Below the pieces are notes generated by a model that saw nothing but the letters and a program-made list of their open reading frames with translations, ran no database searches and was not told where the DNA came from. Positions 1-64,000 of a DNA stretch of 64,000 nucleotides are shown in pieces. Positions within the stretch are counted from its first letter, which is position 1. Each line of letters starts with the position of its first letter. Both the position numbers and the translations under genes were made by a program. The stretch lies in assembly GCA_047967505.1 (NCBI GenBank), contig CM106538.1; one strand, given 5' to 3'. This DNA is from Dipteris shenzhenensis (taxonomy: Eukaryota).

Positions 1-270
1 ACATGCATTTTGGCAGGGGATATTACAAATCATTGGACTCCTTTTTCTTTTGTACGGCAAGGTTGTACCCTTGGTGAGTTATTTTATGCCATCGCCACTC
101 ATCCCATCCTATAATATACGGATCATTTCATAGATACAGGTGCTTTGCATGGTCTAGAGATACATGGCAGCAAACCTTTGATTGCACATGCATATGAGGA
201 TGGTTCTTTTTTCTTACCACCGAACACTGAAAGAGATCTTTCTTACCTCATGCGTGCCTTACCTTTACGG
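1..270 (+). mobile_element. Degraded LINE reverse-transcriptase fragment (probably resumes at ~870-1050)
   Basis: Translates to VRQGCTLGELFYAI (RQGCPLSP-like) and AHAYEDGSFFL (YADD-like), with frameshifts. Confidence 0.55.
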
Positions 271-315
271 TAGGTAACCTAGAGAGAAGTTTTCTCTTTT
301 GGAGCCCTTATGAAG

Positions 316-869
316 CCACATTAGGAAAGAAGGGAACTCATTTTGGGGCCCTCTAAGAAATTCACTATTTACCTATTTTTGTTGCACTCAAAATATGGGA
401 AATGCCATAAAATGTTAATCTAGTACGCAGGCATCACATTAAATGCATATATAAGATCCTTGATTTTCTGCGCAAAATTTGGTGATTCTGACATTGCCAA
501 CACGTCCAATGCCAACTGGCCAAATCGTGTTTTTGTGCAAATTCCCCAATCCTGACATTTTTGCCCTATTTTGGGCCTCCGGGCATTGATTTTTTGTGTC
601 TCTAAGGTCGATTTGGGGGTTTTGGCCCACTCTAGGCACGCTGGCGATGTCAAAATCATAAAATTATGTGCATAAAATCATCTTTTGAAGATCAAGTATG
701 TCTCACATTATAAAATAAAAAGATTTTGAATATGACTTATTTCATATTTTTACATGGTTTTTTGTATTTTTCCAACATTACGTTGGCCCTCTTTTGATTA
801 GTCAAGAGCCTATTTTTTCTAAACCCTAAAAGGCCCCAAAATGAGCTTCCTTTTTTCCTAAGGCTTGGC
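316..869. mobile_element. MITE-like non-autonomous element with ~35 bp imperfect terminal inverted repeats
   Basis: ttaggaaagaagggaactcattttggggcc (321-350) is the near reverse complement of ggccccaaaatgagcttccttttttcctaa (832-861). A second internal inverted repeat pairs ~462-505 with ~636-680. No recognisable ORF. Confidence 0.55.
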
Positions 870-3206
870 ACAATTATAGGCATTGATCATCATGAAGATC
901 TTATGGCATGAATCCTATGGATTGATTTAAGCTAATTAAACTACATGTTCCAAATTTGTGGTCCTAGCTTTTGGATTTTGATATTCCCATGCTTTTTGGG
1001 TGGAATAGTGTGTTTTCCTACATGACATACCTTATGATGTAGATCAACATTTACAAGATGCAGATGAAACCGTTTGAGAATGGAAACTATAGCATCATGA
1101 TGGACGATGGCTGCACCATTGTCTCCAGATCATGAACTTGGTTGATTGTATTAGGGAAAGAAGGATTGAGAAGGAGGTAATCCAGAGGACCTTCTTGTGA
1201 TCGTTTTGCTTCTTTCTTTCTTGACAGATTGCGACAATTCTGAAGAGTACCTGGTTTGATATTTCAACCCAGAATTTTGTAGAAATCGCACAAGGAAGTA
1301 AGAATTTTGGAGAGCTAGTTCCATCCATTTTACCAAATATCCTTTTGCACCAACTGAGAGATCAGACGTCCTCATCAACTTCTTTGGTCCCCATCCTAGA
1401 CTTGGGGTTCTTCTGAAAAATTCACCACCTGCTCCATTTCCATTTAGTCACTCTATATTTGATGACAACAATCAAAACAAAAGTGGTGAGGAAAGCAATG
1501 ATATTATGCACAACAAAGCTAGAATGTGCAATACGAATATGATTATTGACATTCAGGTAATATGTCAATCTCTTATCCATCCACGAGACTTAATTGCAAT
1601 GCTAATATTCTAAATAATCTAAATCTTGATGCCTAAGGAAGGGCCCATTCCCTCAGATTATAATTCTTTGGGTAAGGAAGTGCATCCCCTCCACATCCAC
1701 ACATTGTGTGGTTATAATAATAATATCATATATAATTATTATAAAATTAGTTTTAACTTCTTTCCTTGTCCTATATATTTTAACCACAATCTAAATTCTT
1801 ACAACATTTCTCTCTTTTGATGCATGTTTTCGATGCGAGGAAAATTTGATATCAACAGCAAAGATAGCCAAGATGGATGCAAGATCGAAGGATGACAATT
1901 CATGTGGTTGTAATTCATGTCACAATAGTATAAAGGTTGCCATTAAGGATGAATCATGATCTCTTGTGAGCTTAGACTCATTCATGTATTTCTTGGACAT
2001 CAAAACTCAATAATAAAGCACCATCCATGACATTTGCAAGGAGGATTGGGTCCTAGTGGATCTTGTGTCATGTCTCATATCCATCTTTTTACTTATTCTT
2101 TTGTTTTTTCCTTTGAAAAATTTTTATTAAATGGTAGGATTCAAGTTAGAAATTATGTGCTCCATGGCAAAAATAGTTCTCTCAAAAAGTATAGAGTGAG
2201 TAATGAATGAATGAATGACTACATGCCAAGGATTGTGAAATATAGGGAGTAATTCAATGAATGAAGAAATGCCAAGAACAAACAATGGATGTGATCTTGG
2301 CCATCATGGCCCTCTCCTCGTCTGATTTGTGACAAGTTTAATTTTCATGCTCCCTTAAGCATTATAAGAATCTCACCACTCCTATTTCCTTTGGTCCAAA
2401 GGCAACCTACCATGTCGATGATGTGCTTGATGCAGATGGCATGGGGACATCATTATAGGCCTGTATGGTATTTCCTATCACAGATGCTTTATGATTTTCA
2501 GACGGTACCTCATCTTGAGATTTGTGACCGTCTCCAAGACTGGGTTCTTCAATTGGATTATCAGTTTGTCATGTGCTACTCTGTAGCTAGTATCATAGTT
2601 GCATCTTTGTATGCAAGCTTGCTACCTCCCCCTTGGGTTTCTCTTTGTGCCAATAGCATCTCGTCTATGACACGCTCCTCTCAGTGGTGGTGGGACCAAA
2701 GGTTGTAGTATATTTGGGCTTCTAAACTTTTGCTTTGGTGAAGACTCTTCTTGTGGCAAGTTTTACTTGGAGTTTTTCCATTTGGATTGATTTTGGCTCA
2801 TTGTCCTGTGCCCCTGCCACGTGTCGACAATGTCTATCCTCATGGCAGTCTATGTCACATCTCTTTCAAAATCTTATGATTTCTTACTCATGCTATGGCA
2901 AACGCTTCATGCTTATTTAGTAGTTCTTGCTTTGACAAAGTGATTCTGGCTATTTGGTTTCATCTAGTAAGGTAGGGATATGATCTACTTTTTTATTGGG
3001 TTTGCTATTAGGCACTATGGACTCTATTGAAAGAGAGTAACCATCGAGTCTTTGGTGATACCTCTCGGGCTAAATATCTAATCTTCTGGGCATCCTTAAG
3101 GCAATCGTTATATATTTGTCTACATACGCAGGATCTAGATTATCCTGCCTTATTGTCATACTTCTTATACTTGTAACTATTTGTCTCTTTTCTTCGAACT
3201 TTTCTA

Positions 3207-5000
3207 TGAAATATAACAACAAATGGATTTCACTAGAAAAAAAGTGTGCGCGTGTGTGTGTGAGTGTGTGTGGAGAAAATATAAAGATGAAGAGGAGAAG
3301 AGTGGAGATGAGGAACGAGAGCACAACTAGAGCACACACCACAAATGACAATATATTAGTTGAGGTTTAGGATTTCTATATCTTGTGCACTTTTAGCATT
3401 CTTTGTGTTAGTCCTATTTACAATATCAATGCAGGATGTTGAAACGAATCCTCAACATCTCTCTCAAGATTAACATCATAAGTAGGCCTTCTCTCAAAAT
3501 TATGATTAGGAGGAATACATAAGCCATTGAACATGACATTTTCATCACATCCCCATAATGGGAATGTCCCTCCTTTGAGTCAAACCAAGACCTTGTTGGT
3601 GTTTCTTGAAAAGATCTTTCCCAATTGGTTCGGTAAAGATGTCTGCAATATCTCTTTGCTATCAGAATATTACAATGTGATTTCACCATTTAACACTCTA
3701 AGCTTTGACATCAATGTGCTTTGTCTTCGAGTGATATACTGGAGTTTTGGCTAATGCTTGAGCCGATCGATTGTTACATTATATTGCTATTGGCTTTGCG
3801 TCATCAAAGTAATCTAACTTTAGCAATAGCCTTTTGAGCCACATAACTCAAAGCTGTCTTGGTTGCATTTCAGTGAGACTTTTTTGTATTTGCCCATGAA
3901 CTATGCTGGTGAACTTACCACATAAAAATGTTTGGCCTTGTGATAGCGAGATATATAAGACTTTGATGAGTTGCTAATAATACATTTCATTAACTTTAAG
4001 TTTTTTTGTATCATTGTTGGTAAGTTCCAAATTCCTCTCCATGAGAGTGGTTGCAATCTTACAATCTCTCGTATGAAACATCTCTAGGAGACTATCCATA
4101 TATTTCTATTGGCTCATGAAAGTATTGTCTGAGTCTCTCCCAAACTCAATACCAAGACAATAATTCATGTATACAAGATCTTTCATAAGCAGCAAAATAA
4201 TTGTCAATTCTATTGTATGAAGTTCTTGGAGCTTGCTTTAAGCATAGAGACTGCTGTCCTTGAGATGGCAAACTTGATTCCCTTTTCTTTTCTTAACATA
4301 CCTTGATGATTGTTGCATGTTGAATTACTCATTTAAGTAGCCATTAAGAAAAGTATTTTTAATATCTCATTCCACTAGCTAAGTGTGGTTGTAGATATCA
4401 AAAATATTATGGAGTCCATCTTTGCTGGTGGTGCATATGTCTCATTATAATCGTGCCCATACTGATGTGCAAAACCTTTTGCAATCTTGCAATGGATTCT
4501 ACTTGTCTTTGTAAACACGCTTGTTTACAATTGTCTTCTTTCTTGGTGGTAAGTCACATAAATTCCTAGTTTGTTTTGGTACAATGCATCCATTTCTTCA
4601 TTCATAGAAGTTTTTCATTCTAGCTTGTCAAGTGCATCCTCAAAGTACACTGGCTCTTTGATAGCCCCATGATGACCTGATGGTCATCATAAGAGCGTAA
4701 TTGGTGCTATCAGCTTGAATAGCTTTGCCTTTCTAAGCATATGTCAAATTGGGTGATGTTCTTCATTAAGTTGTACACCATCTAAGTTGTTGCTCTTTGG
4801 GGAATCTTTGGCAATGCTTGCTCTTCTTCATCAACCTTCTTTGTATGTTCTTGAGTGGTCATTGTGATTATCTTGTGCATTTGAGGACCTCCATTCCTTC
4901 TTCATCAAATGCTCCATCTTTGGAGATTATTATCTTTTGGTTGATGGGATCATACAAATTGTATTCTTTCCTCTCATCACTATAGCCAACCAAATCATAA
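3207..5000 (-). mobile_element. Degraded Ty1/copia RT-RNaseH 3' part with probable 3' LTR (~3207-3549)
   Basis: Minus-strand motifs LCDLPPRKKTIVNKRVYKDK, KNTFLNG, AKTPVYHSKTKHIDV and DIADIFTEPIG, with many stops. A TG..CA-bounded segment follows a purine tract. Confidence 0.75.
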
Positions 5001-5388
5001 AGTGATAACAATTAATCTCTATCTTGTACTTTAGCTCTATCTATAAAATTCATCATTAGTGAATAATATTTTGTATTCTATTGATGTAATGAAACTTATT
5101 ATTGTAATTTTGCCAATATCTAACTCTTTTTTTGATGTTTTGGTTATGATAGCTATGGCATTGGGAATGTCGATGTTGACATCTAAGGTAATGATTTCAA
5201 AACATCAAATTTTGACTCATGTTTTGTTGACGTAGGTATCGCTTGCTCTCCCTCAACTTAAAACTCCTAGCATGGCATACAAACTTGATTCATTGTACTA
5301 CATAAATGATTGTATATTAAACAATTATTTTGATCAATTGATTTAATTTTAAAGAGATTTTGTTGTGTGTCCTTAGGTCATAATCTTA

Positions 5389-5421
<33 letters not shown>

Positions 5422-5889
5422 GCTACAATCCAACCTCTCAAGATATTACTAATGCCTTACTCATAGCACTCACCACAAATATTTGATCCATAGCTCTCTT
5501 AGATTCTTGTTACTCAAATGTGGTCACCCTTACCCCACCATACTAGGTGTAGGACTACAATCTTGCCAAAAGAAATCAATCTAACTTTTTAAGAAAAAAA
5601 AAGTTGGAAAAAATCATTCCATGTTCATAATCACATTCATTGTCTTGCAATTGTCGTAAACCCTTACCCTAACATGCAAGATATTATAGAAGTCGACCCC
5701 TTCCGTAAGAATAGTGGAAACTCACTCTCTCACAGTCTTCCACTCTTAGATTCTTGCAACTCAATTGTGGTCCACCTTACCCACCACACTAGGTGTAGGA
5801 GCTATGGACTACAATCATGCTGAATGAAGAGTGCTTGTGACTCTCACAAGCATTGTGTATGTAAAAATTAAGTGAGAGATAAGAAATAT

Positions 5890-6105
5890 TACCATCAGTA
5901 CTAGTGATAGTACCACTAGTAATATGCCTACTACCATCGATAATAGGCCTTGTACTACCGAGAGAATACAGGCCTAATACCATTGGTGATAGGCCTATTA
6001 GAGCTAGTTATAGGCCTACTACCATCAGTAATAAGTCTACTACCACCAATAAAATGCTTTTTGCCAATTATAATAGGCCTATTAGTAGGTCCAATACTGG
6101 TGATA
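5890..6105. repeat. Degenerate ~21 bp tandem repeat (taggcctactaccatcagtaa-like)
   Basis: Recurrent aggcct/actacca/taata units. These explain the repetitive ORFs at 5904-6165. Confidence 0.7.
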
Positions 6106-6874
6106 ATTTTATCTAGTTTATTTGTTGTTTTTTGTTATCAATGTGATGATGTTAATCTCAAGTAATTGTGTCTAAAGATGACATTCGTGAATGACACGTT
6201 AATGCAAATGTGAAAATATTGGATATAATCCCTGACTGTTATAAAACAACAACAAGAGATGCAATAACACATAATATCATGAGAATGTATACCTAAAATC
6301 TACACAAATCTTAAGAATCACATAGTACTTTTGCCCCATCACCATTTAGAAAAAATAAAATCCTCATAAGTATGATATGCAAACCCATAACAAGGTTGCA
6401 TTTTCTCACTTTTTCTAATTTGGATAGAGTCAAAATCATGGGATTGTCTCAAAATCCCTAAAATTGTTATAGATATATAGACAAATGGATAGTTTTAGAA
6501 TTTTGAGACAATTGAAAATCTCACTTGTTTTTGTGAAATGATTTTGTGATTGCACAAAAAATATGTGCTTCTTGTTGAGTAATATCACATTTCATGTGAT
6601 CTAGTACCATTTCCTTGACTTAAAATGTGTATTACAATTCAATTTGACATTCAAAAGTTGATTACTTGTGTCTTTCCCATTCCAAAAATACTTCATACTA
6701 ATATTTCTTACACACACAAATTATGCCCTCATGCTCAAAAGAAACATTAATATTAACAATAACACCAGAATTACATATGAATTCGCTCCATCTTCCTCTG
6801 CCATATGTTTTGGTTCTTATTTTTCTTATTGATGTAGTTGTACATACTTGGTTTTATTTATGGAAGTAATTGAA

Positions 6875-7100
6875 ATTACATGGAATGTCATTGGATAAAA
6901 AATCTTGGTAATGTTGGTTCTAAATGAAATGATTGTGTTATAATGGAAGCATAGAGGACAATTTCAAGAATCATTTTTCATATTGATAATGTATTTTTTG
7001 ACAAGCTTGGTAATGTTGTTTCTAAATGAAATGATTGTGTTATACTGGAAACATAGGATAGAGGGTCATTTTATTTTATTTTTTTGATAATATTGTATTT
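6875..7100. repeat. ~104 bp tandem duplication
   Basis: cttggtaatgttg-ttctaaatgaaatgattgtgttata occurs at ~6904 and ~7006. Confidence 0.7.
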
Positions 7101-8924
7101 TTGTGTGATTTGTAGAGCTAAGAGAAGACTCAAGCTAATAAATGTAATGGAGCTAGAACAAATACATATGGAGTCAATCAATTCCATTACTTGTGTGAGA
7201 GTCATTTGAGTTTAACAGAATGGAAAAAGTACAATCAATTGCCTAATTATTTTAAAATTAAATTATAAAAATGCATTCTTTGTTGCATTATGATAAGGAA
7301 GCAATTCATTTACATTTTTTGGACCACTCATTAATAAGGAAATACAAAGACCATCATTTTTGCATTTCTACACTCAAAATCCACATTATTTTTATTTCTT
7401 TGTCTGAATTATGTAATATTACATTGGGAAAATCTATTTATAACCTTTAAATCTGATTACTCAGAGGCATGATGATGTCTTTACTAGTCTTGGAAAGGAC
7501 GAAAATAGCCCGTTACACTCTTTGCTACAATACGAAGATGTGGATAATTATTGTAAAAATATCATTTGATTGAAGTGTACTTTTTTTAGAAAAATCAAGT
7601 GAAAAGGTTAAATTTTTGATGAATTTCAATCAAACCAAGACTAAGATCGAGAAAATTCAAGTCAGGACAGTGGTTTCAATATGGCTAATAGTTTGAATAC
7701 TAGGATCTAAAGAGATTCAAGTCAGGTTCATAGTTTGAATACTACAAGCCCAAACAAACTGAGCTTTGCATTATCTAACTACCATCCTATAATATTCAAG
7801 TTGGAAATCACTATAGTTAATGTTGTTCTGTTTAAGCACTAATGATAAGAAACAACCATTGACTCTTAGTGTGAGGACAAAGATCTTGCAATAAGGATAT
7901 GCCTTCTGTGCTATCATGAGATGTCCAAATGTCTTGATTTTGTTCAATTACTATAAGATGCAACAGAAAAAGGAAGTGTTGCTATTGACTTGAATGATTA
8001 TGCATTGACACTCTCCCCAATTCATACTTAAACATTCTCTTCTTCTACACTTCGTCCATGAGACTTTGTGCTTCACTACCATGGTAAATCCCCAAATAAA
8101 TTTTTCATTCAAATATTTTCCTCTTGAATTTTTTCCACACATGGTTGAGGAGTCAATGGGTGATTGAAGAACATAAATCGAGATGTCCTAATACAATATG
8201 ATGTAAATGAATCTTTGATATTGGAGCTCACAAGACTTTTCCTCGTGAGTGGGAAGGAAGTGCATTGTTGTGGTGCCTTCCATCTAATGATCGACACTTT
8301 TTTTTGCATGCATGTTCAAGATCTAGAATAATTGAGTTTCTTTGGTTATCTTTGTTGATGGCAACCATTCGACGTCACAGATGCTAGCAAAATGGTGCAG
8401 GTGGTAAGCTAAGTTGCATTAATTTGAGCATTTTTTTTATTCGAAAAAAATGCCCAAATATGCACTTTTTGCGATTTAAAATGTTTCAAACGTTTTTTGA
8501 TATTTTATTCGTACGAATAGGCTATTCGTACAAATAAACAGCTATTCGTACGAATAAAGTTATTCGTACGAATAGCTCAGTTTATTCATATGAATATACA
8601 TAGTATAAACTTACAGTCACTGCCATTTTTTGTATTAGTACGAATACATCCACCTGTCTTCCTTGCCACCTCAGCCACTTGCTTGCCAGCCCTGCCACCT
8701 CCTGCTTGCCTACCTGCTACCTCATGCTTGCTTCCATACCTACTAGCCCTCATCATAGGTACCTTACTGCACCCTTGCTTGTGTTGCAGTCTTTCGTTAG
8801 TAATTAATGTTTCTTTTATTTTGTTTTGTTTAGGACTGGCACTCATCTCTCTTAGGAGATTTGTGTGTTGCAATCTTTTTAAATTGTTTAATATTTATTT
8901 TGTATTGTATTTAAGTGTGTAAAT

Positions 8925-9500
8925 GGGCTGGCACTCATTTCTCTTGCGAGAGTTGTGTGTTGCAGTATATTTTTGTCATGTCTTGCAATTTTAACTATAA
9001 TATAAATAATTGTTTTTTACCTGAGGCTGGCACTCCTCTCTCTTAAGAGAGTTGTAGTCTCAGTTTGTATAAAAATGTTTATTTGTAGGAACTCTCTTAA
9101 GAGAGTTGTGTGTTGCCATCCAAGCTTAGTGATGTTTTCATAGATGCTTATTCTAGCACTCATCTCTCCCTTGAGAGTTGTGTGTTACAATCTAAGTTTA
9201 GAGATGTTTTCAAGCACTTAGTCTGGCACTCAACTGTCCCTTGATAGTTGTGTGTTGTAGTCTAAGTTAGATATCATGCGACATGCTCTTAGACACTTAA
9301 TCTAGCACTCGATTGTCCCTTGATAGTTGTGTGTTATAGTCTAAATTAGATAGCATGTGATGTGCTCTTAGAAACTTATTCTAGCACTCAATTGTCCCTT
9401 GATAGTTGTGTGTTGCAGTCTAAGTTCGATATCATGCAATGTGCTCTTAAACACTTAGTCTAGCACTCAACTGTCTCTTGACAGTTGTGTGTTGTAATTG
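8925..9500. repeat. ~78 bp tandem repeat in the hAT left arm
   Basis: Repeated ctagcactcaactgtcccttgatagttgtgtgttgcagtctaag units, clearest at 9150-9500. Confidence 0.85.
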
Positions 9501-9751
9501 AAGCCTAGTGTTAGATGGTGAAGTCCATGATTAGGTTATACCTAGGTCATTTTTTGTGCAGGTTACACGCTTATTTTTTATGTTTTGATTTTCTGTAGTC
9601 TGTTACATGATGTGAGCTTGAGTTGAGAGGTTATATCTAGGTAATTTCTTAGACTGCTTGTGTTGTTAATTGTTATGGCTTAATAAGTTTCTTATTGCAC
9701 CTGGCACTAAATTCTTTTTTGAATTCTATGTTGCAGCTTACTGCATATGAG

Positions 9752-10924
9752 ATGGCTCACGCAAGTGAGAAGAGGAAGTGTCAGCCAGCAACCTGATCTC
9801 ACTAAGTTTCAAAGGAAGGTGCTGAAAAACGAGAATGTACACTTCTTAATGAATGTCGATCAGGACATCATTGAGATAGCTTTCCAAAATGGTGAAAGCG
9901 GTGTATAGAATTTGGTGAGGACAATGGCAGAGCATGGAGGAGAACCTTGCGTGACCGATTTCTAGATGTTTTCATTGTAGATTCTATAGACCAGTATTTG
10001 TACCACTTAGTGATGGAGGGTCGACGATGCCTCGGTCAAATAGATCGAGACATAAACTCATGTGACACAAAGAGGGAGGATCCTGCTATAAATGCTAGGG
10101 TCACGTACATCAAGAATGTATGGTGAGGTTACAAAGGCAAAGGAGCTACCTCGACCTCCCTTCCATCAATGCACCCATGCCCCCAAGCACAGCCGCAACC
10201 ACAAGCACCAATGCACCCATGCCCCCAATCAAATGCCGCATTTCATCCACCGTAACCACAAGCACCAATGCACCCACATCCCCAGTCACATGCTACATTC
10301 CACCCAACATAGCTACAAGCACCACTACAGCCATGCCACATGCATCTTTTGCTTCTCCATTTGTGCCTCCTACCGCACGCACAAACCAATTTCCATCTCC
10401 TGCATACTCGCTTACACCACAAATGCACAATCTATCTGCACAAGCACGTACATTCCCATCTCCTTCATTCTCGCCTGCACAAGCACCACGCACATCACAT
10501 GGCTTGCATGATCGTGTAGCAATTCCAAGACCCATGCGGCCCATACTGCTTTAGCGAACGAGATATCTGATTCATGCCTAGTGTAGCTGTGGGCACAGGC
10601 ATGAAAGGAACAGTCAACATGTGCAATATTCTTGTCGCTCCCTTTGATCTACACAAGATTTATGCATGTAAGGTGCTGAGGGTTTTTGTGCCAACTAATG
10701 CGTTGAAGGCCAAAGCATTGGAAGAAGCCACGTGCTTGGGCGATGCCGTACATCTGGGCATCATCAGAGCAATGGGTCTAGTCCATGACGATAACCCAAT
10801 GATACTATTTCCGTTCTGAAATGGAAATCATTTGGAAAGATGGCTAACCTACCTCGAACATGACGAAAAGCGACCATCTCTAGTGTTTCATAGAGATGAT
10901 GCAAAAATGCCTGTTAGACATTAG
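9752..10924 (+). pseudogene. hAT cargo gene: Cys/His (PHD-like) zinc finger, Pro/Thr-rich linker, protein-kinase N-lobe; disrupted and 3'-truncated
   Basis: CYKC*GHVHQEC is in frame with ORF 10120-10554. After a frameshift: GTGMKGTV (Gly loop), YACKVL (beta3 Lys), ALEEATCL (alphaC Glu), HLGIIRAMG, then PMILFPF*NGNHLERWL (hinge; TGA likely from TGG). Confidence 0.65.
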
Positions 10925-11249
10925 ATTTCACCATTTGACATATGTATATCTACCTCTCTTGTGTCCACTAGATTACACCCTTGAGACTTGAAAATATAAA
11001 CTTCAATTGCGCATATTCGATTATTCTTTTCAACTTTCCAATGTTTCCTTGAAAGTATTTGCAAGTCACAAGGTTGGCTCTAACTTACCTATTATGTATA
11101 CCCAAAATCATCCATAATCTCAATAATTACAACACAACATCACTTGTAGCCCACAAGTTTCTAGCTTTCAAGTACAAAAGGAGACGAGATGGATATGAGT
11201 GTATACGCTCTTCCATCGCTTGACATATTCTCCCATCCATCCCCTCACA

Positions 11250-12865
11250 TACAACATTATATCCGATATAATTAGAGCTTCATCCACCGCTTCTATCACC
11301 TATCATATTCTTCTATCACTCTATATTGCATTCAACACAAGTACAATATCATATATCTCTTTGACTTCACTGTTGTCACTGAGTAGCTCAAGCTCGTCTT
11401 CCTCTTCTCTGAATGCACCCTCAGCAAATAACTAACTCTGTAGTCAATCATTGTCCAACAATTCTCATTATAGTGGCTTTGCTTGCTGCCCTAGCCATCG
11501 CAATATTGAATCCTTTCAATAATCGTAGATTTCAAAAGCAAAATACCAAATCTACATCTCTTGATGGCTTTAAGCAATTGCGTCTCTTAGAATGAATAAA
11601 ATCATATGCACTCCAATTTCACTCATATCACTCAATAAAGCAACAACAGAGAGCACACGAGTTGCAACATGTTGCAACTCCAATGTCTCTCCACCATATT
11701 CCTTCCACCAAGTAGGTGCAATAGCCATCTTAATAGCATCAAGATTCTAAGGATCTCCAAAAGAGCCTTTGTAATTCGTATACCTCACCCGTTGTTAGTG
11801 CGCCAGTTTTCCTTGATCTCCCGAAAGTAAGTTTTTACAAACCTCTCGAAAGTTACTTATGACTTCAGAATTCTGTGATTGAGCATGCATTTGATATTGT
11901 GGATGTACTACAAATGCAGCTCCATGCAAAGGGGTGTGCATTTGCTTCCATCTCTTATTGGCCAAATATACCACTTTTTGCTTCTCCCTAGGTGCAAAGC
12001 ACACAAATTCTTTAACTTGTATTTCTTCTGACATCTTCCAATACACTTTACCCATAACAAAGGCATCAGCGTCAACCATCCTCAATACTATTACAAATGG
12101 CTCTACACCTTTTATTCTTTCGACATTTTTTCAGAATAGAGATTATTATACAAGATGCACACATTTAGAGCCTGGTATTGCATACTGCATCTTTTTCTCA
12201 AGCTAATTCGCCCATCGTCTATCAGCAATAGTCTCGACTAAAGCTAGATGCACTTCCAACAATCTAGTAAGAATTAGAAAAGAAGTGGCAAATCTAGTTT
12301 GACAAAATTGCCTAAGTTGCTTCATAGAGTGCTCTATGAATACTACATGCAAGTATTGATGACTCTTTATAAAACTCACTACGGTGTTAGCATCTTGCAG
12401 TACTAGTTGCACAAATGGCAATTGTCAAATATCCTTTAACAATAAGTTGAGAGTATGAGCACCACATGGCACCCATGTCAAAGTGGGATACTTTGCCATG
12501 ACCATCTCACCCACGGTCTTGTAATTCGATGCATTATCTGTGTTACTAATGCAGTAACATTCTCACTACCACCAACTTTATGAATCACTCTTTCATATAT
12601 TTTTACAATATATGTTGAAGTCAACCGTCTCATCAACCTCAGCGCTCACATCTTGTTGATTTGAACAATTTCTTATTAAGGTCGGATTAACCACTTTCTT
12701 CACTTTCTCTAAATACGATTTACATAACGGAAGAACATCAGACGGAGTGCATGTGCAAGCTCCAACGTTACTGCCTATTCTGAGAAAATGTTGCTTGATG
12801 CAAGTAGAACCGCCTGTGAACTTGTGTCCACAATATTTACACTGCAAGAAAGAACCTGAGGCATG
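11250..12865 (-). pseudogene. hAT transposase pseudogene (BED zinc finger, DUF659-like core, dimerisation domain)
   Basis: QCKYCGHKFTGGSTCIKQHFL; DNASNYKTVGEMVMAKYPTLTWVPCVAHTLNLLLKDI; TRFATSFLILTRL; KRWKQMHTPLHGAAFVVHP; WWKEYGGETLELQHVATRVL; NWSAYDFIHSKRRNCL. The segment carrying the first catalytic Asp appears deleted near 12600. Confidence 0.9.
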
Positions 12866-13430
12866 TACTTTTTGTATGGCAAAAAAACTAATTTGAGTAT
12901 ACAATAGAAACATACTACAATACACATTTTATAAAAAACAACACATATCCTTTGAAAAACACGTTCAAGCATGCAATATATTAATTGTCATTCAATCACA
13001 CTCTATTAAAAGAATATAAAATATTCATTTAAAAGAAATTGTAAGAATAAGTAATAAAAATTAAGACATTTATTCATTTCTATTGAAAGAATATACTAAA
13101 TTGAAAATTATTCATTCACATTCTATTGAAAAAATATTATATATTCATTTAAAAGAAATTGAAAGAATTGAGTAATAAAAAGAGATATGGATTCCTTTTT
13201 TTTTAAAGAATACACTCAAATTGAAAATCATTCATTCACATTCTATTGAAAGAATATTAAATATTCATTTAAAAGAAAGTGTAAGAATGAGACAACTCTT
13301 CTAATAACTTTTAAAACTTTCAATTCGTACACTTCAAAGTCCTTTGTATTGTTTCACATTCTATTGAAAAAATATTAAATATTCATTCAAAGAAAGTGTG
13401 AGAATACAAACACAAAATAAAATCATATTT

Positions 13431-14295
13431 CTCACAAGAGATCTAAGGAATTCAACGAGGAGACCCTAGAACTCCCACATACAAAAATTCTCACAAGAGA
13501 TCTAAGGAACTCAACAAGGAGATTCTAGAACTCCCACAAACAAATTTCATAATTTCATAGACACGAAAACAAGCCCATTTCTCACAAGAGATCTAAGGAA
13601 TCAATAAGGAGATCCTAGAACTCCCACATATAAAAATCCTCACAAGAGATCTAAGGAACTCAACAAGGAGATCCTAGAACTCCCACAAACAAATTTCATA
13701 GTTTCATAGACACAAAAACAAGCCGATTTCTCACAAGAGATCTAAGGAATTCAACAAGGAGATCCTAGAACTCCCATGTACAAAAATCCTTACAAGAGAT
13801 CTAAGGAACTCAACAAGGAGATCCTAGAACTCCCACAAACAAATTTCATAATTTCATGACACAAAAATGAGCCCATTTTCCACAAGAGATCTAAGGAACT
13901 CACCAAGGAGATCCTAGAACTCCCACATACAAAAATCTATCCACATGAGATCTAAGAAACTCAACAAGGAGATCCTAGAACTCCCACAAACAAATTTCAT
14001 AAACACAAAAACAAGCACATTTCTCACAAGAGATCTAAGGAACTCAACAAGGAGATCATCAAACTCCCACAAATAAATTTATCTCATAAGAAATCTAAGG
14101 AACTCAACAAGGAGATCCTGGAACTCCCACAAATAAATTTTAGACACATAAATATCTAAAATATTTTTATCACAAGAGATCGAAGGAACTCAATAAAGAG
14201 AACCTAGAACTCCCACAAACAAAAGAACAAAGACCAAAACCAAAAACCTCACAAGAGATCTCAGGAACTCAAAATGAGATCCTAAAGCTCCCTAA
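13431..14295. repeat. Tandem array of ~12 copies of a ~49 bp core with alternating short/long linkers
   Basis: ctcacaagagatctaaggaactcaacaaggagatcctagaactcccaca recurs from 13431 to ~14290, with a ~150 bp higher-order dimer. Confidence 0.95.
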
Positions 14296-15799
14296 CAAAA
14301 AATCCATCTTATTTTGGACCTTCTAGATTGCTTTCACAACCTTGAGAACCTTTCTTCTTCTTTTCCTTATTTGATCTCTTATGCTCATATGGGGAACCAA
14401 GCGTGAGATAAGAGACACTGGCAAACAGTGAGCTTATATGCAAAAACACAATAACATATTCATCCTAATACAGGTTTATTCATACAAATACTTTACTCAT
14501 ACAAATACTTTATTCGTACGAACACTTATTCGTACGAATATGTGGGGATGATGTGGCAATTTATCTAAAAAATCGGTTTTTCTTCCATTCGGAATCATTC
14601 AAGCAATTTTCCTGATTTTTTTGAATCACGAATTCAAAATTTTCTACTTAGGCGGTAAGCGGATAGAAGACAAATGAGAGCACCTACTTAGATGAATTTA
14701 GGCAAGAGCTCATTGGGTTCATTACCCACAAGGTGCTCAAGCACTATTGCCTTGCTTACATGTAGACCAAAGCCATTTAGGGGGATTTTGTAGTTGATGT
14801 GAGGAGGTGGATCATTGAAGTGCATATGGCCATGATCATGTTGAAATGTTGCATCAAACTCCTTGCAATGTAAAGGAATCAAGGGGATCATATCTAGTTG
14901 CCATTTATAAGCACATTTCAATGATTGATACCATCTGATACACAAAACTTATAGTAATGATTGATTCCATCCAATACACGAAACTTATAATAATGATAGC
15001 CAGACCCATTGAGAAATTGGGTTGCAATACTTTGGTGGGGAATTGGGTGAGGTGTACCCCCAAAACACCAAAGGATCATCCCATAAGTGGTATCTCAGGT
15101 GAACTCCTTATCTACGAGTGGATTTACAAGAAGAAATTAGAAAATCAATAAGAAGGCATTGCTCATGATGCCAAGCAAAAGGAAAAAGAGGTAGTGAGTG
15201 ATGTTAACGAGTAGGTTAAATAACTATTCAAGCATAATGATTAACCTCATCTTGACTTCCTAGAGTGGATGTCCCTATCTGAGAAGAAGCAAGAGTAGAC
15301 TCCCCCATTTTTTCATATTGAAGATACTGTGGAGAGATTGGATAATTGCCTATGTGTGGGTGAGATGCATGTAGATTCCATTGTAGATAAATAGCCACCT
15401 ACGTGGAACTTGATGGGATATCCATCTACATGCAAGTGAGATATGTGTAGATGCCATTGCAAATGCATATAACCATGCCAAACTATGTGCAATTGCATAT
15501 AACTATGCCAAACTATGTGTTTTAAGGAGAGATATTGGGAACATGGAGTACTAGTTCCATTGCGAATGTGTACATGTGTGCCAAACCATGTGTTTGAGGG
15601 AGGAATGCTAGAAATAGAGAGTATTGGATATAGATCTAGAGAGAGGAAGAAGGATTGAAAGAGTTTGGGTGATAGACTAAGAATATAGTGGCTAGGATGG
15701 AAGATGGGAGATCTTCCAATTGCCTCATTTTGTATCTTGGTGAGGCAATTCATCTTTCATACTTGTTTAGTATAATGAAATCTCTTATGAAATGCTTCC

Positions 15800-18700
15800 A
15801 TCTCTATGCCATAGCATTTATGTTTTTTTCCACAGCATCAAAAAACCTCATGTGCTCCATGTCTAAGAACATCATCCAATACCTCTCCATTTCCTGCAAC
15901 ATGTTCTAAAGGGGATGAATGGGGTCCTATATACTCCTCAATTCTAACCCTACAAGCACTAACTAAAGCTCTAGCCACCTCCATGTCCTTCTTTGACCAT
16001 CATTTTTCTCTATTGCAGTTGTAAATTGCAGTTGTAAAATTGCAGTTGTAAAACAAATGGGCGACATCTATTAACAAAAGTCCTAATTCACATAGCTCCT
16101 TTGGAATGGTAATAATAACACTAAGTACTTGCAGTAGACACCACTGAATAAATTTTTTGTTCTCCTTTGCTTTGAAGCTTGCTTGGGTTGTGAGGCCATC
16201 ATAAGTAATGTATTGAGCATGGAGAGGCTTTGTAGACTAATTGAAAAATTCCATCTACCTCTCTTTTGACATCAAACTCTTTATAAGAAGAGAGATATAT
16301 TTTTAAAATTAGTTCAAAGAAAATATAAGCATGGCATCATAAACAAGATCTAGAAAAAGATCAGATGCATATAAATTATGTAGTCTCCACAATATCAACT
16401 CTCTAGATAACCCATTAATTCTAAGAGTCCTTTCTTTCTTACTTTGTGTATAAAGGCTTTTGTATAATGATAATGCGTCAAACATTTTTATTGTTGATCT
16501 TGTTTTTGGTGGATAGCATGCTTGATATCTATTCATTGACCTAAAATCTCTACATCCTTGAAACTAAATATAGCAGATTGTGCCATGACTCCACATTTTT
16601 AACTTTAAATAATATGATGTATGATATCTCTTATCATATCTTTCCTATCTCATTTCTTGCTATCTCTAGAGTTGTTTTTGAGACTACTCTCAATCTTCTT
16701 CATTCAGCTTCAAATGTGTACTTTTTAGAGAAAGTTACATATCAAGTACCGTATGTACACCATATATCTTAGAAGAATCATCTCCATATTCTTCTCTAAA
16801 ATATAATCCACCTAATTCCATAATAACAAATATAAAGTTTAAAAAATATTAAAGTAAATGATTTATACTATCAATCTCATTAACGAGACATTATTTTTAA
16901 AAATATATTATGTACTTTTTCACTCTTGCTTGGAGAGGTAGTCATCTCCAAGTTTACATCTTGAAATCTTTAAAATTCAAATAAAAATAATGAATCAAAA
17001 TAAACTTATAAACATATTGAATCATAGAAAAGAAAATTCAAACACAATAAGAATACCTTGCATCCTTTTCTTTAGACTCTCTCATTCCTTTGTATAGTAT
17101 TTTGTTCCAAATGACTTTTCATATTTTTACTCACCTATGAAATGATACACAATAAGTGGTATGAATGCCATAAGAAAAAATTATAATAAAGAATAGAAGC
17201 ATCCATACTACTTGATGTGCAATACAAAATAAAGGCATAAATGATAACTTGTACCTTTTGCTTTCTTTCACTTTTTCTAAAAAGTTCATTTGTAAAATCA
17301 TTCAAATTTGATACTGGATACTAAAAATATTACAAAACTTGAGTTATAAACATATATAAAAAGAAACCAATTGAAATTTGACATTAGATATTAGAAACAC
17401 AACAAATTCAAATTTAAAACTTGAATCATAATCAAATCTAAGAAGAAAACATAATTCATACCTTATCTTGGTTTGTGACATACACTTCTTTCTCGACTTC
17501 ACACAAGTCTTTTCCATGTTGCAACTCACGAAATGTTGTACAAAGATTCACCTCGTATGGTCTTCGCCACCACAAGAATATTTTATATAAAATGTTTAAA
17601 ATAGTTGAATTGTTGTCAATAATACTTCAAAATAGACTTAAGTAAGGATTAGAAAATCTCAATGGATTTATAATATAGCAATCTTTGAAAGCTATCTGGA
17701 GCTAGCATGATTCATCTATACAAAAGACCATATGATTGAAATGAAGAAAAAGTCTCATTCTTAAACCAAAAAATAAAAATATTTTATATATCAAATGCTT
17801 GAATAACTCAAATGATAGACAAGCTTGTGTCTTTTCAAAAGAAGTCAAATCTCCAATAGACTATATGAAAGAACTAAATTATCTAATTTAGAAGTCACAC
17901 TTATTAGATATAATTTTAGTCAAGTAAATATATATTATAATTAAACTAAATAATCATTAAAAATATTGATATAATCATAGCTTCTCTATTGGATTATTTA
18001 GAGACTTATCCATAGAGGAGTTTATGCTTCAAGCTCAATGTTTCTCTAAAAAGCTTCAATTAGACATCAAAATTTCTATTTAACTCTTATATATCCTTTT
18101 AAAAATTCTAGAATAATGAGAACCTAATGAGAAATATTTGTTACATACTTGAATTGATATAATATAATCTTTGTTTGCTTCTTTGGAAGTAGTTCTTACT
18201 TCCTCAAGAGATTGGATCATTTTTTGAGCTTCACTCAGAGACCCCTATTAAACATAATAACATACCATGATTAGCTCATACCTATGTTGTGATTTCAAAG
18301 ATACAAGTTTTACAAAATGTTAAACAATTTAAAGGTCAACTTACTTTCTCCATGAGACTCATTTTCTTGGTGTACTTTCTACTTGATCTCTTTGAGGAGA
18401 TCCACCACCTATAAACATCATGCTCTCTCCAACTATAGTCAACTCCACTAAACTTCAAAGGCACAATCTCATGATGATGCTCATGAATAATACCTTTGAT
18501 AATTCTTGTTGCTCTATTTTTTGTCATAGATCACTAACAATATCTACTCTAAATCATTTTTGTACATACAGTAGCAATCTAGCCATAGAGAATATTGATC
18601 CTTGAAGCAATTTTTCAAGACCTCCTTTCCATATAGCTTGCTCTTATCTCTATCACTCATCTTAGATGGCCTAAACACCTCATCATAAGTGAGTGTAAAT

Positions 18701-19147
18701 ATTGCACTAGATTCTATAAACGAGAGAAACTTGAGGTCCATCTTGCAAGTAAGGATGCTCCTTATCTTCTTTGGAGGACCCATCTTTTGTTACATCTCTA
18801 AAATTATATGAGTAATTTCATAAGTGCTTACATGCATAGCATAAGTGCATAACATAGAAAGATAAACATGAAAAAGTTTGAACATTAAAATGCATTGCAT
18901 AGTATAAATATCCTAAATTCAATCCATAACATAGCACAAATATAAGTGCACATCATAAAATGCTAAACATACAAAAGTCTAAACATAAGAATACATAACA
19001 TAGTACAAATCTCATAGATTTATTAGCTTTGACCTTCTCTCATTCGAGACCCTTTTTTCCCATTGCATATCTCTTTTTTCCTTCCCATTACATATTACCA
19101 CCTTCTCCCATCCCTTCCTCTATCTGCTAAGTTCAACCACCCAACCA
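15800..19147 (-). mobile_element. Highly degraded CACTA/EnSpm-like transposase region
   Basis: Minus-strand remnants INGLSRELILWRLHNLYASDLFLDLVYDAM (DxMH-like), ELCELGLLLIDVAHLFYN and SPLEHVAGNGEVLDDVLRHGAHEVF (resembling the H..I..GP...W...FER region). The N-terminal part is MGPPKKIRSILTCK. Confidence 0.45.
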
Positions 19148-19269
19148 TGCATCACTGTGCAAAGTGTCATACCCATAGAGCAACTACACATATTCTACAA
19201 GCACACTGATGCATGGTTGGGACACAGGGGTGGTGTCTAAATTTAAAGGATGGGATGAAGGGATTAGAG

Positions 19270-20346
19270 AACGAGGTGGTGGCTGAACTTAGGGGATCAA
19301 AGAAGGGATATGAAATGGGAGGGAATGAAGGAAATCCAGATATGCAATGTGAGAAAAGGATCTTAGATGGGAGAAAGAAAGGGGGGGGGGGGAGGGGTCG
19401 AACTTATGAGAGTTATACTATGTTAAGCATTTTTATGTTTGGACTTTCTTATGTTTGTGTTTCTATGTTATGCATTTGTACTATGCTTAGACTTTTCTTT
19501 GTTTGCCTTTTTATGTTATGCACTTATGTTTATACTATGTTATAGATTGAATTTAGGTGATTTGTGCCATTCTATGATTCTTTTTTTTTTATTTGTACAT
19601 TTATCTTCGTATGCACTTATGCTATGAGCTTGCTTAATGATGCTACACATGTTTTTTTAATATAGGCAAAGCAGATCATAGAGATGCAACAAAATGTAGG
19701 TCCTCCAAAAAGATAAGGACCATCCTTACTTGCAAAATAGACCCCCAAGTTTCTCTCGTTCCAAACTCATGTGCAATATTTACACCCACTTATGATGAGG
19801 TGTTTAGATTGTCTAAGATGCATAGTAGACATGAGCAAAAGCTATATAGAAAAGAGTTCATGAAAAAGTACTCCAAGATCAACATTCTTCGTTGTTGCTA
19901 GATAACTATCATAGTGTATGAAGGTGGTTTAAAGGAGTAGATATTATTATCTATGGCATAAAAAGGAGCAACAAGAAAGTATCAAAGGAATTATTGATGA
20001 ACACCATCATGAGATTGTGACTTTGAAATTATTGGAGTCTAGTATAGTTGGAGAGAACTGGATATTTATATGTGGTGGATCTCCTCAAAGTACGTGAAGA
20101 GAAATTACACCAAGAAATTACTTCTCATTATTTTAGATTTTAAAGTGATATATAAGCTTTGAATATAAGTTTTATTGTCTAAAGAAACATTGAGCTTGAA
20201 AAATACACTCCTTGTATAAATGAGTCTTAATCATCCTATTTGAGAGAAGGTTCACACAATACTTTCAATGATTCTCTAATTCAATTACGATATATATTTA
20301 TTTGAATAAAATTATATTTAATAAGTGTAACTTCTTACTTAAGATG
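19270..20346 (+). mobile_element. Second, inverted partial copy of the 17880-19147 segment
   Basis: ggtcctccaaaaagataaggaccatccttacttgcaa (19699) mirrors 18743-18780, and 20182-20346 mirrors 17881-18045. About 240 bp is missing relative to the left copy. Confidence 0.85.
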
Positions 20347-21401
20347 ACATGCTTCTCACTCGAGCCTTGGTGGGCTATGCCATTGGGAGACTCCTTTAGA
20401 TTACTATCTACATTAGTGGCAAGCTAGCGATATATATGGACATCGGTTTTCTTAGCGGTTTGAAAGTCCCAAAATAAGACAGTGTTTTAGCATAAGATAC
20501 TCACTAGGTTCAAGATGTCAATTATTTTGCTAGGAATCACCATGTATCTCAAGGATTTTAGTTGGATCCTCTCCTTGAAGGACCCTGTAATAATTCATGC
20601 TTTGATGAAGGTAAGTCAACCTTTTCTTTAGGTAGGTGCATGTTCCTTTGTGTGTAGCATAGGCCTTGGGCGATCAAATTTTATAATTAGGTCCCTGTTT
20701 TACCAAGGCTAACTAGCCACCCCCTTTAATCCATACGGTATTTTTAGGGGGGGAAAAAAAGTGGTAGTAAATGATCAAGAGAATACTCTTATTTTTTATA
20801 TAAGGAAAAAGCAATATAGAATTCTAAAACCCATTTTCATTTTTTAAAAGTACTCTAATTATAAAAAATGAAGCATTCCTTCTTCACATAATCCTTAGTA
20901 ACTACTCAATTTTATATACAAATTTGGCGATAGGTAATTATTTGTTAGACACTAAGATTCAACAAAAACAAAAAAATATTATATAAGTAACTCTTCTTTT
21001 ATATTTCTACAAATTGATAAGTTAAAAATATTCTTTATACTTCATTTAAACATCTAAAACAAAAACTATAAGCTTTTATAAAAAGCATCTTTATACTTCA
21101 TTTAAACATGCAAAAAAAGTTTCTCTCACTTAAATTATAAGAGTTAAAAAGAGGCTTAAAAGCTCTATATAACATGTTTGAAGAGTTATTTGAATTAATC
21201 TACATGTCATAGTAAAGTCTCTACATCCTCCAAACTAAGTACATCAAATTGTGCAATGACTCTAGTTTTTACTTTGAAGGAGACAATGCACAATATCTCT
21301 TATCATATCTTTGCAAATTGCTACCTTACTCTTATGCCAAACTTCACTGGTTACTTCACAATCATAGAAATGATGCCTCACAAATTCAACCAATTTACTA
21401 C

Positions 21402-24200
21402 TATTGGGGAGTGGGAGAGAAGATGGACATCATGGAGAAGAGTGTGGGAACCAAAGGGAAAATTTTTCCATTGAGTTGAGAAGAAGTCCTCTCTTTTATA
21501 GAATGGGACAGAGGGTGGCCTTAATCAATGGCACCTCTCCTACATCAAAGGAGGTAACTCCACAATCATAGGTACCACCCCATGTGGGGGGCCTTGTATT
21601 ACATCATCACTTATGTCATGGCCTATGGCATTGAGTGCGCCTCTTCTACTCACACACACACAACCATATGACTGCTAGTGGATGCACGCATGCACCTAGC
21701 AAGCCCTTGGTCACACATATCCCAACATACCCCCCCTTAAGGGTTTGCCTCATGCTATGTCAAGGATACATCTAGTCACATAGTTTCACGTGCCATCTCA
21801 TGGTGGTCAAGGATAAATCTATGGCTAGGATCTCATGCTAGCAAGGGTGCCCAAGGTTCAAGGTTTAACAAAATGGGATAGACCCCCCAAATGGTTATCT
21901 CCCTTGCATGTACAATGATTAATCTTAGGCCTTTGTGTGGATCTAGTTTCTCATGTCTGCAAGAGGTACCATGGGGGCAAACACATATCACATGGCCTAC
22001 ATCATATGGTGACTGGAGGTGATTTACAAAAGAAAAAACACAAAACACATAACATTCTTTTTGGAGTACTATTCTAGGTAGAGAACCTCAAAATTGACAA
22101 AGTGATGATAAAAAAGCTTAAAAGACAGTCTTTATCTTCTACCACAAAGTTTGATTCTTCATTTACTGATGGAGTCTCTCTTCAACTAGATTTGCCATGT
22201 TTTTCTTCTTCCCATTGCAAAACTTCTCTGAATGATTGTTCTTGCCACAATAAGTGGAAGGATTGATCTTGTAGTAATCTTTTTCAAGATGATTGGTCTT
22301 TCCATAATTTTTGCATGCCTTGTACTTTCTCTTTGATGTAAACTTTACTGCAAGTGCTTGTGTGTGCTCCTCACCCATTCTTGAAGTCTTCTTTCTCTCT
22401 TCCTCTTGTAGAGCATTGATGATGCCCTCTAGTGTGGGTTTGGGAAGATTCTTCAAGAAGGTAGTCACAACATAATCATAGTCTTGAGGCATACTCTTTA
22501 AGAGTGCAGCCATAGCATCATCTTCAGTAATTGGAGAGTTGATTGAGGCCAATTGTGTAATAAGACTCCTCAAAGTATTTACTATTAACATGGGCTGCAA
22601 CATTGTCTCCATCCATCTTAAGTTCAAAGAACTTAATTTTTAAATTCAACATAGAAGTATGAGAGCTAGCACCAAATAACACATCTAACTTATGCCAGGC
22701 CTCAAAAGGGGATTCCAAATCTGAAATATGATGCACATAATCATCTCCCTAATCTAATGCAATAATTGCATAAGCTTTCTCCAGCCTTTTAGCATCTGCA
22801 GGTGTAGTGAAGAAGAGTCACTTGTATTCCATTTGCTTTTGGTTGTGGTGGATTCACCTTCTTGAGATGATTGATTCCTTGGCTTGACCAAGTCCCACAA
22901 ATTCTCTTTTATAAGCAAAAATTTGATTTTCATTTGGCAAGTGTGAAAACCTTGGCCATTGAACTTGTCTATCTTAAAGGTGGCCATGAGAGTGTCTTAT
23001 ATTTATGTTTAGGCAGTGTCTGCTCTCTTACAAATGGCTTATGAGTCTCAACCATACAAGTTCATATTGCAAGCCATAAATTAAAAAAATCCTAAACTTT
23101 TTGCATCAAAATAATAATATGGTTTATGTGACTTTTCCTTCACAAGTTTTGTTACCTTCCTATTGACATATCTAGGTGCTTGTTTCTTCTTCTTTGCTTT
23201 CACATATGAAGCATTGGAAGATGAACAAGAGCTAGGCATTATTAACTAAGAATATTATGTCAATAAGTCATCTCCAAGCTTGCGTCAAGCATCCAACAAC
23301 CAAAAATGCCCAAAATTATAGTGGAAAAATAGAGTAACTTGGAGGCCTTAATTCAAACACTATGAAGCATATCTAATAGGGATTTTAATGCACATTTGAA
23401 GATATTATACCAAAGATTGTCCACCTAGGAGGATTGTCAAAAATTCGCCCATAATTGCTCATGAGCACAACCCCTTTTTTGACTGGCCTTTTGCTTGTTT
23501 CTCCACACTCCAGCAAGCAATTTGAGCTCAAATTTCATCAGGAGCAAGCTCTTAGCATTTCCTAACTTGTGCTTGAAGGGCAAGTCGAAATTTGTTCTGT
23601 AGAGGCGCATCACCTGGTGGTTTCCTCATCCAGTACGGGCTATACACACAAAATTTTAGAGAATTCTTGGTGTCAGAGGTGTGCCTTGAGGAGAGGATTC
23701 TTCAATTCAAATGGCTTTGGAAATGGTTACATGAGACAGAGAATAGAACTATGCAAGTTCTGGAAAAATAGAGGGCAGAAATGAAGAAGAAAGTGGAGGG
23801 TGGAGAAGAAGATGATGAGATGGCATTTTGAAGCTAGAATGGACTAGAGGCTCAAGGAGGCTCTGATACCACATGTTGTGGAGCGGGAGAGAAGATGGAC
23901 ATCATGGAGAAGAGTGTGGGAACCAAAGGGCAAAATGTTCCATTGAGTTGAGAGGAAGTCCTCTCTTTTATAGAATGGGAGAGAGGGTGGTCTAAATCAA
24001 TGGCACCTCTCCTACATCAAAGGAGGTAATTCCACAATCATAGGTACCACCCCATGCGGGGGGGCCTTGTATTACATCATCACTTATGTCATGGCCTATG
24101 GCACTAAGTGTGCCTCTTCTACACACACACACAACCATAGGACTGTGCTAGTGGATGCACACATGCACCTAGTAAGCCCTTGATCACACATATCCCAACA
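21402..24200 (-). mobile_element. Gag-only non-autonomous LTR retrotransposon (TR-GAG-like, copia-type gag)
   Basis: LTRs at 21402-21727 and 23874-24200. 5 bp TSD ACTAC (21397-21401; 24201-24205). tRNA-iMet PBS (ctctgatacca, 23861-23871). PPT at ~21728-21740. No PR/IN/RT seen. Confidence 0.92.
22163..22987 (-). pseudogene. Copia-type Gag, frameshifted
   Basis: MATFKIDKFNGQGFHTCQMKIKFLLIKENLWDLV; EAWHKLDVLFG; DAMAALLKSMPQDYDYVVTT; two zinc-knuckle remnants (CKNYGKTNH, YCGKNNHSEKFC). Confidence 0.88.
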
Positions 24201-25169
24201 ACTACAAAGCGGACAAACTAGATTGACTTGTACTCTCTTTGCCGATTTTCCCTTGCATAGCAGCTACATATTCATTGCCTTATATAGGAGAATGCATTTC
24301 AATTTTTATGGAACCTAGTTCACCACTAAGCTGACCTACACCTACAGTCCCATTTCTTGTTAAGATCCCCAAACTAAGCATCCCCTTCTGACAATTGTTT
24401 GTAGATATCCTTGGCAAATATGTTGTGGAGTGGGGTTCTACCAAGACACCACTGATTAGACTTCCAACCGACTACCAACACATAGTTCAATGGCCAAGAC
24501 TCTAGAGTCCAATATAGCACTACCTACAACAAGTCTGCCTCCCCATCTATTAGGGTATAGTTGGCTCATAACTAGTCCAATGTGAGCCACTCAATGCACC
24601 GCACATTCCAAAGGTCTACCCATGTCTTAATTCCTTTCTTGTGCAAGCTCCTTGATCTATGGATGCCATGTAGTGAAAATGGTTTACCACCCCTAGATGG
24701 GGCTTTGCTCCACTAGAGGTACTCAAGCAGACTGGCATCACTGCTTAACCCTTTCTATCTTTTTGAAGTCAATTGATTGACACGGATTTTCCAGGCTTGT
24801 ACCAGAACTACCACAATATTTGAACCCACAATTTTGGCTGGTAAGTCTATGTTCAATATATCATACTAAGCCATACCCTACCATGTACCCTCCCCTCTAC
24901 TCCTAGCCTTCTTAATGATGCACTCCATGACTAATGTCCATGGGGCTTGGTCCTCGAAGAGTCCATGGGGCTTGGTCCTCGAAGAGATGAGAGATCCACT
25001 AACCTAGCAGTGCCATGTTCCTTAGCCTAATATCTAGTAGCCCTTATCCTCCTTGAGCCTTTAGGATCTTCATAGGTTTCCATGGTTTATAGTGCATCTA
25101 CCTTCTCTCATCCCCCTTCGCCCAAAGAAATCCCTGAAAAAGCATTTCCACTTCAAACCATTTGTTGCA

Positions 25170-26395
25170 TGTGGAACCTAGTCCTTTTTTTTGGGGGTTT
25201 TTTTAAGGCATGCATTGAACCCAAGCATGTTTGTACCCACTCTATGAAGGGGGATGCAACGCCCCCCTACTACCATCATGAGGGTTTCCAAAGGGGGATG
25301 ATGGTAACTATTTAGGCCACCCTTGTAGGGGTTTAGGGGGAGCACCCTTGAAACAAAAATGCATGAAAATTGGTGCATGAGTTGTGTGGTCAAAATTTGT
25401 AAACTAATGTGTGGCTCACATAGCATGAGAGCATTGGATGTACTACTCGTATCTTGTATCTTCTCACTGGTTGGATAAGAAAAACGTAGCACTGGATGTT
25501 TCTCCATGGACATAGACCACACAGGGTAAACCATGCATATCGATGTCTCTCTTTCTCTTCTATTTTGTGCACTTTTCATATTGTGTATTTTACGCTTTGT
25601 ATTTCCGCTTCTCGCATTGTTGCATCATTATCCTATCGCTTCTAACAATTGGAATCACAGTGTTTGTTTGAGAAATGTTCATTTGAGGAGGTTCCTAGTT
25701 CAAGTGAGAGTAATGATGGAAGAAGCCAATTTCAAAATTGAGAAGTTCAATGGTAAGAACTACAAGCATTGGAAAATAAAGATTAAGTTAAATGTACCAA
25801 AATGGTCTTTTCTTGCCATTAGGTGGGACAACAAAGAAGCCTTCGAGTATGTTAACTGAAAACTAAGGGGTTCTTGACAGAAAGGCACTACAAAAAATAC
25901 ATATGTGTTTAGTAGCATCAATGAATTTCAATGTTCTTGATCAAAAGACAACAAAGGACTTGATGATCATGTTCGATATATTAAATGAAAAAACATTAGC
26001 TTCCAACAAAGTATTTCTTATGAAGCGTTTATTCAATCTAAAGATGTCAAAAGGTGGGCCTGTAGGCTGATCATTTGAATTAGTTCAATATAAATACAAG
26101 ACAACTAAGGTTTGTAGGAGTAAGATTTAATGATGAGGTTTGAGCTCTTCTTATTTTGTGCTCATTGCCAGAAAGTTGGGATGCCTTGGTCATGGCTTTG
26201 AGTAACTCTATTTTTGGGACAAACACTCTAAATTTTGATGATGTTATTAGTGTTCTCCTTAGCAAGGAAATGTGATGAAAAAGCATAGGTGAAACACCAA
26301 GTAATGCTTTGACTCTTGAGAACAAGAGAAGACAAAGGGAGAGAGGAAAGAGCCTAGGAAATTGTGACAAGTCAAGAAGAAGCAGAAGGGAACCT
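25170..26395 (+). mobile_element. Truncated Ty1/copia 5' end (LTR ~25170-25647, PBS, gag)
   Basis: tctaaca is followed by tggaatcacag (degenerate Met PBS). Gag remnants MMEEANFKIEKFNGKNYKHWKIKI and LLILCSLPESWDALVMALSNS..LNFDDVISVLL (Tnt1-like). Confidence 0.75.
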
Positions 26396-26409
26396 GGTGT
26401 TTTTATCAT

Positions 26410-27300
26410 ATAGATAATGACCTATGAAGCCTACACAAGAATTGTCGAGATCCATCTCTCCTACAAAAGGCCTCCCTCCCAACTTTGAATAGGCCCATTT
26501 TACATTGGGCAAGGTGATCACATGTACCATCATAATACTAGCTTGAAGGGTGCAATCCTTGAATATGTGTACTACACCACCAAAAATGGACCTCAGAGGG
26601 TGATTATAGTACAATTCAATTCCATTGATAAACAAACTCTCCAATTTATATACCAAAGGTCTTAAGAATGCACCTAAGATATCTCAACATTCTTAATAAT
26701 TTTCTTACAACTAAAGGGTATAGATATAATAGGTAGAGCTTCTATAATAGGATTACATTTTCTAGCATTCAATATACTGCAACCACACCACACTCTTTCC
26801 AGGTTGTTCGTGAAGCTTGAAATCCATCATTGAAGTGAATAGAAAGTCTATAATTTCAAGAATCTCCCTACAAATAATATTGAATAAGAAAACAAAATCC
26901 AAATGAATATAAATTACAATGCATGTACGAATATGAGAAAACAAAGCAATACAACAAAAATTTTACTCACCTTCACTAGATTTCAAGATTTGTCCATAAA
27001 TGAATTTGTATAGCCTTTCCTCTTCATTTCAAGCACCACATAATGCTTCTTCAACATGTGACTTTTAAAAATGTCTATATGTCTTTTTACAATAGGCCTT
27101 ATCACATATTATAGGTAGTTCAAAAGTTGAGTTTGGATCCCAAAACTCATGAGTATCTCTAATTTTCTAACCATCTCAAAAATTACATATGTACTCTAGA
27201 GAGTCTACTCAATCATGTATCCTTTTTTTACCACATGTGTAAGGACAAATTGCTCTGTTCTTTGTCACATGAGTCTTGATTACAGACCTAGTGGAATATA
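26410..27300 (-). mobile_element. Very degraded Ty3/gypsy integrase-like fragment
   Basis: HEQPGKSVVWLQYIE and IELYYNH resemble the W...L...EFAYN region of gypsy integrase. Many stops. Confidence 0.3.
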
Positions 27301-29351
27301 ATTGAAGGTTACACATATCTTTCCTTTTCATGTGGCATAATTTACCATAAGAGAATCTAGTGGCGATCTCAATTTACCTTCATGAACAACGAAGTAAGGA
27401 CTCTCTGAGTCCAAGATGCAATAAATGCATCTGAACCGTGGGCGGGCAATCTTGCTTGTCATGCATCTCAACCGTGGGCGGGCAATCTTGCATGTCCATG
27501 GGCCTTGGGCATGCCCACGGGTAGGCAAGTGTGTAAACGCCCAGGGAAGAACATTGTGAATACATATTAACAATGGAAGGGTGCTTATTAATAACACAGT
27601 AGTAGCACAGTGGCCACTTGGTAACCACATTCTCGTCCATGAAGAAGAAGACATGGAGGAGGTGACAAACAAGCAATAGGAAAGAGGGCGAGTGAGCAAA
27701 ATAGGGGTAGGATGCAAAAAGACAAGGTGGATGACGTTGGAACTGTGAAGGAGCTTCGAATGGTGCCAGAGACCACCTACAAATCGGCAGAGTGAAATGA
27801 AGGCAGAATGAATGAAGAGCATAAAAGTCATAAGAGGGGACCCAACTTTGGGAGCCAGCCAACAAGTGCACCAACCACAAATTAATAGGTTCATCCTCCA
27901 TGCATTCCCACTAAGGGTGCCTTGCAAAATCTATGGGCCCTGGGTCCGCAAAGTGGTTTCAATCCCTATATGTGGCTCAGGGGATGGTTGTTGCTGACCA
28001 TCCCTTCCCATAAACATACTAGTGTCAAAGGGATTCTCCATGTCTGGTGAATCCATCGGACCTAACTGTCCAAACATGTTGGTTAATGTACCTCTCAACT
28101 TGGACGCTATAGAAGCTGGAGCAGGAGAGTTGGGGGAAGCCAAACTAATGAAGGGGGCTTCGAAAGCCCTCAGACCTGCAGGGTCTTACATCTCCTCGTT
28201 CCATATCTAGCATTATCCTCTGAAAGAAGAGTGGTGTCCTTGGTGATGACAAAAGCACAAGCCGTAGAAGTCGAGTCCATTTGTTTTGATCTTTTAACAA
28301 ATGATCCAACGCTGAGATTTTGGTCTGGAATTGAAAAGCCACTACAAACACGTGCTGCTTCACCACCACCACATGATTTAGAAGATGATGGTGAGCCAAT
28401 GGGACCCTTGCCTCCTATAGCTGCCAAAGATATTGCTAATATTCCTCTTGTTATGTCTCTGGATGAATTGTAAAGGGATCTATGGCATGTCAATTGTAGT
28501 TCAAAAATAGTAGTATCGACCATTTCAAAAATATAACACTGCTCATGAGGATTTGTTTGGAAACCATTGTTCCCTCATACAAATTTGGCCACAAGGTCAA
28601 AACTTCGCTTTGCTCCATCACAATTGATCTTGCACACCACCTTACTTTCATAAAGTTTTGGCCACATGGTCAAAACTTCTCTAATGATTTATGATTATGT
28701 TGGCAACTTCTAGTCATCATAAAGGTTTGGCCACATGGTCAAAACTTTTACAAGCTTTATAAGTGTGTATATACTATCTTGAGAGAGAGAGAGAGAGATT
28801 TTGATATTGTGTGGGGGGAGGGAGTGGGAGCGATACAACATGTGGTAGAATTAGTTATTCCAAAAATATTTTACTAACTAAGAGCTCTCATTTAAGTTGT
28901 TGATGTAGAGGTAAACGTACACGGTACAACTCTCACTTATATTTCTTATAAAGTTCATTTCTATTGTAGCCTTTAATATGTGTTTGAATTCACAAAAGCT
29001 ATTGAAGTCATGGGACGAACTAATATAAAAGGTTCAATTGGAGGTTAACTTTGCATCATGCATGTTGCATTTTGTAGAAACTAGGCAGCATGTAGCATTC
29101 ATTTTGGCTGTCCCTAAAGTTCTTGCCTTGGGCTCAGTGATGCTTATCATCACAGCGGGTGCATGTGCTAGGTGTGGACTTGGATTTATAGCAAATGATG
29201 ATATGGTCGGTGTTTGCATGCTTTCCTGATCTCGCCTCAAAGTTTTGCTCTCATTACCATTCTCCTATCCTCATCCTTACACCTTCCATTTTCCTTTAAT
29301 AAGTATCTTTTTCCCTCTATATGAAATCCTTTTCCCTCTAGATATATATTT

Positions 29352-29353
<2 letters not shown>

Positions 29354-29429
<76 letters not shown>
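29354..29429. repeat. (CT)n microsatellite
   Basis: Directly visible. Confidence 0.98.
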
Positions 29430-29431
<2 letters not shown>

Positions 29432-30028
29432 ATGTATTTATCTATCTATATATCCTTTAAGTAGATACCTTTGCAAAAGGCTTCGTCTTGCAGTTACTCC
29501 CCAAGCCTTCTACTCGCACTTTTGTGATGGTCGTGGAGGGCACAATCATGAGTCTCATGGTGGTCCATTTCTTTGTTTGATTTGCCTTTCCATGTATACT
29601 GCCTATTTCAACATCCTTCCCTCGACATTTCCCCTCCACTCACCCCCCATTTTTTTAAAACTTCACTAATGTTTTCCCCTCCCTCATACCTTATTTTCCT
29701 CTTTATACATACAAACCCCACCTCCCCTCTACCTATAACTACTAATTCCTAAATCCCCTCTCCATTCCTATAAGCACTAATTCATATATTTATATGTGTA
29801 TAGGCACACACATGCATGCCTATACACAAACATGCACATGCTATCTGAACCACTCTCAAAAGAGACAAAATAATTTTTCCAAATGTGACATCAACTCTCC
29901 ACTAAAGCACTCCCTCGAGGGAGGAAGCGCTAACAAAGCATTGCTTTTTTATCTCGCATACATGTTTGATCAAGGTGCTAGAAGCAGAAGATAATCAAGA
30001 TCATTGATTGGGATACCCAAAAACATTA

Positions 30029-30359
30029 TCTGATACCATGTGGTAATGAAATAGAGATGAAGAAGAAAATGGATATGCGTGTATGTAAGAATGAAGGAGT
30101 TTTGAGATAGAGAAGAAGTGATTGAAACCAAGCACTATATTATTGCATTGAAACAGTGTTCATGTAGAACGTCCACCAAGAAGTGGCTACTCTAACATAG
30201 CACTATATTATTGCATTGAAACTGTGTTCATGTAGAACATCCACCAAGAAGTGGTTATTATACACTTGTAACAACCTTGCATGAGTGTACAAGAGGAGTG
30301 ACTTATTGTAACTTAGTACATAAGCATATTGAGATTTAGGTACATCAACGTCTCTAACA
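30029..30359 (-). mobile_element. Isolated LTR with Met PBS remnant
   Basis: tctgatacca (reverse complement of TGGTATCAGA, 30029-30038) abuts TG at 30039, and the segment ends ...ctctaaCA at 30359. It has an internal ~70 bp duplication. Confidence 0.6.
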
Positions 30360-30426
30360 CCAAATATGTGGCTAATACAATGCTATGATTCATATGTGGC
30401 TAATACAATGCTATGATTCATATATG

Positions 30427-31677
30427 TCAAAGAGAGGGAACCCCCACAAGACTACCATTCAGGATCCAATGACACACAGGAGTCTGTCCTGGCGTCACCC
30501 CCAATGCCTTCAACACAAGGTGATCCTTTCGCCAAGCACTTGTATCCAAGTGGCAAGCAACTATGGCATGTACCACATCGTTCTGCTTCCCGGGCGAGGG
30601 AGCAAGCATCACCTCCACATCGTATACTTTAGTTGGGAATAGATAGTGGCAAAAATGCAACTCGAATGGAAATATCAGCTTATGGCAAACGACGTTTGCA
30701 TCGCTTCCGTTGTTGAGGTCCTTGATGGAGAGGATTCTCGCCATGGAACGCGGTGCAAGATCCGAGGTGAGAAGCATGAAGGAGGGAGTGCGAAGCTTGA
30801 CGGCAATGAACTGCAGCATGGATTCGAGGGAGGCTGGGCAGAAGGTTTGAGAAGAAGGACTAGAGGAATGAAGAGCGCAGAGCGTGAGGGAGGAGCGCAT
30901 GGCTTCAGCCATGGTTGAGTTCGCAGAAATGCCAAAATCGAGGAGCAGGCGGGAGAGTTGAGATGGCGAGAGGGGGAGAAGCACCTCCGCGATGGGGTTA
31001 GGGAGGAAGGAACGAGATGGGATAGGATTTTGAAGGTCTGGGAGGGATATGGTGGCTCCTGTAGAGAGTTGATGTGAGAGGAAAAAAAGATTAACATCGA
31101 CGTTAGGCGCGTTTTCGTCAACACAACAAATGATGCAACAACAATGACAGTCCATGATCTGTCCGCCTGTCGGGAGGTTGGACTGACAGAGAAGTCTACC
31201 CTTGCTGCAAAATGTTTGCGAGGAATTGGTGAGAGAGCCTGAATTGGCTAATTGATCGACCCATTTTTGTGTCTCCTGGCTATCCAATGGAGACTCTGAA
31301 GCTACAAGCCAAAGCGGGATTTGTTCCTTGTATTTATACTTGAGCGAGCACACGCTTTCCTGCATCAACGCATGAATAAGCAAAATTAAGCGAACACACC
31401 TCAAAAAATTTGAGCACAATGATATTGGACGAGTAGTAGCATTAGTCAGCAACAACAACGGTATCATTAACCAACAACAGCGCTGTATAATTACCAGCAA
31501 CGACAACAGTATCATTAACCAGCAACAGCGCTGTGTAATTAATCAGCAACGACAATAGTATCATTAACCAGCAACAGCGCCGTATAATTACCAGCAAAGT
31601 CATGGGGACAGACTTACCAGAAACAACAAGCACCCCCCAAGACACAGCGCAAGAAAGAGACTCCGTGGATTTGCCAT
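30427..31677 (-). CDS. Secreted BURP-domain protein, polygalacturonase-1-beta-like; exons 31677-31618 and 31359-30427; ~330 aa
   Basis: Exon 1 encodes a signal-peptide-like MANPRSLFLALCLGGCLLFL, followed by a phase-0 GTAAGT..TGCAG intron. The BURP domain has its FF start (LFFLSHQL), SRSFLP, CPASLESM and four CH motifs (VCHKLIFPFELHFCH..ACHLDTSAW..VCHWI). The ORF is intact. Confidence 0.93.
31445..31597. repeat. ~49 bp tandem repeat (3 copies) in the BURP intron
   Basis: cagcaacgacaacagtatcattaaccagcaacagcgctgtataatta is repeated. Confidence 0.9.
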
Positions 31678-32299
31678 TCTATGGGATATTGATCTTGCGT
31701 TTGCTGCTTTCGACGTTAAATACTGTGTGCTATCCGTTTTGCTGCTGCGTTGCAGGCATCCATCTACCTCTTTTGCCTCGCCCCCTCACCTTGTCGAAAG
31801 CTGTACTCAAAGAAACGACATTCTCGGCGAGACATTCTCGGCGAGGAGGGGCCTAAAATTCGAGGACTCAAATGAAAATATATTGGAATATCATTTGAAA
31901 GAATAAGTTTCTTGTTATTTCTTGTTATTTCTTGTTAAATATGAATATCATACTCTTGTTATTTCTTGTTAGCACTCTCTTGTCTATTTTTATGTGTTTC
32001 ATTTCTAGCCTCGAGCTGAAGTACACGTTTTTTGTGCTGCGTATGCCTCATTTTTCCCAAGTTCCTGTAATACACCTCATTGGACAGGTTGTTTGGGTTT
32101 TTTTATTGCAGCGGGTGGACGCTGTTCCATGTCGTTGATAAGATCACACTTTTCACTGGATGCCAATGGCCGTTCGTCGCTTGCGTTTGTCAAGTAGCAG
32201 GTTGTGTTACTCACTACCGTGCTATTGTATGAGGAGCCCATTTGAGATTGTGCCTACAGCAGCGAGTTGATGCTCTCTTTGTTTTGTGTGTACATGTCC

Positions 32300-33200
32300 T
32301 TCCATGTTTGGACTATTCCCTCTAGGTTGTGTTCTTTGGAATGGAATGGCAAGTACAGCAGGCACAGTTCCCTGTAGTGATCCTCCGAATCTTTTATCTT
32401 GTTATAGTTATTGAAACGTATTATTCTTTTTTTCCCCTTTTTTTAGTGTGTCCTTGTTTTACATTGTAGGCACTTGCAAAGGCTGCCAAGGATACATGAT
32501 GCAATTCTTTCTATCTCTTTGAATACTTAGTAACAATGTCATAAAAAAAGATGTCAGTGCTATCTAGATGCAACGACTCAAGTTGTGTGTGTCTTTTCAG
32601 TAGCAATGCTCTGTCAGCTGGTGTGCTCGTGTTTATGTAGATGAATTCTCTTGTAGTACTTGTTAGTGGCAGCGAGAGGCATAGGTACACTGCCTGTTGT
32701 GCACTGATGTGTTGAGTATTTAATATTATATTTCCAACCTTGTGGACATGTTCATTGACTGTTGAATTGTCTTGGAAGCTCGGAATGATCGCGTTCTTGA
32801 CCGTATTTTGTCTCCTTATCAACTTTGGTTATATATGATGTGCAATATGATGTTGCACCATGAGGGTTTAGAACGAATTGTATGTTGGTGTTAGCACCCC
32901 ATAGTTTGCTCATTGTCGGATTGAGATTATTCGTACATATATCCTTTGGATCTCTTTTCATGAATATTTTTGGTTGCGAGATACTGCTTCTCAATACGAT
33001 TTGGTATTCCGACTTAGAGAGATTGATCTTCTCAAGGAATGAATCAAAAGTGAGCATTGGCAATTTTAGAGTTTTGGAATCGCTATCTAGAGAATTGGAC
33101 AAAAGTGCCTTTCTTGTATGCGGAGTTCTAAAGTTAAGCGAGTAATCTTCGATCCAGCTTTTATGTTATCCTTCATGAAGTGTGGCATCATACCCATGTG
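32300..33200 (-). mobile_element. Helitron2/Helentron-type RepHel pseudogene fragment
   Basis: KRDPKDICTNNLNPTMSKLWGANTNIQFVLNPHGATSYCTSYITKVDK; ILNTQHISAQQAVYLCLSLPLTSTTREFIYINTS; EDHYRELCLLYLPF. Confidence 0.85.
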
Positions 33201-35119
33201 AATTTTTTCCTTTCATAGCCATCCATCTCATTCATAATATAATGCATGTGCGTTACTGCATTATCGTTTTCCATTGAAAAACCTCATACTACAATGCTTG
33301 TTTACAAATTGAGCATACTTCTCAAAAATTGCATCATCGATTGCCACAGAAAATATGGCAGACCCGGATACAGCTGCATTGAATGTGTCATCCTCCCTCC
33401 CTTAGACACGCACGTTGATTCATGTCAATTCGAGGAGGTTACTACCCATGAACCTTCTTGGTGATGGAAGTTCTTTGGAGGCATTTCATATACAACCATC
33501 CAACTCTTTAATGTAACTACCACATGCTAGACTACATCTCTGTATTCTGTTTGTAGCCACATCCCCAAAATTCAATCTACATTGGAGTCCTCCTTGAGAT
33601 ATAATGTGGTATTATTCTTTATCTATGTGTGCTACTCTTGTTCTCTAATGTAGGAGTATTGGATCTTCTAGTAGGTGAATTTCTAGACTATTATGAATTC
33701 CCAAGTGGATTTGAATTGCTTTCAGAGGTGGATATGGTGTTAATGGTATCCGCTGTAGTAGGAATAATGTTTGTCAATAGGTGTTATTTACTTTTTTCAT
33801 TCTGTAGGCTCTGACATTGTAGAACTAGATCTCATTTTGCTGGTTTAGTTGAATTGATCATTGGAAATTCATTTGGAGTATCGGATCTTATAGTAGGTGA
33901 ATTTGTAGAATGTTATGAATTCCCAAGTGGATTTGAATCGGTTTTAGAGGTGGACATGGTGTTAATGGTATCTCTTGTAGCCAATATTTGTGTTTTTATT
34001 CCTTGTGTAGCATTTGTACATGTCCTGTGTACTTCATCTCATGATATTATTTATTTGTTTACCTTTTATTATGGAGTAGAGGATACCGCTTCCTCAAATG
34101 CACCATTGATTATGACTCTGTGCTTGAGAACTTCAAAGCATGGTTGGATTTCTAAGATAGGAGGCATTAAGAAAGCTAGCAGCACAAAGTCTCTAAGGAA
34201 AGCATTTCTTGTAGCAGCCAAGCAAGCATATGTAGAAGGTAAGGTTATGTGGGCTTTGACTATAATTTCTTTTGTATGACAACGATTGTTTGGGTGCATA
34301 GATATTCTAACCATGGGGTCCAATTGTGTTCTTCTCTGCAGGATTTTATTACAGAAATCGTAGGCTATGTGTGTACTATTGCAAATATGGTACGTGCACT
34401 AAGAAGTCAGGAGGCAATGTTCCTGTTAGGTTTTTTTGATAGCAGATTTTTCCATTTGCAAACCACCTTCAACCCACGAAGTGAGGTAGTAGACCTTTTG
34501 GAGATGGAATACTTGTGAATAGATCTTGTGCAATGTAATAACTTTGTTGTTTCTAGATAGTGGACAGTTACCATGCTGTATTTGTATTCTGAAACAACCT
34601 TTCTTTAATATAAGATCATCTAATCTAAAATTTAATTCCATCTTCTCTCCCATTGTGAGTTTTCATTCATCTAATCTATAATTTAATTCCATCTTCTCTC
34701 CCATTGTGAGTTTTCATTCATATTGTGATTAATACTCCAAACTGAATTTTCTATTTATCATAAGTTTGAATAGCTTGGGCATAGACTTCAGTACTGATTT
34801 TTATGCAACCTATATGCTATCATTCTATGGGCAAAATATCTTGCACAGCTGGTCTTTCATTTGCTTGTTTGATGTTCATATAATGTGCATGTATGTGTAC
34901 GTGCAACAAGCAAAAACTCCATTTTGAAAATTGAAACATCTAACGAAGTCAACTTGTTGAGTGATCTTATAGTTACATCCATTGGCCAGCCCCCATCGCG
35001 ATCCCTAGAGCGCAACACAACAGCTCTAATTACTGCTCCACCTAACTTTGTGCGAGGTGGGAACGCACTTCTAGTACTCTGAATTGCTGTTGTCCGAGTT
35101 TGTGCGCTTTTGCTTTGCA

Positions 35120-35556
35120 TTTGAGGGGAGACTGTTGGTTAAGTATGGGACTTACAAGCACAGGGAGGCATCTTACCCCACATGTTTGACACTGTCACTT
35201 TGGTTGTGCCACATATGTATGTTCTGCAGTATAGGGATGCCCTAGTGATTGATTCATTTTACCGGATCGAGGGACCGACCATTGTGAAGAAAACTATGGG
35301 TAAAGGTGGAACATGCAGCTTGTCTCTCCATGTAGATGCTACTATGGATGTCAGTAGAGGAGAACCCTTTGATGGTGTGCTTTCGATGCTCCTTGAGATG
35401 ACAATTTCTTGCTACGTCCCCTGAGCTTCATCCATTGTTCGCACAGCTAGAGGAACAGTCTCCATAGTTGTTGGTACGGTAGCGTTTGTCATAATAAAGG
35501 TAGACGTTGATAGCTTGACAATAGCTGACGGGCCCTTTCATGAAGACCAAGAAATT
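35120..35556 (+). pseudogene. RPA70-like OB-fold remnant (Helitron-associated); likely continues at 40930-41700 after the Copia insertion
   Basis: VPHMYVLQYRDALVIDSFYRIEGPTIVKK resembles the I...F...L.EG..Y.I.NF.V pattern of Helitron RPA-like OB folds. A GTAAGT donor lies at 35557. Confidence 0.4.
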
Positions 35557-35578
35557 GTAAGTACCTGTATGTTGTTAT

Positions 35579-38500
35579 TGTTGAGATATCGAGCTATACT
35601 CGTGATATGCCAAGGTGACCGTTGTGCATTTATGTCGTCGACTTGATAGCTGCAGATGCGGTTGGTACACCGCCCATGAATAATAGCTGGATGACCGCTA
35701 TATCCTTATGTACTCTAGTTAGTGGCTCAATTAGTATGCCACCTAGGTTAGCTGAGTTTGGTTTAAAACCCCAGTCTGTCATGCTAGAACAAAGCACATT
35801 GAGGTGCATTATCACTATGTGCAGAAGAAGGTTCTAGTAGGTTTTATTGATCTAGTTTATGTCAGCATAGACGATCAGGTAGCTAACATATTCACAAAGG
35901 CATTGGGTGCAGAGAAGCTACGCAAGTTCAGAGACCTGCTTGGTGTGCAGGAATTGGGATTGAGCTCGAGGGGGAGTGTTGAGATATCAAGCTCCACTCA
36001 TGATATGCTGGGGTGACTGTTGTGCATTTATGTCACCGACTTGTTAGCTACAGATGCAGTTGGTACACTGCCCATGAATAATAGCTGGATGACAGCTATC
36101 TTTATATACTCTAGTTAGTGGCTCAGTTAGTATGCCACCTAGGTTAGCTGAGTTTGGTTTGAGAACCACATATAGGGTTCACCTATTCCTTTTGTACTTA
36201 GAGAGTTCTTTTGGCTTTCACAATGAAGAAGAGGAAAGGTGTTTTCAGCCTCCACCTTTGTGTGTATTCCCCCATTGTGTATGTGAGAAAGCCGTAAGTG
36301 AGACTCCTTCCTTCTCTCCCACTCTCTTCACATGGTATCACAGCTCAGTTCATGGTAAGAAGCTCAAGAAACCAAACCAAGTTCGCAGTGTCTTGGTAAG
36401 AGGATCAATGTTGCTTTCCTTTTTCGAGTTTGGGAGCAAATCTCTGCAGGTAGCATAGCCAGAAAGTGCAAGAGTGCACTGTCTCATATTAGGACACCCT
36501 TCACAGTGTGGCAAGAGGGCAGTATATGTTGTGGGAGAGGGCAAAGCCTAGGTGACATTATTTTTTTGATTCAAGGCCATTTTGGGGCTCGTTTTTGTGG
36601 TGGAAGTTTTTCGCAGGCACTCAGAAAAGCGCATTGTTTTTGCTGTGCGACCACTATTCTGCAAGTCAGTGAAAAGTTACCATAGAAATTGCATCATATG
36701 GCTATGTGCAGAGATATTGGGAGTGACAGAATCATTCTTATTGCCTGTTGATGCAAAATCGTCACTAGGAAGTGACTTGTGGTCAAATACCACTTTCGTC
36801 AGTTTTGCAGATTTGCCCTTGTGAGATAGAACTTGTGTTTTTTGCAGTGACAGAATATTTTTGTAGTGTTCTATAATGGCATCTAATGCTCTTTCACAGA
36901 TAGTCACTGAAAAGATTGACAAGAACAACTTCCAAGCATGGAAGTTTAGAATGATAAATTTCCTTAAGGGAAAAGGCTATTGGGAGTTCATTATTAGAGC
37001 TGAACAAGAACCAGTTATTCCTAATGTTCCCAATCAATAGGAGTTGTAGGCATTTAAAGGATGGCATGAGAGAGCCAGAAAAGTTATGTACTGGCTGTTT
37101 ATCCGTATTTCAGATTCTATGATTGTGCATATTCAGGATGCAAGCACGCCGAAGGAGGCATGGGATACTTTGACAAAAATATATAGCACAAATACGCAAG
37201 CTAGGAAAATGCAGCTCAAGTAGGAGTTGCATAATGTGTAGAGAGAAAATATGAGCATCAATGACTACCATATGAAGGTGAAGAAGATTGCAGATGCACT
37301 TGCTTTCATTGGGTCGCCAGTGGAAGATGATGATTTAGTTTCTGTGACCTTGAATGGTCTAGGAAAGGATTATGCACAATTCCAGACATCCATTGCCGTC
37401 CGTGAGAATTTTCCTGATTTTGGGGAGTTCATTGCTCTTCTAATTTTTGAAGAGCAGAGAAATGGTGGTGCATCTTCTTCAGGAGGAACTTCAAAAGAAA
37501 CTGTCTTCTACTCAAATGCTGGAAGAGGTAGAAGTAGAGGTAGAGCAAGCCGATTTGGAGGCCATGGCAGAAATCAAAATATGCAGCAAATTCAAGAAAA
37601 CCAGTCCTATGGAGGAGGACATGGTAACTTTAGAGGCAGGGGGAGCCAAAGAGGTTGTGGTGGATGGCAGAGAGGCCAAAATGCAAACAACAATGTTGAA
37701 TGATACTACTGTGGTAAAATGGGTCATGTGGTTAAAGACTGAAATAAAAAGTAGAATGACATCATGACTGAAAAATTACAGCAAGGCAATTATGCATCCT
37801 CTAGTAGACAGGGTGATGACAGAAATAAGCATTTGTTTATGGTGCAGCACGTGACCAATTCTGTGACAAGTGTAAAAGAAAGCAATAATGTGTGGTATGT
37901 TGACTCAGGTGCGTCAAATTACATGACAGGTCATGCAAAATGGATGCAGGATGCAAGGAAAATGGAAAGACCAGGATTTGTGGAGACTGGTGATGATATT
38001 GCACATCCTATTGTGTAGATTGGTAAAATTCCTTTGTTTATGCAAGACGGGAAAAAGAAATACATGCCTGATGTATTTCATGTCCCGAATATCACCAAGA
38101 ACCTAGTTTCTGTTGGTCAAATGGTTGAGCAGGGCTTACGGGTCAGATTTAATCCTCATGGATGCTTTGTTGAGGATATGAAAAATAAAGGTCACTTGAT
38201 AGCAAAAGGGAAGAAGGGTAGGGTGTTTACGTTGGATGTGGCCATGCCTGAATTGAGTGCAGCAATGTTTGCACATGGGACCGGTGTAGTTGTAGATATT
38301 GATATCTGGCATAAACGCATTGGTCATGTTAATGTACAGCGACTTCAATTCATGCAGGCCCAAAATATTATTGCAAGATTGCCTCAGTTCAAGGTTGCAG
38401 AAATGCATAAGGTATGTGAAGCTTGTCAATTTGGAAAACAGGCAAGGAAACCATTTCCTAGACATGTTCAATAGAGTAAGAGGCTAACCCTTCTACTCGT

Positions 38501-40924
38501 AAGTTTACAGTCAGTAGAGATGTTGTTTTTTATGAGATGAGCAGCTGGTATAAACCAGTAAATGTGATTGATGATGTAGATGCACAAAATGGTAATGTTG
38601 CATAGAATTCACCGTAGCAATCACAAAATATTAGTGGACCTATAGTGTTCTCTAGCAATGGTTCACATACTTCACCATGGACAGGCAGATTGAGATCAAG
38701 AGAATCTCCTCAAAGCAATGCAGATAGTGGTATGCAAGTATCACGAAAAGGAAAAGAGAAAGTGGATCAGCCCATTGTTGATGTGAATGCAAGTCACTCT
38801 TATGTGGATGGTGAATCCAGTGGCTCAAAATAGAGCCTTGATGATGAGTTGGGTATTCCTTCTATTGTTACACCTGGAGTAAGGAAGACAAGGGATGTTT
38901 TGAGAGCACTTGGTAGTGAGCCTATTTTGTGTAGGTCTACCAAAGCTAGGTATCCTATGGATAGGTTGAAATATGATGGATTTACAGCCATTCACTATGC
39001 CTATATGGTCAAAGTGATACATGAACCAGAACCCACTTCTTTTGAGTAAGCCATGGGAAAAGAAAAATGGGAGAAAGCCATGGATGAAGAAATGGATGCC
39101 TTGGAAGCAAATGCTACATGGGAATTGGTGCCTTTACCTAAAGACAAGAATGCAATTAGCTGCAAAAGGGTTTATAAGGTGAAGCACAATGCAGATGGTT
39201 CTGTGAACAGATACAAGGCAAGATTAGTTGTCAAGGGGTATGCACATGCATATGGCATTGATTATGAAGAAACATTCAGTCCGGTTGCAAGGATGGCAAC
39301 CATAAGAGCAGTCATTGCTATGGCTGCATCAAAGGGATGGTCTTTACATCAGATGGATGTAAAGAATGCTTTCTTGCATGGTGATTTGCAAGAAGAGGTC
39401 TATATGGAGCAGCCACCAGGTTATGTTCATGCTGTTCATCCTGAGTTTGTTTGTAGGTTGAAGAAAGCCTTGTATGGCTTGAAGCAAGCACCCAGCATGG
39501 TCTGACAAGATAGGATAGTATCTTGTCACTATTGGCTTTCAGATTTCCAAGGCCTATTTCTCACTTTATATGAGAAAAATAGAGAAAGGCATTATGCTGC
39601 TTGTCATTTATGTTGATGATTTGATCATCACAGGTGATAGTGATGAAGATATCCTTCATGTGAAAATGCTACTGAAGCAAAAGTTTGAGATGAAGGATTT
39701 GGGAGAGCTACGTACTTCTTGGGCATTGAGGTGATTAGATCCACAAGTGGGATATGGCTCTTGCAGAGGCAGTATGGATTGGACATGCTATCCAAATATG
39801 GGATGACAGGTTGTAAGCCTATTTCAATTCCTTTAGAGCAGAATGTGAAGTTGAGCGCAAATGCAGGTGAGCTTCTGGAAGACCCTACTATGTACAAACG
39901 CATAGTAGGAAGTTTGATTTATATGACTATTACCAGGCTAGATTTGAGCTATGCTATTGGTTTGGTAAGTCAGTTTATGTAGGCTCCAAGGAAACCGCAT
40001 TTGGATGCGGCTAGATGCATACTGAGGTATGTGAAGTCCACATTGTAGTATGGACTATTTTATGAGAGTGGGGTTTGTATACAGTTGCATGGATACACTG
40101 ATGATGATTGGGCTAGTAGTATTTCTTATAGATGATCTACCAGTGGATATGTATTCACTTTTGGGAGTGCTGCAGCCACTTGGAGTAGCAAGAAACAGCC
40201 TATAGTTGCCTTGTCGAGCACAGAGGCTGAGTACAGGGGTGCAACAATGGCTCTATGTGAGGCAGCTTGGTTGCATAAGCTACTTTATGATATGCATCAG
40301 TCTACAGATGGGCCAGTTGTCATTTATTGTGACAACATGAGTAGTATACACTTGGCAAATAACCTAGTCTATCATGCTAGAACAAAGCACATTGAGGTGC
40401 ATTATCACTATGTGCAAGAGAAGGTTCTAGTAGGTTTTATTGATCTAGTTTATGTCAGCACAGAGGATCAGGTAGCTGACATATTCACGAAGGCATTGGG
40501 TGTAGAGAAGCTACGCAAGTTTAGAGACCTGCTTGGTGTGTAGGAATTGGGATTGAGCTCGAGGGGGAGTGTTGAGATATCGAGCTCCACTCGTGATATG
40601 CTAGGGTGACTGTTGTGCATTTATGTCACCGACTTGTTAGCTGCGGATGCAGTTGGTACACTGCCCATGAATAATAGCTGGATGACAGCTATCTTTATGT
40701 ACTCTAGTTAGTGGCTCAGTTAGTATGCCACCTAGGTTAGCTGAGTTTGGTTTGAGAACCACATATAGGGTTCACCTATTCCTTTTGTACTTAGAGAGTT
40801 CTTTTGGCTTTCACAACTAAGAAGAGGAAAGGTGTTTTCAGCCTCCACCTTTGTGTGTATTCCCCCATTGCATATGTGAGAAAGCCGCAAGTGAGACTCC
40901 TTCCTTCTCTCCCACTCTCTCATA
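35579..40924 (+). mobile_element. Ty1/copia complex with three LTRs and one 5 bp TSD
   Basis: TSD GTTAT (35574-35578; 40925-40929). Partial LTR 35579-35770, RNaseH end + PPT 35772-35976, LTR 35977-36332, PBS tggtatcacagc 36333-36344, internal region, PPT 40561-40569, LTR 40570-40924. Confidence 0.95.
36876..40560 (+). pseudogene. Copia Gag-Pol polyprotein pseudogene (integrase core deleted)
   Basis: [99 protein letters not shown]. Many premature stops. Confidence 0.95.
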
Positions 40925-43699
40925 GTTATTTGTGATGCTATGGAGCCATCTTCCCCTATCATAGGTGGTTAATCTCATATTTGAACATCATCTCCTTTCA
41001 GCTGCACTTTGTTGGCAAGCGCAAGAATGTGTTGTCACGTTCAATCCAAGAGTACCATGAAGAGGGCCATTGTCATGTACACCCTTACTACTTAGAAATG
41101 TCTCCTACATGCATGGCAAGAATGGATTGGGTGTTTTTGAATGCACTATTCTAACTGATATTCAAAACGGTCAGAAGAGAGTGGAACTCCAAGAAGCATT
41201 TACTAGCCAAGTTTCGGACTGGGGTTATGGGCGAAAGGTATAATATTTTGATATTACAAATGCGCTTCTAATGCACATAGTGTTCTAGTGCTAACTATTT
41301 TCTTTCATGACTGTTACATGTGACATATTTCACTCATCGGATCACACAACTTATCGGTTATCAATGAGATTCTTGTGGTGGTATACAAGTTAGCCGGTTG
41401 TTTTACTTGCAACTCCATATAGCATATAGTCAAAACCCCTTGCCTCACCGGATGGATTTTGTTGCCAGATGGATCAGATGTTTCTATTTAGATTCGTGGG
41501 AACCATGTGGACTCTCTTCTCTACATAGACATCTCATTCCTAGAGCTTCATGCTACTAGTGTTGTCCAAACACACTCACTTTTGCTTGACATCAATCCTA
41601 GTGGCGCGTTTACTATAAACAGTGCTTGATCTGTCATAGAATTTGAGCTTGATGCATGATCATTATCCACACTTGAGGGAGTGAGTTGTTTGAGCTCCTT
41701 CTTGAATAACTAGTGTTGTAATAAGTGGTTTGCAACCAACACAAATTGTGAGTTATTTTATTTGGTTGATGTATGGACAAAAATTGTGTTCACAGTTAGT
41801 TGTATGATCTTCTCGATTTCCAAGAAATAAAATCAGTTTGCCTCACTAAAACTTTACTTGTCTCAATATATTTTTGCTTTGTTCTTTGAATCTTGAATGT
41901 TATTTTAAATTTGAATGGAGCGGCTGTCAATTTGAAAGATTCAAACATAGTGTAATTACATTATGTAATGTGAATTTAAAATGCTATTGAAGAAGTTTGA
42001 GACATACAAAACTTAAATTGTTACAGTTTATTTAGGTCAGTCTAGATTGGATTTGTGCTATGATCATTCTTCCTCATTGTCTAGTGCATATGTTAATACC
42101 AAAGTGGAGTACACCTTTGAATATTCATGGGAAAAAGACATGCTAGTGCAGACTGTGTTACTAATGTGGACATTGCTCTAGCCAAGAAGTTGTTCTCTTT
42201 GAATTGAATCTGAGAACATACAGCAAACTCGCACTTTATGAATTCATTTTCATATTGTTGCTTTGAAATTTGAGTCTGATCATACTTTAGTGATACCATT
42301 GTGACATTTTTAGCATTTTGCATAATTGTTTCATTTATTGAATCTATAAGGTTAATTACAAGGGTGCTTGTAAGGGTGCTGGTGCTGGGATGTTTTGGTA
42401 ACTAATCAGACACTGTACAGAAAATACTGCCTCCATTTGTGACATGACCAACTACCCTTTCTCTACAAGAGTGTACATGCTGGAATTGTCCATGTTACAA
42501 GGAGCACTTTCAAATACTACCGGAAAAATTGTTGGAATAGCATCTTGTACTATTGCAATTTATTTGATTTTAAGCCAAACAGTTCCACTAAGTTTTGAAT
42601 ATGCATGGAAATTCCTGGAGCTATCATAGGCTATGTGTCCAACAACAAGCGTAGTTGTAATATTGCATGTCCTACCTTTTCTCTGAAATGAATGTGACAT
42701 TCAACATACCAGAGAGTGGTTTTTAATGGTTCTATACCCGTTGCTCTGTTTATCCTACCATTCTTCAAAGTAATATGAGATTGTATGGACTAGAGAGTTG
42801 TTTCTATTGGCTCAATTACACTAATTGAGTTTGTTCTTTAGGTCCATGTACTACATCTGTCTTATGCGGTGTGATTAACAGCATATGGCTTAGTCTCACA
42901 TATTCTTCTTTTGTTGCACAATTTATCATTGCACTTATGAGCAGGTAGAATGGAAAACGAGAATGCATACTTAATCGAGTATGAAATTATGAGAATGAAT
43001 GAGTTTGAGATAAAACACCCGTCAAACACAAATGTTCTTCACTGCATGTCATTCTTCTTTGAAGACTACTCATTTGAACAACTTTTCAGCTTAATTAATG
43101 ACAGTGTGTACAATGAAGTAGGACGAATGTATGTTTGGTATAGGTTGTTAGTAAACACAGTGAACAGCCATTGCCAAGGGCAAATGTTCTTCAACTACTT
43201 GAAAGTGCTATCACTTCTAAGTTGCTAGTTTTCCAGATTTTGAAATTGTTCTCATCAACATTCAATGTACCTTTTAAGTTACTAAAGTACGATGGGAAGA
43301 CAATATCAACAATGCTTATTTTAAAAAGATCAAGACGTTCAAAGTGATATCATATGCTACTACTTGATCAAAGTGTGACAAACCATGTAATCCTTCCTAT
43401 GACAAGAAAAGAAAAAGTAGGATTGTACGTCAAATGGACATAAAAAGATGAAGAAGAGCAAGTTTTTCATCTCGTCAGAAGGCACTACTCCTTGCCTGCT
43501 GCTGCAAAAGTAGTGAGATTATTTTACAACACACTCCAAGACAATCAATACACTATCAAGGCTATAGAGAGGAAAGTGTATAGAGTCAGAGCGCATCCTA
43601 CGAAAGCAACAAACAATACAAACGAGAAGGCTTCATGTCACAACAGTGAAGCACTGCCGGGAGAGCATACATTGTGCTCGATAAAATTGAAAAAAGTTT

Positions 43700-44585
43700 G
43701 TTCAGAGGAAACTAGCTTCCCACTTTTTAAGTGAATACCACAAAGCCATCGGTGACACACCCCACTACCCATGTTCTTGTTGTGGTTCACTTATGTTCAA
43801 ATGAAAATTGGTAAGAGGAGTGCAAGGCTTCCCTGACCATGTGATCAGAGGCATGGAGAATGACCACACTAACAATTCATCAGAAAGAAATTTTGCAATC
43901 TATGTGCAAAACAATTACAACAACACAAGCTGCCCATACTCTCTAAACAAAACATGCATCTATCATACAACATACCATACGCATGCAAATTGAATGAAAT
44001 TAAAGCAAGGCTAGTAGCAATAAGAATTTTGTTCACTCAACTTAGAGAGTTATCGTGTGATGGACAATATGGATTGTGTGACAGCATTATCAATGTCCTT
44101 GCTGATATTGATAGGGCACAAAGACTACCCAGGTTTCTTAGAGACGACTCGACAATAGCTGTGGCAATATGTCAAAAGCTTGAATACACACACAATTACA
44201 TGAGTGGGACAATACATCCAACATTAACTATTCATGCTTTAAAAGATTTATTAGAAAGACTATTGTACAAGGAAAACAATGTCAAATTAAATCCATTATG
44301 GATTGACCACATACTTAACTTGCAAGACTACATGGACCAATGTGAAGAAACCACAAATAGCAATGATTTCATTGACCTTGAAGATTAGGTTCACACAGAT
44401 ACACTCGTGCATGGTATATATACTATACAACAGGTTGTTGACTTTGAGGACAAAACTATCATGGTTGCACCTTCCGAGGGATTCTCTTGACTCAACACTT
44501 TGAAAGACAAATTCTGTGAAGAACTAGCATTTTCACCACTATTCTATGGATAAGCAAGGAACTACAATATACCTGCACAAACATG
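43700..44585 (+). mobile_element. Helitron2/Helentron-type RepHel N-terminal fragment (DUF6570-like), truncated
   Basis: CSCCGSLMF; ICAKQLQQHKLPILSKQN; LNEIKARLVAIRILFTQLRELSCDGQYGLCDSIINV..LPRFLRDDSTIAVAICQKLEYTHNY; MVAPSEG; DKFCEELAFSPLFYG. Confidence 0.8.
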
Positions 44586-44989
44586 CTACATTAGGGGAGA
44601 ATTGGGGTCTCGAAAGGGCCCCCAATTAGTGTTTCCTAATTTCAAGGGATTAGTGAGGTATTTGAGGTGTACCAATGGGAGTGCTCCTTTTTGTGGGTCA
44701 ATGCCATGTTGAGGTGGAGGATGGGTAGACCTGAAAACAACCCCTATTCGCTACTCCTCTTACACCAGGGACCACTCAAACCATCCCCCCCCCCTCACCC
44801 ATGCTTGACCTTCCTCCCATATGCACCTCCCCCAAACAACCCTAAAAGTCATTCAAGATGTGGCAGGCCCTTTTAGGCAAATTTTCCCCCCCTCTCAGCT
44901 TGTTATAGGCCTTCCACCTCCACTTCTCTGGTCTAGCTCCATTCTTCCTCCATTTTTCAAATGTGGGAACTCATTTGGCAGCTTCTATG

Positions 44990-45180
44990 CCCCCTCCTGC
45001 CATCCCCTGCTACTCTTTCTCCCTCCATTCCTAGCTACAGTACCTCCTGTAGTGGATGCTCATCCCCCTTTGCTCTTTCTCCCTCCATTCCTAGCCACAA
45101 CACCTCTTGGAGCAGCTTCTCACCCCCCTCTGCTCTTTCTCCCTCCATTCCTAGCTACAGCACCTCTTGGATCTTCTCTC
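44990..45180. repeat. 60 bp tandem repeat, 3 copies
   Basis: ctctttctccctccattcctagc(t/c)aca at ~45013, 45073 and 45133. Confidence 0.9.
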
Positions 45181-45296
45181 AACCTTTAGTTGCACCCCCT
45201 ATACCTTCTCCCTCTCTCTCCCTCTATCGGAGCTTCTCTCTCCCTCCAAGCTACACTTTCTAGTCCACTATTGCTGTTGTGACCTCTGCACAAGCA

Positions 45297-46572
45297 TGGT
45301 AAGTAGACCATACATGTACTCTATGTCCCACAGGAGCAAAAATATAGTGGGTGAATGGGTGCCTTGCACCTACAGCTTGAATGATTGGATAGTCATGAGA
45401 GGATCTACCAAGGGTTAAGCTTCCCAAGAGAAAAAGAGGTGATCTTTTGCATGAATGGAAGGGCCGCATCATGAAGTTCAAGCTTGGGAAGAAAGGATGG
45501 CTTGCAAAGGTGCAACACATCTACATGGGGAAGGACATGTGCCTTCCTCGGTCAAGCAATCAGTCGACAATACCATCGCATTGTAAGTCTGCATTTTGTG
45601 TAAGATTTCAAAGTGTAATGAGTCATTTTGAAATAGCACCATTGTAATGAGTCAGTTTGAAATTGTATTTTGAAATAGCACTTGTGCATAGTAGATGTAT
45701 TTCCTTCAGAATTTGAGGAGTGGGAACCAACGAGTGCTTCTTAGATAAGTTTACTACCATTCATGAGGATTTAGGAAGGCAAATGCATGCTGGAGAGAAG
45801 TCCTCTACTTTGAAACAGAGAAATATCTATTGGTATAATGCCAAGTACATTACTCCAAGGATGACATCAAGCTATGGCCATCTTCAATGCATTGCAACAC
45901 CACAACTTGAAGACATGCATTACAGCATGGTGGACACAAGAATAGTGCAATCATACAAGGAAAAGATTGCAAAGGATGTGGGCATGGCCATGAAGTTTAC
46001 ATTTGGCTCTAAATGGGTAAGGTTGTCTTGGTTTATGCCTCTACACATTTTTGCTTCTTGTTTTCAAAATATCCAAATGCACAGAACAAAAACCATGTGG
46101 TCATGCAAGTGCCTACATGAGAATGCCCTTGAGGAATTGCTTGGGGTGAATTGGGGAAGCAAGTCAGGTGAACAAAAGGGTGATCTATTTCAATGCCATG
46201 TATGTAAGGACAATGTGGTTGTCAAGTACCACATCTCCTGCCAAATGTTATATTTTGCTTTCCAATATAGACACTAGAAGAAAACAGGTCCCCCTTGACT
46301 CTAACGACGATGATAATACAGGGGTAAGTTTATGTATTGGTTCTCATTTAGGAGATGTCAAGAATGTGACTGTCACGTCACAGTGGACTCTCAGGGACAT
46401 GCAGGAACGCCTATTGGTCATGCAGGATGGCATGTCTGAATCCTTTCACTTTATCGTAAATGGTGAAAAGGTAGGAAAGCGTGTAGAGAAGCACGTGCAT
46501 AGTGTCACTTTTATCCCTCCTTCAATATTGAAGATTGTAAACAGTGTGGGGTGGAACAATTGTGAGTTTTGA
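45297..46572 (+). pseudogene. Spliced BAH-like + unknown + ubiquitin-like domain gene, lightly disrupted
   Basis: YSLNDWIVMR..EWKGRIMKFK..AKVQHIYMGKD, a phase-1 GT-AG intron at 45583-45694, then YVFPSEFEEW..LDKFTTIHED..IYWYNAKY (BAH-like pattern). The C-terminus reads GDVKNVTVTSQWTLRDMQERLLVMQDGMSESFHFIVNGEKV (ubiquitin-like pattern). Confidence 0.5.
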
Positions 46573-46628
46573 CATTTTCCAATTAATAGTGGTGCAATTA
46601 ATTTTGATGTTTTGGATGGTTTTGTTTC

Positions 46629-48215
46629 ATGTCAATGTCAAGTTTTGCCCAAAAAAATTATAATTCTTTTTATTATTTATATTTAGAACATTTGGGTATA
46701 TATAGATTTAGTTTCAAAGTTTCACTATCATATAGCCATAGTTCTCCAAGCAACCAAACTACCATAGATTCTGCTAGGTTTGCCTTCCACGATTTCATCT
46801 CCCGTACTCCATTAGTTGATAGAGAGGAGGAGTTATTTCCAATCTTTGATAAGAGCATAGATGTCCTAGGCACCTACTTGGGATCCCGAGATGATTTTGA
46901 AGACCTCATCAAGTACATGCAAGACCACATCACGAGTTTTGCATATCAACTTGATGAGTTTACAAAAAGATGGGCCCTAATTGATTATTTGAAGTACTTG
47001 TTCAATGAAGAACCCAGGTTCGTAAAGTGTTTAGATCGCTTTCGAGCCCAGCTCACACCCCTAGGGTTTAGGGAGGTGGACATTGATGACCTCCTAGCAT
47101 GCAGAGTCATCGAAAACACAGGAGATAGGTTCCTATCCTAGGAAATGACCTTTATTTTCCTTCTCCAGGAGGGACAAATGGAAGAGGAGACCTCGACCTC
47201 AAGCCCTTCCCCTTCCCCTCCCCTTCCGATCCTCTTATTTCTATAGATGAGTCCATTATCTACAATGAAGAGCCCATAGATAAAGAAGCTGAGGAGTGAC
47301 CTCTTGAACCCCATTCTACTTCTCAAATTCCATCCACCTCGGGCACCACCTCTGTTGACCCCACAATAGTGATATGGTTTCTTGCTCCCCTTCTTGTCGA
47401 TGGAGAACAATACCTCTTTCTCCATGACATCGAGGTTATGTTTGGTCTCCAGGAGGATGAAGCTCTTGGTGTCCTATGTGGATATGAGGTGGACACGACT
47501 ATGCAAGAACTTGGGTTTTTGGGAGCAAATGTTTCAATAGAAGATTTTCTTGCTTTAACACTAGCCAAAATCAAATATGCAGAGACATCAATCTACTCTG
47601 ACCTACCTGATGTCCCAAAAGAAGCCTCCACATCTCATTTCGGATAACAAGAGGCCTTTTGATTCATCCTCATTGACAAAGAGGAAGGGATTGAGCATGA
47701 CGACTCCATAGTGGTAAGAAACTATGAGCTTTGAATTTCTTCTCCCTTGGTATAATTTTTCTTTGACGGAATATTAATGTAATTTTGGACTATTGCAGGA
47801 GGCATTTGAGGTCGACCTATTCTCATCTTGGCAATGCCTTGCTTGTAGTAGCTTTGGCTAAGATCACTCACTGGCACGAAAAAGGGCACTTTGTGGTTAT
47901 CCAAAAAAGTTTTCTCCACATGGCACTGATGACCTCCTAAAGTGCAAGGCCTTGTCACGAGTGATTCGTCATGCTGACATCAATCGCAATGCTGACAAGG
48001 TCATTTTGGTGAACCGCATGGTTGCCCTCAATGCTTTTGGAACCAATTTTCAAGGTATGGCATAGAGGCAGGATCCATGTCCCAAGCCAGCAAATGACAA
48101 TAACGTTGACTCTCTATCAACTAAGTTTAGAGCTAGGAGTGTATTTGGGAATTCAAAGCCCAATGTTCTCAGTGTTTTAGAGAAGAGAGAAAGGTTCTGA
48201 AGCCTTATCGTATAG
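46629..48215 (+). pseudogene. Unidentified disrupted ORF(s), probably transposon-borne
   Basis: Protein-like 170 aa and 92 aa ORFs on the same strand, with downstream CPQC / CSQC remnants. No family recognised. Confidence 0.3.
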
Positions 48216-49458
48216 AATTTTTATTTTATATGAATACAAATATACTTTTTATATAGTGTCCCATTTTGTGTTCTTTTACAAAATTTATTTTATATTGTCA
48301 TTGTATTTTGTAACTTTAATTATTGTTGGCATTAATATTTTCATTCACTATTCTGTTCAAAAGCATGCTATCAGATAAATTTTTGCGCTATAATGGTTGT
48401 TTCTGAGCAATCCAGTAAGAATCTCACTGTGGCGCAGAAGGAAAACTTCTGTTACTATGATCTGGCGATCGCCATAGCTGAGCTTGAAGAAGTGAAGACT
48501 TGGAGAAATGTAATTGTCATGGCATTATACCTCTAAGAATATGGAGAATGGTAGTAGCGCCATTCTCCATATGAAGTAAAGGAAAATGTCACTTTCGACA
48601 TAGAGAATTGTACAAAGTACTATACCCTATCACCACATCAATAAGGTTCTCAATGAAACACTTAAAATACAACAAAATATGCATTGCAAATAACCTTTAT
48701 CTTCTTCTCCACAACCTCATAAAAAGTGGCAGAGAAAATGCACTAGTATCATCAGAGAATGGTTCTAGTGCCAATCTCGAAATTTTGATAGATTGATGCA
48801 AATAAATTCAATTCAAACACTTTGGAAAAACAAACATAACAATGCATTGGGTCAATATCACACAAAACCAATATCAATTAAATACATGTATATGTATATA
48901 TGTATATGTATATATATATGTATACGTATATATATATCTATATGTATATATATATATATAGAATTTTTCACCACATTGTAGCGAGCTATAGAGCCCTGCA
49001 AGATTCATAAGTGTAGCCCCTCGAGAAGCCATCTCCTATAGAATGTAATTGGATCCCAAAGTGGTGACACAGTTCCTTGACAACTATAATGTCAACACAC
49101 ATGTCACCACCAGCATCAATAATGATAAGGGCCAACAAATCTATTGCACATCAACATAGGCACTTTACCGTAGGCCTTCAATCTCTCTATCCAAGGTTGT
49201 GAACCATTCCCACACCTATTGAGGGTTGGAATCCAAGTTGCAATAGATCATGGATTTCTCTACCCATTAGCACAAGGTAGGAATTTCCTTGGAAGACATC
49301 AAGGACCTCACCCATGTTAAACCTACTTGGTGCTCTGGTTCCTCACATGCGTTGAGCTGGTAGATCATCATAATGTCCTTCTTCTAAATTTTCTATTTAG
49401 CTCCACAACCTGAACAATCACCTCAAACTCCACCTCAAACTAGGCAAACCATTTCTTC

Positions 49459-49676
<218 letters not shown>

Positions 49677-50243
49677 CCATAGGGAGACACTCATGTATAC
49701 ATGATCATAACAACCCAAGCTCTTGTAAGCATGTGCCATAAGGAGAGCACAAGGACTATAATAAATCATGGCCCAATTTTTGAATATCTCACAAGAACCA
49801 TATAAAACCATTGGTCTAATTTTTTAGCTCTCACCCTAGACACACTTTTAAAAAGTGCAATCTGGATAGGCCATGCACACAATGAAGTTTTCTTAAATTG
49901 ATGGCATGGAATTATCATGCCACCAAACAAATATCCTAACATTATGTCAAGCTCAAACTATGCATGCTTCACGACGCTAACTTTAGAACACCTCCCGGCA
50001 CAAGATGCCATTGCACCCTTTGAACATCTATTTCTTTAATAACTCTAATTACAACATGTGCAATTCAATCCATTGTTGTGGAGGAATATTGGATGTTCCC
50101 CAAGATCTCTTTCCCACCTACCCCCTTCCTCCCAAAAAACTCAGCCCTCTTGTAAGTTCCCTCCCCCAACTCTAATTACATGGCATATATAAGAAACTTT
50201 TGTCTATGTGTATATGTGCATGCGTGCATGTGTGTGTGTGTGT

Positions 50244-52684
50244 AGTAGACATTTACAACACCCCTTTCCATAGTGAAGAGTAGACAAATTTGGAGAAGGA
50301 AAGAGAAATGTTTACTAGATAAACATTGCAATAAACATCCAAAAAAAAAAGGAGTAGCATCATTGAAGGATGAACAATTCTCTAAAAAAGGAAATGTGAG
50401 CAGTAGAGTTTTGATAAGTCATTGGCAGCATCACTTTTATTGAAGAGGGGAGTCTGCTTACCTACAACCATCCAACAAGAAAAATGGTGAGAACCAACTT
50501 TAACTTAAGTTGGAAAGATAGGTGTCATAAACACCCCTCCCTTGTTATCGGGGTCACAATAAATTTAACACTTAACTTTAGACAAATCAAGCTTAATGAG
50601 AACTTGCAAGTGTGAAGTTAAATTAAAGTAACCTTTTGGGAAAAGAAAGGGGAATAATAAATAAGGAGATTAATGTGAGCACAATAAGCACATAAATGTA
50701 TTTAAAAATTAAGAAGAGATTTATTTTGAACATGGAAAATTTTGAAGAAAGGAGGTGGATCAAAGAGGGAAGAATTTTTTGGGAAAATGGTCAGGGGAGA
50801 TTGTGAAAATAAGAAGAGAGAAAAAAAGGGGGGGAAAACCGATGAAGTTTAAAGATAAAGAGGGGAGGGTAAAAGGAGGTGGGGGGGGGCAATAAGTAAG
50901 AACTAATAAAAAGTTAAGAAATTAGAAAAATTGCTAATAACGAGGATTATAAATGTCAGGTTTAGGGAGGTAAAACCAAATTAAGAGGTTTATAAGGGAG
51001 ATTAAGAAGTTAAAAGTGAGGGGGGGGGGGGGGGTTTGTTTGAAAAAAGGGGAGAAGGGAAAGGATCGAGGGCCAAAGGCATTGCGGGACAGCCAGCCAA
51101 CAAAACCGCATAGTGAGGTTGCATTGGAATGCGCAGCGGGGGGCGAAAGAAGGCGTAGATGTCATAGAGGGTTTTGGATCCTTGGAGCAATGTTGTACTA
51201 TGTAGCACTGCGGTCTCCAATAGCAGTAAGGTTACTTACAACAACAAAGAAGGCAATGTCCGGGGAGTGTGGAAGATACAAGGAGGTAAATAGTTCGCAT
51301 GGGTGACTGAGCCAACGGGTTTTTAATTAGTGGGCATGAGACGCGAGGCTTGGAGGAATAACTCTGTAAGGGAGTAATAAAGAAGTATAAGGGAGTAAAC
51401 GTTAGAGAGTGGTGAAGATAGAGTCGAGCACCTGGGAATCCATGTCGAGCGGCGGGTCTTGGAGCAAAGTAAAAATGCAAACGGACTGTGACGGCATACG
51501 TGATTAAACCTCCAAACCTACGGCGTAATCAATGCAACTCACCTCCGAACCTACATCAAGGGGAAGGTCAGCGCATTCAGTGCAATTCTCCTCCATACCT
51601 ACAGCAAGGGGACGCGTAGGCTGAGGGCATGGTCGAGGAGGCGTAGCAAGCTTGGTCGAGGAAGCATAGTAGGAAGGTGAGTTGGTTGAGCCAAAGAGGA
51701 GGTTTAAGTAGTTTGTTTGGCCAGTAGTCGGTGTAGGGAGTAACACAGTCGGGGGATGTGGGTGGGGAGTCCCATGATAGTGCATGGAAAAAATGGAAAG
51801 AAGGAACAAAAGTGGGGGTGGGGAGAGGCGTTGTGCAGTTGAGGCTTAGCTAATGGTTAGGTAGGTCTAGCATAGGGGCTTTAGAGAGCCTTGGGAATAA
51901 TAGGGGAGAATTAGTTAAATAGAAAAATCAGGGGGAATTTTTGGTAAATAAGAAATAATAAGGGAAGATTTAGGAAAATACAGAAATAAGGGGAGAAATA
52001 GGGGACAATTAGGAAGGAAAGAAAAAAAGGGGGGGAAGGGGGGGGCGGGTGGGGCGGGGGGGGGTGTGCTAATAGGGAATAATAGGGGGGAGTAGGGTAA
52101 ATTAGTGAAAAATAGAGAAACATAGTAGAAAAAATAGTAAAAAATAAGAAGGAATATTTAGGGTATATAGGTTTTTTTGGGAAGGAATAAAAAATAGGGC
52201 CGTGGGGAGTTTACTTTACCCAATCGAGAATTTAGGAGTAAAATAAGTATAAAATAAGAAAAATCATACTTGAGTCTAGTAGGGAAATAGGATAACTTGA
52301 GTCTCATAGTAGGGAAAGAGAAGGGGGGTTGTTTTTGGGTTTTAAGGGCTTGAAAGAGATAAATTAAGGAAAAACTTTAGGAGTTTAATTCAACTTTAGA
52401 TTTAGATATTAGAATAGTAGAACTAATAGAAATAAAAGGGGGGAGTCGGGAGAGTAAGTGTAAATTAATAAAAAGGAAAATTAGGGAGAATGGATACAAC
52501 AAAATTAGGAAAAAAAGAGGAAATTTTTATTTAAGAATTTTTAAAAGGGGGATGAGGGGAGTAGAAAGGCAAAAAATTAAGGGAAATAAAGGATAGAGGT
52601 TAAGGGGAAAATGTTAAGGGGAACATTAAAAAAAGGGGGGGAAAGGGGGGAAAATAAAGTAAATGTAAAGGGAAAATGAATAGG

Positions 52685-52732
<48 letters not shown>
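50244..52732. repeat. ~2.5 kb direct repeat, copy A, bounded by (GT)n
   Basis: Colinear with 53326-55830 along its whole length, from agtagacat to aataggaag(tg)n. Confidence 0.95.
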
Positions 52733-52734
<2 letters not shown>

Positions 52735-53325
52735 CCACCTTTGTCCCAGTAGGATACACCACACTAGTTGAGACAGTAGGTCATCACCTAGTGTGATGAC
52801 CTACTGTCTACCCGAAGAGGTTAAGAAGTATTGAGAAGTGCAAAATTTAAGGGATGGAGAATATGTGCTTGAGTAAGGTAGGTTAGAACTTAGTAGTGTG
52901 GAAGCAAATAGAATATGTTGAGGTCTTAGCAGTAGCAAGATTAAGCAAGGAGAGGAAGGTGGCCAATTCTATCAATTGTTTGGGTTTGAAGAGTCCTTTA
53001 AAAAGTGAAATTTTAGAAGGTAAGTGGAATAAAAATAATATTGCTCATAAGAGCAATGAAAGGAGTCAAAAAGGCTAAGGCCATGATGACTTAAATGTAT
53101 TGTTTGGGAGGTGAGAGTGAGAGTCGGAGTGGGTTGTTGAGAGATATGGATTGGATTATGACGTCCTGTGAATATTTCTGCAAGGCCAAGAAAAGGATTA
53201 GTAGAACGTTTTGAAAAAGGAAAAACCAAGTTAGATCAGGGAGTCAAAAAGCCAAAAAACGGCCTTGATGACTTAAAGGTCCTATGTGCAACGGACTAAA
53301 GTTGCAGGGGAAAGCGTGTGTGTGT

Positions 53326-54090
53326 AGTAGACATGTCAACACCCCTTTCCATGGTGAAGAGTAGACAAATTTGGAGAAGGAAAGAGAAATGTTTACTAGA
53401 TAAACATTGCAATAACCATCCCAAAAAAAAAAGGAGTAGCATCATTAAAGGATGAACAATTTCCTAAAAAAGAAAATGTGAGCAGTAGAGTTTTGATAAG
53501 TCGTTGGCAGCATCACTTTTATTGAAGAGGGGAGTCTGCCTACCTGCCACCATCCAACAAGAAAAACGGTCAGAACCAACTTTAACTTAAGTTGGGAAGA
53601 TAGGTGTCATAAACACCCCTCCCTTGTTATCGGGGTCACAATAAATTTAACACGTAGCTTTAGACAAATCAAGCTTAATGAGAACTTGCAAGTGTGAAGT
53701 TAAATTAAAGTAACCTTTTAGGAAAAGAAAGGGGAATAATAAATAAGGAGATTAATGTGAGCACAATAAGCACATAAATGGATTTAAAAATTAAGAAGAG
53801 ATTTATTTTGAACATGGAAAAATTTGAAGGAAGGAGGTGGATCAGAGAGGGAAGAATTTTTTGGGAAAATGGTAAGGGGAGATTGTGAAAATAAGAAGAG
53901 AGAAAAAAAGGGGGGGAAAACCGATGAAGTTTAAAGATAAAGACAGGAGGGTAAAAGGAGGTGGGGAGGAAAAATAAGTAAGAACTAATAAAAAGTTAAG
54001 AAATTAGAAAAATTGCTAATAACGAGGATTATAAATGCAAGGTTTAGGGAGGTAAAACCAAATTAAGAAGTTTATAAGGGAGATTAAGAA

Positions 54091-54121
<31 letters not shown>

Positions 54122-55785
54122 TGTTTGAAAAAAGGGGAGAAGGGGAAGGATCGAGGGCCAAAGGCATCGCGGGACAGACTGCCAGTAGAGCCGCATAGGT
54201 AGGTTGCATTGGAATGCGCGACAGGGGGCAGAAGAAGGCATAGATGCCGTAGAGGGTTTTGGATCCTTGGAGCAATTTTGTACTATGTAGCACTGTGGTC
54301 TGCAGCAGCAGTAAGGTTACTTACAGCAACAAAGAAGGTAGTGGGGACTCCGGGGAGTGTGGAAGATACAGGGAGGTAAATAGTTAGCATGGGTGACTGA
54401 GCCAACGGGTTTTTAATGAGTGGGCATGAGATGCAAGGCTTGGAGGAATAACTCTGTAAGGGAGTAATAAAGAAGCACACGGGAGTAAACGTTAGAGAGT
54501 GGTGAAGATAGAGTCAAGCACATGGGAATCCATGTCGTGCGGCGGGTCTTGGAGCAAAGTAAAAATGCGAACGGACTATGACGGCATACATGATTAAACC
54601 TCCAAATGTACGACGCAATCAGTGCAACTCACCTCCGAGCCTATAGCAAGGGGAAGGTCAACGCATTCAGTGCAATTCTCCTCCAGACCTACAGCAAGGG
54701 GACGCGCAGGCTAAGGGCATGGTCGAGGAGGCGTAGCAAGCTTGGTCGAGGAAGCATAGTAGGAAGGTGAGTTGGTTGAGCTGAAGAGGAGGTTTAAGTA
54801 GTTAGCTTGGCTTGTAGTCGGTGTAGGGAGTAACACAGTCGGGGGACGTGGGTGGGGAGTCCCATGATAGTGCATGGAAAAAATGGAATGAAGGAACAAA
54901 AGCGAGGGCGAGGAGAGGCGTTGTGCAGTTAAGGCTTAGCTAATGGTTAGGTAGGTCTAGCATAGGGGCTTTAGAGAGCCTTGGGAATAATAGAGGAGAA
55001 TTAGTTAAATAGAAAAATTAGAGGGAATTTTTGGTAAATAAGAAATAATAAGGGAAGATTTAGGAAAATAGAGAAATAAGGGGAGAAATAAGGGACAATT
55101 AGGAATGAAAGGAAAAAAAGGGGGGATGGGGGGGGGGGGGGGGCGAGGGGGGGGGCAAGGGGGGGGGTGCTAATAGGGAATAATAGGGGGGAGTACGGTA
55201 AATTAGTGAAAAATAGAGAAACATAGTAGAAAAATTAGTAAAAAATAAGAAGGAATATTTAGGGTATATAGGTTTTTTTGGGAAGGAATAAAAAATAGGG
55301 CCGTGGGGAGTTTACTTTACCCAATCGAGAATTTAGGAGTAAAATAAGTATAAAAAATCATACTTGAGTCTAGTAGGGAAATAGGATAACTTGAGTCTAG
55401 TAGTAGGGAAAGAGAAGGGGGGTTGTTTTTGGGTTTTAAGGGCTTGAAAGAGATAAATTAAGGGAAAACTTTAGGGGTTTAATTTAACTTTAGATTTAGA
55501 GATTAGAATAGTAGAACTAATAGAAAAAAAAGGGAGGAATTGGGAGAGTAAGTGTAAATTAATGAAAAGGGAAATTAGGGAGAAGGGATACAAGAAAATT
55601 AGGAAAAAAATAAGAAATTTTTAATTAATAAATTTTAAAAGAGGGATGAGGGGAGTAGAAAGGCAAAAAATCAAGGAAAATAAAGGATAGAAGTTAAGGG
55701 AAAAATGTTAAGGGGAACATTAAAAAAGGGGGGGAAAGGGGGGGGAGGAGGAAAGTAAAGTAAATGTAAAGGAAAAATGAATAGG

Positions 55786-55830
<45 letters not shown>
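53326..55830. repeat. ~2.5 kb direct repeat, copy B, bounded by (GT)n
   Basis: Colinear with 50244-52732, separated from it by a ~580 bp unique spacer. Confidence 0.95.
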
Positions 55831-55831
<1 letters not shown>

Positions 55832-55906
55832 ATGTTTTTCCACCCCTAATCCATCCATCACAAACTCAATATCCCTAACATTACATAATCTCCCTAAGCT
55901 CTAATG

Positions 55907-56352
55907 TCTTTATGTCTAGCATCTATGAATATGCTCACATGCAGAAGGCCGAGGAAACAGCTTAGGAAAGTGAAAGAGCAAGCATGGACAAAGTGAAGAA
56001 GTTGATGGAATTGTGCACACATTTGCAGTGGACTAGACAATATATATGCAAAGCTAGAGGTTATTTCCCTTAAAATTCAAGAGGAAGGGAATGTTCTAGA
56101 TTTGCATTGTGCATTGCAGTACATATCCGATGCTGGAAAGAAAGATGGGCTATGTTGACATAGCGAGAAGCTGGCTATCGTGTGTTCCCTGCCCAATACA
56201 CCCAACGGGACACCCATACGTGTTGTTAAAAATTTTTGGGTGTTGCCATTACACATATATCCAAGATAGAGCAAAGAACCATTGTTGTCAAAAATGGAGA
56301 TCATGTTCATGTCTTCAAGGAAGGAAAGTGCATTTGAGGAGACTATTGTGGA
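55907..56352 (+). pseudogene. PPR E/E+/DYW-domain pseudogene fragment
   Basis: FMSSIY; EVDGIVHTFAV; IYAKLEVISLKIQEEG; LC*HSEKLAIVCSLPNTPNGTPIRVVKN; ISKIEQRTIVVKNGDHVHVFKEGKCI*GDYC. The CxxC segment is missing and no PPR array lies upstream. Confidence 0.9.
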
Positions 56353-57936
56353 GAAGAGTGCATTATCATCAGCTAGTATCCCTTTGACTTGAAAATGTTC
56401 TCCTAGAATGAAAGGTGTTATTAGAGGAGGAAAATAAGTCAAGTCGCAATTTGTGTAAAGTGAGTTCCCTTGAATCTCTTGCTAAAAAGAAGCTATTGTA
56501 GAAAGCAAGCCTACAATTTTCATAAATTAATAAATCTCAAATGCTTTGATTTCTGAAACTCGTTGTTTGAGATCTTTTCGTGATTTTGGGATGTGGTTCT
56601 TTTTGCTATTTGCATGCATGCACGTGTTTTCTACCTAGATCTAATTATTTGCTCGATATCCACACAAAGGTCAAGAAATGCAATCGAAGGGAGAAGCTGT
56701 AAAGTTAGCTACCCTCACTAGAGCCAACTTCCCTACATCGCAACTCACAGTACGCCTCTACCTCATGGAGAAGGGGCTTTGGCCTATTGTCTCTGGAGCG
56801 AAAAAGAAAATGATGACAACAGCAGCTCATTACTGTGTGAGTTAGAACTTGCGTGCCATTGGAATCATAGGAAGGGCCCTCGGTGCTCTGATATCATCAC
56901 CATCTTGATCTGGCAACTAGAGCAGCTGAGAATTGGATCGCTATCAAAAGCACATTGATGTGAAATTTTTACATTGTAAAAAAAATTCAAGTGCACACTG
57001 ATCATACAATATTTGATGAAGGCTGGTTCAAATTCATCTAAACATTTCAAAACTCTTCAAGCATAAGCCTTGTTTAATGTCTTCATTACTATGGAAACAA
57101 TTAGAAATTTCGTTGCATATATTGTAATTGGCTTCGGTAACTATAATTATGCTTGCGGCTTTGCTCGCTTGTCCAACCAAAAACCATGCTTGTGCTGCTC
57201 CATTGTGCTCACTCTATGAAGAGCTATCAAATAGATGATCGAGAGGACTCTTTAAAAACAGTTAACGAATAGATTATAATCAATTCCAAAATCTGAAATC
57301 CTAATCACCAAAAGATGGTTCATTTAATAATAGACATCCATGCCTATAAAACCTCCAAAGGTAAGCTGACCTACAAGAGCATGACTAGGCCTTTAAATGT
57401 ATCTCTACTGTATCAATGTCGCAGAGAATTCTTTTGACAGTTTGAGAGTGAGTGGAAGTTACAAAGCACAAGGAAGTTCTCTAAAACAATTTGTTTCTTT
57501 ATTGAACAAAAACAGAGTAACAGCCTCACAAGTGGGAGGAAGAATGAGGAGAGGTCTAAGCCTTGCAAAGCCGTGAGAACTATGTCACACCACCTCAATA
57601 CTGCATGTGGTGCATACAAGCATAAACATAACAACAGAGTTTTCTGTTTGTGTATTTTGAGCTGATACTCAACCAATTTAACCTTTCAAAGATGTATCCA
57701 TCTTTGAAAACAGAGTGATTGTAAACTTGATCTGAAGATCGCCTTTGGAAACGTTACTTGGTGTACAAATGAAATATTTAGTATAGGTTGCACGTGGGTG
57801 TAGGCAACTTTAGCGCAACCTTAGGCCCACATACAATATGATACAAGAGTATGAAATTCTGACCAATTTTCCTGAAGATTTTAGGAAAGGGGCAAATTCC
57901 ATACAAATGAAGAAAAGAAACCAGCTGACAAGCAGC

Positions 57937-59021
57937 TTAGGCTGTACTTGGAGGAGTTTGGGGATGTGACCTCTCATTGTCAATACCGAATTCATCCACA
58001 TTAAGCTTCACAACGTCATCCCACATGGAATTAGAAGCTTTATCATGTTAAGGACTTCAAATTCATTAATCTATCAATGCAAACCTTCAGGGTGGAAAAT
58101 GCGATACACAATTAAGGTAACTGCCAATACTAAATCTAATAAATTATCCAAATATTAAGGATACAGTCACTTCTCCACATATCTGTTATTCCAACACCCG
58201 CATCAGAGAGAAGCCAGTAATCAGCATCAGCCTGCAACAGAAGGACACTATCAGATTCATTTAAGGAATAATGAGACAGATTTTTTGATTAGCATATGAG
58301 GGAGTTAAACAGCTGCCCAACATGCTTACGTTTACATCTGCTGGCACAATTTTCATTATGCCACCAATGTCATGAGGACTCGTCAGTTCTGGGCGCAATG
58401 GCTGCCCCTCAAGGGCCTCTGCTTCCATTTCTATGGTGTGGCCCATCTCTGGAAGACTTGAAACTGCAGTAGTACATGTCCCAACAGCTGGATTGACCAT
58501 CTCTACAGGCACTTCTGCCGTATGCATCTCCTCAAATCTCTCTTCAAATCGGCTGTAGTATAATTCATGGTGTAAAACTACAATTAACCTTTAGCTAGTA
58601 GTATCTGGAAAAGAATATGAAGGTTTACAGATTTCTGACAAGCCGACTTGAACATGCATGCTAATTGATAGGCCTAATCTAAGGAGCACCTGACAAGATA
58701 AACATCTATTGGCCCCCCAGCACTCTGCAAAAGTATTTGATAGCGCCTCCGAGGATACTCTACAGCCTGTGACGGTTGAAATTTTATTCAGAAACAATTC
58801 AGTTATTGGTTATCGAAATCATACTGTTTCATCATAGCCCACAAAGTCAGTGCAGACCTCAGGTTTAATGAACATTTTTTAATCAAACACTTTTCAAGGG
58901 ATTTCTAATTGCAGTCAAAAGTAAGAGCATCACTGAATCGAGCTGCAACAATTACCTCATCTGGATTAGGCACTTCCAATGTAGTGCCGTGAGGTGCCTT
59001 AATCGCTATCAAAGTTTCATT
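57937..59021 (-). CDS. E2F: E2F transcription factor (E2Fa/b-like), 3' five coding exons: 59021-58956, 58766-58690, 58552-58330, 58231-58165, 58037-57937
   Basis: The spliced frame gives NETLIAIKAPHGTTLEVPNPDE / AVEYPRRRYQILLQSAGGPIDVYLVS (marked box), GGIMKIVP and DYWLLSDAGVGITDMW (RBR-binding motif), ending at TAA 57939-57937. All introns are GT-AG with consistent phases. The 5' exons are beyond the window. Confidence 0.95.
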
Positions 59022-59040
59022 CTGATTCATCAAAGCAAGG

Positions 59041-59154
59041 GGCATGTTTTTTAGTAACATTGTACACAACATTTTACATTTTTAAAGAATACATGCATGT
59101 TTTTTAGTAACATTGTATACAACATTTTACATTTTTAAAGGATACAGGCATGTT
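59041..59154. repeat. ~53 bp tandem duplication at the LINE 3' junction
   Basis: gcatgttttttagtaacattgta-acaacattttacatttttaaag occurs twice, and a third unit is cut after gcatgtt. Confidence 0.85.
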
Positions 59155-62100
59155 CCCCCCCCCCCCCAAAGAAAGGAACCTTCTATTAATGCTTGAAAGA
59201 TTTCATACAAGACAACAGCCCCAAAGGTGCTGAGTAAGAAAAAACCGGAAAAGGCTGAAAGAAAAACCGGCCTGTTCCAGAGAAGCCCAGCTCACTGCCT
59301 AGGGGATCTCTGGAACTGGGGCTAACAGCCAAGTGGGGGGACTATACAGCCAGCGAATCCCTCGCGGAGTGAAGATGTAAGAAAAACCTGCAGGCCAAGC
59401 CTTGCAAAAACGAGCACGCCTCTCAATAGTCGCCTTGGAGCCTGGACTCCCGCGCTCCCAGGTGGGACCGTAGAGTGTAAATGATATCCTGCCAGATGGC
59501 AACCAAGGTAGCCGAGGGTGGAACCGAGTGCTCTCCCATCACAAGACTGCACCGAGCCATCCAAATGTTCCAAGCCGTGATGCTGGCTACAACCTCCCAA
59601 ACACTGTCCTCCCTAAGAGGAGGAGCTAGGGTGTCAGGGGGGGCTGCCTCGTGGAGTGCAATCCTCTGAATGCTCTGACCCTGTATCGGGTAGGCTGGGG
59701 AGATCTCATCAATCTGAAACGCGTGTCCTCCCTCTGTCAACCAAGCCACCATCCCCCAGGTGTAATCTCTGTGTATACTCTACATGCGTGTCATGATCCT
59801 GAGGGCTCTCATCCAGATCCTTGCTGCGCTACGGCAGCTCCATAGGCAGTGCAGGATAGTCTCCAGGACACCATCTGAGCAGTAGTGGCTCCTCCACTCG
59901 CATATGCTCCAACCACGGAGCCAATGGGCAAGCCTCCGTGGGCTGCTAGCCAAAAGAAGTATGAAATCTTCCTCAACCGCAAACTCGTCCACAAACGCGT
60001 ACAAAACCTGGAGCGAACATCTGGGGGCACTTTCTAGGTCACCCAATGTCTTTCCCTCGAGGGAGTCCACCTCAACGAGTCCATCTGAAGTCTCCTGCCA
60101 ATCCGTGTGGTGTTCTCAGCTAGGCCGCCCCTGGAGGACCAGAACTACTCCCTCAGGTCCCACTGGATCTCCCTTAGGGGTCTACCCTCCCATAGCCAGA
60201 GGCGCCATCGAGAGACGTCCTACTCTGAGATCGAGACATCCTACTCTGAGATACTGGAATCAATGTGCCACTCCTTTCCCAAACGTCCTACCACTCTGAT
60301 CACTTGCCAGTGTATCCCATTAAGACTCCCATCCATCTCAAGGTCACTCCCAGTGAGGGGCTGAAGCAGGCCTCCGCGTCCTACACGGAAGAAGCCAAGG
60401 TGCATGCTACCGCGTTGCATCAAAATCCTCAAGGGAACACCAGTACGGGAAAATTGTCCCAACCATCTGCTGTCTCTCCAAATCTGAAGTCCTTCCCACC
60501 AAGACTCAGGAATGCTAAGTCGATCTCGCCCACATCCGCTGCCCTGCCCCTCTCAGATGCGCTAGGACGTCAAGCCTCGCCTCTGCGTCCATAGGTAGCC
60601 TGCTCCAACGACCAAAAGACCCTGTTGGACCATTGTCCCACTGTGCCCAACTAATGTGAGTCCGCTGCCCAAGCATATGTCCCTCCTGATCTCTGACCTC
60701 TAGGTGCCACATAAGGGGCTGGTGCTCAAACTCCTCTCTGCATCTAGACGGAGCACGGATGAGCATTGAGGCCCCCTGCTAGTCTCTGCCAAACCCTGTG
60801 GAGGCTTCTCATCAGGGGGGAGCCCTTCCCCATAAGGGGGGCCTCTGAGAAGATCCATCTAAGGATGCCACTGTCCCCCAATGCGTGGGGTGTTCCTCAA
60901 AAGCCCTCTCTGTAAGAGGAGCTTCCAAGGCTTGACACCTGGGGTGACGCCACGAACCATCAACTTGCCCAGAAGGACCCTGCTCTGCATCTTCGGATCA
61001 ATGATACCCAAGCCTCCCAATGCCTGCGGCATGATCACCATCTGCCAAGCTACTCTGGCCCTAGTGTTCCTCGTGCCGTCTGAACCTACCTAGAGGAAGT
61101 TCTGTACCAACTGTCGGAGCTGCCCAATGCATCCTCTCTAAAAGCACCAACAAGAGGCAATATACCAGGCAGTGGCAAGGACCTAGTTTACCACTAAGGC
61201 GTGGCTTGCGAGGGAGAGTTTGGTCGAGCTCCAATAGAGAAGCTTGTGCCGTACACTCTCAAGGACCGGAGCAATCTGCTGCTCTACTATGATGTCAATA
61301 CCCACCTAGCAACCGAGGTATCTCGCTGTTTGGCCCCGCGGTATCCATCTAAAACAAAAGTCACTCCCCCACACATGGATCTCATGTGTCTCTTCAAAGC
61401 CCATGAAGAATCTTATGGATTTCGTCCAGTTGATCCTTGCCCCCGAGGCCTCACAATAGATAGCCAAGGCGCCTCTGATTCTCTCTAGACTCGCTGTGGT
61501 ACCCTCAACTACAAGGCCGTGTCATCTGCAAACTCCGAGTCAAGGAGCTCCTCCTATCTGATTGGGAGCCTCAACCTTGTGAGACCCGCCACCTATGATC
61601 TCAAGTAGTAGCCCAGAGCCTCCGCTACAAACAAGAAGAGGAAGGGAGCTAGTAGGCAGCCCTGGCGGATCGAGCGAGAGAGAGGAAAGGCCTCGCCTGT
61701 GTGTCCTCCAATAACTAGAGCTCCCTGCGTATGACGCTGGAACTCCTCTGACCCATCGGTCTGAGAAACCCAATCTCCTCATAGTGCCCTCGAGAAAAGA
61801 CCACTCCACCCTGTCGTAGGCCTTCTCGAAGTCCAAGAGAAGAATGGCCAGTGGCTGTGACTCCTCCTTGGACCAATCCACTGCCTCCCAAAACGTGAAG
61901 ATGTTGTCCAAGATGCTGCGCTCCTGGACAAACCCAGTCTGTGTGTCATAGATGATGTCGGTAAGATGAGGCCGTAACCGCAAACTCAAGACCTTGGCGA
62001 GGATCTTGTATGCAAAATCAAGCAAAGTGATCGGCCTCCACTGTCGGATATCTGATCTATCTCCCTCTTTCGGGATCAAACACATCCACTCCCAGCGCAA

Positions 62101-64000
62101 GGACTGAGGGAGAAGGCCTGTGTCGAAAATCTCTTGGCAAGCTAAACGGAAAGGGGTGGAGATAATCTCCCTGAAGTTCCAGAAGAAGGCCGGAGTCAAG
62201 CCATCCTCCCCCGGGCATTTCTGGGTCGGGAGAGCCTTGAGGGCTTCCTAGAGCTCCTCCTCTGTGAAAGGCTCCTCAAGTCTGCTACATAGGTCCCACG
62301 AGACTACTGTCAGAACGTGATCCCAAACTAGCTCTCAGGCCACAAGATCGGCTAGGGTTATCCTCTCTGTCTGAAAGAGCTAGCTATAAAAATCGGTGGT
62401 CATGTCAAGAATCTCCTTAAAGGATGACCACCGGTTTTTATAGCCATCCTCTCTGTCTAAAAGAGCTGCCTATAAAAACCGGAGGTCATGTCAAGAATCT
62501 GTCTGAAAGAGCTCCTGAAGGGTCCTCCTCCGCCTGAGGGCGTGAGCCTACAGCTCCACACTGCTCCTCTGAATCGCATCGACAACCCACGCAGCCCAAC
62601 CCTCACTTGATGCCATCTCTGAGTGCTCCCAGATCTCTGACATAACCTGCTGAATCTCCTCGTCTTGCAAGAGATCCTCTGGGATGCGGACCCCCTTTTG
62701 GAGAAGACTTCAACGAGGCTGATCCAAGTGAAGTACCACTGGAGAGTGGTCGAACATCATCGTACCTACCAGAATCTCGATAGCGCCACCTCTACGTAAT
62801 GCCCAATCTCCAACATAGAAGCGATCCAATCTCTCGAGCAATCCATCGTGTCTCCTCTGTCCCAAGGAGAAGAGAAGGTTGCCAGGAGTCCTGCTGAACT
62901 CTGACACTCTCCATGGGTCTCTGCCACTGATCATGAAAATGAACTGCTCCTCGGTACTACGCTCTGCTACTGGTATCTCAGAGAACGAGACGCCGCCTTG
63001 CTTGTCTTCCCCAAACTCCAAGTTTTTGAAGTCCCCTCCAACAATCCAGGAGTCAACATTCGAAAGACACTCTGACAGCCTCCTCCAAAAGACCGGACGA
63101 TGCTGTCTACACAATAGGGCATACACGTTCAAGATTCCAATCTTGGACTCTCCCGTCCGAACTCCCATCCAAACTGCCCGTCTTGGAATGAGCTCGCCCT
63201 GATCGTAGACCTCTGGAGCCAAGGTCTGTGAGATTGAGATGCAAACCCCTCCGCTCCATCCTACTGCGGGAGACCACTCCTCTGAACCTCTCCCTAGAAG
63301 AAGGTGATGGCGTCGTCTGATGTCTGCTGCTGAAAACATGTGCTCCTGAATCATAGGAATGTCCACTGCTCGCCCTACCACTGCCCTCTGCAACTCGTGC
63401 CGGAGCATCAGGTATTGCGGTTGGCCACGAACACGATCGTGGAGCCCATGTATGTTCCAACTCACTATGGTCTAGCTCATGAGGACGAGGGAGTCGAGAA
63501 CAAGACTCCTGTGGGTAAGTGCCTGTCCTAGAAAGATTGACTTGTGTGATTTTGCCGAGGGTTTAAAGGGCGAGTAGTCAGTGTCTGTGCAACGTCGTAC
63601 TAGGGTGGATACCGACTCAATATCGATCTTCCGTGCTCACTTCATCATAAAGGAGACTTCCATCCCGAACAAATCCGCACACGTCTCAAGGACCCAGAAG
63701 TGTGCCTCGTCCACCTTTGCCTCCATCGGCAATTTAATAACTCCCGTCGCTAAACCACACACCAACTCCTCGCGCATGAAGCTCAACTGAAAGTTCACCT
63801 CCGCGCCATGGGCGTACCAAAGATCTAGTCCCTATCGTCCCATCCACTCGTCCATCATGAGCATAAGCTGATTACCCAAAATAGCATCAAACACCTCCGG
63901 GGACCACTTCTCCAACCCTGTGGAGACAAACAGAAATCTCCAAACGGAGTGTGTCTGAGATCCCACTCTGCACTGATCAAACCCCCCTTGAGGGGTTGAA
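59155..64000 (-). mobile_element. L1-clade LINE (APE endonuclease, RT, zf-RVT), decayed, in an E2F intron; 5' end outside the window
   Basis: EN 62710-63465: SWNIHGL, IQEH, NVYA, GGDFKN, LDRFY, FDHSPV. RT: WRPITLLDFAYKILAK, LLDFEKAYDRVEW, RQGCLLAP, FADDTAL, RYLG, GGLGIID. zf-RVT remnant ETILHCLWSC. Confidence 0.95.

Follow-up and report, generated by a model that had tools for sequence, protein, structure and literature searches.

The window (the whole 64-kb stretch of DNA that was analysed) contains a hAT transposon of 6243 bp, located at 8409-14651, within which two broken genes face each other: a pseudogene on the plus strand with an N-terminal domain and a kinase, and a transposase pseudogene on the minus strand. 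This convergent arrangement inside a hAT element had been proposed in an earlier reading of the DNA (hereafter, the original prediction) and is confirmed. The limits of the element were obtained by aligning its left end to the reverse complement of its right end, which gives the terminal inverted repeats (TIRs) CTAAGTtGcA and CTAAGTaGaA, perfect over six positions and identical at eight of ten overall. Immediately outside these termini lies an 8-bp target-site duplication (TSD), GTGGTAAG on the left and GCGGTAAG on the right, with seven of eight positions identical between the two copies. The motif TATTCGTACGAATA, with at most one mismatch, is found seven times in the 64-kb window, every time in a subterminal position (7/7), while none is expected from shuffled sequences. 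Long tandem arrays (periods 70, 79, 120 and 149 bp) fill the stretches from the genes to the element ends. The features of the locus are collected in Table 1. The same 64-kb window, which is land-plant DNA, also holds a BURP-domain gene (E 1.2e-45) and remnants of copia and LINE elements.

Table 1. Features of the hAT element and its immediate flanks (positions are those of the window)
Feature	Positions	Strand	Basis or remark
Left TSD, GTGGTAAG	8401..8408		7/8 positions equal to the right copy
Left TIR, CTAAGTTGCA	8409..8418	+	End-to-end alignment
Left subterminal cluster, palindromic motif TATTCGTACGAATA, 5 copies	8506..8646
70-bp and 79-bp internal tandem arrays, upstream of the kinase ORF	9101..9496		TRF
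Pseudogene with N-terminal domain and kinase	9752..10924	+	Single ATG-to-TAG frame, 10 internal stops, ends after the N-lobe
Remnant of helical N-terminal domain (EGRRCLGQI ... GYKGKG)	10016..10201	+	In the kinase's own frame
CxxC..HxxC motif of the original prediction, CYKC*GHVHQEC	10084..10119	+	Off frame, TAG inside; judged outside the gene
57-bp tandem repeat, 2.5 copies, enlarging the linker	10193..10337		TRF
Kinase N-lobe: G-loop, YACK lysine, EEAT glutamate, hinge FPF*NGNHL	10553..10909	+	Family HMM, 56.5 bits, i-E 1.1e-18
TGA stop at the W column of the YWNGG motif	10817..10819	+	W in 6/6 aligned relatives
hAT transposase pseudogene	11517..12928	-	Pfam; tblastx against the transposase of the second locus (L001)
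Transposase, dimerisation region	11573..11746	-
Transposase, DUF659 region	12428..12562	-
Transposase, BED region	12596..12928	-
120-bp and 149-bp internal tandem arrays, upstream of the transposase	12988..14224		TRF
Right subterminal TATTCGTACGAATA motifs, 2 copies	14511..14540
Right TIR, reverse complement CTAAGTAGAA	14642..14651	-	End-to-end alignment
Right TSD, GCGGTAAG	14652..14659

Two broken genes inside the element

The transposase shows traces of three Pfam families, of which DUF659 scores above its cut-off (41.5 bits against 34.7) and both zf-BED (19.0 bits against 20.6) and Dimer_Tnp_hAT (PF05699; 15.3 bits against 21.4) fall below theirs. Several stops and at least one frameshift break up its reading frame.

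The frame of the kinase pseudogene spans 390 codons and its 10 stops compare with 18 and 20 in the other two frames and with the 19.6 predicted from composition. Compared with profiles, as the original prediction had proposed, the piece 10571-10816 on its own matched Pkinase only below its gathering cut-off (E 0.0061, 16.4 bits against 31.7), and the finger motif gave nothing for PHD at E<=10. On Pfam alone the call of a kinase would be weak, and it becomes firm only via the relatives of the fragment. These were recovered by phmmer among 1.84e9 representative proteins, with a query of 117 aa in which the premature TGA was read through as X. The search returned six matches at E<=1e-3, the best of which (P0002) has an E-value of 3.3e-27 and 55% identity, the other five showing 31-42%. 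P0002 is itself a 131-aa N-lobe piece that stays under the cut-offs of both Pkinase and PK_Tyr_Ser-Thr; among the six relatives, four exceed the former and five the latter. Two word-indexed searches of proteins with this fragment had returned no matches, which is to be read as a miss of sensitivity, since phmmer did recover relatives.

The window motifs GTGMKGTV, YACK, EEAT, HLGIIRAMG and FPF[W]NGNHL align, respectively, with GEGAFGxV, YAxK, HEAT, HRGII and YWNGG in the family, whose consensus columns read GxGxFGxV, YAxK, (H)EAT, HxGII and YWNGGxLxxW. The Gly-rich loop, the VAIK-type lysine and the helix-C glutamate are therefore present in this copy, and the ordered subdomains I-V of the original prediction are real, because each of its motifs sits on a conserved family column. 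A chance open frame that encodes no kinase, a reading that could appeal to the sub-threshold Pkinase score, is refuted by this alignment of all the subdomain motifs, by the match to P0002 and by the family HMM, and its probability is negligible. In contrast to the N-lobe, no C-lobe (HRD..N, DFG, APE) was detected by tblastn with the relatives or by the family HMM anywhere in the window past ~10909-10921, so that the C-lobe has been lost from the window copy, as had been supposed.

Upstream of the kinase lies the remnant of a second domain. A 273-codon stretch of the window reaches 16.7 bits against the HMM of the family's N-terminal domain, a score attained by none of 1000 codon shuffles (maximum 3.8). 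The remnant shares the frame of the kinase, its distance from the ATG is the one expected, and within it a segment matching the ILGQ motif (10016-10045) and a KGKG segment (10133-10144) can be distinguished. The linker between the two domains measures ~140 codons, against ~40 in the relatives.

This reading of the N-terminal region differs from that of the original prediction, which placed there a PHD-like zinc finger, a Pro/Thr-rich linker and an intron-like region of the gene's own, and saw the kinase as possibly chromatin-targeted or anti-silencing. A PHD finger has eight zinc ligands, arranged C4HC3 and spread across some 50-80 residues, and the zf-CCHC zinc knuckle has the spacing CX2CX4HX4C. 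The segment CYKC*GHVHQEC offers four candidate ligands in 12 residues, spaced CX2CX4HX2C or CX2CX2HX4C, and matches neither PHD nor zf-CCHC (PF00098) in Pfam at E<=10. It contains a TAG and its frame is not that of the family-homologous segments on either side (EGRRCLGQI at 10016 and GYKGKG at 10127); moreover, none of the four relatives with an N-terminal domain has a Cys/His finger at the matching position. In favour of the predicted model, the CxxC..HxxC pattern is uncommon (present in 0.55% of 2000 shuffled versions of the region, for a motif that was picked post hoc), and the frame that bears it has no stop between 10099 and 10554. In the 64-kb window as a whole the pattern has two plus-strand occurrences and none on the minus strand; its presence is probably coincidental. 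Openness says little over the linker, which is open in two frames out of three, as fits its C/A-rich, repeat-derived composition. The supposed Pro/Thr-rich linker is likewise an off-frame reading that overlaps the 57-bp tandem repeat. The intron-like region upstream was suggested by the sequence tgttgcag at ~9729-9736, which resembles a motif recurring in units of the 70-79-bp array ('tgtgttgcag'-like, read by eye) and lends no support to a private intron. With the finger gone, 'chromatin-targeted' loses its basis, and an anti-silencing role of the kinase is speculation. The full model is, on this balance, extremely improbable.

The kinase family and its orphan domain

From 6689 candidates, a profile search of a collection of 5.8 billion proteins yielded 21 members of the kinase family at E<=1e-10. 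None of the 21 is named, and all of them are encoded on contigs of 2.8 kb or less. They fall into five subfamilies with several members each (69-93% identity inside each) plus singletons, a pattern that looks like that of a dispersed repeat and that could also come from several source organisms. Full-length members are P0005 (443 aa), P0008 (457 aa) and P0011 (463 aa), with mutual identities of 37-44%. Their common layout comprises a helical N-terminal domain of ~130 aa, with the motifs ILGQ and an invariant KGKxK, a short disordered basic linker, the kinase and a tail with the motif GLRPxDD.

The three full-length proteins keep the catalytic K and E, HND, N, DWG and APE (in the contexts YAxK, HEAT and HNDLHGRN), which makes the intact members catalytically complete in their residues. 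The HRD and DFG motifs that the original prediction hoped to see in a consensus have equivalents, HND and DWG, in the intact relatives, and are missing from the window copy. Scores above the Pfam cut-offs for PF00069 or PF07714 are reached by P0003, P0004, P0005, P0007, P0008, P0011, P0013 and the kinase of L001. Comparisons with known structures give the same assignment. Searched with the family profile, the PDB yields 632 sequences at E<=1e-3, the best 60 of which are all kinases (TrkB on top, 1.6e-11), and an AlphaFold2 model of P0008, computed from the family alignment, has a pLDDT of 77.6 and retrieves only kinases among the Foldseek matches listed for the PDB, at E ~1e-10. The best sequence matches are TrkB, ROR1, FGFR2 and PERK, and the best fold matches are HCK, MET and RET.

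The N-terminal domain is an orphan by the same measures. Its predicted fold, modelled alone, has a pLDDT of 87.8 and no Foldseek match at E<=1e-3; the best match to a PDB sequence reaches only E 0.028, and none was found in the Atlas. The presence of MLKL_N clusters among kinase look-alikes in the Atlas raised an MLKL-like reading, which was rejected because the model of the N-terminal domain has no significant match to a helical bundle. A sub-threshold match of Bac_rhamnosid_N on P0011 (E 0.079) was taken as chance, and there was no other non-kinase Pfam match. The linker that follows the domain is basic in P0008 and P0011, where KGKxK is succeeded by KRxR-like runs, a composition that hints at nuclear import.

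A second locus and the origin of the pairing

The kinase family meets a hAT transposase at one further locus, L001, a contig of 3341 bp from a metagenome collection in which no element ends are visible. It was the only one confirmed of the 188 pattern matches obtained when an alignment of five kinase sequences was run against metagenome contigs. The same alignment gave 98 pattern matches in prokaryote genome contigs and 129 in viral contigs, and a scan of the metagenome contigs with P0001 and P0002 gave 57; none of these was confirmed. In L001, the kinase occupies 1-952 on the plus strand (Pkinase 44.7 bits against a cut-off of 31.7, with one frameshift) and the transposase 2213-3340 on the minus strand (Dimer_Tnp_hAT 35.5 bits against 21.4), so that the two genes are convergent, as in the window. 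A possible third ORF of 223 aa lies at 1303-1974; it has no Pfam match, its best PDB match is at E 0.29 and it has no counterpart in the window. The L001 kinase has two close relatives, P0014 and P0017, at 83-92% identity; P0014 and L001 represent separate decaying copies, since they are broken at different places.

The tblastx match between the transposases of the window and L001 has an E-value of 1.4e-98 and, segment by segment, 48-69% identity (roughly 55%), and the N-lobes of the two kinases match at E 7e-10, with 28% identity (29/104). From these matches it follows that both genes are homologous and that their order and orientation have been kept across two deeply diverged loci. Between the kinase N-lobe and the 3' end of the transposase the window is ~1.2 kb shorter than L001, and the shortfall fits an internal deletion that would have taken both the C-lobe and the intergenic ORF.

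The locus is likely to belong to a hAT lineage of two genes, the second being the kinase, and to be a dead copy that has suffered an internal deletion. This agrees with the original prediction of a resident accessory gene, as opposed to a recently acquired host exon, in that the kinase is paired with a homologous transposase both in the window and in L001, these being two loci only. An old, maintained second gene is favoured over capture or nesting on account of this pairing and because no ordinary host kinase comes close to the fragment in sequence: among the 1.84e9 proteins there is no host-type parent at E<=1e-3, and all six matches share the private motifs of the family. Judged from sequence, the linkage between kinase and transposase is nevertheless thin, as it rests on two loci of which the second lacks ends. 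Opinion is evenly balanced on a wider reading, namely that the hAT lineage has kept a competent, very divergent kinase with its orphan N-terminal domain for as long as it took the paired kinases to become 28% identical, that the kinase serves the transposon as a weapon or regulator, aimed at host silencing or repair proteins or at the transposase, and that the lineage is the first cut-and-paste family found to encode a kinase.

Two other origins have to be weighed against this. It is unlikely that the kinase is an old passenger, captured once from the host by an ancestral hAT and hitch-hiking since then without taking part in transposition. Capture of host coding sequence by plant DNA transposons does occur, as described for Pack-TYPE elements (PMC8903248), and with only two linked loci at hand the much faster divergence of the kinase (28% identity, against 48-69% for the transposase) is also compatible with a weakly constrained passenger. 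Captured fragments normally decay, however, whereas here ORFs of 443-463 aa persist at 37-44% identity with their catalytic residues and a private N-terminal domain; the pairing and its orientation are conserved in L001, and the host-type parent that a capture calls for is missing at E<=1e-3. What sets the locus apart from a Pack-type capture is precisely that no host parent is recognisable in 1.84e9 proteins and that the cargo recurs in L001.

The pairing could also be a coincidence, the kinase being a member of a host gene family or part of another, nested element that happens to adjoin the hAT, an explanation for which the missing ends of L001 and the lack of a known genomic context for most family members leave room, but which is very unlikely. 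The ORF of the window is enclosed by TSD-flanked ends, and a homologous kinase and transposase would hardly come to be convergent by chance at two divergent loci. Nor does a second TIR or TSD bracket the ORF: the sole inverted pair that spans it (9681-9702 and 11714-11735, 77% complementary) would cut the transposase. Neither a TSD of its own nor, among the 1.84e9 proteins, a host kinase of high identity, which the original prediction had named as signs of a nested insertion or a one-off capture, was seen.

Possible role and relation to known systems

In the two-gene reading preferred here, the second gene of the lineage would have ~450 codons, run convergent with the transposase and be apparently intronless. 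Its product would consist of the orphan helical domain of ~130 aa, the basic KGKxK linker and a very divergent but catalytically complete kinase. In the window copy, a deletion would have removed the C-lobe together with the intervening sequence; with 10 in-frame stops in the kinase, its C-lobe lost and the transposase broken too, nothing in this copy is functional. In live elements the kinase may act in trans, as an accessory factor. Its substrate might, tentatively and by analogy with VANC of VANDAL elements, be a host protein involved in silencing, chromatin or DNA repair, the phosphorylation of which would favour transposition; more doubtfully, it could be the element's own transposase, phosphorylated to the same end. 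The remaining probability belongs to other roles, or to a kinase that brings the element no benefit.

The hAT transposon is the textbook example of a single-gene element, which normally encodes a transposase only. Elements of the Ac/Ds type (Ac, Tam3, Tag1) are characterised by an 8-bp TSD, short TIRs, subterminal repeats and a transposase with BED, DUF659 and hAT-dimerisation regions. The element in the window resembles them in its 8-bp TSD, short TIRs, subterminal motifs and a transposase with a DUF659 region and sub-threshold matches to BED and the dimerisation domain, and it departs from the classical hAT in its convergent second gene, encoding the N-terminal domain and the kinase, which is found both in the window and in L001.

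The kinase can in turn be compared with eukaryotic kinases of the TK/TKL type, which the intact members are predicted to resemble in their bilobal fold and in the Lys, Glu, HxD...N, DxG and APE elements. They are very divergent, the best PDB match of the family profile reaching no more than E 1.6e-11, and differ from these kinases in having HND for HRD and DWG for DFG, a YWNGG hinge, a private N-terminal domain and the GLRPxDD tail.

Several DNA transposons are already known to carry accessory genes. These include the Myb-like ORF of PIF/Harbinger, TnpA of CACTA, the ULP1 protease of MULE and CACTA elements and TET/JBP in KDZ elements. VANDAL21 MULEs carry the anti-silencing protein VANC (PMC5735166, PMC10398659). 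Such genes of cut-and-paste transposons (VANC, Harbinger Myb-like, TnpA) have taught how mobile DNA manipulates its host, and a conserved kinase partner, if the reading holds, would add a new type to the effectors that transposons encode. It would also account for unnamed kinase-like predicted proteins across public assemblies; in genome annotation, copies like the one in the window are likely to be mis-called as pseudogenes of host kinases. A kinase as the accessory gene appears to be new in the open full-text literature, where no hAT element or other TIR transposon was found to carry one; an earlier description may exist in Repbase, Dfam, subscription journals or supplements. The term 'kinase' is absent from PMC9804982 and from 10.1101/2024.04.02.587720.

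With Pack-TYPE elements (PMC8903248) the locus shares host-like coding sequence within TIR ends and, in the window copy, a gene fragment. Those elements are non-autonomous and contain recent, identifiable host fragments, unlike the present one, which is of the autonomous type, has no detectable parent for its kinase and belongs to a family of which full-length versions exist. VANDAL21, Harbinger, CACTA and KDZ elements, too, have kept a non-transposase gene for long, which is presumed to act in trans for the element; the hAT lineage would be distinguished from all of them by the nature of the accessory protein, here a predicted kinase joined to an orphan N-terminal domain.

Tandem arrays inside the hAT transposon

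Large tandem arrays lie internal to the transposon of the window, and they are located in the stretches that separate the 5' side of each of its genes from the element ends. Their candidate roles include those of a promoter, of sites for transposase binding, or of plain satellite DNA. The repeat units and copy numbers are presented below, together with the other features discussed here.

Features of the window and of the related locus L001
Feature	Coordinates	Strand	Characteristics
70-bp tandem array	within 9101-9496		2.4 copies
79-bp tandem array	within 9101-9496		3.6 copies
120-bp tandem array	within 12988-14224		2.5 copies
149-bp tandem array	within 12988-14224		5.4 copies
Ty1/copia remnant	22166-22639	-	
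BURP-domain frame	30430-31542	-	E 1.2e-45
Ty1/copia remnant	37242-40543	+	
Four ORFs	43873-47141	+	140-186 aa
Strand-asymmetric segment	50001-56000		GC skew 0.33-0.52; AT skew 0.20-0.24
LINE-like reverse transcriptase	61543-63471	-	RVT_1, E 7.9e-16
Intact ORF, L001	1303-1974	+	223 aa

An additional ORF at a related locus

At L001, a related locus from a metagenome collection, the intact ORF is flanked by the kinase and the transposase, and this family of elements may carry it as a third gene. It gave no Pfam hit, its best match in the PDB was no better than E 0.29, and a search of the window found no counterpart.

Other features of the window

Elsewhere in the window, four ORFs share a strand and may be part of an unrecognised element or gene; three of them were scanned against Pfam, none matching at E<=1e-3. 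A separate segment displays strong strand asymmetry across 6 kb. The BURP domain, from a plant-specific family, lies in a long open frame and marks the window as land-plant DNA. Retroelements are represented by the copia remnants, with matches to RVT_2 (E 1.3e-46) and to a copia-type gag (E 5.3e-11), and by the LINE-like reverse transcriptase, which is located in a block markedly richer in GC (0.52-0.54, versus approximately 0.37 elsewhere).
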